NCBI GenBank assembly: GCA_030696105.1
Contig: JAUYNJ010000002.1
Coordinates: forward strand, 3,764 to 67,763
From: a bacterium
GTDB taxonomy: Bacteria > Patescibacteriota > Patescibacteriia > Patescibacteriales > UBA12465
Length of the DNA: 64,000 nt
Direction: 5' to 3'
The notes beneath the pieces were generated by a model. The model did no database searches and was not told the DNA's origin. It was given only the letters and a program-made list of their open reading frames with translations. Numbering within the stretch: the first letter of the stretch is position 1; each line of letters starts with the position of its first letter. The position numbers were made by a program, and so were the translations under genes. Below are positions 1 through 64,000 of the stretch, in pieces.

Positions 1-60
1 AATATTAATTTGTAAAATGTTGTTTGCGATATTTGAAAGACCTGTATTATAGCATAAAAA

Positions 61-89
61 CACCTCTTTTGCAATCGTGCAAAGAGGTG
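61..89 (-). terminator. Terminator-like hairpin downstream of the 270..575 gene
   Basis: Inverted repeat CACCTCTTTTGCA / TGCAAAGAGGTG. On the minus strand it is followed by TTTTTAT. Confidence 0.45.
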
Positions 90-269
90 ATTTTAAGTAT
101 ATATGATATTTAATTCTTATTTCGAGGTTCTTGCCAGTCTAAACTAAACTATTTTTAGTAGCTAGTCATGTTAATGATAAATCTTACAATTCCGTATAAA
201 GCCAATCCTCCAACTACTACCGCTAAGCCTTTGGATAAAAAATCAAAAGTGTTAATTTTTTTCATACCG

Positions 270-575
270 TTATATTATTCCTTTGTCTTTTCTAATTTGC
301 TTATCTTTAATTAGACTATAAATACCCATTACAACTAAAGCTAGGCCTACCACGGTTACTTTAAATATGCCATCCACTAAATTCACTAGAAATATAGCCA
401 GTATCAATACTACTAATATCCAGTATGTTGTTTTATACCCCTTTCCCAAAGGTAAAAGAGTTGCGTTTTTACACTTAGGACATTTAGCTGTTCTAAAGCC
501 TGCTAAATTATACTTGGCCTTGCTTTCAAACTTTTCTTTGCATTGCGAACAATAGAATTGTTTAAGACGAGACAT
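270..575 (-). CDS. Hypothetical zinc-ribbon membrane protein
   Basis: 101-aa ORF. The N-terminus has paired Cys motifs (CSQCKEKF...CPKCKN), followed by two hydrophobic helices. No family recognised. Confidence 0.5.
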   Translation of the reverse strand: MSRLKQFYCSQCKEKFESKAKYNLAGFRTAKCPKCKNATLLPLGKGYKTTYWILVVLILAIFLVNLVDGIFKVTVVGLALVVMGIYSLIKDKQIRKDKGII

Positions 576-682
576 ACTTTTTAATAATTATTTTTAGCAA
601 ATAAGTTTGTTTGGGGTCAGTATTGGGAATAGATTAGAGGTATTAGCTTGTTCTGAGTAGAGAATAATTGGCTTCTGTAGGG

Positions 683-1084
683 TTATGATGCTATAAAACC
701 AAAATAACTTAAAGTTGGTTTTATGTTTGGTGCTAAATTTTCTTTATCTAAATCGGCAATATCTATCCAGCGCCACTCTCTTATATCATCCCCTGGAGTT
801 ATCTCGCCAATTCTTTTTGCTAAATAGTGCGCCAAAATTACGCTCGTTTGAAATCCGTCAATTTCTTTTTCGGTGTAATAAAAGAAAGGAGAGTTCTCCA
901 TTATTTCTATATCTATTCCCATCTCTTCTTTAACCTCTCGTTGAGCGGACTCTTTCAAATTAGCTTCATCTTCTTTAACTCTTCCTCCGCAGAATTTCCA
1001 AAAATCATCGCTCCCGTGTTTATCCAATAACACCTTATTATCCTCCACGATGACCGGGCCGGCTGCAATTATAATTTTAGACAT
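683..1084 (-). CDS. NUDIX hydrolase
   Basis: 133-aa ORF with the Nudix box GGRVKEDEANLKESAQREVKEEMGI (GX5EX7REUXEEXGU pattern). Confidence 0.8.
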   Translation of the reverse strand: MSKIIIAAGPVIVEDNKVLLDKHGSDDFWKFCGGRVKEDEANLKESAQREVKEEMGIDIEIMENSPFFYYTEKEIDGFQTSVILAHYLAKRIGEITPGDDIREWRWIDIADLDKENLAPNIKPTLSYFGFIAS

Positions 1085-1199
1085 ATATTCATTATTTACA
1101 TTGATCGTATTCTGATTATACCATGTAGCTTAATGGTCTCCAAAAAATAAAAAAGGGAGGTCTGATGTTTTAGACTCCCTCAAAAATTTTCTTGCTACT

Positions 1200-1670
1200 T
1201 TAAGTTAAATAGAATTCAATTGCGTAGCCGACTTTTACTCCAGTCACCTCCTTGAGCTCAATATCGAAAAGTTCATTAATCATAATAAAATCTTTAAAGA
1301 ACTTGTCGTAAAATTCTCTACTTGCCTCATAGTTTGCACCGGGAGCAATAAAATGTTGATAACCAATAATGTAGGGTGAGTTTGTTAATGACCGAAAAAT
1401 AACTTCAGCAAGATAGTCGAGGTTAGTTTTTTTACCACTAAAGAGGTTGAGGCTTTTCAGTTTCTCCGAAACTTCCTGCTTCATAATAGCGACAAACTCA
1501 GTCGAGCATCTTGAGGTAATTTCCTGTTTCATGCAGTTAATCAACTCAACTTCCGCAAATCCTTTTTGTTTTTCGATTCTTTCAGTTATCACGATCAAGC
1601 CCGTCAGATTAGAGGCAACATCTTTGTACTGATTCAAGTAATCAGCAAAATCTTTTTCTTTTGTGTGCAT
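1200..1670 (-). CDS. Hypothetical protein
   Basis: 156-aa ORF downstream of a consensus promoter at 1800..1828. No motif recognised. Confidence 0.45.
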   Translation of the reverse strand: MHTKEKDFADYLNQYKDVASNLTGLIVITERIEKQKGFAEVELINCMKQEITSRCSTEFVAIMKQEVSEKLKSLNLFSGKKTNLDYLAEVIFRSLTNSPYIIGYQHFIAPGANYEASREFYDKFFKDFIMINELFDIELKEVTGVKVGYAIEFYLT

Positions 1671-1799
1671 GATTTCAAGTTTTAAGGTTTGTAAATTTGA
1701 TTAATGACTAAAACCACCTTCCGCCAGCAGTCGGATTAAGACGATCTTGGTAATTAACCAAATTTAACCTCCTTTGTTAAAGTTCAATTGTAACCACGA

Positions 1800-1828
1800 A
1801 TTATAATAAATTAGTCTATATTTGTCAA
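1800..1828 (-). promoter_or_regulatory. Consensus sigma70-type promoter reading leftward
   Basis: On the minus strand: TTGACA (1828..1823), a 17-nt spacer, then TATAAT (1805..1800). It lies about 130 nt upstream of the ATG at 1670. Confidence 0.6.
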
Positions 1829-1924
1829 GTGATGTGACATTGCGGGAGATTATAGTGCGGCTACGACACCCTCCTGATAGCTGGCGGCGCTTATCTCGCT
1901 ATCCTCGACAATGCTATCCTGCGT

Positions 1925-1970
1925 CTACATAATAAAAACACAGTACTTTGTACTGTGTTTTATTATGTAG
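1925..1970. repeat. AT-rich inverted repeat (about 21-bp arms, 3-nt loop)
   Basis: CTACATAATAAAAACACAGTAC ttt GTACTGTGTTTTATTATGTAG with one bulged A. No flanking T-run on either strand, so it is not a classical terminator. Confidence 0.6.
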
Positions 1971-2041
1971 TATACGCGGCGGAGAGCTTGGTACTATATT
2001 GGAAAAATGATTAACACTAATAGCGGTCTTTAAAAATAAAA

Positions 2042-2064
2042 AAGAAGCTGGTTTAGGGCTTCTT
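2042..2064 (-). terminator. Intrinsic terminator after the 2085..2477 gene
   Basis: Hairpin AAGAAGC...GCTTCTT. On the minus strand it is followed by TTTTTTATTTTT. Confidence 0.55.
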
Positions 2065-2084
2065 TAGTTTTTTGACAGTTATTG

Positions 2085-2477
2085 TCAAAGCTCTTCTAAA
2101 ATTTCGATTTCCTGCTCTAATTCTATTAAACCGCTCTGGATTTTAGAGATATAATCTTTTTTGCTCTTTATTCTTGTGCTCACAAGTTCTTTAAATGCTT
2201 CATCAATTTTTTCTTTGGTACTTTTTCCAAATGGCAAGATGATTGCACCAATAAGGATGATAACGATTGCTAAGCAAACAGTAAAGACGGAGACTTTAAA
2301 TAACATTGATAATAATTCCGAAGATTGTGGCAGAAAGAACCAGGCAACGATGCAAAAAGTAGTATAGAGAATTAAAAGTGACTTTAATGTAACCATTAAT
2401 TGCTTGGTTTTTCTGTGAAGTCTAACTTTTTGAGATGCTTCATCTCGTAAATTTTCAATTAATTTTTCTTTTGTCAT
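2085..2477 (-). CDS. Hypothetical membrane protein with coiled-coil ends
   Basis: 130-aa ORF with two central hydrophobic helices (LLILYTTFCIVAWFF, VFTVCLAIVIILIGAIILPF). It starts 11 nt after the upstream ORF. Confidence 0.5.
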   Translation of the reverse strand: MTKEKLIENLRDEASQKVRLHRKTKQLMVTLKSLLILYTTFCIVAWFFLPQSSELLSMLFKVSVFTVCLAIVIILIGAIILPFGKSTKEKIDEAFKELVSTRIKSKKDYISKIQSGLIELEQEIEILEEL

Positions 2478-2488
2478 GATTTCTGTTT

Positions 2489-2785
2489 TTAAACATTAAA
2501 ACTAATTACACCTTTTACTTCAACATTAAAAATGTTCATTTCAGAATAACCAGCTTCACCTTCAAACTCCATATAGCCATTGCTACCGGGCATTTGTTTG
2601 ACTGAACTGATATTTAATCTAATTCCGCTTTCTTTTTTAACATAAAAAAATTTATTGTCAGAAAGTGAAGCAAAAAAAGCCTCTTTAGTTTCTTTAATAT
2701 CTTGATAGATACTATTTTCTTCGGAAACATTAAAGCTTCCAATTTTCTTATGCTCGTCTTTTGTTGGTTGAAATTGTAAGTACAT
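2489..2785 (-). CDS. Hypothetical protein
   Basis: 98-aa ORF downstream of the consensus promoter at 2908..2936. No motif recognised. Confidence 0.45.
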   Translation of the reverse strand: MYLQFQPTKDEHKKIGSFNVSEENSIYQDIKETKEAFFASLSDNKFFYVKKESGIRLNISSVKQMPGSNGYMEFEGEAGYSEMNIFNVEVKGVISFNV

Positions 2786-2907
2786 GATTTCTATTTTTTA
2801 AAGATTATTACTAATTCGATTAATTACTAAACTTGCCTATTTTTAGACAAACTTGGTAATTAATCAAATGTAATCTTATTTGTAAATGTCCTATTTTTTA
2901 TAACCAT

Positions 2908-2936
2908 ATTATAGCATAACAGTCAATATTTGTCAA
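2908..2936 (-). promoter_or_regulatory. Consensus sigma70-type promoter reading leftward
   Basis: On the minus strand: TTGACA (2936..2931), a 17-nt spacer, then TATAAT (2913..2908). The architecture is paralogous to the promoter at 1800..1828. Confidence 0.6.
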
Positions 2937-3086
2937 CTGGCTGATATTTTAGACCTTTAGACAAAACATTTAGCTAAACTTTGTCTAACCCTGTTTTGAT
3001 AAGCTACAAAAATAAGAGTTAAGAAAAATGGCCAATAACTTTTCTTAACTCTCTTCTGCTATAGATTAAGTATTGACCGGCCGTCC

Positions 3087-3138
3087 CCATTTTCTTTTTT
3101 TGGCGGCATCCCTCTGGGTAGCCGAAAAAAGAAAATGG
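3087..3138. repeat. 52-bp dyad: 18-bp inverted arms around a 16-nt centre, upstream of the recombinase gene
   Basis: CCATTTTCTTTTTTTGGC - ggcatccctctgggta - GCCGAAAAAAGAAAATGG. There is one T/C difference between the arms, and CCGG flanks on both sides. Confidence 0.6.
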
Positions 3139-3251
3139 CCGGTTAGGGTAAAACGTCCCCTTCTATATATATTAACTTGACTATACGCACACACCAAGAC
3201 GTTTTGTCTGGACGATAATTTAAACAAATTAATAAATTTAGCTAAAATAAT

Positions 3252-4832
3252 ATGAAATACATTCTATACGCTCGTAAGTCTAGCGAAGATAAAAGTAAGC
3301 AAATTTTGTCCTTAGAAAGTCAGGTTAATGAAATGAAAAAACTAGCTAATAATTTAGGGCTAGAAATTGAGTTGGTCTATACCGAAAGCAAGTCGGCTAA
3401 GTTGCCAAACAACAGGCCTGTGTTTTTAGAGATGTTAAAAGTAATTGAAAATAGCTCAGAGGACTATGGCATTATCTGTTGGAAGATAGATAGATTATCT
3501 AGAAACCCCATTGATAGCGGTAAGATTCAATGGTTACTGCAACAAGGTAAAATCAAAGCGATTCAAACATCTGATAGACAGTATTTGCCTAGCGATAACG
3601 TGCTACTGCTAAATATTGAAGGCTCAATGGCTAATCAGTATATTTTAGATTTAAGTAAAAATGTAAAACGTGGCATTCAAACTAAGTTAGAAAAAGGAAT
3701 GTGGCCGAACTTCGCTCCGATCGGATATCTAAATGACGGTAAGGGCGGAATATTAGTTGATACGGTAAGAGCTCGGTATATCAAAAAGATATTTAAGTTA
3801 TATGCGACTGGTAATTATACGATGAAAGAATTAGCTAATTTGATGTATGAATCTGGTTTTAGAAGTAGAAGTAATATTAAATATCATAAAAGCAAAATCT
3901 ATAAACTAATTAATGATTCTTTTTATTGTGGCCTTATGCAATTTCACGGTAAAGAATATGAGGGTAAATATGAAACACTAATATCTAGAAAATTATTTAG
4001 TGATTGCCAAAAAGTAATGGAATTAAAACAACATCCCAAAAAGAAGATAGAGCATTTTCATTTTAGAGGACTAATGACTTGTGAAAAATGTGGCTGTTTA
4101 CTTACTGCCTCAAGGAAGAAAAATAAATATGTTTATTATTACTGCACTAATGGACGAGGTGGTTGTAGCGAGCATAATCACTATCTAAAAGAGGAGGAAG
4201 TGATTAAGCAGATGTCTAAAGTTTTTGATTATATGAAAGTTGATGAAGATGAAATAGAAATGATGCACGCTAATTCGCTAGAGCTGTTAGTTAATAATAA
4301 CCCTGATAGACGTGAGTATCTAGAAGTTAAACACAGCCTTGAAAATGAGCTTAAGAGATTTGAAAATAGAAAAGACGAACTCTTTAACCTGTTGCTTGAT
4401 AAATCTATTTCTAAAGAAGAATTTGAAACTAAAGAATTAATAATTAAAAATGAGATAAATAATTTTACTAAGGCTCTAAAAAAACTAGAGGATGAGCAAG
4501 AAGTGGTGCTGACTGCAGAAACTTTGGAACTTACCAAAGAATTCTTTTTATCCCCTAAAAAGCAGAAAAAAGCGTTTTTGAAAGTTAGTTTAGATGATAA
4601 AAGAAAAATGCTATCTGGACTAGTTTGGAACTTATCCATAGACAACAAAAAATTAGCTAAGGTTAGTTTCAAAGAACCCTTTGAAACCCTAGCTAATTCT
4701 GCTAAAAACACCGATATTGACAATCTGCGGAGAGGGGGAGATTCGAACTCCCGAAGGGCTTTCACCCTTGCCGCTTTTCGAGAGCGGTGCTTTCAACCAC
4801 TCAGCCACCTCTCCTGCTTACTATTGCAATAG
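3252..4832 (+). CDS. Large serine recombinase (integrase)
   Basis: 526-aa ORF. The N-terminus is a resolvase-type catalytic domain (YARKSSEDKSKQILSLESQ, WKIDRLSRN). It is followed by a recombinase domain, a Cys-rich zinc ribbon (CEKCGC...YYYCTNGRGGC) and a long coiled coil. The last ~35 codons are antisense to tRNA-Ser, so the true or ancestral C-terminus is uncertain. Confidence 0.85.
   Translation: MKYILYARKSSEDKSKQILSLESQVNEMKKLANNLGLEIELVYTESKSAKLPNNRPVFLEMLKVIENSSEDYGIICWKIDRLSRNPIDSGKIQWLLQQGKIKAIQTSDRQYLPSDNVLLLNIEGSMANQYILDLSKNVKRGIQTKLEKGMWPNFAPIGYLNDGKGGILVDTVRARYIKKIFKLYATGNYTMKELANLMYESGFRSRSNIKYHKSKIYKLINDSFYCGLMQFHGKEYEGKYETLISRKLFSDCQKVMELKQHPKKKIEHFHFRGLMTCEKCGCLLTASRKKNKYVYYYCTNGRGGCSEHNHYLKEEEVIKQMSKVFDYMKVDEDEIEMMHANSLELLVNNNPDRREYLEVKHSLENELKRFENRKDELFNLLLDKSISKEEFETKELIIKNEINNFTKALKKLEDEQEVVLTAETLELTKEFFLSPKKQKKAFLKVSLDDKRKMLSGLVWNLSIDNKKLAKVSFKEPFETLANSAKNTDIDNLRRGGDSNSRRAFTLAAFRERCFQPLSHLSCLLLQ
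4728..4814 (-). tRNA. tRNA-Ser (anticodon CGA), type II with long variable arm
   Basis: Manual cloverleaf: acceptor GGAGAGG/CCTCTCC, anticodon arm CCGCT-CTCGAAA-AGCGG, 18-nt variable arm, T-arm GGGAG-TTCGAAT-CTCCC, discriminator G. Confidence 0.9.
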
Positions 4833-5531
4833 TTTAGCGATATCTTTATCTGTCAAAACCCAGAACTTACCAAGCGGCAAGGTGCCGATCTCTAGTCCGC
4901 CGATGGCGACGCGCTGTAAGTCGATAACTTTAAGACCCATACCAGCAAACATTCTTCTGATATGGCGTTTCTTACCTTCACCTAATGTCACTGCCCAGCG
5001 ATCTTCTTCGCGGCGGACACTTTTGGCGGTGAGTATTTCGCCTTCATCACTTTTAATACCATCTTTGACTCTAGCATACAAAGCGCGCTCCGTTAATTCC
5101 ATGCGATCTTCACCGGCAAAGCGGACGAGATATTTTTTGTCGTGACCGTAACGAGGATGAGCGATTTGATTTGCTAAATCACCGTCGTTAGTTAATAGAA
5201 TTAAACCACGACTCTCTTTGTCCAGGCGCCCAACGATAATTAGGTTCTGCATATCGTCTGGAAGCAAATCAAAAATATTATCTTCTCCGGCGAAACGTCT
5301 ATTGGTACAAGTATAACCAACCGGCTTATTGAACATTATAACAAGCTTAGAGCCGGCCGCCTTATTATCAACTTGTTTACCGCGAACGCGGATATCTTCA
5401 ATGCCTTCAACCATTGCACCGAGCTCAGCACGCATTCCGTTTACCGTTACTTTACCGTTACGAATTAATTCTTCAGCGCCGCGACGACTCGCAACCCCCG
5501 CTTGGGCAAGAAATTTTGTTAGATATATCAT
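4821..5531 (-). CDS. rRNA pseudouridine synthase, RsuA/RluB family
   Basis: 236-aa ORF. N-terminal S4-like domain (LAQAGVASRRGAEELIRNGKVTVNG) and catalytic motif GRLDKESRGLILLTNDG. Confidence 0.85.
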   Translation of the reverse strand: MIYLTKFLAQAGVASRRGAEELIRNGKVTVNGMRAELGAMVEGIEDIRVRGKQVDNKAAGSKLVIMFNKPVGYTCTNRRFAGEDNIFDLLPDDMQNLIIVGRLDKESRGLILLTNDGDLANQIAHPRYGHDKKYLVRFAGEDRMELTERALYARVKDGIKSDEGEILTAKSVRREEDRWAVTLGEGKKRHIRRMFAGMGLKVIDLQRVAIGGLEIGTLPLGKFWVLTDKDIAKLLQ

Positions 5532-6898
5532 ATTGATTTTGTATTTTTAATTTTCATAATTCCCGCCATCGCGACAATTAGCCAGAAGATAATGGCTAAG
5601 TCATTTTTAAAATATGGGACGTCGACAAGGCCGTGAATGACGAGGGCGCTCATCGCGCCAATTAATCCGAGGACGAGCATTCTCTTCTCACGTTCCAACG
5701 ATTTTAGTAATCGGATTGAATCATAGAAGAAGCGTCCGATGAGCCAGGTAAATAGGAGGGCGCCAAATAGAGTAATTTCTGTCCAGAAGTTTAGGAAAAT
5801 ATTGTGGGGGTATTTGTAGATTTCAACTGGCTGCCAAACCTGTTTTTTATATTCATCATTCCAGACAACTTTGCGATACCAGTCAGGATCATCATTCTTC
5901 ACAAATATCCCTTCTTGATGAAAAGGAGTAACCGCCTTTTGGTACTGATCTAAACCAGCACCAGAAAGTAATCGTCCGTCTTCTAACATCTGAAATGTTT
6001 CCTTCCATTGCTGACGACGAATTTGTCCGCTTAAATCCATGAGCGTCGCTTTATTCTCAACATATTTCCAGGTAGCACCGGAAATACTGAGGACAATAAC
6101 AACAAATATTGCACCGGCGATAGCAGCTTTTCTAGTATTCTTGTGCGCAAGAAGCGCAACTATGAAAGCCCCGCCAGCGATACCGACTAAGGCGCCTTCC
6201 GAATGAGCAAAGTATATGGCTAAGAGCGAAGAGACAATGGTGAGGAGTAAAAAAATCTTTTGACCCGCTTTTAATAGCGTGGTGCGACGTGGGAATGAAA
6301 GGAATAGCCCGCCGAGCAGGAATATAATAGGAGCAAGGAAGAGACCGACGGCGTTAGGATAGGGGAAAAATGAAGTGACGCGGCGCTGTGAGAGCAGCGC
6401 CCAGAAGTCATTGAAAATATAGAGACCGGTAATTTGTTGAAAGAGGGCATAGAGACTTACGACAGCCGCTGAAAGAGCGAGTGGCCAAATTAATTTCTTT
6501 ATTCCTCCTTGTCCGCGGTTGATGATGACAATATAGAGCATTATCGGCTCAAGGAAATAGGCTTTAAAAATACCGAGAGCGCTATTATCGAAACCCGCGA
6601 TTGCGAGTCCGGCCCAAGCAGCAATTAATATGCCAACAATTTCTAAGTGATAGGGATATTTAAGGCGTCGTCCTTGCCATGAGCTTCGTCCTAAGCGCTT
6701 CCAAGGCTTATCTTCAATAAACCAGACGGCAAAGATAATGAGAACCATCATTTCCAATAAGGTTGCCGGAATTGGACCGATGTTAAAGCGTAGCAAATAT
6801 GCCGGCAGGGACGCGAGTACAATGAAAAGAGCCCAGTCCAGGCGCAGGACAGCAATGAAAGTAAAACAAATTATCGCTAATAGCATTAATATCTCCAT
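5528..6898 (-). CDS. O-antigen ligase/polymerase-like (Wzy_C-type) polytopic membrane protein
   Basis: 456-aa ORF with more than 10 hydrophobic helices and a large loop. The motif YPHNIFLNFWTEITLFG resembles the HN..L....E.G signature of O-antigen ligase family proteins. Confidence 0.6.
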   Translation of the reverse strand: MEILMLLAIICFTFIAVLRLDWALFIVLASLPAYLLRFNIGPIPATLLEMMVLIIFAVWFIEDKPWKRLGRSSWQGRRLKYPYHLEIVGILIAAWAGLAIAGFDNSALGIFKAYFLEPIMLYIVIINRGQGGIKKLIWPLALSAAVVSLYALFQQITGLYIFNDFWALLSQRRVTSFFPYPNAVGLFLAPIIFLLGGLFLSFPRRTTLLKAGQKIFLLLTIVSSLLAIYFAHSEGALVGIAGGAFIVALLAHKNTRKAAIAGAIFVVIVLSISGATWKYVENKATLMDLSGQIRRQQWKETFQMLEDGRLLSGAGLDQYQKAVTPFHQEGIFVKNDDPDWYRKVVWNDEYKKQVWQPVEIYKYPHNIFLNFWTEITLFGALLFTWLIGRFFYDSIRLLKSLEREKRMLVLGLIGAMSALVIHGLVDVPYFKNDLAIIFWLIVAMAGIMKIKNTKSI

Positions 6899-6978
6899 AT
6901 TGAAGATTATAGCATTATTTTCCTTACAAAACCGCCCCGCGATGGCTTGCCATTTACGGGGCGGTCGGGATGTGGATA

Positions 6979-7542
6979 TTAGGCAGTAACTCTTTCGACG
7001 TATTCTCCAGTTTCAGTGTTGATACGAATCATATCTCCTTCTTCGATAAACATCGGCACGTTAATTAACGCGCCCGTTTCTATTTCTACCTGCTTATTAA
7101 CATTACCAGCAGAATTTCCTTTAACTCCGGGAGGAGCACTGACAACTTTGAATTCCATCTTGATAGGGAGGTCAATAGCGACGGGCTTCCCGTTGAAGTA
7201 GAGAACGCTCACATCGGTCCCATCTTTTAAGAATTGAATCTTATCACCAATTTCATCGACGTGCAGATTAAACTGCTCAAAGTTTTCGTTTTCCATGAAA
7301 TAAGCTTCGTCTTTATCCTTATACATGAAATTTGCTTTTCTCTTTTCAGTTTCTGCCTCTTCAGCTTTTTCCGCACCTTGGTAGGTGCGTTCTAAGATAT
7401 TGCTGTTAATGAGGTTGCGGCATTTAACTTTTAAAACGGCGCCTCCACGACCCATCTTATGATGGTCGGTCTTAACGATGACATAAGGCTCATCGTTTAA
7501 GAGAATGACTTTACCAATCTTAATTTCATTGAAGTTCAACAT
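6979..7542 (-). CDS. efp: Elongation factor P
   Basis: 187-aa ORF with typical EF-P sequence (KIGKVILLNDEPYVIVKTDHHKMGRGGAVLKVKCRNL). Confidence 0.95.
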   Translation of the reverse strand: MLNFNEIKIGKVILLNDEPYVIVKTDHHKMGRGGAVLKVKCRNLINSNILERTYQGAEKAEEAETEKRKANFMYKDKDEAYFMENENFEQFNLHVDEIGDKIQFLKDGTDVSVLYFNGKPVAIDLPIKMEFKVVSAPPGVKGNSAGNVNKQVEIETGALINVPMFIEEGDMIRINTETGEYVERVTA

Positions 7543-7558
7543 AGTATCAGCGCGTTAA

Positions 7559-7771
7559 TTATTTGTGAGTCGGTGAGAGTAAGGACATCACGCGTGCGCG
7601 TTTGATGGCCTGAGTAAGCTGGCGCTGGTGCCAAGCGCAAACGCCGGTACGGTCGCCAGGTAAAATCTTCATGTAGAAGTTAACGAAGCGGCGTAAAGTG
7701 CGGACGTCTTTATAATCGGCATCAAGCTGGTTGACACAGAAAAAGCAGTCTTTGTGTTTATTGTTTTTCAT
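7559..7771 (-). CDS. rpsR: 30S ribosomal protein S18
   Basis: 70-aa ORF (CFFC...LRRFVNFYMKILPGDRTGVCAWHQRQLTQAIKRAR), placed in rpsF-ssb-rpsR order. Confidence 0.95.
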   Translation of the reverse strand: MKNNKHKDCFFCVNQLDADYKDVRTLRRFVNFYMKILPGDRTGVCAWHQRQLTQAIKRARVMSLLSPTHK

Positions 7772-7798
7772 AATTATTGGTTTGTTCTTTTATTATTT

Positions 7799-8269
7799 TT
7801 AGAAGGGAATATTTTCCACGCGGATTTCTTCTTCTTCGTCAGCGTTGATAGTGGGGAGTTCTTCAGCTTGCTTAGGCGCTGTTCTTGGAGCGGTTTGACC
7901 GCCACCGAAGTTATTTCCACCAAAACTAGCACTTTCACCGCCTGCCCGATCAAGCATGATCATATTTTCGGTGACGATTTCCGTGCGGTATCTCTTAACG
8001 CCATCTTGCCCGGCCCAATCAGTGGTCTGCAAGCGGCCTTCGATATAAACCTTTGAGCCTTTCTTTAAATACTGTCCGATGATATCGGCGAGCTTGCGCC
8101 AAGCGACAATATTATGGAATTCAGTTTTCTTTTGTTGTTGGCCGGCATTATCTGTCCAGGTAATACTGGTCGCGACACTGAAAGAAGCGACATTCTGTCC
8201 GGAAGGAGTTGTTCTTATTTCCGGATCGCGGGTCAGATTGCCGATGACCATAGCTTTGTTTAAGTTCAT
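7799..8269 (-). CDS. ssb: Single-stranded DNA-binding protein
   Basis: 156-aa ORF. OB-fold N-terminus (MNLNKAMVIGNLTRDPEIRTTPSG), a Gly-rich linker and an acidic tail ending IPF. Confidence 0.95.
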   Translation of the reverse strand: MNLNKAMVIGNLTRDPEIRTTPSGQNVASFSVATSITWTDNAGQQQKKTEFHNIVAWRKLADIIGQYLKKGSKVYIEGRLQTTDWAGQDGVKRYRTEIVTENMIMLDRAGGESASFGGNNFGGGQTAPRTAPKQAEELPTINADEEEEIRVENIPF

Positions 8270-8319
8270 ACATTTGAACTTAACTTTATAAACGCGCTTA
8301 TAAAATTAAGCTGATTAGT

Positions 8320-8823
8320 TTATAAGAGGTCTTTAGCATCTAAGAGGCCTTCTAGCTTCTCATCGAGATCTTTCAGGTCAGCTTTGTTTTCAACTTTTTC
8401 TTTCTTTTCTGCAGGCTTAGAAGACTTTTCCTTAACTGGCTTGTCTTCTTTTTTATCGGTTTTGGTTGCCTGTTCCTGTTTTTCCTTAATCTTTAATCTT
8501 TCAGCGTCACTGAGCGCAGGGACAGAAATAATTTGGTGGCGTAAAACTTCAGTGGAGAGGCGAAGAGTGCGATCGAGTTTTGTGATCTCGCTTCTTTCGG
8601 CGTCAAACTCACAGAGGTTGTAGTAGCCATAGTGATTTTGCTTAATCACATAAGCTAACTTCTTCTTGCCCCAGTATTCACGATAGACGATGTTCGCACC
8701 GTTTTCGGTAACGTAGCCTTCAACTTTAGTAACGATGGCCTTAGCCTCGTCTTCAGTGTACTGGTTAGGGACAACAAAGAGCAGTTCATAACGGCTCGCG
8801 CCCGACGGTTTGGTCTTAGACAT
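8320..8823 (-). CDS. rpsF: 30S ribosomal protein S6 with a Lys/Glu-rich C-terminal extension
   Basis: 167-aa ORF. The S6 core is YELLFVVPNQ...REYWGKKKLAYVIKQNHYGYY. About 60 extra charged residues follow at the C-terminus. Confidence 0.9.
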   Translation of the reverse strand: MSKTKPSGASRYELLFVVPNQYTEDEAKAIVTKVEGYVTENGANIVYREYWGKKKLAYVIKQNHYGYYNLCEFDAERSEITKLDRTLRLSTEVLRHQIISVPALSDAERLKIKEKQEQATKTDKKEDKPVKEKSSKPAEKKEKVENKADLKDLDEKLEGLLDAKDLL

Positions 8824-9076
8824 AATTTAGCATATCGGGGCTAAAAACGATGTAAGCAGGGCTTAACATTTTTCTAAACTCCCTTAATTTAAACAAAAAC
8901 CCAAGTATTCATTAGAATTTGGGTTCCAAGGAATACCTTTAATTCCGTTATGTGAAGTACGGAATTATTCTGGCCATAAGGCGAGAATATGGGAAAGATA
9001 TGTTAGATATTTTTTTGTCCTCTAAAATTATCATAATGCTTGAAAAAAAGCAAGAGTTAGGGCATTATGAAATCAT

Positions 9077-10255
9077 ATGGATTATGCATTTATTTTAGGA
9101 ACACATCCCTCTTGGTCAGTCGCTGAAATCGACGCTGTTTTGGGCGAATATGACTTGTTTTGGGAAAATGAGCGAGTATTAATAAAAAAGGACGCTAATA
9201 TTAACGCCGAGAGCTTGATTAAACAGCTCGGCGGCACCCTAAAGATAGCGGAAATCGAGGCATTTTCGCCGGTGAATACCCCGGTATCTGACTTAGCTAA
9301 GCAATGCGCCCGCATTATAATTGAAAAAGGGTCGCGTGGTGAAGGTAAATTGGTCTTCGGCTTGTCTGATCAGGGTATTGGCGGAGGATTTAACGCTGAA
9401 AAGCTGGGACTGACGATTAAAAAGGAGCTTAAAGCTCAAGATATTTCTTCGCGCCTCGTTACCAGTCGCGATAAAGAGTTATCAAGTGTGGTTGTCGGAC
9501 AGAATAAACTAATTACCAAGGGGGCGGAACTTATCTTCTTCAGGCACGACGATGATCTCTATATTGCTCGCACTTTAGCAGTGCAACCGTATAAGGATTT
9601 GTCGCGCCGTGATTTCGGTCGCCCAGTTCGTGATGATCACTCCGGTATGTTGCCACCGAAGCTCGCGCAGATGTTAATTAATTGCGCTGGTCAGAGAGGA
9701 CACGAGGGACTATTGCTCGACCCTTTTTGTGGTTCAGGCACAATTATTACCGAAGCGATGTTGTTGGGTTATAAAAATCTTGTTGGCACCGATATATCTG
9801 AAAAAGCAATTAAAGATAGTCGCGTGAATGCGGAGTGGACGCGAGAATTATACGGCCTTGATACGCGCGCTAAATTTCATATTAAGAACGCCACACGTCT
9901 AGCGCAGTTTTTTAAAGCCAACACGGTTGATACAATTGTTACCGAACCATATCTTGGTCCGCAACGAGGTTTAAACGACATTGAGGCTGTGAGGACTGAA
10001 TTAGAATCATTATATGACGTGGCCCTTGATAACTTTTATGAAATATTAAAACCAGGTGGACGTATTGCGATGGTTTGGCCAGTATTTTTTGGGAAAGAAT
10101 TCCTGAGACCACCTTTGGATAAGTGGAAACAAGTTTCTGCTTTACCGCCAAAATTCAGGCACAGCCCTTGGGCGAAACTTACCCCGCGAGATACTTTGTT
10201 ATATCATCGTGAAGGACAAAGAGTTTGGCGTGAAATGATCATATTAGAAAAATAA
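9077..10255 (+). CDS. SAM-dependent methyltransferase (UPF0020/Trm11/RlmL-like, probable RNA methylase)
   Basis: 392-aa ORF. SAM-binding motif LLDPFCGSGTIITEA and a motif IV-like VTEPYLGP. The N-terminal ~170 aa is an uncharacterised domain. Confidence 0.7.
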   Translation: MDYAFILGTHPSWSVAEIDAVLGEYDLFWENERVLIKKDANINAESLIKQLGGTLKIAEIEAFSPVNTPVSDLAKQCARIIIEKGSRGEGKLVFGLSDQGIGGGFNAEKLGLTIKKELKAQDISSRLVTSRDKELSSVVVGQNKLITKGAELIFFRHDDDLYIARTLAVQPYKDLSRRDFGRPVRDDHSGMLPPKLAQMLINCAGQRGHEGLLLDPFCGSGTIITEAMLLGYKNLVGTDISEKAIKDSRVNAEWTRELYGLDTRAKFHIKNATRLAQFFKANTVDTIVTEPYLGPQRGLNDIEAVRTELESLYDVALDNFYEILKPGGRIAMVWPVFFGKEFLRPPLDKWKQVSALPPKFRHSPWAKLTPRDTLLYHREGQRVWREMIILEK

Positions 10256-10265
10256 CAATATTTCT

Positions 10266-10802
10266 ATGAGCTTGTTTGGTGATGCGTTTGGAAAAAGAAC
10301 ACTGCGTGACACAGTTAATTCGGCCATTAAATATAAAAGCTCTTCGCGCACCCTTAATGATAATCGTGATACTATTTTGCAGGCGGTAAAGAAGTACGAG
10401 CACTTGGTGAAACAAGGAAAATTCGGAGTTGCTGAGAAAACAAATGTTTTATCGCAGGTAAAAAAATCAGTTGGTTTAAATAGCCAAGATACGGCTGATT
10501 TAAAAAAAGTGCTTACGCATATCAGTGAAAAAAGACCAACCTCTCGTGCACGAATTAATCGGGCTGATGATGAGAGTGTTTTACAGAACCCTCATTTTGC
10601 TGGCCAGATGCAGTTGGCAAATAAGTCTGGTTTAAGTGGCGTCGCCTCTCCGGGGATTACGCGCGCTTCTTACCAGCCAGTGGCCTCAATTTCTCAAGTC
10701 ATGAAAGCTAAGGATAAAGGCGGGTCAGCGATCAATGTTGCAGGACGCAATCCAAAGGGAAGTGTTCCCTCACGACCACCGATGATACCATTGTCGAGAT
10801 AG
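10266..10802 (+). CDS. Hypothetical protein (polar, probably disordered C-terminal half)
   Basis: 178-aa ORF starting 11 nt after the methyltransferase stop. No motif recognised. Confidence 0.4.
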   Translation: MSLFGDAFGKRTLRDTVNSAIKYKSSSRTLNDNRDTILQAVKKYEHLVKQGKFGVAEKTNVLSQVKKSVGLNSQDTADLKKVLTHISEKRPTSRARINRADDESVLQNPHFAGQMQLANKSGLSGVASPGITRASYQPVASISQVMKAKDKGGSAINVAGRNPKGSVPSRPPMIPLSR

Positions 10803-10812
10803 GAATAAATAA

Positions 10813-10844
10813 AAAAGGAAGTCTTACGAAAGACCTCCTTTTTG
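10813..10844. terminator. Bidirectional terminator hairpin between convergent genes
   Basis: AAGGAAGTCTT acga AAGACCTCCTT, flanked by an A-run and a T-run. Confidence 0.6.
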
Positions 10845-10848
10845 AATT

Positions 10849-12384
10849 TTAGCAATTCGGAAACGCAGTCCCCCAGCGAAAGGTTTTTTGAATTACATTT
10901 AATTCCTTTGTTCTCTTGACCATGTATTCTTCAATAATTTTAGGATCAGCAATGTTTTTCGTTCTGTGATGAGTGGTAAACAGCGAATATCCAGCATAAT
11001 CCTTCTTATTGATTATCATGTCCGGGTTATTTTTATTCCAAATCGTTCCAGGCAGCAGAGTGGCGGAAAGGGTTAAGGCGGCATCCAAGTAGTTATGGCG
11101 AATTAATTCTTTGTGGAATTCGATATCATTTTCCATGGTCTCAATCGTCTGGTCTGGTGTCCCGATGATTTCACTGGTAAAGATATAAATACCGCCCTCC
11201 TCTCTTAATCGCTTTAAATTTTCGCAATTATCGTGATATTTGGCGATCATTGTCTTGGCCGCGCTATCGTGTTTATTCCACTCTCGTGGATTAAAGGGGA
11301 TGTAAAGAGCTGTGATGCGACCCTCTCCTTCTTTGTTGTAGGCAATAAACAGATCTGTAATCTCCTTCGTGAGTAGCTGGAAATCTAATCCGCCGTTATT
11401 TTGCCAGTACAAACCATACTTCTTCATTGAACTAAGAATTTTATTCATATGGTCTATGCCGGAATGAATAAAGGCGTCATCCTGGATAATAAGTTCTTGA
11501 ATTCCGTGACTTCTAAAAAGAGCTAACTGACGATCGATCATTATCTCATCGAGTTCAGTTATTCTCTTATTCTGACTTCCAGCTACACAGAATTCACAGT
11601 TTCGGAAACACCCTTTAGAGAACATGAAGTCAGCTGTCTTTCTGCCTGACGAAGTGTAAGCGTAGGTCGGTTCGTTTGGATAATCATTTTCCTGTATTAT
11701 TTTGGGATCGAGTAAAGGAAAATTTTTCATACTGTTGGAGCCGCCATAAATAATCTGCTCCGTCTTTCTTCCTTCCAATATATCTTCAATTACTTCCATG
11801 GCGTCGCCGATGACTACATGGTCTACCCAGGGATTTTCCGTTACGAAATCCTCATAATCCGTTGAAAGGTGTTGCCCTCCATACATAATTTTTACGCGAG
11901 GGAAAGATTTCTTTATGGCACGTCCGAGCTCGGTTGCCTGGGGATAGTTCGAACTGGCGATTAAGGGTATGCCCACATAATCGGGCTTGCTTATTTCGAT
12001 CTCAGAAAGCGTTTCTCTGATAGAATTACCAGTTCTCACTATTATTCTTTCAATCTTCCCGTGTTGGCGAAACGCTGAATATCTGCTAATGAATTCTTTC
12101 GGACTCAATAGATTAAAGTCGGCCAGCTTTTGCTTTTCAAACTCATCATAACTTAGAGACATCGGCTCATCACTGACCACGCCACCAATTATTGTTCTCT
12201 TAAAGAGAGTTCTTTTACTCAGTCCATTATTTCTGACGGCTTCGTCTAAATAGCGAACACGGTAGCCCCTTAATATTAGTAAAGAAGCCAGATACCAAAT
12301 GCCTAGATAGCTCGCTGTTCTAATCGGGTCAAATACTGCATCTGTTTCCAGTGCCGGTTTTACAAACACAATTGATTTTTTCAT
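10849..12384 (-). CDS. Radical SAM protein with N-terminal B12-binding-like domain
   Basis: 511-aa ORF. CxxxCxxC cluster motif in FSKGCFRNCEFCVAG. The N-terminal Rossmann-like region is typical of class B radical SAM enzymes. Confidence 0.8.
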   Translation of the reverse strand: MKKSIVFVKPALETDAVFDPIRTASYLGIWYLASLLILRGYRVRYLDEAVRNNGLSKRTLFKRTIIGGVVSDEPMSLSYDEFEKQKLADFNLLSPKEFISRYSAFRQHGKIERIIVRTGNSIRETLSEIEISKPDYVGIPLIASSNYPQATELGRAIKKSFPRVKIMYGGQHLSTDYEDFVTENPWVDHVVIGDAMEVIEDILEGRKTEQIIYGGSNSMKNFPLLDPKIIQENDYPNEPTYAYTSSGRKTADFMFSKGCFRNCEFCVAGSQNKRITELDEIMIDRQLALFRSHGIQELIIQDDAFIHSGIDHMNKILSSMKKYGLYWQNNGGLDFQLLTKEITDLFIAYNKEGEGRITALYIPFNPREWNKHDSAAKTMIAKYHDNCENLKRLREEGGIYIFTSEIIGTPDQTIETMENDIEFHKELIRHNYLDAALTLSATLLPGTIWNKNNPDMIINKKDYAGYSLFTTHHRTKNIADPKIIEEYMVKRTKELNVIQKTFRWGTAFPNC

Positions 12385-12576
12385 TGCTAAAGTTTTTAAG
12401 GTGCGGTTATTGTTGGCTTCTTACCAACAAATCAGGATATCATATTTACAATTAATTGTCAATAATTTCGACTTCTTTCAAGCATCAATCTTTAATAATA
12501 TTAAAATTAACATAATAATGGATAAATTTCATATATTATGTTATGATAAAATGTAGTCGAAATAATCGACAATAAT

Positions 12577-13302
12577 ATGATAATATCTACTCTTAAGCAA
12601 ATCGGAATAGAAGAAAAGCAAGCTAGAATATATCTGGCTTGCTTAGAATTGGGTGAAACCTCAATCAAAGAAATAGCAAAGAAAGCTGGCATCAAGAGGA
12701 CTAGCATTTATGATGTTATTGATGTGATGATAGATTCGGGATTGATAAAGGTTACTACCAAGGCAAAGAAGAAGCGTTTTGTTGCCTCGGAACCAGATGA
12801 ACTCAAGGCAATAATCAAAAAAAGAGAAGCATTGCTGAATCAAATTATGCCTCAGCTTGCGTCTTTGAATAATAGTGGCCAGATTAAACCTAAAGTGTGG
12901 TTTTATGAAGGCGTAGTCGGTTTAAAAAAGGTATACGATGACACCCTGGAGCATCATGACTCCACGGTTTATCAGTGGGCTTCCAATGATATGTTCACTG
13001 CTATCGATGCTGAATGGCTGTTTGACTATGTAAGGAGACGCGTCAAGGCTAAGGTAAAAGCTCTATGTATTGCCACTGATACTCCAGAAATTAGAGACTT
13101 TAAATCAAAAGACGTATCAGATTTGAGAGAAATACGAATAGTACCGAAAGAGCTTTTTCCATTTGAAATAGAACTCGATGTTTATGGAAACCGTGTTGCA
13201 ATGATTTCAGGCAGAGATAAGATTGGTATTATTATTGAATCTGAATCTATAGCATCTACCCTGAAAATGATATTTAAACTTTGTTGGACCAATGTAAAAT
13301 GA
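12577..13302 (+). CDS. TrmB-family transcriptional regulator
   Basis: 241-aa ORF. N-terminal winged HTH typical of TrmB (LKQIGIEEKQARIYLACLELGETSIKEIAKKAGIKRTSIYDVIDVMIDSGLI). Confidence 0.75.
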   Translation: MIISTLKQIGIEEKQARIYLACLELGETSIKEIAKKAGIKRTSIYDVIDVMIDSGLIKVTTKAKKKRFVASEPDELKAIIKKREALLNQIMPQLASLNNSGQIKPKVWFYEGVVGLKKVYDDTLEHHDSTVYQWASNDMFTAIDAEWLFDYVRRRVKAKVKALCIATDTPEIRDFKSKDVSDLREIRIVPKELFPFEIELDVYGNRVAMISGRDKIGIIIESESIASTLKMIFKLCWTNVK

Positions 13303-13336
13303 TTAGTTTACGTCAAGGTGACTGATTTATTATCAG

Positions 13337-13367
13337 AAAAAAGGCTATCTTTCAGATAGCCTTTTTT
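13337..13367. terminator. Bidirectional terminator hairpin
   Basis: AAAAAGGCTATCT ttc AGATAGCCTTTTTT, between the convergent genes 12577..13302 and ychF. Confidence 0.7.
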
Positions 13368-13391
13368 GAACAGAGGGTATAATTATCGTAA

Positions 13392-14456
13392 TTATCGATT
13401 AACCAAAAAGTTGCAGACGTCACCGTCTTTTACGACATAATCCTTACCTTCAGTGCGAATAAGTCCTTGTTCGCGTGCTTTAGCCTCACTGCCGACATTA
13501 ACAAGCTGTTCCCAGTTAATAACTTCGGCGCGGATAAAGCCTTTAATGAAGTCGGTGTGAATAACACCAGCGGCTTCTGGTGCCTTAGCCCCGCGTTTAA
13601 CGGTCCAGGCTCGCGTCTCGTCAGGTCCGGTGGTGAAAAAAGTATCAAGGCCGAGTAGTTTATACGAAGCTTTAATTAATTTATCAAGACCACTTTGAGT
13701 TAAGCCGAGTTCTTGAATATACTCAGCTTGCTCCTCTTCCGGTAGAGCTGCAATTTCTTCTTCCATTTTGACATTCACTGCAATAATTTCGCCGTCTAAC
13801 TCGCCAAGATCTGGCAAATTTTCTAAATCATCGGCATTTAAGAGATATACAATTGGCTTGATGGTTAAAAGTGTCAGAGACTTAACAAAGGGAAGCTCCT
13901 CATCAGTAAACTGCAGTGAGCGCGTTGCTAAGCCTTGCTCGAGGTGATTGTAAATGCGCTCGAGTATTCCGGCTTGGAAGATAAGCTCTTTATTCCCACT
14001 TCTCGCTTCGCGCTTGGTTTTATCCAATCTTTTGCCAATACTACCAAGATCGGCGAGAATCAGTTCGAGATTAATTGTTTCTTTATCTGATTTTGGGTCA
14101 ACATTCCCACTGACATGAATAATATTCTTATCATGAAAGTTGCGTATGACTTCACAGATGGCGTCGCACTCACGAATATGAGCGAGAAACTGATTGCCAA
14201 GCCCTTCACCCTTGCTCGCTCCGGCTACTAAGCCAGCGATATCAACGAATTCAATTGAAGTTGGGATAACTTTTGCGGGCTTTGAAACAACCGCCAGCTG
14301 CTCTAAGCGCTGGTCTGGAACCTTAACCACACCGACATTGGGGTCGATGGTGCAAAAAGGGTAGTTAGCCGCTTCAACGCTTTTCTTAGTTAGAATATTG
14401 AAGAGGCTTGATTTGCCGACGTTCGGCAGACCGACGATGCCAATTGATAGGGCCAT
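13392..14456 (-). CDS. ychF: Redox-regulated ATPase YchF
   Basis: 354-aa ORF. P-loop [12 protein letters not shown], a coiled-coil insert and a C-terminal TGS-like domain ([14 protein letters not shown]). Confidence 0.95.
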
Positions 14457-15055
14457 AATAGTATATTTAGTAACTAATATTTAGCAGAAATACGGGAAAA
14501 AGGCAAACCAATAAAAAAGGAGCCCAGAACGGGCCTTTCTTTATTAAAAGATAATAAATAAATATGTGGCCTCGACTGAGCTCCAATCCTAGATACTTTT
14601 ACATTAAAGTATGACCAGGATTAAATGAGCTTTTGCTAGCTTTAAAGCGATTCTTTCACCAATGCTTTGCAGGTAAGTTTGTTATTATTTATTGCTAATG
14701 AGGATGAATGCTTAATAAAATTCTTTTTTTAGATTTTATTAAATGCTTATCCTGCATGTATAGCACTTACACCTGCTCTTCAAGCGTTGAGCTTTTCCTT
14801 TATCATGCTAGCGCTGACAAAAAATTTTAAGATTAGTGAAGAACTTACTACTAACTATGATTATTATAGCATGTATTTGGGGATATCGCAAGTCTGCCCT
14901 GTTAATTACCGTGAATAAAACGAAATTTAGCTAAAATTAAGTGAAAAAGTGCTATAATATATTATTTAAGTCCAGGTATCAGTGGACTAAAAATATTTTT
15001 TTCTGCCTTTAAAACACAGGTTATCCACAGGTTTGGCAAGATATTGTGGGCAAAC

Positions 15056-15083
15056 AAAAAGCGCCCCTTTTTAGGCGCTTTTA
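15056..15083 (-). terminator. Terminator hairpin downstream of tRNA-Cys
   Basis: AAAGCGCC ccttttta GGCGCTTT with flanking A/T runs. Confidence 0.6.
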
Positions 15084-15091
15084 TTTCATTG

Positions 15092-15165
15092 AGGCTCGAG
15101 TGGGAGTCGAACCCACGAATGGCAGTTTTGCAAACTGCAGTGTTAGACCACTTCACCATCGAGCC
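15092..15165 (-). tRNA. tRNA-Cys (anticodon GCA)
   Basis: Manual cloverleaf: acceptor GGCTCGA/TCGAGCC, anticodon arm GCAGT-TTGCAAA-ACTGC, T-arm GTGGG-TTCGACT-CCCAC, discriminator U. Confidence 0.9.
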
Positions 15166-15204
15166 TGACTGTTATAGATAATATCATTATTAATGAAATA
15201 TTGT

Positions 15205-16242
15205 CTATAGTTTTAGATCAATATTTGCGCGAAAAGACTTGGTCGGTGTAAATGCCTTCTTTTTATTTTGATAATAGCGAAAATAGCCGGCAGAGGCAAT
15301 CATGCCGGCGTTATCAGTAGTAAAGGCTTTTTCTGGAAGGTATAGGGATACTTTACTAAGTTTTTCTTTAACTTTAGAGCTCAATTGTACACGCAATGCA
15401 TCATTGGCAGCCACGCCCCCAGCCAGCAGTACGCTTTTTACCCTATATTTTGCCGCGGCCTTTATAGTTTTCGCAACAAGAACATCAATAATTGCCTGTT
15501 CATAGGCAAAACAATATTCTGCCAAACGCTTTTTCCAATTCTTGTCTTTTTGTAAGGCGTAGAGCAGAGCGGTTTTTAGCCCGGAGAAGGAAAAGTCCGA
15601 ATCAGCTGAATTAATCATCGGTCGAGGAAACTCGAGGGTAGTTGTTTTGCCTGTTTGACGGAAAGCCTCGGCGTGAGCAGCAATGACTGGCCCACCGGGG
15701 TATGATAGTCCCATCATCTTGGCACCCTTATCATAGGCTTCGCCAGCAGCGTCGTCCCGTGTACGACCGATAATCTTAAATTTATAGTGATCGCTCATTA
15801 TTATCAGGTTACTGTGCCCGCCAGATACGACTAAGGCTAGTGCTGGAAACTTCGGAGCTTTTGTCTGGTTAATGAAATTAGCGTAAATATGTCCAACGAT
15901 GTGATGAACTGGAATAATTGGCACCTTCCAAATAACAGATAGCGCTTTCGCGGTTTCAATGGCGGCGATAAGCGAGGTGACGAGTCCCGGGCCTTGGGTC
16001 ACGGCGATAGCCTTTAAGTCTTTGGGTGTAATCTTGGCTTGTCTGAGGGCGGTCTCAATCGTCGGTAGGATATGCAAAACGTGCTCGCGGGCCGCGATTT
16101 CAGGAATGACCCCACCATACTGGGCGTGGATGTCGATTTGCGAAGCGATGACATTGCTTAAAATCTCCGCTTTCTGTCCAGAGGCTTTCAGGACGGCGGC
16201 CGCACTTTCATCACAACTGCTCTCAAAACCAAGGATATACAT
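15205..16242 (-). CDS. tsaD: tRNA N6-adenosine threonylcarbamoyltransferase TsaD
   Basis: The ORF track gives 15205..16305. The conserved N-terminus MYILGFESSCDESAAAV begins at the internal ATG at 16242. Metal-binding motif VHHIVGHIYA. Confidence 0.9.
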   Translation of the reverse strand: MYILGFESSCDESAAAVLKASGQKAEILSNVIASQIDIHAQYGGVIPEIAAREHVLHILPTIETALRQAKITPKDLKAIAVTQGPGLVTSLIAAIETAKALSVIWKVPIIPVHHIVGHIYANFINQTKAPKFPALALVVSGGHSNLIIMSDHYKFKIIGRTRDDAAGEAYDKGAKMMGLSYPGGPVIAAHAEAFRQTGKTTTLEFPRPMINSADSDFSFSGLKTALLYALQKDKNWKKRLAEYCFAYEQAIIDVLVAKTIKAAAKYRVKSVLLAGGVAANDALRVQLSSKVKEKLSKVSLYLPEKAFTTDNAGMIASAGYFRYYQNKKKAFTPTKSFRANIDLKL

Positions 16243-16328
16243 ATAGTTATATTTTAAGGCTTTTTGAAATAATGGCAAGAATAACAAAGACCCCTTGCGG
16301 AGCATTTGTCTTTCTGTGTTTTGTTATC

Positions 16329-16876
16329 TTATAGTATTTCTCTCGCTAGTTCATCCGTCGTCATCTCCTTACCAAAGACCTTACGCGCATTTTCTCTTTC
16401 TGCATCCGTGACTCCAAGCTGATTTGTATCACTCAGTTTATATTTTCCCTGTATCAGTCCGGTTACTAAGTAGTAGTCAGAGTTAGGATCTTCGTTTAAG
16501 AATACAAGTACACGCTCACCTTCTTCAAAGCTTGGCCAGTCTGTTGCCTTCATCGTCTTGTTACCAATAGTTCCGCCCAAGGTTTTGATGTATATTTTCG
16601 TGTTCTCAGCGTTTTAGGCAGTAGGTGTTTTTCAATCTGAAGCTCGGCAATAGTGAAGATATCCTGTCCCTTGTTTCTTGTCGTTGACTCTTCCTCAAGA
16701 TACTTAATTGACTCAACCTGGCCGACGGCAATAAGCGATGAATCTGCGATTAATGAGTCGGAGTCTTGCTCTACAAGAATACTGCTGACATGCGTGATTA
16801 CAGGTTCTTTATTGTTAAATACAAAAAACCCAATTGCAAGTAGCGCTATAATGCTTATGATAAATAATGGCTTCAT
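16329..16876 (-). pseudogene. Secreted protein gene split by a frameshift
   Basis: Two overlapping ORFs (16550..16876 and 16329..16580) sit in different frames. The first has a signal peptide (MKPLFIISIIALLAIGFFVF). The second frame is open only from 16616, so one 1-nt indel between 16553 and 16616 (short A/T runs) would fuse them. Confidence 0.5.
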
Positions 16877-16973
16877 ATTTATTAATTATACCACCTTAGT
16901 AATAAATGGCATTAATACCATTAGTGTTATTATAGCGTAGCATATTGACGATAACATCCTGATAACATACGAA

Positions 16974-17002
16974 TTGACATATTATAAGAACTCTTATACA
17001 AT
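16974..17002 (+). promoter_or_regulatory. Promoter for tRNA-Glu
   Basis: TTGACA (16974..16979), a 17-nt spacer, then TACAAT (16997..17002), about 30 nt upstream of the tRNA. Confidence 0.5.
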
Positions 17003-17031
17003 AATTTTGAATTCTAATATTACAAAGAAAT

Positions 17032-17103
17032 GGTCCCTTCGTCTAACGGTTAGGACACCAGGTTTTCATCCTGGTAACAGGGGTTCGACTCCCCTAGGGA
17101 CTA
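17032..17103 (+). tRNA. tRNA-Glu (anticodon TTC)
   Basis: Manual cloverleaf: acceptor GGTCCCT/AGGGACT (G1-U72), anticodon arm CCAGG-TTTTCAT-CCTGG, T-arm AGGGG-TTCGACT-CCCCT. Confidence 0.9.
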
Positions 17104-17112
17104 CAAAACAAC

Positions 17113-17139
17113 AAAGACAAGCGCTGCTTGTCTTTTTTG
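17113..17139 (+). terminator. Intrinsic terminator after tRNA-Glu
   Basis: AGACAAGC gct GCTTGTCT followed by TTTTTTGTTTTG. Confidence 0.7.
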
Positions 17140-17276
17140 TTTTGTCATTATCGAGCCGGGAGTCGAACAGGTCAGGAGAGAGACAAGTCTGAGCCGCTAT
17201 TACGGGCGGAGAAGACGTAGGTGAACGTCCGCTAAGCATCCTGGGGGATGCTTAGCGCTGACCAGTGAGCGCGATA

Positions 17277-17294
17277 ACTCCCCCTGGGGACTAC
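17277..17294 (+). repeat. Partial direct copy of the tRNA-Glu 3' end
   Basis: ACTCCCCCTGGGGACTAC compared with tRNA positions 17088..17104, ACTCCCCTAGGGACTAC. Confidence 0.6.
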
Positions 17295-17376
17295 TATCGG
17301 AGAGTTAGTACTAGCTAATTCTTTTTAGTTTTGTAAATGTAAATTCATATTTGCTGGTAAATATGGTAAAATTGAA

Positions 17377-18496
17377 GTGCTATCAATAACTTGTATAAAC
17401 ATATGGGATTTGAAAATTCTTCATTTTTATCAGCCAATGAGCCAAGAATTAAGTCAAAAAATACCGAAGACAAAATATCTAAAAAAAATTTTAGAAAAAA
17501 TTCGACAGAAATCTAGCTCAGTCGCAAAGGGTCTTATTTTAGTTGGTGGTCTATCTGTCTCAAGTTGTAAAATGGATAAATATTCTCCTGGAGCAGAGCC
17601 TGATCGGCAACCAACAGAATTAGCACTTTACTTTAGTGAAAAAAGACTGTCAGAGAAAGATTATTTTCTACTTTGTGAGAGTAATGCTGAAAAAGCTTTT
17701 GTGACAGCGCCTCTTTATGCTAGTATGCCCTGGCTAGGAGATGCTTTAAAATTGGCCGCAGAAAAAGAACCCGAAACCGCTTTAGTCTACGGCGCTCGCT
17801 ACAGCGATGTTTCAGAATATAATGAAATTATTGCTCTTGTTATCAATGCGCTTGATGAGCAAGAAAAGAAAATGATTGCTAATGGAGATGAGTATATTAT
17901 CAAAACACGGTATATTTTAATGGAAAATATTGACGCCTGGATAAATACGCCTAGTGCTCACAAAATTTTAGTAGACAATGCGGATGACAAGTATTTTTTT
18001 GTGCCAAATTTTAAAAAATATCCCAATCTAGAGAGGGTTATGAAATGGGATAGAAAATACTAGAAACAGGCGCTAAATCCTTTCCATCTCTAATACTAGA
18101 GAATGTCAATCAATTCTTATCTGAATCTTGGAGCGAAGAAATAATTAGGAAAACGGCCCTTGAGGACCCTAATACTTTTTTTAGAATCATTCTTTCTGAA
18201 TCTGAAAAAGGTTTCACAAATAATCTAATTATAAAAAATTTATTAGTTGAGATAGCTCATTTAAGGCCTGACGCCGCTATCATCGCCGGTGCCTTTAATG
18301 AAGAGTGGGCGGTACAGCTATCTGATTGTACGGAGACGGAAAAGGGAAAATTTTTTTAGAATTATTAGAAAGGAGTGGGCATAAAGATTTAAAAGCTTTA
18401 CCAGAAATTAGAAACAAAATTTTTAGCGGGGAAATTGGTTACTCTGATGCTAAAAAAATAAGTTTAATGATCGATAAGATATCATCGGCCGTCTGA
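17377..18496 (+). pseudogene. Lipoprotein gene interrupted by two homopolymer frameshifts
   Basis: ORF 17377..18063 has a lipobox-like signal (LILVGGLSVSSC). Translation continues in another frame from 18054 (KILETGAKSF...GKFF*) and in a third from about 18359 (ELLERSGHKDL...SSAV*). Adding one A to the A4 run at 18054..18057 and one T to the T7 run at 18351..18357 restores a single ~370-codon frame. Confidence 0.45.
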
Positions 18497-18556
18497 AAAA
18501 AATGAAGTAGAGGTCACAAAGGAGGCGGGCGGAGCTAAATGTAACAATGAACATTG

Positions 18557-19201
18557 TTATTTTCCCCAAGTTAGTTCTCCGCTAGCCAGAGCTGCTTCGT
18601 GGGAGGCACAAAGCGGCCACGGTTTCCGTAAGACTTCCTCGGAATCGAAAATAAATATAAGACAATTTTCAGAAAGGATTTGGTGATAATTATTCGTTAG
18701 AACGTAATCGAAATACTTCCACAAAATCTGCGGATAGACAGACCATGGCTTTGTTAATGTTTCGACTCGATAATGTAATACTCGGAGTTTTGCTTTTTCT
18801 CCATTGCATAAATTACCAGATTGAAATTCACGTAAGCCAGTGTCAGTTGGTATTTGAAGTAGCTCGGTATTTTCATTTATTAATTCAAGGGTGCCTCCGG
18901 CCGCATCAAAATATGAGGTTAACAAACTATCATCAATACTGGTAGATACGCCATCGGTAATAATTACGCCAGGTTGACTCCGCGCAAACAAGCCATCTCT
19001 TTTTGCGGCTAGTGATGCTGTGTTTGCTTTCATAATAATCTCTTCACCGCAAGCAAATATTCTGTAGTCAGTTTTCGATAGAATTCGTCTTGCTTTAGAA
19101 GAATGATTACTATTTTTTATAATTAGAAAAACAGGTAGCAGTATAAATATTATGATACCTATAATACCAAATTTAAAGATGTATCTCCTTTTAAATATCA
19201 T
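18557..19201 (-). CDS. Membrane-anchored hypothetical protein (candidate immunity partner of the upstream ORF)
   Basis: 214-aa ORF. N-terminal anchor helix (FKFGIIGIIIFILLPVFLII) followed by a soluble domain. It starts 2 nt after the stop of 19204..20100. Confidence 0.5.
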   Translation of the reverse strand: MIFKRRYIFKFGIIGIIIFILLPVFLIIKNSNHSSKARRILSKTDYRIFACGEEIIMKANTASLAAKRDGLFARSQPGVIITDGVSTSIDDSLLTSYFDAAGGTLELINENTELLQIPTDTGLREFQSGNLCNGEKAKLRVLHYRVETLTKPWSVYPQILWKYFDYVLTNNYHQILSENCLIFIFDSEEVLRKPWPLCASHEAALASGELTWGK

Positions 19202-19203
19202 AA

Positions 19204-20100
19204 TTAATCTATAACCTCAAGCACTCCTACACTTATAAAGTCTCCTTTGCGCGCTTTGATTAATTTATCATATATTTCATTCCATTTTTTAGTTTCAGTA
19301 ATCGTAATACAACCTAAAGAACGGCTGCCTGTATGTAGATACCTCTCTCCTTCGTGTCCAATTCTGAACCAAGTCTTTGCTCGAGATGAGATGTTGAGAT
19401 AATACTGCCCTCCTGAATGAGGGTAATCTGGCAATTCAATATCGTACCATCCTTTTTTCAGTGGTGATTCCTGATGATCCGTGGCCGCATACTCCTCCTT
19501 ATCGATAATTAGCTTCTTCTTGGAAACAGAATACTGAAGATATGCAAAAGGACTATGCTTAGCGTCCGTTAATAGTCGTGAATTATTGTTGTTTTCATTA
19601 TCTAGATGGACAGAGGCCGTTTGATCTTTATATGGACCTTCTAATATAGTAAAATATTCCCGCCCTGTTTCGATATACTCAGATTTCACTTTTAGAAAAG
19701 CAGGAAGGGATGTTGTAGTTCCATCTGTCATTTTTACTTTTAGCCAGCCATTATCAACGTCGGGTATATATTTCATCGACTCAGCGACCAACGCTTTGAT
19801 AGTGATTTCAAATTTAGCAACCGACTTACCCCAATTTTTCCAAAACCGTTTTTCCCGGAGTTCAATCATGTAAATATATCTTTGAGCATTAATATTATTA
19901 GTATCAACTTTAATCACTTTCTCGATATTATTTGTATCATTAAAAAGAGCATCCTTTTCGGTGATAGTAATTTTTGCTTTGACTGAAAAAAATTTTTGAT
20001 CGGTCGGGAAGCTTCCAATTTCTTCTGCAAGTTCAATCGTTTTGCCGACTTTAATTCTCCTATAAATTTGTAAATTTTTATCAAGTATTTCAATGTTCAC
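19204..20100 (-). CDS. Hypothetical protein with a C-terminal Tlde1/DUF2778-like (L,D-transpeptidase-fold) domain
   Basis: 298-aa ORF. The C-terminal ~90 aa contains KGWYDIELP...WFRIGHEGERYLHTGSRSLGCITITE. This matches the remembered H-x(n)-S-x-G-C-I pattern of DUF2778/YkuD-like catalytic sites. There is no signal peptide. The assignment is from memory of the family motif only. Confidence 0.4.
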   Translation of the reverse strand: MNIEILDKNLQIYRRIKVGKTIELAEEIGSFPTDQKFFSVKAKITITEKDALFNDTNNIEKVIKVDTNNINAQRYIYMIELREKRFWKNWGKSVAKFEITIKALVAESMKYIPDVDNGWLKVKMTDGTTTSLPAFLKVKSEYIETGREYFTILEGPYKDQTASVHLDNENNNNSRLLTDAKHSPFAYLQYSVSKKKLIIDKEEYAATDHQESPLKKGWYDIELPDYPHSGGQYYLNISSRAKTWFRIGHEGERYLHTGSRSLGCITITETKKWNEIYDKLIKARKGDFISVGVLEVID

Positions 20101-20188
20101 ATGAATATTTTCACCAATGGATTTGCCGTTATATTTAATTTTTTGTTAACTTAAATTGAACTTTTTTAAACATAGAATTTAAAACCAT

Positions 20189-20668
20189 CTAAATTTGTAA
20201 TATGTTTTGACCGGCTAAGAGTGAATGCAATTCTTTAACTTTTCGCAACAAGACCCCAGCATCTGTATAGGCCTGTCTTAATTCTGTTTCAGAAATTCCC
20301 ATAAAATCTCCATATTCAATCCTGTTTCTTTTCTTTCGCATCTGCTGAAATCTGTGAAATTCATTACTTAGTTGTCCATCGAGTAAGATGGCGGCGGCAT
20401 TGATTACAATATAATGATGTCCCTCTCCGCTTGTTCTTGCTCTGTAACCATTAATTAATAATATCGCCTCACAATTTAATCTAATAGAGTCGTAAATGTT
20501 GCTATAAACAATGTCTTCATCGCCCATACCTAGCCCTGATAAGTTCTTGTATGCGAAGTTAAATAACCTGTCTGCTTTTTCAATTTTCATTTCAATTGCT
20601 TGAAGATTCAAGGGGAAGGGTTCAATTATTTTGTTTTCAATTAATGTTTTAAATTCCTGTGTAAGCAT
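20189..20668 (-). CDS. HEPN domain protein (toxin-like partner of the MNT gene)
   Basis: 159-aa ORF. All-helical, with an MRKKRNRIEYG motif typical of HEPN (R..RN...Y). It overlaps the upstream nucleotidyltransferase gene by 20 nt. Confidence 0.7.
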   Translation of the reverse strand: MLTQEFKTLIENKIIEPFPLNLQAIEMKIEKADRLFNFAYKNLSGLGMGDEDIVYSNIYDSIRLNCEAILLINGYRARTSGEGHHYIVINAAAILLDGQLSNEFHRFQQMRKKRNRIEYGDFMGISETELRQAYTDAGVLLRKVKELHSLLAGQNILQI

Positions 20669-21221
20669 ATGGATTACCTTTTAGTACAATAATAGGCGAT
20701 GAAAAAATATTGGACAAAAAATTGTTATTTTCCTTCATTTTTTTGTGAACTTCCAGACTGCTGTAAATGTGATAATTTATTTCTCGCGCAATTTTCCCCT
20801 CCATTAAACTAAGGGCGCTGGTTAATGAATCTTGATTTACATCTCCAATCAACATTAAATCAACGTCACTATTACTGTTTTCGGTTCCCTTAGCTATTGA
20901 CCCAAATATAAATGCGCATTCAACTTTATCAAGTTTATCGATCAGGCTTTTCAATTCGTTTTCTAATCCAATCGTTTTTGAAACTATGCTTTTAATTTCT
21001 TCATAAAGTTGGTGCTCTTTATTTAAGCGAAAGAAACGCATTTTGCCTCGGCGCTCATCTAATAGTATGCCGTCATGTACAAGGTTATCTAAATATTTTT
21101 GATAGTGACTTGGCTCTTTCTGGAGAATACTTGCGATTTCTCTGAAATAATATTCTTTTTCCGGATCTCTCAAAAAGAGCTTAAGAATCTCTCCTCCCCC
21201 ACTTTTCAAAAAATTAAGCAT
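20649..21221 (-). CDS. Nucleotidyltransferase (MNT-type) with N-terminal winged-helix domain
   Basis: 190-aa ORF. NTase motif FIFGSIAKGTENSNSDVDLMLIG (GS-x9-12-D-x-D). The N-terminus is wHTH-like (YFREIASILQKEPSHYQKYLDNLVHDGIL). Confidence 0.8.
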   Translation of the reverse strand: MLNFLKSGGGEILKLFLRDPEKEYYFREIASILQKEPSHYQKYLDNLVHDGILLDERRGKMRFFRLNKEHQLYEEIKSIVSKTIGLENELKSLIDKLDKVECAFIFGSIAKGTENSNSDVDLMLIGDVNQDSLTSALSLMEGKIAREINYHIYSSLEVHKKMKENNNFLSNIFSSPIIVLKGNPYAYTGI

Positions 21222-21267
21222 ATTTTACTTTTGTTTAGTTATTCTTATTTAGTATTATACACGTTTT

Positions 21268-21283
21268 ATGTACAATTGTACAT
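21268..21283. promoter_or_regulatory. 16-bp perfect palindrome upstream of the MNT/HEPN operon (candidate operator)
   Basis: ATGTACAATTGTACAT, 47 nt upstream of the start codon at 21221. Confidence 0.45.
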
Positions 21284-21349
21284 ATATTATGTAGTGTATT
21301 TAATGATAGCAAAATTTATTAACTTATCTTGCATCATAGACATAAATAT

Positions 21350-21370
21350 AAAGGCGCTGTAGCGCCTTTT
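21350..21370 (-). terminator. Terminator hairpin after the mug-like gene
   Basis: AAAGGCGCT gt AGCGCCTTTT. Confidence 0.6.
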
Positions 21371-21382
21371 ATTAACTATTGT

Positions 21383-21982
21383 TTACCCTTTCCCAAGCTT
21401 CATTAAATCTGCCCAGTAATGTTTATTTGTGGTCCACCATCGTGAAGCTGAGGGAGATGTAGAGGGGAGGACGTAGAGCCGAGTGTCACCAATATCATGG
21501 TTACTTGATTGCAAGCCATAGTCAATTTTATCAACTCCTAAGTATAGTTTCGCTGCCTGCTTACCATTGAAGGCGAGATATTTCGGTTGCCAGCGAATAA
21601 TGAAGAGCATGAGGCGATAGCGTGCTTGCTTAATGATTGCACGCTCGAGGTTTAACTCATCGTCATTGCCGCACTGACCGATTATGAAATCGGTAATACC
21701 TACTTGCCGACGTAAAATATAATCTTTATTGTCCGCTTGTTTGTGCGCATCTTTGCTGGGGAGTATTGGCTTATTCAAAAAGCCAGTTTCATACAAAGTA
21801 GACCAAAAACGATTTCCAGGATGCGCGTAATGGTGGCCAATGGTCGTTGACTGATTGCCTGGTGCTAGCCCGCAGAAAACCACTTGCAGGCCTTTCTCGA
21901 CAATGTCGGGCAGGCATTTAGCTTCAGGAATGATTATTTTTGAATCTAACATATACAAAAAACCCGCCAAAAGACGGGACAA
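21383..21982 (-). CDS. mug: G/U mismatch-specific uracil-DNA glycosylase (Mug/TDG family)
   Basis: 199-aa ORF. VVFCGLAPGNQSTTIGHHYAHPGNRFWSTLYETGF aligns with the E. coli Mug motif VVFCGINPG...FAHPANRFW. It also has the VLPSTSPSAS motif. Confidence 0.8.
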   Translation of the reverse strand: MSRLLAGFLYMLDSKIIIPEAKCLPDIVEKGLQVVFCGLAPGNQSTTIGHHYAHPGNRFWSTLYETGFLNKPILPSKDAHKQADNKDYILRRQVGITDFIIGQCGNDDELNLERAIIKQARYRLMLFIIRWQPKYLAFNGKQAAKLYLGVDKIDYGLQSSNHDIGDTRLYVLPSTSPSASRWWTTNKHYWADLMKLGKG

Positions 21983-22146
21983 AATTATTGCGCGTGAAGT
22001 TTATTGAGTTTGCCGACACAGAAGTCGGAATCGTTTATAATAAACCACATATATTTTTACTGTATTTTTCATTATACCATAAGGGTGAAGAAAGTAAAAA
22101 AATGAGCCCTTATTGTAAAAGGGCTCGGGTAATCGTTTATATGTAC

Positions 22147-22839
22147 CTATTGTGCCGCCCTCAACCAAGTGTTGAGGTGAATGAAGGCAACAAAGTTTTT
22201 TTCTTGCTCGGCAGCAGATCTAGCGCCGCTTGAACTAAAAGTTCGATACGGTCCTCCGCTCTGGTTATTAGTCCAGTGTAAAGACTGCGCATTATCTTCA
22301 ACTTTTATGTTAAAGGAGTTTGGCAAGATAAAGATCTTCGGCTCAGTTTTGGAGCGATACCAATCGCGATAAAACTGAGATGACTCATCACGAACGTAAT
22401 GGTTCAACCTAAGAACTTGTTGCTCATCTAGGTCAGTCATTTTTTGAACAAACCAAGGGAAGAGTTTACCAGATAAATCATTGCCACTGCTTGTTTGCAG
22501 AGTAAATGATTGGTCAGGGAATAGCAAGTTACAATCAAAACTTTCAATATTGATAAAGTGTTGAACCGCATGAGATAACAGATCATAAGTGCCTATGATT
22601 TGCTTTACAGTTTCGCGACAACCCCTATCAATAGGGTTTGTCGTGTAATAATTGAAATCATCATCTTCTCCGCACTTGCTGAAGCAAGCGCCAAGACCAA
22701 ATTTATGACCAAAGAAAAAGGAGTGTTTAAGTGATGATCTCAGGTGCTCTTCTCTTATGATTAAGGATTGATTTTCGAGAATTATTTTTGAAACTCTCAA
22801 TCGAAAAGCATTGTGTCGTAAGGTTAAATCCAGCGCCAT
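22147..22839 (-). CDS. Hypothetical protein
   Basis: 230-aa ORF. No motif recognised. Confidence 0.5.
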   Translation of the reverse strand: MALDLTLRHNAFRLRVSKIILENQSLIIREEHLRSSLKHSFFFGHKFGLGACFSKCGEDDDFNYYTTNPIDRGCRETVKQIIGTYDLLSHAVQHFINIESFDCNLLFPDQSFTLQTSSGNDLSGKLFPWFVQKMTDLDEQQVLRLNHYVRDESSQFYRDWYRSKTEPKIFILPNSFNIKVEDNAQSLHWTNNQSGGPYRTFSSSGARSAAEQEKNFVAFIHLNTWLRAAQ

Positions 22840-22980
22840 GGTTGCTACTTTTTTAAAATGAACAATTTATTTATCAGCTTCACCTTAACGTATTTTTCTT
22901 AATATTGCAAATCGGAGAGCTCTGCCAAAATGAAGCCGAAAAGTCATCTAAAATAGCTTCTTTTGTGCTATAATAAGCCT

Positions 22981-24018
22981 ATGCGTTATAAATTTTATAC
23001 AACCTCTAGCAAGGCCTGGGATGGTATATATCAGGCAATTGAAGCCGCTCAAAAAACAATATTTATTGAGATGTATATTTTTTTGGCGGACACCGGAAAT
23101 ACTCACGATTTTTTGGGAAAGCTTGCTGAGAAGGCACGGCAGGGTGTTTCCGTAATCGTTATTGCTGACGCCTATGGAAGCTTGGGGCTGAAATCAGCGA
23201 CGGTGGCTGAGTTAAAAGCGGCCGGTGGTGAGTTTATGTATTTTTCGCATTGGCTCACGCGGATGCATCGTAAATTAGTTATTATTGACGAAAAAATTGC
23301 TTTTCTTGGCGGCGTTAACATTGAAAATAAAATAAGGTATTGGAATGATTTGCAGATAAGATTAAAGGGTAGTGTCGTTAAACCATTGCTACGCTCGTTT
23401 GCTCATACCTATCGCAAAAGTGGCGGGAAGAATCAGGACGTTCTCGCCTACAGTCGCGGTCATTTAGTGAAGAAATTTAAGTCATGGATTGTCGATAATT
23501 GGGACAGTGATGATAAGGAATATAATTTAAAAAAGTATTATAAGTCAAAGCTCGAGCAAGCAGCAACAAGCATTCGAATTGTTACGCCATATCTTCTGCC
23601 GCCAAGATGGCTGATGGTTGCGCTTGATAACGCGGTTAGACGGGGAGTGCAAGTTGATATTATTATTCCCGAAGATACTGACATAAAAGCCTTAAACAAA
23701 ATTAATTACATTAATGCTTGCCGCTTAGCAGCCGTTGGGGTAAATTTTCATTTCACGCCGTCAATGAATCACGCGAAGGTCATGATTATTGATGGCAAGG
23801 AGGCGCTTGTAGGCTCGCAAAATCTCGACATTCTATCATTTGGTATGAATCTTGAGATTGGCGTTTTTTTTGAGCAGAAGGAAGCTGTTGCGGGAATCGA
23901 AAGAATTATTAATCAATGGCAATCAGCCTCTCGCCGACCTGATTTAAGTTTTCGTAAAGTAAGCTGGGGCATGCGGCTATTAATGTTTCTATTTCGTTTC
24001 TTTTTTCCGATTCTGTAA
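22981..24018 (+). CDS. Phospholipase D-family protein (cardiolipin synthase-like, two HKD motifs)
   Basis: HKD motifs MHRKLVIIDEKIAFLGGVNI and NHAKVMIIDGKEALVGSQNL, with a hydrophobic C-terminus. The ORF track starts at a TTG at 22963. The ATG at 22981 follows a TATAAT box at 22969..22974 and is the more likely start. Confidence 0.8.
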   Translation: MRYKFYTTSSKAWDGIYQAIEAAQKTIFIEMYIFLADTGNTHDFLGKLAEKARQGVSVIVIADAYGSLGLKSATVAELKAAGGEFMYFSHWLTRMHRKLVIIDEKIAFLGGVNIENKIRYWNDLQIRLKGSVVKPLLRSFAHTYRKSGGKNQDVLAYSRGHLVKKFKSWIVDNWDSDDKEYNLKKYYKSKLEQAATSIRIVTPYLLPPRWLMVALDNAVRRGVQVDIIIPEDTDIKALNKINYINACRLAAVGVNFHFTPSMNHAKVMIIDGKEALVGSQNLDILSFGMNLEIGVFFEQKEAVAGIERIINQWQSASRRPDLSFRKVSWGMRLLMFLFRFFFPIL

Positions 24019-24120
24019 TACAATACTAGTATAAAAAAGGGGGCTTTTCGGCTCTCTTGTTTTTTTGGGATTAAGCCTGTATAATGTACAAGATTTGAAA
24101 AATATATTATTTCTGACCAC

Positions 24121-26586
24121 ATGCCTGAAAATTTTATCAAGATCCGCGGAGCGCGTACTCACAATCTTAAAAATATTAGCCTTGACCTCCCTCGCAACGA
24201 ATTGATAGTCGTTACTGGTCTATCGGGCTCTGGAAAATCCTCACTAGCCTTCGACACTATTTACGCTGAAGGGCAAAGACGTTACGTTGAATCTTTATCT
24301 GCTTACTCCCGTCAATTCGTGGGCTTAATGGATAAGGCTGATTTTGATTTGATTGAAGGTCTTTCTCCTGCCATCGCTATTGATCAGCGTACGGTCGGTA
24401 ATAATCCGCGTTCTACCGTCGGCACAATTACTGAAATTTATGATTATCTCCGCCTGCTATTTGCGCGCGTCGGCTGGCCGTATTGTCCGCACTGTGATAA
24501 GCGCTTAAAGAAAACGGAAAAGAAAGGTAAGAATAAAAAGAAGAATGATAATCCTTATCCTTACGCCTGTCCTGAATGTAGCTTTGTATTACCTGACCTT
24601 GAGCCACGTCATTTTTCCTTCAACTCTAATTACGGCGCCTGTTTCCACTGCGGCGGACTGGGCACTCGTACTGAAATAGACCCTGAATTAGTTTTCAATT
24701 TGAAGTTAAGTTTACTGCAGGGCGCGATTAAACCTCTCTCACATGCAAATTTGACCCAGAACAGTGCTCTATTCACGCAACTGAAAGAATTGGGGGATAG
24801 GTATGACTTTTCCCTGGAGACGCCTTTAAGTAGCCTTGGCGCCGCTCAGCGCGCTGCGATTTTAAACGGTGACAAGCAATGGGCCGGTTTAAATGCTGAG
24901 CTCTTAACTCGTTATGAAGAGACAAAATCAAACTTTGTTAAGGCTGAAATTGAGAAATGCATGCGCTTAGCAATTTGTCCGGCTTGTGCTGGTGCGCGTT
25001 TGAAGCCCGAGTACTTAGCAGTGAAAATTAAAGGATATAATATTACTGATGTCAGCAGTAAAACGGTTGATGTTTTACGCCCATTGCTTTCAGAGTGGCT
25101 TAATAAAACTGCCTGGCCAGGAGCGACTACAATTGTCGAGCCCATCTTAAAAGAAGTTGTTAAGAATCTTGAATTCCTAGAGAAGGTCGGTTTATCCTAT
25201 CTAACACTTAACCGTACCGCGGCCAGTCTTTCTGGCGGTGAAGCACAGCGCATACGTCTAGCGGCACAAGTCGGTTCTACTTTAAGCGGAGTCTTGTACG
25301 TACTTGACGAGCCCTCAGTTGGTCTTCATCAGCGTGACAACGACAAGTTGATTGCAATGTTAAAAAGTCTGCGCGATAATGGTAATACTGTGATTGTAGT
25401 CGAGCATGACGCGGCGATGATGCAGGCGGCTGATTATTTAGTTGACGTCGGCCCTGGTGCCGGAGAACACGGTGGCAAAATTTTATTTGCCGGCCGACCG
25501 GAAGATATTAAAGATTGTAAGCAGTCATCAACCGGTGCTTATTTAAGTGGCGCAAAATCAATCGCCACTAAAACATCTTCCCGTTCTGGGAATGGGAAAA
25601 AGTTATCTGTCATCGGTGCAAGTGAACATAATTTAAAGAATATTGATGTTCATATTCCTTTGGGAAAACTGGTTGCTATCACTGGTGTTTCTGGTTCTGG
25701 AAAATCAACCTTAATGTCGGATATTCTTGCTAACGCTTTGAATAAAAAATTCTATCGCGCAAAACTCGATGTTGGCGCTCATAAAGAACTGCAGGGCTTA
25801 GAACACATCGATAAGGTTATTGATATTGATCAGTCACCGATTGGTAGAACGCCACGCTCTAATCCCGCAACTTACACTGGTCTGTATACTTATATTCGTG
25901 ATCTCTATGCTGAATTACCGGAAGCCCGCTTAAAGCGCTTAACCCCTGGCCATTTTTCTTTTAACGTCTCAGGTGGGCGCTGTGAGCACTGTTCTGGCGA
26001 TGGTGTCATTAAGGTTGAGATGCAATTTTTAAATGACGTCTATCTCACTTGTGAGGCTTGCCACGGTCACCGCTTCCAGCAGAAAATTTTAGATATCAAG
26101 TATAAGGATAAAAATATTTATGAGGTTTTAGGACTCACTGTTTCTGAGGCTTTAGATTTTTTTAAAGATCGGACAGCCTTAAAACAAAAGTTACTCACCT
26201 TAGAAGAAGTTGGGCTCGGATATATTCATCTTGGGCAATCAGCTACGACCTTCTCTGGCGGTGAAGCACAGCGCATAAAGCTGGCCTCTGAGCTTTCCCG
26301 TCGTGCGACGGGGCGCACTCTGTTTATTCTTGACGAGCCAACAACTGGACTGCACTTTGCTGACATTGATCGCTTGCTTAAGGTCTTAAATATGCTCGTT
26401 GATCAGGGTAATACCGTACTTATTATCGAACACAACCTCGATGTGATTAAGGCGGTTGATTGGGTTATTGACATGGGTCCCGAAGGCGGGGAGAAGGGTG
26501 GTCGCATTGTGGCCTCCGGTACACCCGCTGAAATTGTGAAGAGTAAAAATAGCATTACCGGCGAGTACTTAAAAGAATTATTCTAA
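24121..26586 (+). CDS. uvrA: Excinuclease ABC subunit A, short form lacking the UvrB-binding domain
   Basis: 821-aa ORF. Two ABC modules ([34 protein letters not shown]; [10 protein letters not shown]; LSGGEAQR twice) and zinc modules (CPHC...CPEC...CFHC; CEHC...CEAC). Only ~20 Lys-rich residues lie between the first two Cys pairs. Confidence 0.9.
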
Positions 26587-26605
26587 GTTACGATATATAT
26601 TAAAA

Positions 26606-26632
26606 AAATCCCGCTATTCCAGCGGGATTTTT
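26606..26632. terminator. Bidirectional terminator hairpin after uvrA
   Basis: AAATCCCGCT attcc AGCGGGATTT followed by TT. Confidence 0.7.
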
Positions 26633-26653
26633 GTTTTCATTTTTAGGATCTTA

Positions 26654-27148
26654 TTAAATATTTTCTAGAATTACTAAGGTCAAATTATTGGTCTCCGTAT
26701 CTAATACAGCAAAACTGGCTTGATAGTTGACGCCGCCAAGCGTTCCAGGGTTCGCGACTATTATATTACCCTCCTGTTCAATCCAAGGCTTATGAGTATG
26801 TCCGTAGAAAATATAGTTTAGATCTGTTTGTTCTGAGAGTAAATCGCGCTTGAATGAAGGTTCATGGATTAAGCCAATGCGTTTGCCGGCAATAGTAAGG
26901 TGTCCGTATCGTCCGATGAAAAAAAACTTAGAATTATTCTTAATCTTTTCTGCTTCGTATGTTTCCGCGTTTCCAGCAATAAGATAAATTGTACCATCAA
27001 ATTCTGCCTGAATTTGTGCCAGCGTGTCTGCGGTCGCTAAGTCACCGCAGAAAAGCAGGATTTTAATACCCTGCTTGGCGGCGTAGTCATTAAATTTTTG
27101 CCAGTTCAATCGATTGTCGTGTAAATCGGCAGCAATCGCAATTAGCAT
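26654..27148 (-). CDS. Metallophosphoesterase (YfcE/MJ0936 family)
   Basis: 164-aa ORF with motifs AIAADLHD, CGDLA, GNAE and GHTHKPW. Confidence 0.8.
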   Translation of the reverse strand: MLIAIAADLHDNRLNWQKFNDYAAKQGIKILLFCGDLATADTLAQIQAEFDGTIYLIAGNAETYEAEKIKNNSKFFFIGRYGHLTIAGKRIGLIHEPSFKRDLLSEQTDLNYIFYGHTHKPWIEQEGNIIVANPGTLGGVNYQASFAVLDTETNNLTLVILENI

Positions 27149-27151
27149 AGT

Positions 27152-27727
27152 TTATAAATCTTTACGTAGGCGAATTTCGTAGGCCATCTGCTCAAGTTTG
27201 CGTAGATGTCCACGCGCTTGGTCATATTTAGTACGTAAATAGCCGGTTAAATCGAAGTCTAGTAAGCTGTTCATTATCTCTTCAGCCTTCTCCTTCATTT
27301 CGGCCACGCTTTCGTATTTACCCTTGGCGGCGCGATTGGTAGCAATACGTACCATTTCACCGATGAGGTCGCAGAGTCCACCGAGGTAACTGTCGTAGCC
27401 GAGGGTTAGGCCCTTTATTGGGGTAATTTTTTTGCCAGTGACGACAAAAGAGAGAGTTTTGGCTTCAACGTATTCTTCAGCGGCAGCGTGATAAGCGCCT
27501 TCTTCACGTAAACGAGTTACTCCAAACTCTTTTTCCATTTTTTTCAGCAAAGTCTCCATTGTTTCCAGCTTTTCTTCCGCTACCTTTATTTCTTCTCGTT
27601 GCAAGGCAAATATGGTTTTCTTGGCCTGGAACAAGACATCGTTTGAGCGACTGATAATTTGACGTCTTTCTTGCTCACGCTTTTTGTAATCAGCTTTTAA
27701 TTTGTTGACGAAGGAGGCGTTAATCAT
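27152..27727 (-). CDS. Translin-family-like helical protein
   Basis: 191-aa ORF. All-helical, with YLGGLCDLIGEMVR resembling the translin family signature. Recalled from memory, not searched. Confidence 0.5.
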   Translation of the reverse strand: MINASFVNKLKADYKKREQERRQIISRSNDVLFQAKKTIFALQREEIKVAEEKLETMETLLKKMEKEFGVTRLREEGAYHAAAEEYVEAKTLSFVVTGKKITPIKGLTLGYDSYLGGLCDLIGEMVRIATNRAAKGKYESVAEMKEKAEEIMNSLLDFDLTGYLRTKYDQARGHLRKLEQMAYEIRLRKDL

Positions 27728-27748
27728 AGGTATTGAATTGATAGTTAA

Positions 27749-30700
27749 TTAAATGACGCGGAAAATTTCATCAAGGCTGGTTTCTCCGGCGAGAGCCTTA
27801 AGGAGGCCGTCTTGCGCAATAGTAACAGTGCCGTTCTTAATCGCCTCTTGTTCGATATCGTAATCTGTGGCATTGTCGCTCTGCACCAGCTTCGCGATAG
27901 CTGGCGTTGAAGCAATTGTTTCGTAAAGTCCAAGGCGTCCTTTATAACCAATATTATTACACACCTCGCAACCTCGTCCTCGGAAGAAGGTTAATTTGCT
28001 TGGAATGTTAATTTTTTTATTATTAATACTGCCAAGAATTTCCTGAGCACGCTGTAAATGTTCTGCTGACGGCTTGTCTTCTTCCTTGCAGTTAGAACAG
28101 AGGCGGCGAGCTAAGCGCTGGCCAATAGAGAACTCAATGGCGTTGGCAAGAGCATTTTTATCAACTCCTAAGCCCGCAAAACGAGAAATTGCACCGGCTG
28201 CGCTATTAGCGTGAATAGTAGAGAGCACAAGGTGACCGGTTAAAGCGGCTTCAATCGCAGTTTTTGCAGTTTCTTCGTCACGAATTTCACCAATCATCAT
28301 GATGTTTGGATTTTGGCGAAGCAGCGAACGCATCGCAGCACTGAAAGTATAGCCGTGCTCAGAGTCTATTTGTGTTTGCATCACACCGGCTAGCTGATAT
28401 TCTATTGGATCTTCAACGGTAATAATTTTTACATCCGCCTTATTGAGCTTATTTAAAATACCGTATAAAGTTGTGGTTTTACCAGAGCCGGTTGGTCCGG
28501 TGGTGATAATTATTCCCTTTGTTTTAGTAATGGCCTTATCTAGAGTTTCTTTGGCGACCGAAGTAATGCCGAGTTGCTCTAAATCAAGACTGGCAGCAGA
28601 GTTACTAAGTAGGCGCACGACGATAGTTTCACCGTAACCGCCGGCGATGATAGATAAGCGACAATCAATTTTCTTTTTAGGTAAATAAACACTGAAGCGG
28701 CCATCTAATGTTGCGCGCTTAACGTTGGTGGCAAAACCGGCGAGTATTTTTACCTCTGATAGAATTGGTAAGTAGCTTGTTTTTGGTAAGTCAAGCATGT
28801 CATGCATAACACCATCAATACGGAAGCGAACTTTTACGCCTGTTTCTGCTGGTTCGATGTGGACATCGCCCGCCTCACTGGCGGCAGCAACGCCCATAAT
28901 TAATTTAATAAGTTCCTTTGAAGGAACGTCGCTTAAGTTGATGGGTGAGCCAACATTTTTTGATAAAGCCTCGGCGCGCTCATATTCAGCTTCACTAATT
29001 TTTACACCACGACCAATAGTTTGCGAAATAACAATGTCATATAATTCATCAACGTAATCAAAGTTGCCGACAACGCGATAAACCTCATCAAGAGAAGTGA
29101 TGCCGTCGATACACTTTAAAACACCATCTTGCAGCATTGTAATCATGCCGTTTTCAATCGTTTGCTGTAAAATTTTGAACGCGGGTGCTTTGTCGATAGT
29201 GAGTTGCTTAAGGGTATCGTCCATGGTAAAAATCTCATAAATACCGAGACGCCCTTTATACCCGGTGAAGTTACACTTATCACAACCGTCGCCAGCGACA
29301 TATAGCATTGGCAGTTTGGCTGGTATTTCAATATTGGCTTTTGGTGAGATAACGGCTAAGATTTTCTGAACCCTTTCATTCTCGGTCGCATCAAGCTCGT
29401 GTTCGCGTCGGCAGTGGGGGCATAATTTACGAACAAGGCGTTGTCCGACGACAGCGTTAATAGAGGGCACAAGAAAATAGGGCTTAACCCCGATATCGAT
29501 TAGTCGGGGAATAACGCCGGCAGCATCGTTTGTGTGTAGGGTGGAAAGCACCAAGTGCCCGGTCAGCGACGCTTGGACGGATATTTCGGCCGTTTCGAGG
29601 TCGCGTATTTCGCCGACCATGATAATGTTAGGATCTTGACGTAAAATTGAGCGCAAACCATCAGAAAAAGTATAACCCTTGGATGCGTCGACTTGGCTTT
29701 GATTAATACCTTCAAGTTGATATTCAATTGGGTCTTCAAGAGTGACGATTTTTGCACCAGGGAGATTTAAACGATTTAAAATTGCATAGAGAGTTGTCGT
29801 TTTACCTGATCCAGTAGGACCGGTTGTCAGAATTAAGCCGTTTGGCTTATCAATTTCTTTTTTAAGTAATTCCATCATCGCCGGGCGCATCCCTAGTTTT
29901 TCAAATTCAAGCGACGATGCCTTAGAGTCAAGCAAACGCATGACGACGCTTTCGCCGTATGCTGTAGGGAGGAAGGAGGAACGTACATCAATGCGACCAT
30001 CTTTTAAGTAAATAGTATAACGACCATCTTGTGGTTTGTTGGTAATGTTAATTTTGACGCGCGCTAAAATCTTCATGCGTGTAGCAATCTTTTTCCATTT
30101 ATCACGATCAATAGTAGCTGCATCTTGCAGTACTCCGTCAATACGAAAGCGAATCGCGACGCCTTTTTCTTCAGCTTCAATGTGGATGTCAGAAGAACCA
30201 ACCTTAATAGCGGTTGCGAGTAGCAGTGTTACAATATCGCTGACATTAACATCGTTAATTTTTTCATTAAGACTTTTAAAATTTTCAATATCATTCTTAA
30301 AATGCTCAAGATTTTCTTCAGTAATGGCGACACCGTTATCAATATGTTTAACGCGCGGGATAGATTTGTAGGCCTCAAAAGCGAGATCTAGGCTGTTCTG
30401 TGAAATTAAATATAATTTGCCTTTAGTAAAATACTGAGTATTTAAACGCTCGAGCTCGTCGGCAATTTCTTCGCTTGGCTCAACGCAGGCGAGGCGTACA
30501 TTGGCGCCATCATAAAAAAAGCAAACGGCGTTAATGGCGCGCGCTTGCTCCTCGGAGATGAGGCTTAGAGCCTCTGGGCTGATAGGGAATCCGAAAAGAT
30601 TGGCATAAGGTAAGCCGATAAGAGCGGCTCTCTTTTCAGTTTCACGTTCAATTTCCTTTTGTTTTATCTCAACCTGTTTTTTCGCGAACTTACCCTGGAC

Positions 30701-30763
30701 TGTATCTTCGTCGTGGGCTGAGTTGGGATTAATCAAGTTGTCGATGTTTGCAATATCGCTCAT
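27749..30763 (-). CDS. Tandem-fused type II/IV secretion ATPase (two complete PilB/GspE modules in one polypeptide)
   Basis: 1004-aa ORF. Module 1 has GPTGSGKTTTLYAILNRL, IIMVGEIRDLETA, TGHLVLSTLHTNDAAG and CPHC..CDKC. Module 2 has GPTGSGKTTTLYGILNKL, IMMIGEIRDEETA, TGHLVLSTIHANSAAG and CSNC..CEVC. Confidence 0.9.
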   Translation of the reverse strand: MSDIANIDNLINPNSAHDEDTVQGKFAKKQVEIKQKEIERETEKRAALIGLPYANLFGFPISPEALSLISEEQARAINAVCFFYDGANVRLACVEPSEEIADELERLNTQYFTKGKLYLISQNSLDLAFEAYKSIPRVKHIDNGVAITEENLEHFKNDIENFKSLNEKINDVNVSDIVTLLLATAIKVGSSDIHIEAEEKGVAIRFRIDGVLQDAATIDRDKWKKIATRMKILARVKINITNKPQDGRYTIYLKDGRIDVRSSFLPTAYGESVVMRLLDSKASSLEFEKLGMRPAMMELLKKEIDKPNGLILTTGPTGSGKTTTLYAILNRLNLPGAKIVTLEDPIEYQLEGINQSQVDASKGYTFSDGLRSILRQDPNIIMVGEIRDLETAEISVQASLTGHLVLSTLHTNDAAGVIPRLIDIGVKPYFLVPSINAVVGQRLVRKLCPHCRREHELDATENERVQKILAVISPKANIEIPAKLPMLYVAGDGCDKCNFTGYKGRLGIYEIFTMDDTLKQLTIDKAPAFKILQQTIENGMITMLQDGVLKCIDGITSLDEVYRVVGNFDYVDELYDIVISQTIGRGVKISEAEYERAEALSKNVGSPINLSDVPSKELIKLIMGVAAASEAGDVHIEPAETGVKVRFRIDGVMHDMLDLPKTSYLPILSEVKILAGFATNVKRATLDGRFSVYLPKKKIDCRLSIIAGGYGETIVVRLLSNSAASLDLEQLGITSVAKETLDKAITKTKGIIITTGPTGSGKTTTLYGILNKLNKADVKIITVEDPIEYQLAGVMQTQIDSEHGYTFSAAMRSLLRQNPNIMMIGEIRDEETAKTAIEAALTGHLVLSTIHANSAAGAISRFAGLGVDKNALANAIEFSIGQRLARRLCSNCKEEDKPSAEHLQRAQEILGSINNKKINIPSKLTFFRGRGCEVCNNIGYKGRLGLYETIASTPAIAKLVQSDNATDYDIEQEAIKNGTVTIAQDGLLKALAGETSLDEIFRVI

Positions 30764-30841
30764 AGCTTGCTTACTAATAACCGCGGCCTATCCGCCGAAA
30801 AAACGGTGGCGAAAGCCGCGGCTGAATGCTTGCTTGATTAT

Positions 30842-31810
30842 TTATTTTGACTGGAACAAGCGTTCAATTTTACTTCGACCACGCTTTGTCTGAAGGTGAA
30901 GGAAAAGGCTTGTCCAGGTTGAAATTTGAAAAGTATTAAGGATAGAGGCGACAACAATCATTACCACAATAATAAGCATTGAGCTTAAGGCGGTTAAGAA
31001 GGGTGCGTATAGTTGAAGCGAAAAAACAAATAAAGGAATGAAGAACAGGAAGAGAACAATTAAAGTTAATATTCCGACAGCGAAATTAATAATAAATAGG
31101 ATAAGTGCCATTTCTAAGCTGACGAGCCAGTTCTTTCTAAATATTTCCCATCCATTTTCTAAAGAGGCGGTATAGCCAGTGCCTTCAAGAACACGTGAGG
31201 CAATGGCATACTTCATAATCAGGGCAATAGAAAGAGCAATCGGTACAAAGACAATAAATAGAATAATGTAAGCAATGGCTAAAACGGTAGTGTCGGTAAA
31301 AAAGAGGAAAACAAGCGGCAAGCTGATTATAAAAAAGCTAAGAGAAATAGTAACGCAACTTGTGATATTTATAGCGAGCACCTTCCAGAAATGTCTGCGT
31401 CCGCCAACTAAACCCTCGCTTATTGTCATTTCTAAATCCTTTTTCTTACTTACCATGGCGCGTGCACTCTGCATGACAATAGCCGCTTGAGAAACAATCG
31501 CGAGATATACCATCACGAGAGTCATAACCAGGGCGAGCGCTAAAACGGAGGCTATAGCCCAGAAGGCAGCTGGATTCCCGCTTGCCATCTCCGCAATGCC
31601 CTGATAAAGAGTTGGATTAAATAAGGTGTATAGCAGTAAAAAGCCGCTGCTCGCAAATAGCCCACCGGGCTCGCTATTCATACCTGACCCTAGAATCTGA
31701 TATTCACCACCGATGGCGATGAAAGCGGCGAAAATGCCGAAAAACCAGAGATGACGGTAGGTTTTAGTGATGTTCCAAGCTTGCTTTAAGAAGAAACGAT
31801 AAGAGAACAT
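30842..31810 (-). CDS. Polytopic membrane protein (hypothetical)
   Basis: 322-aa ORF with about 7-8 hydrophobic helices. No catalytic motif recognised. Confidence 0.5.
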   Translation of the reverse strand: MFSYRFFLKQAWNITKTYRHLWFFGIFAAFIAIGGEYQILGSGMNSEPGGLFASSGFLLLYTLFNPTLYQGIAEMASGNPAAFWAIASVLALALVMTLVMVYLAIVSQAAIVMQSARAMVSKKKDLEMTISEGLVGGRRHFWKVLAINITSCVTISLSFFIISLPLVFLFFTDTTVLAIAYIILFIVFVPIALSIALIMKYAIASRVLEGTGYTASLENGWEIFRKNWLVSLEMALILFIINFAVGILTLIVLFLFFIPLFVFSLQLYAPFLTALSSMLIIVVMIVVASILNTFQISTWTSLFLHLQTKRGRSKIERLFQSK

Positions 31811-31923
31811 AAGATTAAAATTACTATAAAAAATAAGCTTAAAACCTAGATCGCTACGGATTGAAAAATTCGGCTAGGTTTGCTACTATTATAACATATT
31901 TAATAAATTATTACCAAGCATTT

Positions 31924-33144
31924 ATGGCTAAAGCGAACACTGATCAGAGCATGATTGCGGAAATTTTAGAGCGGGGCGTGGAAAAAATTTATCCTAACGG
32001 CTCTGAATTGCAAAAAAAATTGGAAAGCGGAAAAATATTACGTATTTATTGTGGCTTCGACCCGAGTGCTTCGTCTTTGCATGTGGGTAACGCCATCGCC
32101 TTAGTGAAGCTCGCTCAATTTCAACGTCTTGGTCATAAGATTATATTTTTAATTGGTGGCTTTACCGGCATGATTGGTGACCCAACCGATAAGCAGGCGG
32201 CGCGTAAGCAGCTTACCCGCGAGGAAGTGCTAGCTAACGCTACAAATTTTGTAAAACAAGCCGAGGCTTATATTAATTTTGAAGGAAAAAATTCAGCGGA
32301 AGTTAGATATAACAATGAATGGCATGATAAGTTGAACTTTACTGATTTAATTGGCCTCTCTTCACACTTTACTGTTCAGCAGATGATTGCTCGCGATATG
32401 TTTAAGAAAAGATTAGAAGAAGAAAAACCAATTTTCTTACATGAGTTCTTATATCCACTTGCTCAAGCCTATGACAGTGTGATGCTAGATGTTGACGTTG
32501 AAGTCGGTGGCAATGATCAGATGTTTAATATGATGTGCGGACGCGATTTGATGAAGGCAGTCAAGAATAAAGAGAAGAGCGTCTTAACAATGAAGCTCAT
32601 CACCGATAATGAAGGTAAAAAGATGGGCAAAAGTGAAGGCAATGTCGTAATGCTTGATTCTGATGCGGCTGACATGTACGGTCGCGTGATGTCTTGGCCT
32701 GATAGCGTCCTGGCAGCTGGTTTTGAGCTCTGCACTTTACTGCCAAGAGAAGAGGCGGATACGCTCGCGCAAGCAGTTAATGATAATCCGCGTGATTCAA
32801 AGATGCGTTTAGCCTTCGAAATAACGAAAATTAACCATGGCGAGGAAGCGGCTCAGGCGGCGCAGGATAAATTCGTCAAAACTGTGCAAAATAAAGAAAT
32901 ACCAGATGAGATTGAGGTGAAAAGCCTCGCCGCTGGTAAGTATAAGATTATCGATTTATTATCGGCTTTAAATTTGAGTGCTAGTCGCGGTGAAGCTAAG
33001 CGTTTAATTGAACAGGGTGGTATTAAGATTGGTTACGGCGACTCAATGAAGACTTTTACCGACAGCCAGGCAGAAGTCGAGGTAATTTCAAATTTAATTG
33101 TTCAGCGCGGCAAAAGACAGTTTATAAAAATATCGACCGACTAA
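31924..33144 (+). CDS. tyrS: Tyrosyl-tRNA synthetase
   Basis: HIGH-type motif (FDPSASSLHVGN), KMSKS-type motif (KMGKS) and a C-terminal S4 domain. The ORF track starts at a TTG at 31861; the ATG at 31924 is the more likely start. Confidence 0.9.
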   Translation: MAKANTDQSMIAEILERGVEKIYPNGSELQKKLESGKILRIYCGFDPSASSLHVGNAIALVKLAQFQRLGHKIIFLIGGFTGMIGDPTDKQAARKQLTREEVLANATNFVKQAEAYINFEGKNSAEVRYNNEWHDKLNFTDLIGLSSHFTVQQMIARDMFKKRLEEEKPIFLHEFLYPLAQAYDSVMLDVDVEVGGNDQMFNMMCGRDLMKAVKNKEKSVLTMKLITDNEGKKMGKSEGNVVMLDSDAADMYGRVMSWPDSVLAAGFELCTLLPREEADTLAQAVNDNPRDSKMRLAFEITKINHGEEAAQAAQDKFVKTVQNKEIPDEIEVKSLAAGKYKIIDLLSALNLSASRGEAKRLIEQGGIKIGYGDSMKTFTDSQAEVEVISNLIVQRGKRQFIKISTD

Positions 33145-33146
33145 CT

Positions 33147-34832
33147 ATGTATTTACAGGAAATAAAAGAACAATTAGCATCAATGCTGGAGGTCGTGCCG
33201 ACAGATTTTGTTTATCCTCCCGCTGCTGACCTCGGAGACTTAAGTCTGCCCTTATTTGCCCTAGCTAAGACGCGTGGTCTTAGTCCGGTGGAGTTAGCGA
33301 AGGAGCTCGCAGCTTCACTGAAGGAGTCGCCTAAGTTTATTGGTGTCGTAAAAAATGTTAACGCAGTTGGCCCTTATTTAAATTTTTATCTTGATAGTGG
33401 CAACCTTGTTTCGAGTGTGATTTCCGATATCGAAAAATTTGGGATTCGTTACGGTGAAAGTGATAATGGCCACGAGGAAATAGTAATGGTGGAATTTTCT
33501 AACGCCAATACTCATAAGGAATATCATATTGGCCATCTGCGTAATCTGTTTTATGGAGACACTATATCTCGAATGCTCCGTTTAAACGGTTATCAGACAA
33601 TTCCTGTTTCATATATTAATGATTTTGGTATTCACACAGCGAAGACTCTATGGAATTGGCGTCGGAACCCCGAATTTGCAGCTCAGGATGGTCCCAAGGG
33701 CCGCTTACTCGGTGAATGCTATGCGCAGGCCGCGAAAGAGTTAGAGGGCAACGAAGAAGCTAAGGTCGAATTAGCAGCGGTAATGAAGCAAATCGAGAAG
33801 CGTAAAGGTGAGATGTATGAACTCTGGAAAGAAACCAGGGAGTGGAGCATTTCATACCTCGATGAAATCTACCAGCGCCTCGGTATTAAATTTGAAAACA
33901 TTTTCTATGAGAGTGAAGAAATTGATGAAGGCCTGCGGATGGTAGAGGAATTTTTGCAGCGTGGTGTGTTTATCCGTAGTCAAGGAGCCGTTATCGCTGA
34001 CCTGGATGAATATGGGCTTGGCGTTTTACCTATCATCCGCTCTGATGGCACGGCCCTGTATCCAGCTGCTGATTTAGCGCTGGCTCGTCGCAAATTCCAA
34101 GCTTACGATATTAATGAGTCAATATACGTAGTTGATATCAGGCAAGGCCTGTACTTTAAGCAATTAGGCAAAATATTTGAGTTAGCCGGTGAAAATTTCA
34201 ATATCACTCATCTTGGCTATGACTTTGTTACGCTTAAAAATGGGATGATGTCATCTCGCACCGGTAATGTCATTACTTACGCCCAGATTATAAACGAAGC
34301 TTATACGCGTGCAGAGAAAGAAATAATCACAAGGCACGAAGATTGGGATGCAGAGAAGGTGAATAAAATTGCCGAGGCGCTAACCGTTGCTGCTTTGAAA
34401 TTTGAAATGCTCAAAATAAGCGCTGATAAAGTCATTACTTTCGATATGGAGGAGGCCCTACGTTTTGATGGCTTTACCGCCGCTTATCTTCAATATACCG
34501 GCGCTCGTATTGCGAGCATCCTGCGTAAAGCGGACGAAAATATAGCAGCGGATTATAGTCTTTTAATTCACCCCAAAGAACACGCCCTGGCTATGCAGCT
34601 ATCTCAGTACCAAGAGGCGCTCGTTAAAGCGGGAGCACAGCGAGACCCTTCAATTATTGCGCGGTATCTGTTCGAGTTAGCGCAGGTCGTTAATGACTAT
34701 TATCATGAAGTAAATATCTTAAAAGCAAGCACTGATGAAAAAATTGCCCGTTTAGGCTTACTAAGAGCGGTAAAACAAGCGCTAGCTAACGGCTTCCGCA
34801 CGCTCGGCTTTGCCTATTTGGAGGAAATGTAA
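33147..34832 (+). CDS. argS: Arginyl-tRNA synthetase
   Basis: 561-aa ORF. SNANTHKEYHIGHLRN (HIGH), MSSRTGNV, and a C-terminal anticodon-binding domain ending in M. Confidence 0.9.
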   Translation: MYLQEIKEQLASMLEVVPTDFVYPPAADLGDLSLPLFALAKTRGLSPVELAKELAASLKESPKFIGVVKNVNAVGPYLNFYLDSGNLVSSVISDIEKFGIRYGESDNGHEEIVMVEFSNANTHKEYHIGHLRNLFYGDTISRMLRLNGYQTIPVSYINDFGIHTAKTLWNWRRNPEFAAQDGPKGRLLGECYAQAAKELEGNEEAKVELAAVMKQIEKRKGEMYELWKETREWSISYLDEIYQRLGIKFENIFYESEEIDEGLRMVEEFLQRGVFIRSQGAVIADLDEYGLGVLPIIRSDGTALYPAADLALARRKFQAYDINESIYVVDIRQGLYFKQLGKIFELAGENFNITHLGYDFVTLKNGMMSSRTGNVITYAQIINEAYTRAEKEIITRHEDWDAEKVNKIAEALTVAALKFEMLKISADKVITFDMEEALRFDGFTAAYLQYTGARIASILRKADENIAADYSLLIHPKEHALAMQLSQYQEALVKAGAQRDPSIIARYLFELAQVVNDYYHEVNILKASTDEKIARLGLLRAVKQALANGFRTLGFAYLEEM

Positions 34833-34854
34833 TTAATCAACTTACAAATATTCT

Positions 34855-36234
34855 ATGGCTCAAGAAAAAGTAGAAGATCAGACAATGGAGAAAATTGTAT
34901 CACTCGCCAAGCGACGTGGCTTTGTATTTCCGGCTTGTGAAATCTATGGTGGCCTTGGTAGCAGTTTTAGTTACGGGCCATACGGTACCGCTTTGAAAAA
35001 TAATATTAAGGCTTTGTGGCTCAAGCGCTTTGTTGATAGTCGTGATGATATGTATGCCATTGATGGTCCGATTATCCTACATCCCGCCCTTTGGAAAGCA
35101 AGCGGTCACACCGAAGGATTTAATGATGCGATGGTTGATTGTAAAAAGTGTAAAAAACGCTTCCGCGCCGATCACTTAGTGGAAGAAGCAACAGGCAAAG
35201 ATCACGAGGGCGACTTAGAAAAACTGAACACCGCTTTAGCGGCAGGCATTCCTTGTCCAAATTGTAAGGCTCAGCAATGGACGGAGGCTCGTTTCTTCAG
35301 TTTGATGTTTAAAACCGATATGAATGGACTGGATGAGCCGGTTTATCTACGTCCGGAAACAGCCGGGGCCATTTTTGTCGAGTTCAATAATATTTTAGAT
35401 ACCATGCGTCCGAAATTACCATTCGGGATTGCTCAAATCGGTAAAGCTTTCCGCAACGAGATTGTTACCGGCAACTTTGTCTTCCGAGTGCGTGAGTTTG
35501 AGCAGATGGAAATTGAATATTTTATTGATCCTGAAAAAGAATGGGAAGATGTTTTTGAAAATTTATTAAAAGAACAGGAAGCGTTTTGCCGCGACCTTGG
35601 TTTAGCTGAAGGTTCATTTACTCGCCGCGAGCACGCGCCCGAAAAGTTGTCTCACTATTCTCGCAAAACAGTTGATATGGAATATAATTTTCCCTTTGGC
35701 GTCAAAGAATTGTTCGGTTTAGCTCACCGTGGCGACTTTGACTTAAAAGTACACTCCGAGCACTCAGGCAAGAAACTTGAGTTCTTTGATGCTGTTAGTA
35801 ACAGGAGATTTATACCACATGTTATTGAGCCAAGCTTTGGTGTCGAGCGCGCCTTGCTCGCAACTCTGCACGCCGCGTATAACGAAGAGACGCTTGAGGG
35901 CGGTGAAGAGCGTGCCGTTTTGAAATTACCTTATCAACTTGCCCCGGTTAAAGTTGCAATCTTCCCTTTACTTAAAAATAAAGAGCCACTAGTTGAAAAG
36001 GCCCGTGAAATATACTCAGAATTGCGCTCGGTCATTACTTGTGAGTTTGATGATAATGGAAATATTGGTAAACGTTATCGTCGTCAGGATGAAATCGGTA
36101 CGCCTTTTTGTGTGACAGTTGACTTTGATACTCTGGAAAATAATGAAGTGACAGTGCGCGAGCGCGATAGTATGAAACAAGAAAAAGTTTCTGTGTTTGG
36201 GCTAAAAGAATATCTGCAAGCGCGACTAAAATAA
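34855..36234 (+). CDS. glyQS: Glycyl-tRNA synthetase (dimeric class II type)
   Basis: 459-aa ORF. N-terminus RRGFVFPACEIYGGLGSSFSYGPYG, class II motifs (FRNEIVTGNFVFRVREFEQME; GVERAL) and an anticodon-binding C-terminus. Confidence 0.9.
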   Translation: MAQEKVEDQTMEKIVSLAKRRGFVFPACEIYGGLGSSFSYGPYGTALKNNIKALWLKRFVDSRDDMYAIDGPIILHPALWKASGHTEGFNDAMVDCKKCKKRFRADHLVEEATGKDHEGDLEKLNTALAAGIPCPNCKAQQWTEARFFSLMFKTDMNGLDEPVYLRPETAGAIFVEFNNILDTMRPKLPFGIAQIGKAFRNEIVTGNFVFRVREFEQMEIEYFIDPEKEWEDVFENLLKEQEAFCRDLGLAEGSFTRREHAPEKLSHYSRKTVDMEYNFPFGVKELFGLAHRGDFDLKVHSEHSGKKLEFFDAVSNRRFIPHVIEPSFGVERALLATLHAAYNEETLEGGEERAVLKLPYQLAPVKVAIFPLLKNKEPLVEKAREIYSELRSVITCEFDDNGNIGKRYRRQDEIGTPFCVTVDFDTLENNEVTVRERDSMKQEKVSVFGLKEYLQARLK

Positions 36235-36439
36235 ATATTAATTATTGCTAAATAAAATTTACAAAGAGGAGCGAAGAGCTCTTTTTTGTTTTTTGTGAAA
36301 AAAACTTCAAAAACTATTGTATTAAAATTGTGAAGAGTGTATAATATTGATAGTTAAGTTAAATTTATTTTAAAAAGATTTATTTTAAATTTTTTTAAAA
36401 ATATAAAATGGGAAATTTCCCAGAAAGGAGGTGAGCAAT

Positions 36440-36625
36440 ATGGCTACTGCAAAAAAAACTGCAAAAAAAACTGTAAAAAAGACAGCAAAAAAACCTGCTG
36501 TTAAGAAGGTTGTAAAAAAAGTCAAAAAGGTGGTTAAGAAGGTGGTAAAGAAGGCTGCTCCTAAGAAGGCTGTCAAAAAGACCGCAAAAAAACCAGCTAA
36601 AAAGACTGCTAAAAAGAAGAAATAA
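36440..36625 (+). CDS. Lys/Ala-rich histone H1-like basic protein
   Basis: About 61 aa of KKTAKK / VKKVVKK repeats. AGGAGG lies 8 nt upstream of the ATG at 36440. A TTGTAT-17-TATAAT promoter lies upstream. The antisense ORF is a low-complexity shadow. Confidence 0.6.
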   Translation: MATAKKTAKKTVKKTAKKPAVKKVVKKVKKVVKKVVKKAAPKKAVKKTAKKPAKKTAKKKK

Positions 36626-36743
36626 TCTTTTTCTTGTTTTGAAAATTATACAAAAGCTGCGCTGTAAGCGCGGTTTTTGTTTACAGCAGACAGTTCATTA
36701 ATAATTTTACGTGTCTTCAGGCCTAATCTGCTACACTGTGCCT

Positions 36744-37577
36744 ATGCGAAAATATTTATTCTATCTTTTTGCCTTCTCTCTTTGTGTAATTGTATGTCTT
36801 CCGCAACAAACGTCTGGGCCGGAGGCAATATTTTTTGATGTGGGCCAAGGTGACGCCTTTGCTTTGCGTACTCCCGGTAAACAAATTATCTTGGTTGATG
36901 GCGGGCCGGATAATTTACTTCTACCGCAGCTTGGGCAATGGCTCGGTTACCAAGAGCGTGAAATTGATTATATGATTCTGTCTCATGATCACGCCGATCA
37001 CGCCTCTGCTTTACCTGAAATTGCTGAACGGTACAAAGTGATGCGCGCTATTTTACCTGTTCCGACTGAGAGCAGTGACTCATCGGCACTTATTTCTGCA
37101 CTCAAACGAAGTGATAGTGAAATTATACAGGTGAATGAAAGTGCCTGCTTTGATTTAGAAATTAATTGTCGACTATGTGTCTTGTCGCCGGGGGGCGAGT
37201 TTGCGGAAGCGAAAGACTTGAATGAATCTTCACTGGCCCTGCATATCCGCTGTGCTGGTTTATCGATAGTTGCAGCCGGTGACGCCACGAAAGATCTTGA
37301 GCAATCATATTTACCTAAATTTAGCGATTGGCAGGCAGACGTGTTCAAAGCCTCGCATCATGGCGCTAATACATCAAATGACGATTCATTTCTGACTGCT
37401 GTGAATCCGGAGATAATGGTAATTTCTGTAGGATTAAACAATTCTTATGGACATCCCTCGCCGTCTGTTATCAACAGGGCGAAGAATCAAGGGGTCCGTA
37501 TATGGCGTACAGACCACCAGGGTTCAGTCAAAATTTATGCTAAAAACAGGGAATTATTCATTGAAAGTTGGCCTTAA
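36744..37577 (+). CDS. ComEC/Rec2-related metallo-beta-lactamase domain protein (stand-alone, signal-anchored)
   Basis: FFDVGQGDAFALRTPGKQIILVDGG, LSHDHADHASAL, ASHHGANTS. The ORF track starts at a GTG at 36711; the ATG at 36744 (MRKYLFYLF) is the likelier start. Confidence 0.75.
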   Translation: MRKYLFYLFAFSLCVIVCLPQQTSGPEAIFFDVGQGDAFALRTPGKQIILVDGGPDNLLLPQLGQWLGYQEREIDYMILSHDHADHASALPEIAERYKVMRAILPVPTESSDSSALISALKRSDSEIIQVNESACFDLEINCRLCVLSPGGEFAEAKDLNESSLALHIRCAGLSIVAAGDATKDLEQSYLPKFSDWQADVFKASHHGANTSNDDSFLTAVNPEIMVISVGLNNSYGHPSPSVINRAKNQGVRIWRTDHQGSVKIYAKNRELFIESWP

Positions 37578-37610
37578 TATTGATACAGATTAGGCCTGTG
37601 GATAAGCTTA

Positions 37611-37638
37611 TTGACAAGATAGTTTTAATGTGATAAAT
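37611..37638 (+). promoter_or_regulatory. Promoter of the candidate sRNA
   Basis: TTGACA (37611..37616), a 16-nt spacer, then ATAAAT (37633..37638) preceded by TG. A perfect DnaA-box 9-mer TGTGGATAA lies at 37597..37605. Confidence 0.5.
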
Positions 37639-37644
37639 TACTTA

Positions 37645-37822
37645 GTTGCTTAATCGATCAAAAAGGCCGTTTAGAACGGGTCAGGCACGACAAGCATGGG
37701 GACTTTCTCACTAGGGTTTTCTGGGCCACCACTGTCGCTTATAAATGTATAGGCGCTAATGGTGGTCTCGGCAATGCCTAGGAGAAATTTTCTTGCCTAC
37801 CCGTTTTAGCCGGTCTTTTTTT
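37645..37822 (+). ncRNA. Candidate structured small RNA (rod-like, unknown family)
   Basis: The region is free of + strand ORFs and has its own promoter. Nested helices: 37676-81/37799-804, 37684-87/37794-97, 37704-09/37782-87, 37711-15/37777-81, 37723-31/37760-68, and an apical hairpin 37736-43/37748-55. Four G-U pairs are valid only on the + strand. The closing helix is followed by T7 (37816..37822). Confidence 0.4.
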
Positions 37823-37826
37823 ATAC

Positions 37827-37854
37827 AAAAACCCATCGTGCAAACGATGGGTTT
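37827..37854. terminator. Bidirectional terminator hairpin
   Basis: AAAACCCATCGT gcaa ACGATGGGTTTT, just downstream of the stop of the minus-strand VanW-like gene. Confidence 0.7.
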
Positions 37855-37865
37855 TAATATTTGTT

Positions 37866-39698
37866 TTAATTACTCGGTGTACTTGTGACGACATCGGGTG
37901 TGGTGGTTGCGCTTGTTTCCGTGTCGACGACAGGCTCAGGAGTTTTGCCGACAAGACAGACTTCTTGCCATGGTACATAGTGAGAGGTGAAGCGGCGCTT
38001 TACTTCGGGAGTTGTCGTTGCTCCTTCTGGATAGATAACGGTGTAATCGAACCAGGCGTCAGCGCCATTGTGTGCCCGCTCGGTACACTTTCTTTCACCG
38101 GGTTTAAGTTCATCGGTTTCAATTATTTTAGTGGGCGGGGGTTTTACAATATTATAGATGACGGGATAAGTAGTGGTGGCGACGCGGCCATCGTTTGTAC
38201 CCCAGAAATCGAAATACAAATCATCACCTTCGACGCGCGCTTGAATAAGTATATTTTTGCCGGTGTCATTAATAAAGCGGAAATCTGGCCACGGGTCATA
38301 AATAGTAGCGTCAGTGCCTGCCGGTTCGTAATATGACACACGGTAGGAATGATTCTGACGAGCAGTAACAGGCAGACCAGTTGATAATACTGAGCGGAAT
38401 AAAGTTGTGCCTACTTGGCAGAGGCCCCCGCCGTATTCAGGTATTGTTTTATTATTCTTAATAACTAACTCAGGCAAGTACCCACCGCTTGCATCAATGT
38501 TTCCGAGTGACTTTACCAGCGAAAATTCTTCTTCCGGCTTTATCACTAGACCGTGTAAGGCTGCAGCGCCAACATCAATGTTGTGTCGTCTATTTTTTGG
38601 TGAACCTGCAAAACTAGAATGACCAGTGCCAAGGATTTCTTTAATGTCGAAGGAGGCGGTTTCGTCTGATGGAATGGTAGTAAAGGCGAGGTCAATAGTT
38701 TGAGGTTCGGTTGCGCCCACGTATTGCTCCAGAATCAAGCGAGAGCTAGTGGCAACTTCAATTTCATAACCCTCTTTTCCTAGTTGCCAACTGCTAACTT
38801 TGTCATTTTCAATTTCAAAGCGAGGTGTTTGTGCTTCGATGTTAACTAGTGGTGCAACGGTATCTTCCAAATATGTTTCTATGCGGGCAAGGTTAAAACC
38901 GAGGGCGAGCTCAGAGCCACTTCTATTCACCGCCAGCCAGCTGGCGATATCACCGCGGCTTACCGGCAATTCCTTTTCTTGAAAAACAAGTGTTAGATCA
39001 GTCGCAGTTAGCTCGTCAGCTTGTTTCTCTAAACCACCCAAATCACGGCGATAAATATCGGGATAATCAGTACGGGTTGTTAGCTCAATTGCAGAACTAT
39101 CAAATGAGCGTAAACGTTTATCGAGTTCTTGAAAAAAATTATCCCAGTCTACTTCTTTGCCCGGACGTTCCTCGGCAATGGCGATGGCTTTATCCGAGAA
39201 GACAAAGGCGGCATCTACGGCAGCGTTAGTGCTGTCGGGGAAAGTTTCAACGATGAAGTCCCGTATCTTTAATTGATTAACAGTGTAAGCAGGCACTAAG
39301 GAGGTGGCGGTATGGCGCAGTTTTCTCAGCCAAGCGCTTAGCCTTGATTGCCTAGTGTGAGCGGCTAGTTTAGTTTCTAAATATGCCACGTCAAACTGGA
39401 AGTTGTTATAAGATAGGCCGGAATCAAAGGATGCGGCAATGGCGGGAAGATCAGCTACTTTGTCGTTATATGCTAAGGCAACCCCCTCGGCTTCAAAGAG
39501 GCGTATCTCGTTCGCAATTTTTGACGCAGCCTCGGAAACGCTTAGACCACTAATAGCAATATTTCCGTAGTAGAAATTATCCGGTAACTTATCGCTGTTA
39601 GTTTTACTAAACAAAAATAGGCTGAGTAATATTAAAAAGACCACCAAAACGGCGATCATTGCGATGACGGGTCGAGTCAGTTTCTTCATATTTTTCAA
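37866..39698 (-). CDS. VanW-family protein with N-terminal membrane anchor
   Basis: 610-aa ORF. TM helix (VIAMIAVLVVFLILLSLFLF) and VanW core motif GGGLCQVGTTLFRSVLSTGLPVTARQNHSY. Confidence 0.8.
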   Translation of the reverse strand: MKNMKKLTRPVIAMIAVLVVFLILLSLFLFSKTNSDKLPDNFYYGNIAISGLSVSEAASKIANEIRLFEAEGVALAYNDKVADLPAIAASFDSGLSYNNFQFDVAYLETKLAAHTRQSRLSAWLRKLRHTATSLVPAYTVNQLKIRDFIVETFPDSTNAAVDAAFVFSDKAIAIAEERPGKEVDWDNFFQELDKRLRSFDSSAIELTTRTDYPDIYRRDLGGLEKQADELTATDLTLVFQEKELPVSRGDIASWLAVNRSGSELALGFNLARIETYLEDTVAPLVNIEAQTPRFEIENDKVSSWQLGKEGYEIEVATSSRLILEQYVGATEPQTIDLAFTTIPSDETASFDIKEILGTGHSSFAGSPKNRRHNIDVGAAALHGLVIKPEEEFSLVKSLGNIDASGGYLPELVIKNNKTIPEYGGGLCQVGTTLFRSVLSTGLPVTARQNHSYRVSYYEPAGTDATIYDPWPDFRFINDTGKNILIQARVEGDDLYFDFWGTNDGRVATTTYPVIYNIVKPPPTKIIETDELKPGERKCTERAHNGADAWFDYTVIYPEGATTTPEVKRRFTSHYVPWQEVCLVGKTPEPVVDTETSATTTPDVVTSTPSN

Positions 39699-39886
39699 TG
39701 GTTATCGGTTTGCAGCAGCTCGTTAAGCAGGCTGGCCTTATCGGTACCGATAGAAAAGTTAAGCTTTTGTCCGATTTCGGGTATCTGGGGCAGCTTTTCT
39801 TTCGGCCAATAAATTATATTGTTCTCGTGATCCTTAAGAATCACTTGGTCATCGCTAAAACCAGCGACTACTAATTCATAATCCAT
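39695..39886 (-). CDS. Small hypothetical protein (DUF3006-like?)
   Basis: 63-aa ORF overlapping the start of the VanW gene by 4 nt. Only a weak resemblance to DUF3006, from memory. Confidence 0.4.
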   Translation of the reverse strand: MDYELVVAGFSDDQVILKDHENNIIYWPKEKLPQIPEIGQKLNFSIGTDKASLLNELLQTDNH

Positions 39887-39887
39887 A

Positions 39888-40304
39888 TTAATCTTTAAAA
39901 TCTATTTTGATATTTTCTGGCTCAACCTTATTAAGAGTGACGGTGAGGACACCATTTTCTAATTTTGCATCAACTTTTCGGCTATCAACTTCGGACGGAA
40001 GAATAATTGAGCGTGAAAAAGGACCCCAGTAACATTCTCGGTAAAGATAATTATCATCGTCCACTGCGTGTGGTTGACTTCTGGTGCCGGAGATTGTGAG
40101 TAAATCGTGATGCAATGAAACTTTTAAATCTTCTGGTTTGGCGCCGGCGATGGTGGACTGAATAACAATTTTCTTATTTGTATGATAAACATCAACTGAA
40201 AGCTGCCCTTCAGAGGCGACGTCTTTTTCCATCCATTCGCTTATTGCCGAAGTGTCTTCATCAGCAATCATGTGGCGTTCTCGGCCAGAAAAAAATTGTA
40301 ACAT
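39888..40304 (-). CDS. Hsp20/alpha-crystallin small heat-shock protein
   Basis: 138-aa ORF with an alpha-crystallin domain (LSVDVYHTNKKIVIQSTIAGAKPEDLKVSLHHDLLTISGTR...AKLENGVLTVTLNKV). Confidence 0.85.
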   Translation of the reverse strand: MLQFFSGRERHMIADEDTSAISEWMEKDVASEGQLSVDVYHTNKKIVIQSTIAGAKPEDLKVSLHHDLLTISGTRSQPHAVDDDNYLYRECYWGPFSRSIILPSEVDSRKVDAKLENGVLTVTLNKVEPENIKIDFKD

Positions 40305-40320
40305 AGAAGTAAAAATAATG

Positions 40321-40394
40321 TGGGCCCGGCCCGACTCGAACGGGCGGCCTTTACGATGTCAACGTAACGCTCTAACCAACTGAGCTACGAGCCC
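40321..40394 (-). tRNA. tRNA-Val (anticodon GAC)
   Basis: Manual cloverleaf: acceptor GGGCTCG/CGGGCCC, anticodon arm TTACG-TTGACAT-CGTAA, T-arm GCCCG-TTCGAGT-CGGGC, discriminator A. Confidence 0.9.
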
Positions 40395-40465
40395 TTTATT
40401 TTCTTATTATATTGTATAGGTGCGAACTTGGCAATACAATCAGTACTTTCCGAACGAATTATACG

Positions 40466-40541
40466 TGGTGCGCCTAGATGGAATTGAACCATCGACCCCC
40501 GCTTTATAAGAGCGGTGCTCTCACCCCTGAGCTATAGGCGC
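40466..40541 (-). tRNA. tRNA-Ile (anticodon TAT) with encoded CCA
   Basis: Manual cloverleaf: acceptor GCGCCTA/TAGGCGC, D-arm GCTC-AGGGGTGA-GAGC, anticodon arm CCGCT-CTTATAA-AGCGG (U33, A37), T-arm GATGG-TTCAATT-CCATC, then ACCA. Confidence 0.8.
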
Positions 40542-40567
40542 CGGTCAAATCTGGTTCTGTTATATCA

Positions 40568-41731
40568 TTAGCCGAAATTTTTATCAAGCTTCGCTTTAAT
40601 TGGAGCTATGACTTCATCGTTCCAATGATCGCTTGAAATATCAATCAAGGCGGTCGCAATTTTATGGTTACCAACTCCTTGCCATACCTTAAGAGCCTCT
40701 ACAGCAGACACACCTTTCGCGGCAAAAGCAGACACACGATAAGAGCCGTCGTGTGGCGAGGCAAAGGCTATGAGAACTAGTTTTGCTTCCGGGACGCCGG
40801 TTAAAATTTCATCAACAATGTCACTTAGGTCAATATTAGCAGTATCGAAGCTCTCAGTTTCTTCAGGGGTGAGCAGCGACCAGAGTAAGCGCTTCTCCTT
40901 GTCACTTTGTAGATTATTTAGAAGCTTGCCCCAGAGCTTAAGCGCTGAGAGCGGCCGTGAGCGATAGAGTTGGCTGATCATCTCTTCGCGGCGAGCACCA
41001 TAGCCAATGAGCTTTGAGCTAGTAAGCAGAGTCCGTGGTGTTAAGTTGGCGGCTTTAAAGTTTTTAGTCTTACTGATAATACCAGCAAGCAGACATGTGG
41101 CCACATCCTCATCGAGACCGCCGTTTTTGTCTTGTTTCAGTAAGTTATAAATAATTTCGGCGCTCGATACAACGTTTAAATCAAGGTAGTTAATCTGTCC
41201 AAATTCTTCATTGCTGGCCTGATGGTCAATATTAATGATTGTCGTCTTGTAAAAAAATTCAACGTTACTATCGTAGATTTGTCCGAGCGATTCGAGATCA
41301 GGGGTGTCAATCACAAAAATTAAATCATGTTTAAAACCGCTAGAGGAGGTGCTGATGTCTTCTGGTTTAAACCAACCCTTTTCAGGGGAGATAATAAAAT
41401 TTAAATGCTGGCCATCAACGCTATATTTAATCTGATTAATAACGGCCTGACTAATGTCTAGCGAGACAATGAATTTACGTAGATTTTTGAGTGAAGTTTG
41501 AATATTATCAAAGCCTGGTAAAAAACTCCAGACAGAGACTGCTTTGTCCTTGTTGTTTTCGTCTGATTCCAGCCAGGCAGCAACTTCAACTTTCTTGCCG
41601 GACTTTTTCAGGAAATTAAAAAGGGCCAAGGATGAAGCGATAGCGTCACCATTCCAGTCAGCGTTAAAGGCGATAAGGATATTTTCTGCCTTCTCAATCT
41701 GTTTATAAATCTGTTCTTCGGGGGTCAACAT
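40568..41731 (-). CDS. DHH-family phosphoesterase (NrnA-like oligoribonuclease/pAp phosphatase)
   Basis: 387-aa ORF. DHH motifs NADWNGDAIASSLAL and INIDHQASN (DHH replaced by DHQ), plus a DHHA1-like C-terminus. Confidence 0.7.
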   Translation of the reverse strand: MLTPEEQIYKQIEKAENILIAFNADWNGDAIASSLALFNFLKKSGKKVEVAAWLESDENNKDKAVSVWSFLPGFDNIQTSLKNLRKFIVSLDISQAVINQIKYSVDGQHLNFIISPEKGWFKPEDISTSSSGFKHDLIFVIDTPDLESLGQIYDSNVEFFYKTTIINIDHQASNEEFGQINYLDLNVVSSAEIIYNLLKQDKNGGLDEDVATCLLAGIISKTKNFKAANLTPRTLLTSSKLIGYGARREEMISQLYRSRPLSALKLWGKLLNNLQSDKEKRLLWSLLTPEETESFDTANIDLSDIVDEILTGVPEAKLVLIAFASPHDGSYRVSAFAAKGVSAVEALKVWQGVGNHKIATALIDISSDHWNDEVIAPIKAKLDKNFG

Positions 41732-41851
41732 GTCACTTCAATTAAGTTAAAAATTTTGTATTTAGCAACCCTTTAATATATAATTAATTTTAGCTAGAGT
41801 CAAGGCAAAATACGGTTGACGCAATGGCATATTTTTGGTAATTTTATAGGT

Positions 41852-44461
41852 ATGAAAAATGAATTAGCTAAAACTTACGATTCTTCATTGTTCGAGGATT
41901 CGATATATACAAAGTGGGAGAAATCCGGCTTTTTTAATCCTGATTTGTCGAATTTACCTGATGACGCTCCAAGTTACACCGTCATCCTTCCTCCCCCCAA
42001 TATTACAGCAAAATTACACATCGGACACAGCGCCATGCTCGCTATTGAGGATTTAATGGTCCGTTTTCACCGTCAAAATGGCTACCGTACCCTCTGGGTT
42101 CCTGGAACTGATCACGCCGCCATCGCAACTCAGAATATGGTGGAAAAGAAACTGATGGCTGAAACCGGTAAAACTCGTCATGACCTGGGTCATGAAGCCT
42201 TCTTACGTGAGGTTGATACTTTTGTTGAAAATACTCAGGCAACAATTCTGAAACAAACCCGTAAAATGGGGGCCTCCTTGGACTGGTCACGCCTCGCTTT
42301 CACTCTCGATGATAAGCGACAAAAGGCTGTTAAGCGCATGTTTCTTGATATGCACCGCGAGGGCGTCATTTACCGTGGGGAGAGAATCGTTAATTGGTGT
42401 CCACGTTGTCAGTCGACTTTGGCTGATGATGAGGTAGAACACAAAGAACAAAAAGCCAAGCTGTACACCTTTAAATATAGCGCTGATTTTCCAATCGCGA
42501 TATCAACGACTCGTCCTGAAACAAAACTCGGTGATACGGGTCTGGCTATAAACCCGAAAGACGAAAGATATATTAAATACATTGGAGAAGATATTGAAAC
42601 CGATTTTTGTGGTTTAAAGTTGAAAATTAAAGTAATCGGCGATCGAAAAGTGGAAATGGATTTTGGCACCGGCGCTTTAGGTGTTACTCCGGCGCACTCA
42701 GCGCTTGATTGGCAAATGGCTGAGGCTGAGAATCTAACAAAAATTAAAGTAATTGATGAGACCGGAATAATTAGAGATAGCTTTGGTGAATTCTCTGGTT
42801 TAAGCACGCTTGAGGCACGAGAGAAAATTGTAGATCGTCTCAATGCTGACGGCTTAATGATTAAGGAAGAAGAAATTGAAAACAATTTGTCTTGTTGCTA
42901 TCGCTGTGGTTCAGTAATAGAACCTTTACCGTCTTTACAGTGGTTTATTTCGGTCGACGCTCCGGTCGCTCGTTTAAACGGACGCTCCATGAAAGAGGCG
43001 GCGCTTGAAGCTGCAAAAAAGAAAGATATAAAGTTTTTACCCGATCGTTTTGAAAAAAGATTTGTTGATTGGATGGAGAATTTATACGATTGGTGTATCT
43101 CCAGACAGATTTGGTTTGGACACAGTATCCCGGCTTGGTATCGCGGCGATGAAACCTACGTTGGCGAATTTGCGCCGGAGGGTGAAGGCTGGATTCAAGA
43201 TGCTGACACACTCGACACTTGGTTTTCTTCCGGCATGTGGACTTTCTCTACGCTTGGTTGGCCCGATACTTTTGAAAATGATATTAAGTCAGGTGATTTA
43301 GCGCGCTTTCATCCTACTCAAGTTCTTGAAACTGGTTACGAAATATTAACCCTCTGGGTTTCACGCATGGTGATGATGTCGATGTTTGCGCTTGGTGAGA
43401 TTCCTTTTGAACATGTTTACTTGCACGGCACAATTTTAGATGCTAAGGGTAAGAAGATGTCAAAATCGAAAGGTAATGGCGTTGATCCGCTTGAGGTTAT
43501 TGAAAAGTATGGCGCGGACGCCGTTCGCCTTTCTTTATTAATGGGCGCAACTCCTGGAAATGATGCCCGCTACAGCGAAGAAAAGGTGGAGTCAAAGAGA
43601 AATTTCATAAATAAGCTTTGGAATATTTCTCGCTTTATTCTTGCCGACCTTAAAGATGAAGATTTGAATCAGTCTTTAGATATTACGCCTACAGCTAAGA
43701 CCTTGGCGGATCGTTGGATATTACAAGAACTAGGCACAACGAGAAAAACCGTTGATGAGTCTATACGCAACTTTGAATTTGCGGCAGCGGCGGACAGTCT
43801 CCATGACTTCACTTGGAACAAGCTGGCTGATTGGTATCTGGAGGTAGCGAAAATTGAAAAAGAAAAGTCGCCTATCCTTATATATATACTGAAGAATGTA
43901 TTAGTTATGTGGCATCCCTTTATTCCTTATGTTACCGAAGCACTTTGGGAGAGTTTTAATGACGACATCTTGATGATGAAGCAATGGCCGGCTGCGCCCG
44001 AGGTAACTGATGGCGCTGATTTTGTCATAATTCAAGAGGCGATTACTGGCATTCGTAATGCCCGCAGTGAAAATAAGATTGAACCGGCCCGCAAGGTGAA
44101 AGCGGTCGTAGTTGGTAACAAGGCAGAATTTTTAGTTGGACAAGCAGCGCTCTTATGCGGTTTGCGCACGGGCGTTGAAACAATTGACTTAGCCGAAGCG
44201 GCGCCAAGTGAGGCTGCGATTAGGGTCGTCTTAGGAGAAACAGAAATATACTTACTCGGCGCTGTTGACCCTGAAAAAGAAAAGGCCCGTTTAACGAAGG
44301 AGAAAGAAAATTTAGAAAAGTTAATTGCGGGCTTAAGTGTTCGTTTGCAGAACCAAGAATTTGTCTCACGTGCACCTGCTCACATCCTTAAAGTTGAACA
44401 AGACAAGTTAGCTCGGTATCAATCTGAGCTGGCAAATATTAATGACGCTCTTAAAGCTTAA
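41852..44461 (+). CDS. valS: Valyl-tRNA synthetase
   Basis: PPPNITAKLHIGH (HIGH), KMSKSKGN, an editing domain and a C-terminal coiled coil. The ORF track starts at a TTG at 41816; the ATG at 41852 (MKNELAKTYD) is the more likely start. Confidence 0.95.
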   Translation: MKNELAKTYDSSLFEDSIYTKWEKSGFFNPDLSNLPDDAPSYTVILPPPNITAKLHIGHSAMLAIEDLMVRFHRQNGYRTLWVPGTDHAAIATQNMVEKKLMAETGKTRHDLGHEAFLREVDTFVENTQATILKQTRKMGASLDWSRLAFTLDDKRQKAVKRMFLDMHREGVIYRGERIVNWCPRCQSTLADDEVEHKEQKAKLYTFKYSADFPIAISTTRPETKLGDTGLAINPKDERYIKYIGEDIETDFCGLKLKIKVIGDRKVEMDFGTGALGVTPAHSALDWQMAEAENLTKIKVIDETGIIRDSFGEFSGLSTLEAREKIVDRLNADGLMIKEEEIENNLSCCYRCGSVIEPLPSLQWFISVDAPVARLNGRSMKEAALEAAKKKDIKFLPDRFEKRFVDWMENLYDWCISRQIWFGHSIPAWYRGDETYVGEFAPEGEGWIQDADTLDTWFSSGMWTFSTLGWPDTFENDIKSGDLARFHPTQVLETGYEILTLWVSRMVMMSMFALGEIPFEHVYLHGTILDAKGKKMSKSKGNGVDPLEVIEKYGADAVRLSLLMGATPGNDARYSEEKVESKRNFINKLWNISRFILADLKDEDLNQSLDITPTAKTLADRWILQELGTTRKTVDESIRNFEFAAAADSLHDFTWNKLADWYLEVAKIEKEKSPILIYILKNVLVMWHPFIPYVTEALWESFNDDILMMKQWPAAPEVTDGADFVIIQEAITGIRNARSENKIEPARKVKAVVVGNKAEFLVGQAALLCGLRTGVETIDLAEAAPSEAAIRVVLGETEIYLLGAVDPEKEKARLTKEKENLEKLIAGLSVRLQNQEFVSRAPAHILKVEQDKLARYQSELANINDALKA

Positions 44462-44466
44462 AGCAT

Positions 44467-44850
44467 ATGACTCTAAAAAACTATTTAATCGTGATGGGCC
44501 TGATGACAGCGGTGTGCTGGGGCATATTTGTTGTCATGTTAAACCTGATTGATCCGACTTCAACGAATTGGCTGGGCTTTGTCCTCTTTTACATCGCTTT
44601 ATTCTTGTCACTTTCTGGCACTGCCGCTCTCGTTGGTTTTGTTATCCGTTTCGTCGCCTTGCAAAGAGAGTTAGCTTTTTATGCCGTGTCCACCGCCTTC
44701 AGACAGTCGTTCCTTTTTTCACTATTTATCGTGATATCCTTGAACCTGCTGCACTTTAGTCTGTTTACCTGGTTAAACGTTATCTTACTGCTTATGATTT
44801 TTGCCATCCTCGAACTGTTTATCGCCAGTTATAAGAAAAGCCGTATTTAA
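44467..44850 (+). CDS. Small polytopic membrane protein (hypothetical)
   Basis: 127-aa ORF with four hydrophobic helices, tightly packed between valS and pheS. Confidence 0.5.
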   Translation: MTLKNYLIVMGLMTAVCWGIFVVMLNLIDPTSTNWLGFVLFYIALFLSLSGTAALVGFVIRFVALQRELAFYAVSTAFRQSFLFSLFIVISLNLLHFSLFTWLNVILLLMIFAILELFIASYKKSRI

Positions 44851-44855
44851 AAAAT

Positions 44856-45881
44856 ATGAAAAATAAATTAGAAAAATTAAGGGATGAGTTTCTTGAAGGT
44901 CTTGCTGATATAAAAGATCTATCCTCGCTTCGTGAGTTGGAGTTAAAGTATATTTCGCGTAAGGGTAAGTTAAGCGGTCTACTTTCGGAACTTAAAGAAA
45001 TCAGTGCCGACTTACGCCGTGAAGCCGGAGAAGCGGCAAACAGCGTGAAACGCGAGATGATGGAAAAATTTGACGAAGTCAGGGCTTCCCTTGAAAAAAA
45101 AGCTGAAGGTGGCTTTGTTGATCCAACGGTTCCAGGAGAAAAGTTTGAAAGCGGTCAGCTCCATCCTATTACTTTGGTGCGCCGCGAACTGGAAGATTTC
45201 TTTGCGACCCTGGGCTTCAGCGTAATGGACGGGCCCGAGCTCGAAAGTGAATTCTATAATTTCGAATCTTTAAATGTGCCGCCTCATCATCCTGCTCGCG
45301 ACATGCAAGATACCTTTTACGTAGATATCAAGAATAAGCAGGGCGAATATGATTTAACCATGCGCACCCAAACTTCTAATGAACAAGTCCGGGCGATGCA
45401 GAAATATGGCGCACCCCTGAAAGCTATTATGCCTGGGCGTGTGTTTAGATGTGAAGCGACTGATGCGCGCCATGAACATACCTTCTATCAACTAGAAGGG
45501 GTTGTGATTGATAAGAATATCAATTTTGGCCACATGAAAAATATTTTAGAAGCGGTTGGTAAAAAACTATACGGGCCTGATACTCAGTTGAGAATGCGTC
45601 CGAAGTTTTACCCCTTCGTTGAACCAGGTTCAAATGGGGAATATACCTGCTTCCTTTGTCAGGGCAAGGGCTGCCGCGTTTGCAAGCAGACTGGGTGGTT
45701 AGAAATCCTTGGTTGTGGCTTAATTCACCCGAACGTTATGCGCGCTGGCGGTATTGATCCAGAGATATATTCTGGCTTTGCCTTTGGCTTTGGGCTTAAC
45801 CGCTTAGTGATGCTTAAGTATGGCATCGATGATATTCGCGTATTTAATAGTGGCGACCTTCGTTTCTTGAAACAATTTTAA
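44856..45881 (+). CDS. pheS: Phenylalanyl-tRNA synthetase alpha subunit
   Basis: 341-aa ORF. Class II motifs (HPARDMQDTFY; FRCEATDARHEHTFYQLEG; GFAFGFGLNRL). Confidence 0.95.
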   Translation: MKNKLEKLRDEFLEGLADIKDLSSLRELELKYISRKGKLSGLLSELKEISADLRREAGEAANSVKREMMEKFDEVRASLEKKAEGGFVDPTVPGEKFESGQLHPITLVRRELEDFFATLGFSVMDGPELESEFYNFESLNVPPHHPARDMQDTFYVDIKNKQGEYDLTMRTQTSNEQVRAMQKYGAPLKAIMPGRVFRCEATDARHEHTFYQLEGVVIDKNINFGHMKNILEAVGKKLYGPDTQLRMRPKFYPFVEPGSNGEYTCFLCQGKGCRVCKQTGWLEILGCGLIHPNVMRAGGIDPEIYSGFAFGFGLNRLVMLKYGIDDIRVFNSGDLRFLKQF

Positions 45882-45886
45882 AGATT

Positions 45887-48307
45887 ATGTATTTATCAAT
45901 TAATTGGCTAAAAGATTTTGTAAAAATCCCTAAAAAACTCACTCCAGATGAACTGGCTTCAGTTTTAACTTTGCATACAGTGGAAGTCGAAGGTTGGCAG
46001 GCACAAAGCGAGACCTACAAACAGGTGGTTGTCGGCCGAGTGCTCACGGTTGCTCAGCACCCAAACGCCGATCGTTTGCGCCTAACAACAGTTGATGTAA
46101 AAAAAGAAACTTTAAGCATTGTTTGTGGAGCGCCAAACGTCGCCGTGGGACAGAAAGTCGCTGTGGCCTTAATTGGGGCGGTCCTTCCCAACGGCTTAGA
46201 AATAAAGGAATCAGAAATTCGCGGCGAGAAATCGTACGGCATGATTTGCGCACAAGACGAACTTGGTCTCGGCACAGATCATGAGGGCATAATGGTACTT
46301 AACGACAACGCGAAAGTCGGACAGACTTTTGCGGACTACCTTGGCCTTAAAGATACGACCTTGGAAATTGATAATAAATCGCTTTCTAACCGCGGTGACC
46401 TCTGGGGACACTACGGCATGGCGCGAGAACTCGGCGCCTTACTGAAGGCTCCACTTCTACCCTATCCGCAACCTGATGAAAAACTGTTAGAAGCCGAAGG
46501 GAAGGCAGAGTTGAGCGTCAAGATTGAGAATAAGAAAGCCTGTAGTCGCTACATTGCCGTTAAAATTGAAAACGTAAAAACAATCGAATCACCTGCTTGG
46601 CTAAAAGAGAGATTATCTGCAGTCGGCGCACGCCCGGTTAATGCACTTGTTGATATTACAAATTACGTGATGCTCGATAGCGGCCAGCCACTTCATGCTT
46701 TTGATGCGACGGGTATTAGTAAGCTTGGCGTGAGATACTCAAAAGATGATGAAGGCCTTGAGACCTTAGATGGCAAAGAAAGAATGTTACCAGAAGAAAC
46801 AATTGTTATTACAAATAATAATGAACCAATCGCGATAGCTGGTATAATGGGAGGCGCTCACAGTGCCATTAAAGATAGCACTGAGAGTATTATTATCGAA
46901 GCAGCAACTTTTGATGCGGTGGCAGTACGTAAAGCCTCAGCGCGCTTAAATCTGCGGACCGATGCTTCGATGCGTTTTGAAAAAACACTTGACCCGCATC
47001 TGCCTGAAATCGCTTGGAAGCGAGCCTGGCAAATTATTAAAGGAGTATTTCCAGAAGCAAGACTGGCTGGCGTTCCAGTAGATATTATAAATTTTGAAAT
47101 GGAGCCAGTAGCAATTGCGGTTGATTTTTCCTGGCTAAAAAAGAGCTTAGGTAAAGATATTGGTCGCAAAGACACGGTTGGTATTTTAGAACGTTTAGGT
47201 TTTACTGTTGTGATTGAAGGAAATGTGTTAATGGTCACAGCGCCAACCTGGCGAGCAGTGAAGGATGTTTCAATTAAAGAGGATATTTTAGAGGAGGCGG
47301 CACGTGTTATTGGTTATAATGAAATTCCTTCCTTGCCGCTAGCTGCGACATTATCTCAGTTACCAGATAATCAAGAAATGGAGCTGGAAAGAAAAATCCA
47401 GGACGTGTTAAGTGGCACCGGTCATTTGAGTGAGACATATAATTATTCTTTTGTAAGCGAGTCAGCGCTGACTAAGCTTCATTTTGATGTTAATAATTAT
47501 TTAAAGCTGGTTAATCCTATTTCTGAACAGCATGTTTATTTAAGACAGAGTCTTCTGACCAACATGTTGCAGAATGTACGCACCAACCAGTTTAATTATC
47601 CCGAGTTTGGTTTATTTGAAATTGGTCGCGTCTTTTTACCTATCGCCGGAGAATACTACAAAGACGAAAAAGGCGAACTGATGCCATACCAAGGAAAGCG
47701 TCTGGGTATTTTAGTCGCTGGTCCAGATGGAAACAACGTGTTTAATCGCGCAAAAGGTCTAGCTGAGTTAATGCTCTCATCTCTTTGGCCGCAGGCTAGA
47801 ATCGAATTAACTGTTTTAGAAAGTTCGCCGCTCTGGGTTGAAAAAGGACAAGCAGCAGCTATTAGCTGTGCCGGTAAAGAAATTGGCTTCACCGGTCGTC
47901 TCAGTGCGGAAGTTGCAAATGCCTTTGGCTTAAAGTTAAAAGTGGCTTACGTTGAAATCAATTTTAAGGAACTAATGGCGCTGTATCTTTCCTTACCGGC
48001 TAATCAATACATCGAGGCGCCGAAGTATCCACCGGTTACCCGCGACATTGCTTTTGTGGTTGATGAAAAAATATTGTATAATGACTTCTGGAAAGTCTTA
48101 ATCGATTTTCATCCATTAATTGTGAAAGCAGAACTTTTTGATGTTTACACTGGTGCCGGTCTTGGCGAGGGCATGAAAAGTTTAGCCTTTCATCTCACTT
48201 ATCAAGATAAAGAAAGAACCCTTACGGCTGAAGAAATCGACCTTATTCAAGCTGATCTCATAAAGCGTTGTCAGGACAAGTTTGAAGCTCAAGTGAGAGA
48301 TTTCTAA
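45887..48307 (+). CDS. pheT: Phenylalanyl-tRNA synthetase beta subunit
   Basis: 806-aa ORF. N-terminal tRNA-binding domain (HPNADRLRLTTVD), B3/4 and B5 domains, and a C-terminal FDX-ACB-like domain. It immediately follows pheS. Confidence 0.95.
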   Translation: MYLSINWLKDFVKIPKKLTPDELASVLTLHTVEVEGWQAQSETYKQVVVGRVLTVAQHPNADRLRLTTVDVKKETLSIVCGAPNVAVGQKVAVALIGAVLPNGLEIKESEIRGEKSYGMICAQDELGLGTDHEGIMVLNDNAKVGQTFADYLGLKDTTLEIDNKSLSNRGDLWGHYGMARELGALLKAPLLPYPQPDEKLLEAEGKAELSVKIENKKACSRYIAVKIENVKTIESPAWLKERLSAVGARPVNALVDITNYVMLDSGQPLHAFDATGISKLGVRYSKDDEGLETLDGKERMLPEETIVITNNNEPIAIAGIMGGAHSAIKDSTESIIIEAATFDAVAVRKASARLNLRTDASMRFEKTLDPHLPEIAWKRAWQIIKGVFPEARLAGVPVDIINFEMEPVAIAVDFSWLKKSLGKDIGRKDTVGILERLGFTVVIEGNVLMVTAPTWRAVKDVSIKEDILEEAARVIGYNEIPSLPLAATLSQLPDNQEMELERKIQDVLSGTGHLSETYNYSFVSESALTKLHFDVNNYLKLVNPISEQHVYLRQSLLTNMLQNVRTNQFNYPEFGLFEIGRVFLPIAGEYYKDEKGELMPYQGKRLGILVAGPDGNNVFNRAKGLAELMLSSLWPQARIELTVLESSPLWVEKGQAAAISCAGKEIGFTGRLSAEVANAFGLKLKVAYVEINFKELMALYLSLPANQYIEAPKYPPVTRDIAFVVDEKILYNDFWKVLIDFHPLIVKAELFDVYTGAGLGEGMKSLAFHLTYQDKERTLTAEEIDLIQADLIKRCQDKFEAQVRDF

Positions 48308-48333
48308 GTATTTAATCAATTAATAATAATTTT

Positions 48334-48660
48334 ATGTTTGAAACTTCACGCGATATCCTTAACTGGGTGCTCGCCGTTTCAATCGGAGTACTTGCCTTTT
48401 TCCTCTGCTGGGCTTTATATTACTTTATTGCCAGCGCTCAGCGCATTTTCAAACTGGTGAAACAGATTGAAAGAGGCGTATCTAAGGCAGAAGAACTTAT
48501 TGATTTCATCCAACAAAAAATTTCCGGCAGTGCTTCGTATATGGTAGTTATTGGGGAGTTGATTAAACGCGGCATGGAATTTGCAAAAAATAGACGAGGG
48601 CAGAACGGTTATGATGAAGACGATGATGAGGTGGTAGTTAAAAAGAAAAAGAAAAAATAA
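48334..48660 (+). CDS. Small membrane-anchored protein with acidic/poly-Lys tail (hypothetical)
   Basis: 108-aa ORF. One TM helix (VLAVSIGVLAFFLCWALYYFI). The C-terminus is DEDDDEVVVKKKKKK. Confidence 0.45.
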   Translation: MFETSRDILNWVLAVSIGVLAFFLCWALYYFIASAQRIFKLVKQIERGVSKAEELIDFIQQKISGSASYMVVIGELIKRGMEFAKNRRGQNGYDEDDDEVVVKKKKKK

Positions 48661-48671
48661 AACTTTAAACA

Positions 48672-48702
48672 AAAAACGGCTCAAGTAATGAGCCGTTTTT
48701 TT
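48672..48702. terminator. Bidirectional terminator hairpin
   Basis: AAAACGGCTC aagtaat GAGCCGTTTTTTTT, between convergent genes. Confidence 0.7.
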
Positions 48703-48716
48703 TATTGAACAAATTG

Positions 48717-50942
48717 TTATTTGGTAAAGCCGCAACCCTTATCGCTGCAGACAATGACACCATCCTTATCCTTAACAAGCAATGATTCGCAGTCCGGACA
48801 CTTTTCGCCGCTTGGCTGACCCCAGTACGCATTCTTACATTCAGGGTAGTTATCACAAGCATAAAAAGCCCCGCGCTTACTAAACTTCTTTACAATCTCC
48901 CCAGTCTTACAGGCCGGACAAATTATTTCTTTACCTTTATCGCTACCGTCATCAACATTTTTAATATTCTTACACTTGGGGTAGGAAGTACAGGCGAGGA
49001 AGGGTCCGTACTTACCAGTGCGCACTTTCATTTCAGAGCCGCATTTATCGCAAACAGTGCCTTTATACTTTTCATTTAAAGCGTCGAGCGCTGGGTTGTC
49101 TTGCTTAACCGCTGAACCGCCGTCAGCTTTCTTAATGTTGCGGCACTCCGGAAAGGCACTACAGGCCAAGAATTTGCCATAACGGCCAGTTTTAATCACC
49201 ATTGCCGCTCCGCACTTATCACACTTTTCTTCGGATGTTTCTTCAGGCATAATATCACTTTTTTTAATATCTTCGTATTTTTTTTCTAAGTTAGAATGAA
49301 AGTCGCCGTAAAAATCTGCAATTAAGGGCTGCCATTCCTTTTCCCCGGCGGCGACGAGATCGAGATCATTTTCCATGCCGGCAGTAAAGTTATAGTCGAC
49401 AATCTTAGGGAAGTGCTTGACAAGCAAGTCGTTTACAACTAGGGCGATTTCGGTCGGCTGCAAGCGTTTGTCTTCATTGCGCTGCACATAATTTCTAGTG
49501 ATGATGGTGTTAATTGTTGGCGCGTAAGTTGAAGGACGACCGATGCCGAATTTTTCCATTTCTTTGACTAGTCCCGCATCACTGAACCGTGCCGGTGGTT
49601 TAGTCGCATGTTGTTCGGTTTCAATTTTTAAGAAGGTGACCGTTTCATTTTCACTAGGACGGGGTAGGACTTGTTCGGCAGTTTTTTCGGGGTAGACTTT
49701 TAGGTAGCCATCGAAGACGAGTACCTGACCGCTTGCACGGAAAATATGTTTCGCGCCATCAGTACAAGCTGCTTCAATGTCAATCGTTGTTGCGCTTAAT
49801 TTAGCAGCCGGCATTTGCGTTGCGAGCGTTCGTTGCCAAATCAAATTATATAAACGGTATTCGCCTTTATCGAGCTTTTCTTTTAATTCATCGGGCGTAC
49901 GACTGGCGACGGTTGGTCTAATTGCTTCGTGAGCCTCCTGTGCATTCTTACCCTTAGTTTTGAATGTTCGTGGTTCTGGCAACACATATTCGGCCGGTAA
50001 AGTTGAGGCCAGGTATTCTCTTGCTTCAATTAAGAACTGCGCAGAGAGATTTAAGGAGTCGGTTCTCATGTAAGTGATGAAACCCTGTTCATATAGTCTC
50101 TGTGCGAGCACCATCGTTTGTTTGGCACTGAAACCGAGTTGTCGGTTTGCCCCTTGTTGTAGGGTTGAGGTGGTGAAAGGGGCGGAAGGGTTTTTGCTGA
50201 CAGACTTTTCTTCTACCTTGACAATGCGACCAATGGCATCAATTAACTGCTCCTTTAAAGAAGCGGCGAGCTCTGCGCTGATATCTAACTTATCAAAAGT
50301 TTTTCCATTAAGACGGAAAAGATTTGCTTTATAAGCGGTGCCGCTTTTTTCATCTTTGACTTCAGCGCTCACGGTCCAGTATTCTTGAGAATTAAAGGCA
50401 AGAATTTCGCGTTCCCGTTCTACAATAATACGGATAGCGACGCTTTGTACGCGACCGGCTGATAAACCTTTAGCGACTTTTTTCCATAGGAAAGGTGAAA
50501 GCTCGTAGCCGACAAGTCTATCTAAGACGCGACGAGCCTGTTGCGCGTCAACCAAATCCTGATTAATACCGCGTGGATTTTCTAAGGCTGCCAAAATAGC
50601 TGGCTTGGTGATTTCGTGAAAGACGATGCGCTGAGTTTTCGACTGATCGAGTTTCAGTACCTGTGCTAAGTGCCAAGCGATTGCTTCTCCTTCGCGATCT
50701 TCGTCGGAGGCGAGAATAACTGCCTCCGCTTTCTTGGCGGACGCTTTAAGAGTGCTAGCCGTTTTTTTAGCCTTAGCAGGAGTAACGTATTTTGGTTCAA
50801 AATTATTGGCAATATCAATGCCCATTTCCTTCGCCGGCAAATCACGGACATGGCCAAAAGAAGACTCAACTTGAAAGTCGGACCCTAAAAATTTGCTAAT
50901 TGTCTTCGCTTTTGTTGGGGATTCGACTATGATGAGTTTCAT
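48717..50942 (-). CDS. topA: DNA topoisomerase I
   Basis: 741-aa ORF. Toprim N-terminus (MKLIIVESPTKAKTI), active-site region GFITYMRTDS, and four C-terminal C4 zinc ribbons. Confidence 0.95.
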   Translation of the reverse strand: MKLIIVESPTKAKTISKFLGSDFQVESSFGHVRDLPAKEMGIDIANNFEPKYVTPAKAKKTASTLKASAKKAEAVILASDEDREGEAIAWHLAQVLKLDQSKTQRIVFHEITKPAILAALENPRGINQDLVDAQQARRVLDRLVGYELSPFLWKKVAKGLSAGRVQSVAIRIIVEREREILAFNSQEYWTVSAEVKDEKSGTAYKANLFRLNGKTFDKLDISAELAASLKEQLIDAIGRIVKVEEKSVSKNPSAPFTTSTLQQGANRQLGFSAKQTMVLAQRLYEQGFITYMRTDSLNLSAQFLIEAREYLASTLPAEYVLPEPRTFKTKGKNAQEAHEAIRPTVASRTPDELKEKLDKGEYRLYNLIWQRTLATQMPAAKLSATTIDIEAACTDGAKHIFRASGQVLVFDGYLKVYPEKTAEQVLPRPSENETVTFLKIETEQHATKPPARFSDAGLVKEMEKFGIGRPSTYAPTINTIITRNYVQRNEDKRLQPTEIALVVNDLLVKHFPKIVDYNFTAGMENDLDLVAAGEKEWQPLIADFYGDFHSNLEKKYEDIKKSDIMPEETSEEKCDKCGAAMVIKTGRYGKFLACSAFPECRNIKKADGGSAVKQDNPALDALNEKYKGTVCDKCGSEMKVRTGKYGPFLACTSYPKCKNIKNVDDGSDKGKEIICPACKTGEIVKKFSKRGAFYACDNYPECKNAYWGQPSGEKCPDCESLLVKDKDGVIVCSDKGCGFTK

Positions 50943-50978
50943 AATATTATAGTTAAAATGCTAGTATTCAGTATTTAT

Positions 50979-52091
50979 TTACCGAATCTCATATTTACCT
51001 GAATGCTTCCGAACGATATTTTTGATTTCCAATATACTTAGTGTACTATTTACGCTTGCGCTGTCAAGCTTGAGGCTAAATACGATATCATCAGCCCCTG
51101 TTTTCTGAAATGACTGATTTCTCGTTTTGATTACATTTAGAATATCTGACTCTAATGTAGACAGATCACTTTTTTCACTGCATCTGTCCGGTACTGTTAA
51201 CTGAGGGTCAGCCAAGAGGCTGCTGGCATCAGTGGCGACACTCGCCCCCTCCTTTAGTAATTCATGACAGCCGGCCGCTTGATCGTTTAAGATGTTTCCT
51301 GGTACAGCAAAGAGCGGACGCTTTAGTTTCAAGGCGAGACGAGCCGTGAGTATTGAACCTGACTTTAGGCCTGCTTCAAGAATTAAGACTTTCTGAGCAA
51401 TGGCTGCAAGCAAACGATTGCGTCCAATGAAGTGTGCTTTTAGGGGCGAAGCGGAAGGCGGGTACTCTGATAGTATTAGTCCACCCGCTTTCACAATTTT
51501 ATTTGCCAAAGCGATATTTTCGCGCGGGTAGATATTATCTAGTCCTGATCCCAGGATGGCGATTGTATGTCCGTTCGCTTCAAGGGCGAGCTCGTGAGCG
51601 CGCTTATCAAGTCCTGTTGCTAAGCCGCTAGCAATGCTGACATGGTTTAGGGCTAGAGTCGGCACAAAGTGTTGAGCCACTATCTCGCCATAATTACTCG
51701 GCCGGCGTGAACCGATGACGGTAAATATACTTTCAGTTGCCGGCCAGGCGCCGCGAGCATAGAGTAGCAACGGGGCATCGTCTAAGTCTTTAAAACCGGC
51801 AAAGTATTTATCATGCTTGGGAGTAATTAAATAAGTTTGGGTGGCGCTTAGATAGTTAATTAGCTTTTCAGGAACGAATTTACTTTTGGCGTCGCGCCAT
51901 ATCGCAACACTATTTTCTGGAATTTTGAGTTCTCGCCAACTTATTTCCCCTGCTTCAAAGGCGTTCTGCCAGCCATCAAACTTCTCTCTAAGTCGGCCTA
52001 AACGCCTCGGCCCTAAGCCCGGAATGGACGCTAAGGCGGACAAAAAGAGGTCGTCCGCTTGTTGAAAATACGGGCTTGACATGAATAACAT
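50979..52091 (-). CDS. dprA: DNA processing protein DprA (Smf)
   Basis: 370-aa ORF. Rossmann-like DprA core (VIGSRRPSNYG, SGLATGLDKRAHELAL, ILGSGLDNIYP) and a C-terminal winged-helix-like tail. The adjacency to topA is typical. Confidence 0.85.
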   Translation of the reverse strand: MLFMSSPYFQQADDLFLSALASIPGLGPRRLGRLREKFDGWQNAFEAGEISWRELKIPENSVAIWRDAKSKFVPEKLINYLSATQTYLITPKHDKYFAGFKDLDDAPLLLYARGAWPATESIFTVIGSRRPSNYGEIVAQHFVPTLALNHVSIASGLATGLDKRAHELALEANGHTIAILGSGLDNIYPRENIALANKIVKAGGLILSEYPPSASPLKAHFIGRNRLLAAIAQKVLILEAGLKSGSILTARLALKLKRPLFAVPGNILNDQAAGCHELLKEGASVATDASSLLADPQLTVPDRCSEKSDLSTLESDILNVIKTRNQSFQKTGADDIVFSLKLDSASVNSTLSILEIKNIVRKHSGKYEIR

Positions 52092-52104
52092 TTTTATTTA
52101 AGAT
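52076..52104 (+). promoter_or_regulatory. Candidate + strand promoter overlapping the dprA start region
   Basis: TTGACA (52076..52081), a 17-nt spacer, then TAAGAT (52099..52104). Confidence 0.35.
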
Positions 52105-52110
52105 GGAGAG

Positions 52111-52218
52111 TTAAAATCCCTTTGATTGCTTGTACAACAGTTTAAGCGTTTATTGCCTTCCTCCTGGCGATGGGCGTAAGAACTATTGTTGTATAAGCAG
52201 TCAAGGGGACTTTTTTTT
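52111..52218 (+). ncRNA. Candidate ~110-nt antisense/intergenic sRNA: 25-bp hairpin plus U8
   Basis: Positions 52117..52141 pair continuously with 52185..52209 (25 bp). Four pairs are G-U only on the + strand and would be A-C on the minus strand. The 43-nt loop exposes TTCCTCCT. The stem is followed by c plus T8 (52211..52218). Confidence 0.35.
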
Positions 52219-52771
52219 ACATTAATTGCTTTAAAGCCTCGTAACCTTTGGCGGCTACCCCCTTCAAGGCCGTGAGTTCTTCTTTTTCAAAACGCTGTAA
52301 TACAAATTTTTCTGGCGGTATGGGCTGTCGCAATAAGGGAGTCTTAATGCCGAGTCTGAGGCGTGTAAACTTCTGGGTCTTTAAACGATCAATTATCGAT
52401 TGCACGCCCTTGTTGCCACCACTGCGTGAGTCGTTACTTATTTTCCAAGTACCAAGTTCAAGATCGAGATCGTCGTGTATTACAAAGAGAGTATCATTTA
52501 ATTCTTGATCCTTTTTAAGTATATTTGGGAAGCGGGTTGCGAGTAAGTGATAATACTTTAAAACTTTAAAAGCACTTTCACCAGAATTATTCATGAATGT
52601 TTGTGGCTTCACGAAGAGTCGCCCCTCCGTTTCTTTAATTAAAGCGTTAAAACGTTTTTCGAGGCGCCAATCTTCTTCGCCGATTAAAAGGTCGAGGGCG
52701 ATCCAGGCGGCGTTGTGACGACTACGGGCGTAGCTGTCGCCAGGGTTACCCAGTCCGATGATAATTTGCAT
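52217..52771 (-). CDS. pth: Peptidyl-tRNA hydrolase
   Basis: The conserved N-terminus MQIIIGLGNPGDSYARSRHN begins at the ATG at 52771. The ORF track extends to 52885 through non-conserved hydrophobic sequence. Confidence 0.9.
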   Translation of the reverse strand: MQIIIGLGNPGDSYARSRHNAAWIALDLLIGEEDWRLEKRFNALIKETEGRLFVKPQTFMNNSGESAFKVLKYYHLLATRFPNILKKDQELNDTLFVIHDDLDLELGTWKISNDSRSGGNKGVQSIIDRLKTQKFTRLRLGIKTPLLRQPIPPEKFVLQRFEKEELTALKGVAAKGYEALKQLM

Positions 52772-52922
52772 ATACGTTTGTATTTCAATATTTCTAACAA
52801 TTATATTATAGCTTATTGACGATGAAATGACGATAAAACAAAGATATCCGCCAAGCGACGGATATCTTAAATATAGTCTGATCAAAAATGCTTGTCATAT
52901 CCGCAAACCTTGCGGTTTTTTC

Positions 52923-54314
52923 TTAGGCTTCGCGAACGCCGTGAATGCGACGATTCTTAGTCACGCGCAAACGGACGGGAGTACCTGTAAAATTATATTG
53001 CTCGCGCAAACGATTTTCCAAGAAGCGTACGTAGGAAAAATGAAGGTTGTCACGTGAGCCAATGCGAATCGCGAAGACGGGAGGATTTGATCTTTTCTGT
53101 TCAATTTCAAAAATATGCGGAGCCTTTAATCCTTTGCCTTTAGCGGGTAAGTGAATTTTCACAACGCGGCTTAAAAATTTCTTTAATTGAGTCGGACTGA
53201 CTTCAGTTTTGCGACCCTCCGCAATTTCAAGCGCGAGATCTAAAATCTTATTTACCTTTGAACCGGTTTTCGCGGAAATGAAAACGATAGGCGCCCAGGC
53301 GGCGAAAGGTAGTTTGCCTAAAATATTCTCCTGCCACTTTTTCGGATCCTTTTCTTCAATTAAATCCCACTTATTAGCAATGATAATCAAACTCTTGTGA
53401 CGGTCAACAATTTCTTCCACCATCTTCGCGTCTTGATGAGTTAAGCCTTCACTAATATCCAGTACTAATAGGGCGATATCTGCTCGCGTAAGCGAGGTAA
53501 GTGATTGGGCGATGCCTTCTTTCTCTAAGCCTTTGCCTTTGTGCCCGTGACGAGAAATGCCAGCCGTGTCGATGATGCGAATTAATTTTCCCTGATATTC
53601 AAGTTCAGTATCTTGAGATTCTCTTGTCGTGTGCGGTTTATCACTGACGATAGCGCGGTCGTAGCCAAGCAGGGCATTGAGTAAGGATGATTTACCAACG
53701 TTAGGTTTTCCCACAATACAAAGCCTCGCTTCGCTTACGGGCTCCACGCTGCCGCTAACATCCTTCACGCTTCTAATGCGCTCAATCACTGCTTCGAGCA
53801 TGTCGCCAGTGCCGCCGCCAGTTTGAGCAGAAACGGTAATCGGCTCACCGAGGCCTAATTTATTAAAAGCTGCCGCTTCAGTACGTTGTTTGCCGCTATC
53901 AATTTTATTGGCGATTAAAATTGTTTTCTTTTGATATTTCGTATTATTACGTAAGGCTTTTGCCAGCTCACGATCTTCCGGCATTAAGCCTGCTTTCCCG
54001 TCAACCACAAATAGTAAGAGTTCGGCCTGATTCAAATAATTAAGTGCTTGCTGTTGTGCAAGCTCATCAATATCTTCTGTCTTCGTTTGTTTTTTTCCGA
54101 TGATGCGTGCGTCAAGAAGGCCCGCTGTATCGACGAGGCGAAACAATTTTCCGTTCCAATGTACAATGCCAAAGTTGGCATCACGAGTAGTGCCTTCAAT
54201 ATCAGAAACCAGCGCCTGACGTTTCTCAACAAGGCGATTAAAAAGGGTAGACTTGCCGACATTAGTGCGGCCGCAGATAGCAACGAGAGGCAGGTTGTCC
54301 TGTGTATGTTCCAT
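52923..54314 (-). CDS. der: Ribosome-associated GTPase Der (EngA)
   Basis: 463-aa ORF. Two GTPase domains (GRTNVGKSTLFN...DTAG; [12 protein letters not shown]...DTAG...NKWD) and a C-terminal KH-like domain. Confidence 0.95.
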   Translation of the reverse strand: MEHTQDNLPLVAICGRTNVGKSTLFNRLVEKRQALVSDIEGTTRDANFGIVHWNGKLFRLVDTAGLLDARIIGKKQTKTEDIDELAQQQALNYLNQAELLLFVVDGKAGLMPEDRELAKALRNNTKYQKKTILIANKIDSGKQRTEAAAFNKLGLGEPITVSAQTGGGTGDMLEAVIERIRSVKDVSGSVEPVSEARLCIVGKPNVGKSSLLNALLGYDRAIVSDKPHTTRESQDTELEYQGKLIRIIDTAGISRHGHKGKGLEKEGIAQSLTSLTRADIALLVLDISEGLTHQDAKMVEEIVDRHKSLIIIANKWDLIEEKDPKKWQENILGKLPFAAWAPIVFISAKTGSKVNKILDLALEIAEGRKTEVSPTQLKKFLSRVVKIHLPAKGKGLKAPHIFEIEQKRSNPPVFAIRIGSRDNLHFSYVRFLENRLREQYNFTGTPVRLRVTKNRRIHGVREA

Positions 54315-54323
54315 ATTATTTTT

Positions 54324-55832
54324 TTAACTCTGGTCGCTGCCGATAATGAGGATGAAATCAGGATGGTCAGCGCTGTTTTTATAAGTCTCAAGCCAGGATG
54401 GTGCGTCGTAAGCGAGACTAGCAGCACCAGCTGCTTTTAAAGTTTCAAGAGCTTTAATATCTTTGCCAAAACTTAAATCATAAATAACGGAGTTGTCGTA
54501 CTCACGCGTCGGGGCATTGGCAGTTTCGGTAATCTCAAATCCGTAGTTCTGTAATTCGAGGGCAGTTTTAGCGGCTAGACCACTTACCCAGGTGCCATTT
54601 AACACTGCGACTTTTGCTTTACTTTCAATCTTTTCTATTTTTGTAATTTCTTCGACTTCTTCAATTTTATTGCTGTCATTTTTTTGTTCCACCTCCGCTA
54701 CTTCGCCAAAGATGTCACGCACTAAAGTCTGAATATCATTGAAATTACCAGTTTTAGGGATAAGAATATAAGCACCACTTTCGCCACGGCTTGCCATTAA
54801 ATAATTATCAGGGCCGTCACTTAAAACCTGGTTGGTAATCATGCTGCGATCAATGCTTTTGTAATCGTTCCAGAGCTTAATTAATTCCCAGATATCAAGA
54901 TTCGTTTTAATATTTTTGTTTAACTCAGAAATAATACGAGTTAGCATCCCCGGTTTTAATAAAGTGTTGCGAGATAATAACTTGTCCTTAACCGCTTCAA
55001 TGATAATTTGTTGGCGGCGGGCACGATCGAAATCAGAACCACTAATGCCGGCGGCGTGTCGGCTGCGAGCATACTTTAAAGCCAAGGAGCCATCCATGTG
55101 TTGCTCACCAGCATCAATATGTAAGTGTTCAAAACGAGAGTAATAGTCAGGGTGCTCTTCGCGGCCCTTAATTGGGTAAGTATAATCATCGATGGTGTTT
55201 TCTACGTTAACAGTCACGCCACCAAGCTCATCAATAATTTTTACAAATCCTTCAAAATCAACGCGGACGAAATAACTAATGTCTACAGCCAATATTGAAC
55301 TTAATGAAGTCATCATTGCCTCACCACCAGTCCCTGATTCTCTAGCTTCAGCGGTAGCATGAATAGAGTTAACCTTACGCCAAGCTCCGCCCTCGGTCGG
55401 CACAGTAAGATCGCGCGGTATGGAAATCAAAGCGGCCTGTTTTGTTGAGGGCTTTAAGCTGACAAGCATGATTGTGTCAGCCAAATATCCGCCATCATGG
55501 TTTGCTCCGCCCATGCCAAGCAATAAGATATTGATGCGATCATTTGCCTCACCTTCAAGACGATTATCATCACTTTCAGTTAAATGCGAAATACGTCCCA
55601 AAAAGGAATTACTCAGCCACTGATTTGCGGCTGGGCCAGACATGATAACTTTCCCAGAAAAGACAATAGCTAAGACAATCAGGGCAACAAAGTAGTTTTT
55701 TGCCCGGCGGCGCTTACGGATAGCGGCTATTAAACGCTTATCTTCTGAGCTTAATTCGCCATCAAGTATCTCTGGTTCATTTTCTTCTAACTTTTGCTTA
55801 AAATCAATCATAGTATTTACATTTCCGGCCAT
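54324..55832 (-). CDS. LytR-CpsA-Psr (LCP) family cell-envelope transferase
   Basis: TM anchor plus LCP core (INILLLGMGGANHDGGYLADTIMLVSLKPSTKQAALISIPRDL) and a C-terminal LytR_C-like domain. The ATG at 55832 is preferred over the track start at 55898. Confidence 0.85.
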   Translation of the reverse strand: MAGNVNTMIDFKQKLEENEPEILDGELSSEDKRLIAAIRKRRRAKNYFVALIVLAIVFSGKVIMSGPAANQWLSNSFLGRISHLTESDDNRLEGEANDRINILLLGMGGANHDGGYLADTIMLVSLKPSTKQAALISIPRDLTVPTEGGAWRKVNSIHATAEARESGTGGEAMMTSLSSILAVDISYFVRVDFEGFVKIIDELGGVTVNVENTIDDYTYPIKGREEHPDYYSRFEHLHIDAGEQHMDGSLALKYARSRHAAGISGSDFDRARRQQIIIEAVKDKLLSRNTLLKPGMLTRIISELNKNIKTNLDIWELIKLWNDYKSIDRSMITNQVLSDGPDNYLMASRGESGAYILIPKTGNFNDIQTLVRDIFGEVAEVEQKNDSNKIEEVEEITKIEKIESKAKVAVLNGTWVSGLAAKTALELQNYGFEITETANAPTREYDNSVIYDLSFGKDIKALETLKAAGAASLAYDAPSWLETYKNSADHPDFILIIGSDQS

Positions 55833-55935
55833 TTTGGGGTCACGGAAGGACTTCAATTTTACTGACCTTATTATAGGTATTATTACGCATTTTAGCAACT
55901 CACAAAAAAACCGCTAAAAAGCGATTTCTTGCTTT

Positions 55936-55980
55936 GTCGGGCTGCCCGGATCCGCCAGCTGGCGGAGAACCGGGATGATC
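55936..55980 (-). repeat. Pseudo-copy of the tRNA-Pro(CGG) T-arm and 3' acceptor, with a 16-nt perfect palindrome in the T-loop
   Basis: On the + strand, TGTCGGGCTGCCCGGA is identical to 55991..56006. It is followed by TCCGCCAGCTGGCGGA, which replaces ATT of the T-loop, and then by GAACCGGGAT as in the tRNA. Confidence 0.7.
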
Positions 55981-55992
55981 CTTCCTAAATGT

Positions 55993-56064
55993 CGGGCTGC
56001 CCGGAATTGAACCGGGATCACACGCACCCGAAGCGTATATAATAGCCTTTATACCACAGCCCGT
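55993..56064 (-). tRNA. tRNA-Pro (anticodon CGG), non-canonical AT-rich D-arm
   Basis: Acceptor CGGGCTG/CAGCCCG, anticodon arm TACGC-TTCGGGT-GCGTG, T-arm CCCGG-TTCAATT-CCGGG, discriminator A. The D region GTATAAAGGCTATTATA folds poorly. Confidence 0.65.
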
Positions 56065-56116
56065 GGCCTTATTATTGCCGTCTCGCCGCGTGCGAACGCA
56101 GTAAGCTATACGCGGT

Positions 56117-56189
56117 GGACTTGAGGGGACTCGAACCCCTTACCTCTGCAATGCGAATGCAGCGCTCTACCAGATGAGCTACAAGCCCC
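56117..56189 (-). tRNA. tRNA-Ala (anticodon CGC)
   Basis: Acceptor GGGCTTG/CAAGTCC with the G3-U70 identity pair, anticodon arm CTGCA-TTCGCAT-TGCAG, T-arm AGGGG-TTCGAGT-CCCCT, discriminator A. Confidence 0.85.
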
Positions 56190-56253
56190 TTCGCCAGCCG
56201 GCGGACTGGCCGATTTTCCCAGGCCGACAGTTCGCTCGGGTAAGCCGAAAAAG

Positions 56254-56272
56254 TCGGGGTGCCGGGAATTGG
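56254..56272 (-). repeat. 19-nt exact copy of the tRNA-Pro(GGG) 3' end (T-loop to discriminator)
   Basis: GTCGGGGTGCCGGGAATTG at 56254..56272 equals 56442..56460. Confidence 0.8.
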
Positions 56273-56442
56273 TCACGGTCGCTAAGCCTCGCTTGTCACG
56301 TATAGCTCGCTTCGCTCACACGTGACTGCGCTCGCTAAGCGCCCCGACCCGGCCTCGCGATGCCTTCGGCATATCGCTCCGGCTTTCAATTCCGGACACG
56401 AGCCACGCAGGTGGCTCGTTCACCTCTCCTCGTTTCACTCGT

Positions 56443-56513
56443 CGGGGTGCCGGGAATTGAACCCGGTCTACATGCACCCCATGCATGCGTACTACCGGTA
56501 TACTACACCCCGG
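56443..56513 (-). tRNA. tRNA-Pro (anticodon GGG)
   Basis: Acceptor CGGGGTG/CACCCCG, D-arm GTAT-ACCGGTA-GTAC, anticodon arm CATGC-ATGGGGT-GCATG, T-arm CCGGG-TTCAATT-CCCGG, discriminator A. Confidence 0.85.
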
Positions 56514-56548
56514 AAAAACTTGCTAACAATAGTGTAAAGATAATCGCC

Positions 56549-56827
56549 TTAGAAGTCAAATTCGGGGGCTGAGACAGTGCTTTCTTTAGTTATTACGCGG
56601 TCTTTATACTGCTCTTGGAGCTCGGCAATGCGCTCAGCGGGAACATCTTTAAAGATGCGCCCTGGCAGCTCAGAAGGGTTCTGGCCATTGTAATTGCGCT
56701 CGAACCATTCTTCATCGGTCACGAAGCGATTACGCTCCCCACCGCCAAAGGTGACGCCGGAGGCTTCTAACTTTTCTTCGAACTTCTTTTGAATTGGATC
56801 TACGCTTGGAGTTTCAAATGATTTCAT
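56549..56827 (-). CDS. Small hypothetical protein
   Basis: 92-aa ORF. Acidic, with no motif recognised. It lies directly upstream of the tRNA cluster on the same strand. Confidence 0.5.
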   Translation of the reverse strand: MKSFETPSVDPIQKKFEEKLEASGVTFGGGERNRFVTDEEWFERNYNGQNPSELPGRIFKDVPAERIAELQEQYKDRVITKESTVSAPEFDF

Positions 56828-56937
56828 ATGTTTTTTCTTATCTTATAATTATCACTATACTTTGTCAAAAGGCGAGTGATTGCTTTTCATTATGTATTAA
56901 AGTAGAATTAAAGCAGAATAAATGCAGTCAATATTAT

Positions 56938-57927
56938 ATGAAAGAACAAAAAACAATATTCTCCGGAATTAAGCCTAGTGGTGACCTCACTATCGGCAAT
57001 TACATTGGAGCGATCAGTCAATGGGTGGAAATGCAAGAACGAAGTAATTGTATTTTTTCAATCGTCGACTACCATGCTATTACAGTGAAACAGAATCCCG
57101 ACGACTTACGCCGTCGCGTTCTTGATATTACCAAAATTTATCTCGCAGCCGGCATTAATCCAAAACGCTCGATTATATTTCAGCAATCCACTGTCCCTGC
57201 TCACACCGAGCTCGCTTGGATTTTAAACTGCTCCGGCGCCTACATGGCAGACTTAAAAAAGATGACGCAGTATAAGGATAAGGCGGGTGATAAAGAAGAA
57301 GCCATTTCCGTCGGTCTTTTCGGCTATCCCGTTTTGATGGCCGCTGACATCCTGTTATATGATACACAGGCTGTTCCGGTGGGTGATGATCAAAAACAAC
57401 ATGTTGAGCTGACTCGCGATATTGCTAAGCGTTTCAACAATGAATACGGGCCTATTTTCACCATCCCAGAGGCAGTTGTCAAAAAAGAAGGCGCGCGTGT
57501 CATGAGCCTCTTAGAGCCAAGCAAGAAGATGGCTAAAAGCGACGGCAGTGCTAATGCCTTTATTGCCTTGCTTGATGATCCAGAATTGGCAAAGAAAAAA
57601 ATAATGAAAGCAGTAACTGACTCGGGAACTGATATTGATTATGACCCCGAAAATCGCCCCGCTCTCGCTAATCTTTTAACTATTTACGCACAACTCGGTA
57701 ATCGTCAAATTCCGCGCCTAGTGCGTGATTACGCCGGCAAAGGTTATGGTGATTTTAAAAAAGATCTTGGGGAAGTGGTTGGCAAATTCCTCACTGAATT
57801 CCAGACAAAATTTAACGAGATATCTGATGATGATGCACAGGCAGTGCTGGAAGAGGGACGTAAACAGGCTCAGGAAATTACTGAAAAGAAAATGACTCAA
57901 ATTAGACAGGCAATTGGCGTTAGATAA
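56938..57927 (+). CDS. trpS: Tryptophanyl-tRNA synthetase
   Basis: The N-terminus MKEQKTIFSGIKPSGDLTIGNYIG starts at the ATG at 56938. KMSKS-type motif KMAKS. The track ORF start at 56794 overlaps the divergent gene and is rejected. Confidence 0.9.
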   Translation: MKEQKTIFSGIKPSGDLTIGNYIGAISQWVEMQERSNCIFSIVDYHAITVKQNPDDLRRRVLDITKIYLAAGINPKRSIIFQQSTVPAHTELAWILNCSGAYMADLKKMTQYKDKAGDKEEAISVGLFGYPVLMAADILLYDTQAVPVGDDQKQHVELTRDIAKRFNNEYGPIFTIPEAVVKKEGARVMSLLEPSKKMAKSDGSANAFIALLDDPELAKKKIMKAVTDSGTDIDYDPENRPALANLLTIYAQLGNRQIPRLVRDYAGKGYGDFKKDLGEVVGKFLTEFQTKFNEISDDDAQAVLEEGRKQAQEITEKKMTQIRQAIGVR

Positions 57928-57975
57928 AATACTGATATATAAAAAAGGGCTTCCGCAAAGAAGTCCTTTTGTGTT

Positions 57976-58449
57976 TTAGTTGCTCATGTGATTTGGAAAG
58001 TTCATAGAGGGAACTTCCTGACTCGATACTTTAGTATATACCGCTGTTTTTATCACAGGGAAATACTGTATAAGAATCGGTACTGGCGTCGTGCCTTTGA
58101 TAATAGCGCGAAAATACCAATAATCTTTCATCGCTGTATTCATGACAAAATTGAAGTTACTGTATATACAGGCTTCAATTTTGCTGTCCGCACTATTGAT
58201 CACTGAAAACTTTTTATCAGTAGTGCTTTTGACAAGAAAGGCCTCATCTAATACGACGTTAACCTTTATTCTGCGTTCGTCAGAAATCGTTATGACGGCC
58301 GCGGTCGTAATCTCGTTAGCTAAGCCTTTTTGCAAGAGGTGCCACTGGCCCTCATTGCTTTGAATTTCAATAAGCCCAGTTGTGGGAATTACTATTTTCA
58401 TGTTGCTGCTTTTTATATGGTTTATATTTAAATGTACTTCAGACAACAT
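57976..58449 (-). CDS. Hypothetical protein
   Basis: 157-aa ORF in an AT-rich stretch. No motif recognised. An alternative start is MKIVIPTTG at 58401. Confidence 0.4.
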   Translation of the reverse strand: MLSEVHLNINHIKSSNMKIVIPTTGLIEIQSNEGQWHLLQKGLANEITTAAVITISDERRIKVNVVLDEAFLVKSTTDKKFSVINSADSKIEACIYSNFNFVMNTAMKDYWYFRAIIKGTTPVPILIQYFPVIKTAVYTKVSSQEVPSMNFPNHMSN

Positions 58450-58471
58450 TACATTTATTTGTTATTTTTGT

Positions 58472-58599
58472 CAATTAAACCCGTTCTACCAACAAAAAAA
58501 TATAATAAATAGATAACTATTTATTATATTTTAGTTGCTGAAAGTGTAAACCCCTTTGCTGCAGTGTTAACAATTAATCCCGTTCTACCAACAAAAAAA
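58472..58599. repeat. Two 29-nt direct repeats, 99 nt apart
   Basis: CAATTAAACCCGTTCTACCAACAAAAAAA (58472..58500) and CAATTAATCCCGTTCTACCAACAAAAAAA (58571..58599); 28 of 29 positions identical. Confidence 0.8.
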
Positions 58600-58618
58600 C
58601 GCCATTTAGGCGTTTTTT
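58595..58618 (-). terminator. Intrinsic terminator downstream of the 16S rRNA gene
   Basis: On the minus strand: AAACGCC taaa TGGCGTTT followed by a T-run. Confidence 0.6.
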
Positions 58619-58772
58619 GTATTTCAACTTGTTGATGTAAAATTTTGAATCTAATCGGCACCGATTCAGGATAATAATTTTTGTTATTATCTTGCGATAA
58701 TATCATAGTACCGAAGTACTATGTCGACTATTGTCTTGCTTCATCGATGATGAAGGACAAATTCTCCCTAGA

Positions 58773-60251
<1,479 letters not shown>

Positions 60252-60592
60252 GTATAGAGATCATTATTACCGAAGTAACAATGATTAGATTCTGGTTAAT
60301 TTATTATCCGAATTGATGCCGATTAGCACCAAAATTTTACTTTACTTATTTTCACCAAGTTTGAAATTGTCAAAGTTCATTTTGAAACACCCGCAGATGG
60401 GACAGAAAAAAACAGAGATATACCAAATACCTTGTTTTTATTACTCTATTCTGTTTTTATATTTCAATTAACCCTATCTTATATTATTTAAAGAAGGCTG
60501 TCAAGAGTGTGCGAATAGCCGATATTTATTGGAAAATTTGTAGAAACTTGCTATGATGAATATATCGAAAATTTAATTAATTTTAAATTCTT

Positions 60593-60775
60593 ATGCCCAA
60601 CACGCAGGCACCACACGATGGGACCGCCGATGAGATTGAAATAATCTTTGCGGAGGCGAAACAGGCTTTGTTTTCTTTGCATTCTCGGAAAATGGAGCTG
60701 ATTAAATTATTCAAAAACGCAGCTGACGCCGAGGAGGCGGCGGATATCTTAAATAAGATACAGTCATTGCGCTAA
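60593..60775 (+). CDS. Small helical hypothetical protein
   Basis: 60-aa ORF. It is preceded by TTGGAA-17-TATGAT and ends 10 nt before the giant ORF. Confidence 0.35.
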   Translation: MPNTQAPHDGTADEIEIIFAEAKQALFSLHSRKMELIKLFKNAADAEEAADILNKIQSLR

Positions 60776-60785
60776 TATAAATAAT

Positions 60786-63700
60786 ATGAAAAATGCGGAA
60801 AACGTAAATGTTTCCAAGGACAAAAAAAGTCCACGTGCGGGCACTAAGAAGTCGGCCGAAGCCCTTCTTGATCGAACTGAAGAGATTCAGGCTTGGGCAG
60901 ATCAAATAATGAACGCTCAGGGAGCGGTACAAAAAAAACTTCGCGATGAGTTCAAGCAGGAGTTCGGACAAGTTTATAATGCTAAACTCTTAGATCGCTT
61001 AAAGATAAGAAAGCCGGAACAGGAGTTAATTAATAAGGCGAAAGATTTAATACAACAAGCGGTGACTGATCAGGTAGCTGAGAAAGAGGTTGCAGGCACA
61101 CTTGATCAGGTAGAGGGTTATAATAAAGCATCTGATCAGATAGATACGGAGAGAAAAGCAGTAGTTGAAGGGAGTATTGAGGGAGCAGCGCGGGCGTCGG
61201 GGTTAGAAATTAAACCAACGGTAAAAAAAGTGCTCGACAAGATTTTTAAAGGCGAGCCGTATTTTGACGAGATAGAACTAGAGTTAACCGGTTTACAGGA
61301 GATAAAACATTTAACAAAAAGTGGAGTAAAAGATAAAAAAAATATAAGTTCCAAGATCTCTTTTTCTGATCGCGAGGCGGCTGCTATTGCTAGAGCCTCT
61401 GCAAGTCGCGCAAAAAACATGGGCGACAAATCCACCGAAACTATTTTTCCAAATGAAGACCCATCACAGGAAAGCGATCCTTATCCTGACTTACTTGTGC
61501 AAGCAGCCTCTGCTGAGCTTGAAGAAATAAAGCGCGCACAAGCTGAAGAAGCGAAGTCAAATATAGATATAAAAAATCAAAAGCCACAAAACAAGAGGGC
61601 TCTGTTCTCTGCGGCCGAACAAGCGCTTATTGATAAGGCTAGGGCTAACAGTGGCAAGAGGGGCCGTGTTCTATCTGAAGAGGGTGATGTTACTTTTCCG
61701 CAAGAAGATCCTTCGCAGGATATAGATCAATATGCTAAAACGCTTGCACAAATGCAAGCTGCGGAACTTGCAGAAAAAGAGGAGGCAGCAGCAGAGGGAT
61801 TAAAAGAGTATCAGGAAGACCTTGTCGACGAGGAGATTGAGAGAGACGTATTTAAAAATAATGAATCAGCAGAAGAAAGGGATATACGCGAGGCTAAAGA
61901 GCGAATGGATAAATTTGTTAATCAAAGAGTTGATGATACCTTGGCTGGATTTGCGGCGGAGGATGAAGCTGCCACTCAAGAGGCAGCTACTCTAGATGTT
62001 GCACCTGAAACTCAAACAACCGCAGGAACCGAACCAATCAGTTTAGATAATACTAATGTAGACGGCGCTGATAAGAATGTCCCATCTGCATCGACCGAGC
62101 CCACCGTTGAGGCCGGGCAAGAGTCGAGTAAGTATTTTGAAGATGCTGTCGAGATTTTTAATAGTTTAAATATTAGCTCCAAAGACCTCGACACGATTCC
62201 TGGCTTTGAAAACATGAATGCAGTTTCACAACTCTTGGTGGCTAAGAGTTTAAAATCACTATCATTAGAGAGAGCGCGGGCAAAAGTAGAAGATGATAAG
62301 GCGCAGGCGGTCGGTGCGAAAAAAACCTGGGTAGGCAAAGTCTTTGCCGGCATCGGCAATTCCTTCCGTTTGGGAAAAATGGAAAAGAAAGCGGCAACGG
62401 CACAGACAATGGGCGGGCTTGAAGGGCACGGCGCTGATTTAACACGTTTGGCGGAGTGGGCGAACACGTTTGATCTGAAGGAAAAAAAGAATGAAGATGG
62501 TGAACCGCAAGTAAGCTTTATTAATAATCTTGATCTCGGCAGCCTAAATCAAGAGCAGTTTCAACTTGTTGCCGACTTTGATGACTATGCGAACATTCTC
62601 GCTGAGATGCCGAAGCATTGGTTAAAAAAGGAAGGCTCAGTGCCTGATGGTTCACAGGAGCATAAACAATCAGTTAGATATGAACGGGCAAAACAGCAAT
62701 ACGAATTACTGCGAGCACAGATGGGCGATTTAATGGCGAATAAGCTCGATTTAGGCGAGCGCTTTGCTATGCAAGAGTTGAATGCCGCCGACGCTAAGGT
62801 AAATATGATGCAGTTAATGGCCGCCAATCCTGAGCTTGAAAAAGAATGGTCACAAATGCTACGTGGCAGCTCAATGATTAAGCGCGCATTTAAGGATGGT
62901 AATTGGAAGTTTATGGCAGCCGGTTTTGTTGGTCGTACCGGCGCGAAGATTGGTCTTGGCGGCGTATTCGGGGCTGCTGTTGGCTTTATCGCGGTGCCGG
63001 CCGTTGCTGTTGTTATTAGTGGCTGGCGCGCAATCGCTCGTGCAAAAAAACAACTCATATCCTCTGATCGCTTTATAGATAAAAAAGATATAAATCAGTC
63101 CGACTTGTTTACCCAGCGCCAGATGGCTTTAAATAATCTTCAAGCGCTTGAGCCAAGTAAATATGTAGATAATCCAATGGCAGGGATGACGCTAAAGGGA
63201 CAGCGTGAAGCTTGGAAGCAGAATTTGCCGGCTGAAGAATTGGCTAAGTATGAGGCCGCCCTTGCAGTATATACAAAAGCTAATAGTGCCTGGGAGAAGG
63301 AGGAGGGCAAGAATACCGAGCATAAAGTATTAAAGGCCGATGACTTGATTGTAAAACTGGAAGGTCTTGCAGACAAATACCACAATGAAAATGAGCGCGA
63401 TAAGTATAAATTACTACAAGATCAGTTAGCGCGTCGTGTAATTTTTACTAAAAACATGGCTGATCGCGGCCTGGTTAACTTTGGTAGTAAAGAGGAGAGA
63501 ACGGCACAAAGCCTTAAGTTCTATCAAGCTTTAGCGAGGGCGCAGTGGTTCGTAGAAAAGTACAAGGAATCAAATGCCACGTACGGCCGCACGGCATATG
63601 TGGAGCAGGGTGAAAGCGGTGACTTAGTAGAACAAAGAATTGAGATTGACATGAAAAAAAGAGCGGAAACGCTTTTGGCTAGCATCGAGGCTATGTCAGA

Positions 63701-64000
63701 AAAAAAGTTAGACGCCAAAAGACGAGCCTATGTCAAAAGAATGATGTACCAAGGGGCTGTAATGGGTGGCGCTTTTGCGCTTGCCGGTGCCGCTGTTGGC
63801 GAATTGACTGGCCACTGGGTATCAGACAGGGTGGGAGGGGGGTTTCGTTTTGTAAAAGACGCCATCTTTAACAAAGGCGGAGCTGCCGCGGCAGTGGTTA
63901 CGGAAGCAGCCAGTGAAACCGCAAGTTCGTCCGTTGAGTCTACTGTTAGTGAGTCGGCTACAACTGATGCTGTGGAAACGGCAGCAACAGCAAGTCAGGC
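60786..64000 (+). CDS. Giant hypothetical membrane/coiled-coil protein (5' part; the ORF runs off the window end)
   Basis: Hand translation from the ATG at 60786 shows no stop through 64000 (>1070 codons). It is absent from the ORF track, presumably because it is open-ended. It contains hydrophobic segments (FMAAGFVGRTGAKIGLGGVFGAAVGFIAVPAVAVVISGW; GAVMGGAFALAGAAVG) and long charged helical stretches. All listed minus-strand ORFs in this region are antisense shadows. Confidence 0.7.
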   Translation, partial: MKNAENVNVSKDKKSPRAGTKKSAEALLDRTEEIQAWADQIMNAQGAVQKKLRDEFKQEFGQVYNAKLLDRLKIRKPEQELINKAKDLIQQAVTDQVAEKEVAGTLDQVEGYNKASDQIDTERKAVVEGSIEGAARASGLEIKPTVKKVLDKIFKGEPYFDEIELELTGLQEIKHLTKSGVKDKKNISSKISFSDREAAAIARASASRAKNMGDKSTETIFPNEDPSQESDPYPDLLVQAASAELEEIKRAQAEEAKSNIDIKNQKPQNKRALFSAAEQALIDKARANSGKRGRVLSEEGDVTFPQEDPSQDIDQYAKTLAQMQAAELAEKEEAAAEGLKEYQEDLVDEEIERDVFKNNESAEERDIREAKERMDKFVNQRVDDTLAGFAAEDEAATQEAATLDVAPETQTTAGTEPISLDNTNVDGADKNVPSASTEPTVEAGQESSKYFEDAVEIFNSLNISSKDLDTIPGFENMNAVSQLLVAKSLKSLSLERARAKVEDDKAQAVGAKKTWVGKVFAGIGNSFRLGKMEKKAATAQTMGGLEGHGADLTRLAEWANTFDLKEKKNEDGEPQVSFINNLDLGSLNQEQFQLVADFDDYANILAEMPKHWLKKEGSVPDGSQEHKQSVRYERAKQQYELLRAQMGDLMANKLDLGERFAMQELNAADAKVNMMQLMAANPELEKEWSQMLRGSSMIKRAFKDGNWKFMAAGFVGRTGAKIGLGGVFGAAVGFIAVPAVAVVISGWRAIARAKKQLISSDRFIDKKDINQSDLFTQRQMALNNLQALEPSKYVDNPMAGMTLKGQREAWKQNLPAEELAKYEAALAVYTKANSAWEKEEGKNTEHKVLKADDLIVKLEGLADKYHNENERDKYKLLQDQLARRVIFTKNMADRGLVNFGSKEERTAQSLKFYQALARAQWFVEKYKESNATYGRTAYVEQGESGDLVEQRIEIDMKKRAETLLASIEAMSEKKLDAKRRAYVKRMMYQGAVMGGAFALAGAAVGELTGHWVSDRVGGGFRFVKDAIFNKGGAAAAVVTEAASETASSSVESTVSESATTDAVETAATASQ

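Follow-up and report, generated by a model that had tools for sequence, protein, structure and literature searches.

Short, structured non-coding elements at the 3′ ends of tRNA genes in Patescibacteria

Among the islands and prophages that integrate into tRNA genes, the T-loop sublocation class uses tyrosine integrases. The insert that follows the tRNA-Glu gene in the DNA analysed here (a stretch of 64,000 nucleotides from a patescibacterial genome, referred to as the window) resembles these islands in several respects. The insert is bracketed by direct repeats of the tRNA portion between the T-loop and the 3′ end (17088-17104 versus 17277-17294). As in the islands, the copy carried by the element would restore the tRNA, the old 3′ end and its trailer would be displaced, and repeated insertion would lead to arrays. 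Insertion polymorphism is also seen, with a native flank after the displaced copy, the trailer being unusually conserved. Unlike the islands, the element is only about 190 bp long, is devoid of an integrase or other genes, and carries a structured non-coding module together with an inverted copy of the T-loop. It is a variant of tRNA-integrating mobile DNA that is non-coding and far smaller than the known examples.

Several other systems share part of these traits. CIMEs are likewise non-autonomous, bounded by att-like repeats and presumably mobilised in trans, but they are kilobase-sized remnants of ICEs or IMEs with a known partner integrase and without a conserved RNA-like core. With MITEs and PATEs the element has in common its size, the presence of multiple copies, the richness in hairpins, the lack of an ORF, short imperfect inverted termini (a segment antisense to the T-arm, designated anti-T, versus the T part of the copy), and insertion immediately 3′ of a short constant motif, GTTCR. 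Unlike those of MITEs, its termini are derived from the target and are tRNA-specific, there is no small target-site duplication of fixed size, and about 60 loci yielded neither a parental IS nor a transposase. Concerning IS200/IS605, no TnpA or TnpB was detected among the neighbouring ORFs scanned; the element has hairpins, and their sequence is variable. Like the bridge (seek) RNAs of IS110/IS1111, the element represents a structured non-coding segment of about 170-190 nt in mobile DNA, part of which is complementary to the target. In contrast to IS110, no DEDD recombinase is adjacent to any copy, target and donor loops are not recognisable, the single target-complementary segment lies at the 5′ edge rather than within an internal loop, and 15-19 nt of the target are duplicated instead of a 2-nt core. 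Folded att sites (integron attC; attP of CTX-phi, which depends on host XerCD) show the same conservation of structure with variable sequence, the same strand specificity and a recombinase that is not encoded by the element; by analogy, anti-T and the copy could fold into a mimic of the double-stranded target. By inspection, the T-loop and anti-T match the attC core-site consensus (RYYYAAC...GTTRRRY) in 6/7, with the identity block starting at position 58 and not at TT. Unlike in attC and CTX-phi, the crossover would probably not be at G|TT, and there is no dif-like site. Islands with a large serine recombinase (LSR) use the same tRNA hot spots; unlike these islands (seen at loci L191, L175 and L185), the element has no LSR gene, no GGGAC|TAC crossover and no C-terminal exon at its end. 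We treat the analogies to IS110, IS605, integrons and CTX as leads.

The tRNA-Glu site of the window comprises the following features.

16974..17002, + strand: sigma-70-like promoter of tRNA-Glu (TTGACA-17-TACAAT)
17032..17104, + strand: intact tRNA-Glu(UUC) (ARAGORN; Rfam 63 bits)
17083..17093, + strand: T-loop and 3′ strand of the T-stem of tRNA-Glu, GTTCGACTCCC, target of anti-T
17088..17104, + strand: tRNA-Glu 3′ segment repeated downstream (identity block, position 58 to 3′ end)
17105..17145, + strand: T1, a long perfect-palindrome bidirectional terminator of 41 nt
17146..17157, + strand: spacer; other family members have a small GNRA-capped hairpin (H0) here
17158..17168, + strand: anti-T segment GGGAGTCGAAC, exact antisense of T-loop/T-stem (inverted repeat, 11/11)
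17170..17175, + strand: 5′ strand of P1, GGTCAG, pairing with 17258-17263
17187..17216, + strand: P2 helix, GUCU-GA-GCCGC...GCGG-GA-AGAC, with tandem G·A pairs
17194-17209, + strand: CCGC/GCGG hairpin
17214..17229, + strand: hairpin GACGU-AGGUGA-ACGUC
17230..17257, + strand: hairpin b, CGCTAAGCATCC/GGATGCTTAGCG, a perfect 12-bp stem with the loop UGGG
17258..17263, + strand: 3′ strand of P1, CTGACC
17264..17276, + strand: conserved 3′ motif AGTGAGCGCGATA, directly abutting the tRNA copy
17277..17294, + strand: T-copy ACTCCCCCTGGGGACTAC, tRNA positions 58-76(+1), 1 mismatch and 1 indel
17295..17334, + strand: T2, terminator that follows the T-copy; its homologue in L141 is the trailer of a tRNA-Glu that lacks the element

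The Glu insert is about 190 bases long and has no ORF. A preliminary description of this DNA had pointed to a GC-rich segment behind tRNA-Glu. This segment corresponds to the module (17146-17276): 100-nt windows after T1 reach 58-59% GC, compared to 25-30% in the flanks. The hairpins named there are found at 17194-17209, 17214-17229 and 17230-17257, and GGTCAG/CTGACC closes them. Also the near copy of the tRNA 3′ end was seen correctly: ACTCCCCCTGGGGACTAC differs from the last 17 nt of tRNA-Glu (ACTCCCCTAGGGACTAC) by one mismatch and one indel, and no other copy of this kind exists in the window (chance expectation, 0 matches). The terminator at 17105-17145, which had been taken for that of tRNA-Glu itself, appears instead to belong with the inserted DNA, and the native terminator would be the one that follows the partial copy. 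Likewise, 17088..17104 would be the copy supplied by the element. GC skew was uninformative as a test of strand or replication orientation.

TsaD, about 730 bp away from tRNA-Glu, places the window in Candidatus Falkowbacteria (best match HGW-Falkowbacteria-2, 92% identity). Each tRNA in 39 syntenic loci was scanned for a downstream copy of its 3′ end and for an antisense T segment. The insert is lacking in L124, L126 and, with only a terminator behind the tRNA, in about 20 other tRNA-Glu loci and in L123, which is the closest relative (TsaD identity 92%). A clearly homologous insert is present at tRNA-Glu in L125. In L130 it is found at tRNA-Cys (retargeted), where another unit follows in tandem and a third one is truncated, and L136 and L148 have AT-rich, decayed versions. 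When the conserved core of L125 and L130, without tRNA sequence, was used as search pattern for the JGI metagenomes, 22 loci were retrieved, 13 of them true copies and 9 chance matches in a protein-coding family. Pattern scans of IMG/VR gave chance hits in coding regions only, and the element was not seen in its viral contigs. About 20 copies with a common layout were found in Patescibacteria genomes and metagenomes. The element family adjoins at least six tRNA types in related bacteria, the target tRNAs being Glu(UUC), Glu(CUC), Gly(GCC), Gly(UCC), Cys(GCA), Ala(CGC) and Pro(GGG). A covariance model built from 15 members (R1) scores the window copy with 101.7 bits (E = 8e-28) and also detects the divergent copies L143:1-123 and L185:2762-2934.

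These data bear on how the preliminary description had interpreted the locus. It had read the duplicated tRNA end as a footprint of integration, which is in agreement with the absence of the insert from the closest relative and most others and with the match between the trailer after the copy and that of an element-free tRNA-Glu. Its suggestion of a family of miniature elements without integrase is supported by inserts of the same layout beside six other tRNA species in other genomes, by tandem and nested copies (L130, L175) and by the finding that no copy encodes a protein. A known RNA family present in all relatives had been considered there as well. The element does not occur in all relatives, and Rfam 15 (gathering thresholds and E ≤ 10; window copy and best member) returned only the tRNA and nothing else credible; the families without a match include SRP, 6S, tmRNA, RNase P, ribozymes, HEARO and omega-RNA. 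Full-text literature searches yielded no description of such elements, and a family of non-coding tRNA-gene insertion elements of about 170-210 bp has apparently remained undescribed so far.

In the common layout the tRNA is followed by T1 (of variable sequence), a small hairpin, often with a GUUA/GAA cap, the dinucleotide AG, and anti-T. Then come the 5′ strand of P1, the helices P2a/P2 (tandem G·A pairs, GGAA-type loops), hairpin b and the 3′ strand of P1, followed by CUGGACAAGUGAGC, hairpin c and GCGAGCGCGA plus 1-2 nt. The unit is completed by the tRNA copy, which starts at about position 58 and stops exactly where the tRNA ends, and by a second terminator. The 3′ end of the module reads G(U/C)GAGCGCGA, the family consensus of the 3′ motif being G(U/C)GAGCG(C/A)GA plus 1-2 nt. 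The 3′ copies are identical to the adjacent tRNA over 15-19 nt, and the identity blocks begin at position 58 or close to it, directly 3′ of GTTCR, a near-universal T-loop motif. In 10/11 copies anti-T can form 9-15 contiguous Watson-Crick base pairs with the T-arm of the adjacent tRNA; with the copy at the element's own end only 4-8 bp are possible. L175 deviates from this, a single mismatch reducing both exact runs to 5 bp there. Anti-T varies with the tRNA, while the remainder of the module is constant, and it follows even oddities of the target, as seen from GGAATCGGAC, which corresponds to the unusual GTCCGATTCC loop of Gly(UCC).

The consensus structure calculated by RNAalifold has five helices with 32 pairs, and compensatory changes occur in 21 of these. 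In total, 95.6% of the cells are paired compared to 82.5% in column shuffles (0/500 reach the observed value), and controls in which the partners were moved by 1-3 columns gave 29-43%. P1 consists of GGTCAG/CTGACC in the window copy and of GTTGG/CCAAC in other members; hairpin b is kept as a structure across the family, its sequence being variable. The tRNA-sense strand has 17 G·U versus 4 A·C combinations. GNRA-type loops (GGAA, GGGA, GUUA) and recurrent tandem G·A motifs occur on this strand only, and free energies are lower for it. Taken together, the covariation, the G·U bias, the GNRA loops and the lower free energy show that selection acts on a single-stranded form of the module with sense polarity. 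For the Glu insert the structural support comes from covariation across the family, since its single-sequence fold is not significant alone (z = −1.5, + strand). In the simplest reading the single strand would be RNA that arises by read-through from the tRNA promoter, and it may also be single-stranded DNA rather than RNA. The site at 16974..17002 is the sole promoter-like site upstream of the Glu insert on the + strand; the sense-strand promoter scan found none between T1 and the module, so any transcription of the module would be read-through. T1 is located upstream of the module and should limit its transcription, an observation that counts against the explanation we favour below. The T-loop, T1 and anti-T are predicted to be able to form a hairpin of 86 nt with −43 kcal/mol.

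The comparison to element-free loci gives an idea of the insertion geometry. Window and L123 are 99% identical over 16985-17108, a region including the tRNA and its promoter, and are unrelated from 4 nt past the tRNA; synteny returns only past a variable island. In L175 the unit that adjoins the tRNA is intact, whereas the more distant one has an internal deletion; the remnant of a serine-recombinase island separates the two, and nearly the same T1 precedes each unit. This duplication of T1 together with the element, and the break between window and L123 4 nt after the tRNA, suggest that T1 travels with the element. Empty tRNA-Glu sites are found in L123, L124, L126 and L141. Since T2 matches the trailer of an element-free tRNA-Glu, the downstream copy at 17277-17294 is, judged from the sequence, probably the displaced original tRNA 3′ end, and the join would be in the T-loop near position 57|58. 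Besides the L141 trailer, the region 17295-17334 has homologues in L185 and L128, where they form the trailer behind the copy. Between L141 and L128 the T2-type trailer is conserved to 85% and the coding flanks to 71%; the trailer could itself be mobile, with L141 being a post-excision site. L179 and L182 have cores that are about 99% identical and differ in T1 and T2, which suggests gene conversion among resident copies. Considering the over-conservation of T2 and this signal of conversion, the insertion geometry is favoured, not proven. The L179/L182 pattern is better explained by conversion of resident copies than by a recent transposition in which T1 was part of the unit. Another model, insertion downstream of a native T1 that brings in the copy and T2, was prompted by the identity of T2 and T3 in L130 and by the T2 common to the window and L185; it is disfavoured by L141, by the duplicated T1 of L175 and by the break between window and L123.

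At L176, L183, L185, L188 and L191 an island is located between the tRNA and "GACTAC-T1-element". The island in L191 has a size of 11.6 kb; its LSR ORF reads antisense into tRNA-Glu (...VVPRGVEPLLPG), and the peptide VVLKS...EIEKWVEVLG at the far end is the C-terminus of the recombinase in the circular form. These loci thereby document serine-recombinase islands with a recombinase gene that is divided at attP. In LSR islands the crossover is located in GGGAC|TAC, and the duplication comprises only about 6 nt. An island of the same kind is present in the window at tRNA-Ser, with the LSR at 3252-4832. At shared tRNA sites, LSR islands and small elements are stacked in alternating layers. The ends and the crossover of the LSR islands are unlike those of the element, and the element is thus not a remnant of those islands. 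The LSR was also rejected as mobiliser of the element, since att arms and crossover differ.

We consider it probable that 17105-17294 is a copy of a family of non-coding insertion elements of about 170-210 bp, which reside in the 3′ parts of tRNA genes of Patescibacteria and recombine with the help of an enzyme acting in trans. During insertion, tRNA positions 1-57 would be kept and the element would supply a replacement for positions 58-76, so that the tRNA stays intact. The replacement end would be followed by the T1 of the element, the short spacer or hairpin, anti-T and the multi-helix module, while the original positions 58-76 and the native terminator would be pushed downstream. The movement itself would be a recombination between the tRNA-identical segment of the element and the tRNA gene; an enzyme that the element does not encode would catalyse it in trans. 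Homologous or homology-facilitated recombination may aid the spread between genomes; the 72-nt tRNA would serve as anchor and the copy of 15-19 nt as second arm. A circular or excised form is predicted to have the junction ...GAGCGCGATA joined to ACTCCCCTAGGGACTAC-T1, and at the empty site tRNA-Glu ...GGGACTAC would be joined to TATCGGAGAG.... Pfam scans of the neighbours in the window and in L177, L182, L183, L191 and L194 revealed housekeeping genes, cargo genes and LSRs only, and no recombinase, reverse transcriptase or nuclease in or next to the copies. Neither a larger island bounded by T-loop-type repeats (among about 60 loci) nor an autonomous relative was found. Since neither an enzyme nor such an island nor a copy in IMG/VR was found, we propose a non-autonomous element, whose mobility we infer from its distribution alone.

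Within this mechanism anti-T would be the best candidate for a part that recognises the target or forms the site, since it spans the junction, matches only the uninterrupted target and takes part in the predicted 86-nt hairpin. Its complementarity could equally be kept by conversion between close inverted repeats and not by function. The more specific idea of a protein-less self-targeting unit, whose single-stranded module pairs with the T-loop via anti-T and recruits a host or trans-acting enzyme, seems rather doubtful to us. If it were true, retargeting to a new tRNA would need only sequence changes within the element, which would then amount to a natural system of programmable insertion different from those based on CRISPR-associated transposons, IS110 bridge RNAs and IS605 guides. 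With anti-T as a real guide, the element would provide a minimal model of nucleic-acid-guided insertion at a universally conserved site; if anti-T is not a guide, it would be a very small element that lives in an essential gene by means of a spare gene end and its own terminator. CPR/Patescibacteria genomes are tiny and poorly understood, and a multicopy structured non-coding element of tRNA genes adds a new component to them. The element is also likely to cause breaks in assemblies and mis-called tRNA fragments.

Other explanations have to be weighed against insertion by a trans-acting enzyme with the element as substrate. The module could be a guide nucleic acid, in which anti-T, and possibly the 3′ segment too, programmes an enzyme encoded elsewhere, a logic likened to IS110 bridge RNAs, to the guide/cleavage-site pairing of IS200/IS605 and to the folded att sites of CTX and integrons. 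A guide would account for an anti-T that spans the junction, fits the intact target better than the element's own end and changes with the tRNA in an otherwise constant module, and it would suit a conserved strand-specific structure of bridge-RNA-like size, the lack of a protein in cis and the join just 3′ of the T-loop GTTCR. Nevertheless we regard this reading as unlikely: the neighbours scanned include no IS110, TnpA/TnpB or Xer-type gene, a donor-binding guide is not recognisable, IS110 and IS605 elements do not leave a target duplication of 15-19 nt, and no omega-RNA or HEARO match was obtained from Rfam. Moreover, a nuclease guided by the 3′ copy would cut carriers too, the tRNA being restored. 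For the same reason, models with a TnpB/Cas12-like nuclease using a 3′ guide fail by self-targeting of the restored tRNA, and the scaffold-proximal bases mismatch in addition. A box C/D or H/ACA guide, a group I IGS, a retroviral-type primer-binding site, a piece of tmRNA and an inverted tRNA pseudogene were compared by eye and fail on motif or geometry. Chance similarity or an assembly artefact can practically be dismissed. Logan contigs of the source sample do break inside the tRNA, but one Logan contig (run SRR13727540, an independent assembly) extends from the tRNA T-arm through the insert into the copy without a sequence difference, so that the Glu insert is not an assembly artefact; motif and repeat counts are far above those of shuffles, and homologues occur in many independent assemblies.

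A host ncRNA located in tRNA trailers or spacers would not need mobility, its patchiness being the result of gain and loss. As a functional small RNA or tRNA-like RNA of the cell, it might serve in processing or quality control, act as a sponge, or arise by read-through, with tRNA positions 1-57 refolding with the copy. The GNRA loops and tandem G·A pairs on the sense strand, cores that are strongly conserved while the flanks diverge, the co-transcription of the Pro copy described below inside a tRNA operon, and the 86-nt hairpin, which would make the tRNA body available for pairing with the copy, are consistent with such an RNA. It is hard to reconcile with the absence from the closest relative and most genomes, with carrier tRNAs that differ between genomes, with tandem, nested and decayed copies, and with the strong terminator upstream of most copies, and we consider it improbable. 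The preliminary description had proposed a tRNA-linked ncRNA as the alternative to a mobile element; the covariation-supported sense-strand module speaks for this part, but it does not exclude the mobile-element reading. Even less probable is a decayed footprint, i.e., attL and attR arms that were left after internal deletion of a large tRNA island and have no function of their own. Duplicated tRNA 3′ ends are what integration classically leaves behind, the 3′ ends of tRNA-Glu and tRNA-Ser do harbour LSR islands in the window and in relatives, and deletion derivatives exist (the deleted copy of L175; 55936-55976 of the window). Yet about 20 copies at six tRNA species share one compact layout with a covarying, sequence-conserved core, the GGGAC|TAC crossover of LSR islands with its duplication of about 6 nt and the LSR C-terminal exon at the far end do not fit, and no larger island bounded by T-loop repeats was present in about 60 loci.

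Further sites of interest are found on the opposite strand of the window.

55936..55976, − strand: copy of the T-arm and acceptor 3′ end of tRNA-Pro(CGG), with the 16-nt palindrome TCCGCCAGCTGGCGGA replacing AAT in the T-loop
56253..56440, − strand: second element of the same design, after tRNA-Pro(GGG)
56253-56280, − strand: T-arm/3′-end copy of the Pro(GGG) insert, 25/28 identical to the tRNA, GGGTTC changed to GTGACC
56288-56297, − strand: GACAAGCGAG in the Pro(GGG) insert
56385-56399, − strand: anti-T of the Pro(GGG) insert
56441-56512, − strand: tRNA-Pro(GGG)

The Pro(GGG) insert has the same order as the Glu insert, namely anti-T, a structured GC-rich body (fold z = −3.8) and a copy of the T-arm and 3′ end. 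The motif GCTTAGCG..ACC.GTGA is common to both inserts (2 hits, 0 expected), and so is GACAAG(C/U)GAG. Covariance model R1 does not find the Pro(GGG) insert. The kinship of the two inserts that had been claimed earlier therefore holds for architecture and short motifs and does not extend to alignable homology: the pairwise MAFFT alignment that had been suggested as a check gave nothing convincing. The string GGCGGAGAA, which had been noted as common to the Glu insert and the palindrome-containing copy at 55962, carries no weight. The Pro(GGG) copy has no T1 and is situated inside a Pro-Ala-Pro tRNA operon, and must therefore be transcribed with the tRNAs. A promoter-like site is located upstream of this operon at 56559-56531, and a hairpin followed by a T-run was read by eye near 55890-55913; the terminator scan did not list it. 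The region 55936..55976 is probably a stripped-down relative of the element, and its palindrome TCCGCCAGCTGGCGGA also constitutes hairpin c in L194. Of the 8 tRNAs in the window, 3 carry a copy or a remnant.

Several of the comparison loci from related genomes and metagenomes carry islands with a large serine recombinase (LSR) at tRNA-Glu (L191:10228-11766, L175:5662-5733 and L185:797-898; also L176, L183, L188, L128, L131, L133, L138 and L194). The crossover of these islands lies in GGGAC|TAC and their attP is spanned by the recombinase gene. In the integrated form the recombinase terminates in tRNA-antisense codons (VVPRGVEPLLPG*), and the last ~26 codons of the gene (VVLKS..EIEKWVEVLG*) are found at the far end of the island. 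At L128:3421-3560 an LSR island has its far end joined at GGAC|AAGTGA to a remnant of the non-coding tRNA-associated element. The conserved CTGGACAAGTGAG motif of the element therefore seems to have been used as a secondary LSR site at this locus.

An LSR ORF with Resolvase, Recombinase and Zn_ribbon_recom domains is also present in the window (3252-4832, + strand), and it reads tRNA-Ser(CGA) (4727-4814, - strand) antisense over its full length. Since synteny of the window with the related loci L124 and L125 ends at 4727, the sequence from the window start up to the 3′ end of tRNA-Ser represents an island integrated at this end.

Downstream of the displaced tRNA-Glu end, a variable island of low GC content extends from 17335 to ~21400 (up to 22960). 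It is missing from L125, and L123 has different content at this position. The region contains unknown ORFs, UDG and the following features:

19204-20100, weak Tlde1-like match
20189-21221, overlapping ORF pair; the downstream member is a nucleotidyltransferase (PF01909/PF18765), the upstream partner has no Pfam match

Neither a recombinase nor a flanking tRNA repeat was found for this region.

Two de Bruijn (Logan) contigs from the source sample, SRR13727540_968 and _401, end inside tRNA-Glu (17059-17087), just upstream of the T-loop position that differs between tRNA-Glu alleles (GTTCGAC versus GTTCGAT). The cause of these breaks is probably not an empty site but the presence of two tRNA-Glu alleles in the sample.

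L185:2762-2934 and L143:1-123 represent a more divergent element subtype, in which helix P1 is AGACGG/CCGTCT and the 3′ end reads ...GGACAACGAG-hairpin-GAGGCGG, followed by the tRNA copy. In L185 this element adjoins the tRNA, and behind it lie an island remnant with a Fic gene and a type-A element.

In the window, a 16-nt GC palindrome, TCCGCCAGCTGGCGGA, lies within the T-loop of the copy of tRNA-Pro(CGG) (55951-55966), and a nearly identical sequence is found in the leader of tRNA-Ala (56192-56205). In the L194 element, a distantly related family member, the same palindrome forms hairpin c, and the tRNA copy of L148 contains a different one. Such recurring palindromes may be tiny hairpins, either mobile or generated by slippage. 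Over 24 nt, the spacer between tRNA-Ala and tRNA-Pro(CGG) (56089-56112) shows 79% complementarity to positions 56299-56322 of the Pro(GGG) element, the second insert of this design in the window. The spacer may have been left behind by a further element; a full element is located at tRNA-Ala in L183.

Aminoacyl-tRNA synthetase genes (Tyr/Trp-type, Arg, class II, Val-type, PheS and PheT) are densely grouped at 31861-48307, and a second Tyr/Trp-type gene (56794-57927) adjoins the tRNA array and the 16S rRNA.

Follow-up and report, generated by a model that had tools for sequence, protein, structure and literature searches.

The inserts that lie directly behind tRNA genes in the window (the whole stretch of 64,000 nucleotides that was analysed) appear to be a tiny, hitherto undescribed insertion element or RNA with its anchor at tRNAs, and not an assembly error. 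The reading preferred here, to which a probability of about 0.5 is given, is that they belong to two related families, type A and type B, of non-coding GC-rich insertion elements of ~120-190 nt, which lie directly 3' of tRNA genes in one lineage of Patescibacteria. The elements share one plan: an intact tRNA is followed by a hairpin, by a segment complementary to the T-loop and the 3' side of the T-stem (the anti-T segment), by a multi-helix core, and by a repeat of the tRNA tail that begins in the T-loop. Empty sites in relatives show that the inserts are insertions, and comparison of the sequences shows elements copied to different tRNA genes, namely those for Glu, Ala and possibly Val. The window holds two large and one or two small inserts, all at tRNAs.

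Inserts at the tRNA loci of the window

A preliminary description of this DNA had proposed a tRNA Pro-Ala-Pro cluster interleaved with partial copies of tRNA 3' ends, and ARAGORN and Rfam confirmed that the three tRNAs are intact (Table 1). The GC-rich insert and the exact 19-nt tail copy that it placed behind tRNA-Pro(GGG) are both present, but its coordinates for them were one base off. The copy spans T-loop position C56 to the base past the discriminator of tRNA-Pro(GGG), and the insert itself ends in ...GCGACCGTGAC. The hairpin pairs GAGCCAC/GTGGCTC and GTCACGT/ACGTGAC were found in the insert as described; the UUCG loop listed with them, however, is antisense to the tRNAs, and the sense strand reads GAAG. 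The 64-nt spacer ahead of tRNA-Ala is missing in relatives, whose Pro-Ala spacer is 5-13 nt long. A promoter-like TTGACT-17-TACACT lies at 56559-56531, ahead of tRNA-Pro(GGG). Past the Pro(CGG) copy lies a weak hairpin that resembles a terminator, T-run included, recognised by sequence although the terminator scan did not call it; type A inserts sit inside the tRNA operon, between the promoter and this hairpin. The genes neighbouring the inserts encode TrpRS, LCP and TsaD.

The second, partial copy of tRNA-Pro(CGG), with a palindrome in its T-loop, is likewise present, but it begins 10 nt past the tRNA and not 15 nt as first reported. It reads gatcatcccggttc, then the palindrome, then tccgggcagcccgac. 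A version of the palindrome with two mismatches abuts tRNA-Ala at 56190-56205, and the search for the palindrome that had been suggested returned three matches with at most 3 mismatches, when 0.12 were expected; CGCTAAGC alone was not enriched (6 seen versus 2.5 expected, with 10 of 100 shuffles reaching 6). The closest relative, L091, whose LCP is 89% identical, is without exactly the 55-nt insert, and its sequence runs ...cagcccgac and then directly into the terminator. The palindrome was also considered as a dispersed repeat family and rejected, as only 4 of the 115 loci contain TCCGCC-N4-GGCGGA; the one such site inspected, in L094, is an ordinary intergenic hairpin.

The tRNA-Glu locus has the layout that had been claimed for it, in the order terminator hairpin, GC-rich core and imperfect tail copy, and its type B core holds a 12-bp hairpin (CCGCTAAGCATCC/GGATGCTTAGCG). 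No ORF was found in the inserts (55-220 nt). A candidate coding motif, GAAAGCCGGAG, was discarded, the frame differing between the window and L006, and two plus-strand ORFs (56322-56537 and 56360-56572) were rejected as genes, both overlapping a tRNA.

Table 1. Positions in the window of the tRNA genes, inserts and insert parts at the Pro-Ala-Pro and Glu loci
Feature	Position	Strand	Basis or remark
tRNA-Pro(GGG), intact, host gene of type A insert	56441..56512	-	ARAGORN; Rfam tRNA 55.8 bits
Type A insert, 169 nt, ~62% GC	56272..56440	-	Sequence; homologues in L006, L094, L101
Type A 5' motif GAGTGAAACGAGG	56428-56440	-	
Type A hairpin 1	56399-56418	-	
Type A anti-T-loop segment TCCGGAATTGAA	56385..56396	-	Between hairpin 1 and hairpin 2
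Type A hairpin 2	56357-56377	-	
Type A long stem on GCTTAGCG/GCTTAGCG repeats, with hairpin 3	56295-56326 (hairpin 3)	-	
Exact 19-nt direct copy CAATTCCCGGCACCCCGAC of tRNA-Pro(GGG) tail	56253..56271	-	
Extra 64-nt hairpin-rich spacer 5' of tRNA-Ala	56189..56252	-	Includes near-palindrome TCCGCCGGCTGGCGAA (56190-56205)
tRNA-Ala(CGC), intact	56114..56188	-	ARAGORN, Rfam
GC-rich 50-nt spacer, Ala to Pro(CGG)	56064..56113	-	5-16 nt here in insert-free relatives
tRNA-Pro(CGG), intact	55991..56063	-	ARAGORN, Rfam
55-nt insert: 10-nt spacer, then partial tRNA-Pro(CGG) copy (variable loop to 3' end)	55936..55990	-	
Perfect 16-nt palindrome TCCGCCAGCTGGCGGA	55951-55966	-	Replaces T-loop AAT in Pro(CGG) copy
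tRNA-Glu(TTC), intact, host gene of type B insert	17032..17104	+	ARAGORN, Rfam
Terminator-like hairpin with T-run, and linker, tRNA-Glu to type B core	17105..17157	+	
Type B core	17158..17276	+	Ends AGTGAGCGCGATA
Anti-T segment GGGAGTCGAAC opening type B core	17158-17168	+	Exact complement of tRNA-Glu T-loop/T-stem GTTCGACTCCC
Imperfect tRNA-Glu 3'-end copy	17277..17294	+	AACTCCCCCTGGGGACTAC versus GACTCCCCTAGGGACTAC

Filled sites, empty sites and searches for further copies

The insert-free alleles that the preliminary description had proposed seeking in relatives were found. Pro-Ala-Pro clusters are compact, with 5-16-nt spacers, at seven loci (L001, L002, L005, L010, L092, L093 and L098), and tRNA-Glu stands without an insert at L106-L115; the empty-site loci overall include L001, L002, L005, L010, L091, L092, L098 and L106-L115. 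Filled sites were also found, in NCBI, ENA and JGI assemblies. Type A follows tRNA-Pro(GGG) in four lineages, which are the window (with L090 as the same organism), L006, L094 and L101, and the members score 178-191 bits with the type A covariance model. L090 comes from Logan, as an independent assembly of that organism, and the insert persists in it. The type A repeat starts at C56, a boundary shared by L006, L101, L094 and L004. Tail repeats are 19, 33 and 43 nt long in type A and its short relative in L004, and ~85 nt long in the type B element of L101. The tail copy is without T54-T55 (gtgac followed by CAATT in the window, ggagc followed by CGATT in L006), so that the 7-nt T-loop is not wholly duplicated. 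Partial tandem restarts of the element lie past the tail copy in L094 and L101, and L004 looks like a tail copy with hairpins inserted.

Type B was found behind tRNA-Glu in the window and behind tRNA-Ala in L094/L096, L101 and L103. In L095, the left half of type B, different by three SNPs, is joined to tRNA-Val, and its anti-T segment has one mismatch to that tRNA. The L095 junction is a possible assembly chimera across a repeat. The idea of element families was thus borne out as types A and B, with the same type B core behind Glu, Ala and possibly Val, and the suggestion of insertions into T-loops or 3' ends without a resident integrase agrees with the empty alleles and with the lack of a recombinase adjoining the inserts. 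Frequent recent jumping did not hold up. Type A identities of 87, 80 and 67% stand beside identities of 72, 69 and 49% for the flanking cell-wall assembly protein LCP, in comparisons that rest on 3-4 sequences per family; type A divergence is roughly in step with the host, which fits old inheritance with repeated loss and not frequent recent jumping. Because type A occurs at one orthologous site only and its divergence tracks the host tree, type A alone could be an old inherited RNA gene.

At gathering score, Rfam 15 returned only tRNAs and 16S over the whole window, and the same was true of L004, L006, L094 and L101; at E <= 10, nothing except tRNAs was returned for 55850-56600, where no group I match appeared. 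The spacer therefore matches no known RNA family in Rfam. ARAGORN found no tmRNA in the window, and resemblances to group I introns, tmRNA, SRP and RNase P that motifs had suggested were dropped for want of a model match. No recombinase gene adjoins any copy. Nor do IS110, TnpB, IscB or reverse transcriptase genes, and none of these was among the ~30 of 50 window ORFs scanned with Pfam. The sole recombinase in those ORFs is a large serine recombinase (3252-4832) at tRNA-Ser, 50 kb off, where the tRNA abuts the recombinase gene and a low-GC island; a second tail copy of tRNA-Ser was not found within the window. Strain-variable islands lie downstream of tRNA-Glu in relatives, where the 4-kb flanks again yielded no second tail copy. 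In viral contigs the type A pattern matched 3 times by chance, in high-GC phage genes, and in metagenome contigs 6 times by chance; degenerate type A and B patterns gave only chance matches in coding DNA of viral contigs, and blastn against phages and plasmids gave no match to the inserts. That no more members came out of the large-scale scans is put down to the low sensitivity of exact-pattern scanning. When all fetched loci (~0.7-1.1 Mb) were searched with nhmmer and covariance models, no member was added; type B escapes the type A model. The inserts have no recurrent neighbouring protein. A derivation of the element from a degenerate tRNA duplicate was also considered and set aside, with identity to the tRNA 5' end of only ~9/12 (L101) and nothing more.

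Fold, covariation and complementarity to the T-loop

The 187 nt of type A insert and tail copy fold better than 200 of 200 shuffles (z = -4.0), the type B insert at tRNA-Glu has a z-score of -4.3, and values over the inserts range from -4.0 to -4.5. In the type A consensus, 94.6% of cells are paired and 19 of 50 pairs show compensatory (double) changes, whereas slid controls have 27-42% of cells paired and at most 4 double-change pairs; in the type B consensus, the corresponding values are 91.8% and 11 of 40 pairs. As judged from the aligned copies, these data show that the secondary structure of both families is maintained through compensatory substitutions. In palindromes, hairpin-templated mutation without RNA selection is another possible source of such changes.

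Both families carry the anti-T segment 46-53 nt past the tRNA. At the Pro locus, GGAATTGAA is the exact complement of the tRNA-Pro(GGG) T-loop TTCAATTCC. A perfect T-loop complement of 9-11 nt is present in five of the six full elements, and 0-12 of 2000 shuffles reach it: 9 nt in type A of the window (12/2000), 11 nt in type A of L101 (0/2000), and 11 nt, across T-loop and T-stem, in type B at tRNA-Glu (0/2000). The L006 guide pairs with its own tRNA only via a G.U wobble. When anti-T segments were compared with tRNAs in a cross-matrix, the top value fell on the cognate tRNA; the segment changes with the host tRNA (Pro, Glu, Ala), and a G/C switch between the Glu and Ala guides of type B, in helix 1 of that family, is mirrored in the T-loop. 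The preliminary description had missed this complementary segment.

In the type A consensus fold, the anti-T segment pairs with the downstream tail copy to form helix P1 (helix 3 of the consensus, 97% paired). A candidate acceptor-like helix of type A, GGNGGUG:CACCCC (helix 1), is 73% paired and without covariation, and the type B fold has no acceptor-like helix. The conserved unpaired motifs GAGTGAAACGAGG, GAAAGCCGGAG and CGAGGCCGGG suggest, on sequence conservation, something more than a passive 'harmless fold', a point against the preferred reading.

Possible origins of the inserts

Insertion of such elements would proceed by recombination anchored in the T-loop, in which a second tRNA tail comes with the element or flanks it, and the tRNA would stay intact as a result. 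Catalysis may come from a recombinase encoded elsewhere and acting in trans, or from homologous or illegitimate recombination with the conserved tRNA as homology arm. Loss would occur by recombination between the direct repeats and would restore a clean tRNA; the outward-facing junction of an excised type A circle is predicted to read ...GTGAC-CAATTCCCGGCACCCCGAC-GAGTGAAACG... The insert would be co-transcribed within the tRNA operon, and in the RNA the anti-T segment would pair with the displaced tail copy in a compact, self-contained fold. The spare tail, once sequestered, would not compete with folding or processing of the neighbouring tRNAs, and such sequestration would account for both the conserved structure and the complementarity.

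An unlikely reading, though one of some substance, is that the inserts are functional non-coding RNAs, domesticated or primary, in which a stable structured RNA is cut from the tRNA operon by RNase Z at its 5' end and RNase P at its 3' end. The anti-T:tail helix, with weak pairing between the 5' region and the acceptor 3' strand, would then form a tRNA-like minihelix end, a candidate substrate of RNase P/Z or of the CCA-adding enzyme, and the tail duplication would belong to the design of the RNA. The strong covariation, the conserved unpaired motifs, the place of the inserts within a promoter-terminator unit and the wobble of L006, which is tolerated in RNA, all speak for it, as do the possible acceptor-like helix and a type A divergence that parallels host phylogeny down to an LCP identity of 49% and implies long-term purifying selection. 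However, the element is missing from many close relatives and is therefore dispensable, the acceptor-like helix lacks covariation and has no counterpart in type B, there is no Rfam family or recurrent neighbouring protein, and the partial tandem restarts of L094 and L101 resemble products of recombination and not gene design. The related proposal of the preliminary description, that structured tRNA-like spacers have a role in the polycistronic transcript, is partly compatible with the insertion-element reading.

It is improbable that the anti-T segment acts as a guide that brings a recombinase or nuclease encoded in trans to the T-loops of tRNAs, with the element homing to tRNA genes and retargeting by a change of guide, an arrangement with analogues in principle in the target-binding loop of IS110 bridge RNA, the guides of TnpB/IscB omega RNA and the EBS-IBS pairing of group II introns. 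The segment does match the exact site where the repeat begins, varies with the host tRNA and keeps its position in both families, and ~170 nt is within the range of known guide RNAs. Against this, none of the associated genes adjoins any copy or was among the ~30 window ORFs scanned with Pfam, the consensus fold pairs the guide with the tail copy, a difference from free guides, such systems do not make direct repeats of 19-85 nt, a filled allele keeps its target and would target itself, and, given how conserved T-loops are, 'retargeting' comes down to 1-2 bases. A wider proposal is also rather doubtful: that these are protein-less, RNA-specified tRNA-homing elements, in which the anti-T segment of a ~170-nt RNA would pick the T-loop of a tRNA gene or of a tRNA or pre-tRNA, a host or trans-acting enzyme would insert the element and the spare tail would save the essential gene, or else that they represent a novel RNA which mimics tRNA, is given CCA and has a part in the tRNA metabolism of these reduced genomes.

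Little probability is given to decaying scars, that is, attL/attR remnants of integrase-borne islands or prophages in the T-loop whose genes were lost, with palindromic padding and neither function nor mobility. Integration of the T-loop class classically leaves direct repeats that reach from within the T-loop to the end of the tRNA; the serine recombinase and island at tRNA-Ser and the strain-variable islands after tRNA-Glu in relatives fit this history, and L004 and the Pro(CGG) copy resemble tail copies with inserted hairpins. Independent scars, however, would not share cores that are 63-87% identical, with common motifs and compensatory pairs, while flanking spacers are unalignable across lineages, and neither host-specific anti-T segments nor one architecture behind different tRNAs is expected of them; the notion of plain att scars gives way to conserved covarying structures. 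That the inserts arose from chimeric joins or collapsed repeats during assembly or binning of a metagenome-assembled genome is extremely improbable: short-read contigs do break inside elements or tRNAs (L090, L094, L103, L105), and L095 may be chimeric, but the same insert is present in an independent assembly of the organism and five further assemblies, made in different projects, contain homologues that show compensatory differences.

As insertion elements, the inserts most resemble T-loop-class islands and prophages and their gene-less, CIME-type derivatives, with which they share a place 3' of a tRNA left intact, direct repetition of the tRNA 3' segment from the T-loop on both sides of the insert, insert-free alleles in relatives and partial tandem arrangements; CIMEs, which are att-flanked and cis-mobilizable, also have no resident integrase. 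Unlike such elements, the inserts are only ~120-190 nt long, carry no integrase gene, have a conserved covarying fold with an internal anti-T-loop segment, and have no integrase-bearing parent element that could be found; tyrosine integrases, moreover, lead one to expect the full 7-nt T-loop overlap in both att copies, whereas here the repeat starts at C56. MITEs, REP/BIME sequences, Rickettsia palindromic elements and the GC clusters of yeast mitochondria are likewise tiny, non-coding, GC-rich hairpin insertions in lower-GC genomes, sometimes in or near RNA genes, and both the hairpins of L004 and the 16-nt palindrome of the Pro(CGG) tail copy accord with such elements. The inserts differ in lacking terminal inverted repeats together with a target-site duplication that is short (2-10 bp), their sole inverted repeat being the anti-T segment and the tail copy, and in being very few within the 64 kb covered, in their strict tie to tRNA 3' ends with repeats of 19-85 nt of tRNA sequence, and their multi-helix junction in place of a single hairpin.

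Likenesses to RNA systems are more partial. Group I introns lying within tRNA genes of the same phylum are also structured RNAs at tRNA genes, and the insert segment complementary to both sides of the tRNA site recalls an internal guide sequence; however, it is the anticodon loop (35/36 or 37/38) that those introns interrupt, and they are larger and fit the group I model, whereas here the host tRNA is uninterrupted, U.G splice-site geometry is absent and Rfam gave no group I match at E <= 10. IS110 bridge RNA and the omega RNA of TnpB/IscB are structured non-coding RNAs of ~150-200 nt that go with an insertion and contain a segment matching the insertion site, but the inserts lack a transposase or nuclease gene, pair that segment internally, have long direct target repeats, and show no sequence or Rfam similarity to these RNAs. 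In tmRNA, viral 3' tRNA-like structures and mascRNA, as in the inserts, the 3' end is a tRNA acceptor/T-arm strand, and a coaxial acceptor/T minihelix mimic is possible, from which release by tRNA-processing enzymes would follow; here, though, ARAGORN calls no tmRNA, there is no intact T-arm, the tail strand being paired with the anti-T segment, and the acceptor-like helix is weak.

In practice, partial tRNA copies and contig breaks of this kind confuse tRNA annotation and metagenome assembly. Should the anti-T segment prove to be a genuine guide, it would offer a compact recognition module, retargetable by nature, for a site that is conserved universally. If the inserts are RNA genes, they would be two new structured RNA families in a phylum whose non-coding RNA biology is almost unexplored. 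If they are mobile, as the insertion-element reading holds, they would rank with the smallest known insertion elements that are site-specific, and would show how an element can persist within essential tRNA operons when the genome is streamlined: it doubles the tRNA tail and folds itself away.

GC-rich inserts at tRNA genes

Besides a single 16S rRNA gene of bacterial type, the window (GC content ~42%) carries eight tRNA genes, seven of which lack an encoded CCA, and the closest relatives of its proteins are found in metagenome-assembled Patescibacteria (CPR) genomes. The four tRNA genes for which the preliminary description had proposed a check were found intact by ARAGORN, with Rfam concurring. 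The tail copy (a repeat of the tRNA 3' end) described behind the tRNA-Pro(GGG) insert is exact, with the coordinates originally off by one base. Behind tRNA-Pro(CGG), a 10-nt spacer precedes a partial tRNA copy in which, as described, the perfect palindrome TCCGCCAGCTGGCGGA substitutes for the T-loop AAT; a variant with two mismatches adjoins tRNA-Ala. The similar layout noted at tRNA-Glu was also seen, in the order terminator-like hairpin, GC-rich core, imperfect tRNA tail copy. The 'UUCG' loop reported for one hairpin sits on the strand antisense to the tRNAs, and the count of CGCTAAGC repeats is not significant by itself. The inserts fold far better than shuffled sequences (z of -4.0 to -4.5), and no ORF was found inside any of them.

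Coordinates of features in the window and in loci from relatives (L handles)
Feature	Locus	Positions	Strand	Remark
tRNA-Pro(GGG)	window	56441-56512	-	intact
Type A insert, 169 nt	window	56272-56440	-	GC ~62%; directly after tRNA-Pro(GGG)
19-nt tRNA-Pro(GGG) copy	window	56253-56271	-	after insert; T-loop C56 to base past discriminator
tRNA-Ala(CGC)	window	56114-56188	-	intact
tRNA-Pro(CGG)	window	55991-56063	-	intact
tRNA-Glu	window	17032-17104	+	intact
tRNA-Ile(TAT)	window	40466-40541	-	sole window tRNA gene encoding 3' CCA
tRNA-Ser(CGA)	window	4727-4814	-	
Large serine recombinase	window	3252-4832	+	Resolvase, Recombinase, Zn_ribbon_recom domains
Low-GC stretch	window	1-4700		GC 0.29-0.37; NUDIX and unknown genes
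Translin-family ORF	window	27152-27727	-	PF01997, E = 7e-17
tRNA-Ala pseudogene	L003	5334-5399	-	between both Pro genes; 5'-truncated, mutated
Rfam-called tRNA	L006	5753-5872	+	51-nt anticodon-loop insertion
Rfam-called tRNA	L004	5765-5875	+	40-nt anticodon-loop insertion
GC-richer conserved stretch, ~350 nt	L098	3200-3560		between PALP gene and tRNA cluster; possibly structured
As preceding	L104	3500-3850		
Strain-variable islands	L106-L115	~100-3786		just 3' of tRNA-Glu; by strain HTH_17 + Fic, Macro-domain genes, Z1 + DNA methylase, PLD + patatin
Fourfold 5' motif	L101	3179-3400	+	at start, in loops of hairpins 2 and 3, after tail copy
Contig ends inside elements or tRNA T-arm	L105; L091; L094; L103	1-40; 1-30; 1; 1		

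Insert-free relatives and two insert families

Syntenic loci of relatives were fetched via TrpRS, TsaD and LCP, a cell-wall assembly protein encoded beside the Pro-Ala-Pro cluster. The cluster is conserved, and compact with spacers of 5-16 nt, in L001, L002, L005, L010, L092/L093 and L098. In the closest relative (L091; LCP 89% identical), the end of tRNA-Pro(CGG) runs straight into the same terminator as in the window, and exactly the window's 55 nt are absent. tRNA-Glu is without an insert in L106-L115, one well-sampled relative population, where it is followed by a terminator and strain-variable islands. Insert-free alleles, which the preliminary description had suggested seeking, are found at the Pro-Ala-Pro cluster, the Pro(CGG) end and tRNA-Glu; together with homologous inserts elsewhere, including type B at different tRNAs, they partly bear out its proposal of insertion into tRNA T-loops or 3' ends, and these empty sites indicate that the window inserts are insertions. 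In the L106-L115 population, tRNA-Glu, the gene with a type B insert behind it in the window, looks like a hotspot for strain-variable islands. When 601 nt of L098 covering the GC-richer stretch near the PALP gene were scanned, no Rfam family reached its gathering score.

Type A inserts sit behind tRNA-Pro(GGG) in four loci, namely the window, L006, L101 and L094 (where the contig end truncates the insert), and all have the same T-loop-to-end tRNA copy behind them. Type B comprises the window Glu insert and inserts after tRNA-Ala in L094/L096, L101 and L103. In L095, tRNA-Val(TAC) is joined to a type B left half with three SNPs, one within the T-loop-complementary (anti-T) segment; beyond this left half, L095 matches the Ala-linked copy of L094 without any difference. 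The junction may reflect a genuine second copy or a recombinant, or else a chimeric join across a repeat, and on either reading at least two nearly identical type B copies exist in one population. Type B has clearly switched between host tRNAs (Glu and Ala, probably also Val). At the Pro(GGG) T-loop boundary, L004 likewise holds an insert, but a shorter one (~66 nt), with a 33-nt flanking repeat and TCCGCC/GGCGGA-type hairpins within.

In 687 kb of relatives, a type A covariance model matched only the five type A instances and did not detect type B. The dataset is small (four type A and 4-5 type B loci). In an LCP tree, the loci with type A do not group together but are interspersed with insert-free relatives, and type A identity to the window drops as host distance grows (L094, 87% with LCP 72%; L101, 80% with 69%; L006, 67% with 49%), a pattern that fits an old, vertically inherited insertion under constraint and repeatedly lost. 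Past the tail copy, the element 'restarts' in both L094 and L101, with repeats of at least 30 nt, 43 nt and ~85 nt, the product expected of repeated recombination into an occupied site or of a longer-than-unit intermediate. The fourfold motif in L101 is the element's 5' motif GAGTGAAACGA, to which the window's hairpin 3 loop, GAGCGAAGCGAG, is related; its repetition could reflect protein binding or the footprint of nested insertions.

Conserved fold and complementarity to the tRNA

Among four type A sequences, standard pairs occupied 94.6% of pair cells and 19 of 50 pairs were changed on both sides, compared to 27-42% pairing and at most four such pairs when the partner was slid by 1-3 columns; no shuffle reached the observed values. 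Three type B sequences gave 91.8% pairing and 11 of 40 two-sided-change pairs, with similar controls. Unpaired motifs between helices are conserved in type A (GAGTGAAACGAGG at the 5' end, GAAAGCCGGAG, CGAGGCCGGG, and GCGACCGTGAC at the 3' end) and type B (AGYGAGCGCGAWA). Because the sequences are few and palindromes can correct themselves, these compensatory changes count as strong rather than conclusive evidence that an RNA or single-stranded fold is under selection.

Each full element contains, 46-53 nt past the tRNA and just behind the first hairpin, an anti-T segment that could base-pair with its own tRNA across the T-loop and the 3' side of the T-stem. The segment and target are GGAATTGAA and TTCAATTCC for the window Pro element (match reached by 12 of 2000 shuffles), GGGAGTCGAAC and GTTCGACTCCC for window Glu (0 of 2000), and GGACTCGAAC and GTTCGAGTCC for the Ala elements of L094 and L101 (2 and 1 of 2000); in the L101 Pro element, CGGGAATTGAA matches 11 nt of its own T-loop/T-stem (0 of 2000). 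When segments were scored against tRNAs in a cross-matrix, the cognate tRNA scored highest; as an exception, the 11-nt pairing of L006 with its own tRNA requires one G.U. In the consensus folds, the partner of the segment is the tail copy further downstream (type A helix 3; type B helices 1-2), and this pairing closes the entire multi-helix core. The 5' region may also pair with the acceptor 3' strand, but this helix is weak (73% paired, covariation absent).

Transcription context and origin of the inserts

A promoter-like site upstream of tRNA-Pro(GGG) is conserved, with the same sequence in relatives, where a weak terminator-like hairpin and T-run behind tRNA-Pro(CGG), not called by the scan, also recurs. 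The type A insert lies between the two, and so should be co-transcribed with the tRNAs and freed through cleavage by RNases Z and P. No recombinase adjoins any insert copy, and the only one found (Pfam, ~30 of 50 window ORFs) is the large serine recombinase, which adjoins tRNA-Ser and the low-GC stretch and whose ORF reads antisense through tRNA-Ser(CGA). Window positions 1-4832 probably represent an element that integrated at tRNA-Ser; the window contains only one copy of the tRNA-Ser tail. Another window ORF matches the translin family, which is seldom reported in bacteria; eukaryotic translin-TRAX is linked to tRNA processing.

Searches for an Rfam family or a phage or plasmid match for the inserts found none, pattern scans across viral and metagenomic sequence sets returned nothing real, and a literature search found nothing resembling them. 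Group I introns are described in anticodon loops of Patescibacteria tRNAs (PMC13011429); the AT-rich insertions in the full-length L006 and L004 tRNAs, which ARAGORN missed and whose anticodon is ambiguous (GAA or TTT), are far too short in comparison.

An assembly artefact is most improbable, because the same Pro(GGG) insert is present in L090, a Logan assembly made independently from this organism. Several short-read contigs of relatives end exactly inside elements or T-arms (L105 at ggggttcg, within the tRNA-Glu T-loop), which is what repeats or polymorphism of these sequences in the sampled populations would produce. A genuine functional, tRNA-like ncRNA seems unlikely; RNA-guided targeting through the anti-T segment is less likely again, and functionless att scars padded with palindromes are equally doubtful. 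The ncRNA and RNA-guided explanations are each compatible with the reading that we favor, at roughly even odds (about 0.5): a non-coding insertion element of small size that is anchored in the T-loop of the tRNA, with the tRNA tail duplicated and a self-folding RNA.

Such an element would insert at the T-loop, with tail duplication keeping the tRNA gene intact, through a trans-acting recombinase or through homologous or illegitimate recombination on conserved tRNA sequence, the recombination route plausibly following DNA uptake; the window encodes DprA. The RNA of the element would fold on itself, and pairing of its anti-T segment to the displaced tail would leave tRNA maturation undisturbed. 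If the direct repeats recombined with each other, the element would be lost and a clean tRNA would remain. Altogether, the inserts are real, are explained by no catalogued family, and are best classed among insertion elements anchored at tRNAs, within which their conserved RNA architecture is unusual.
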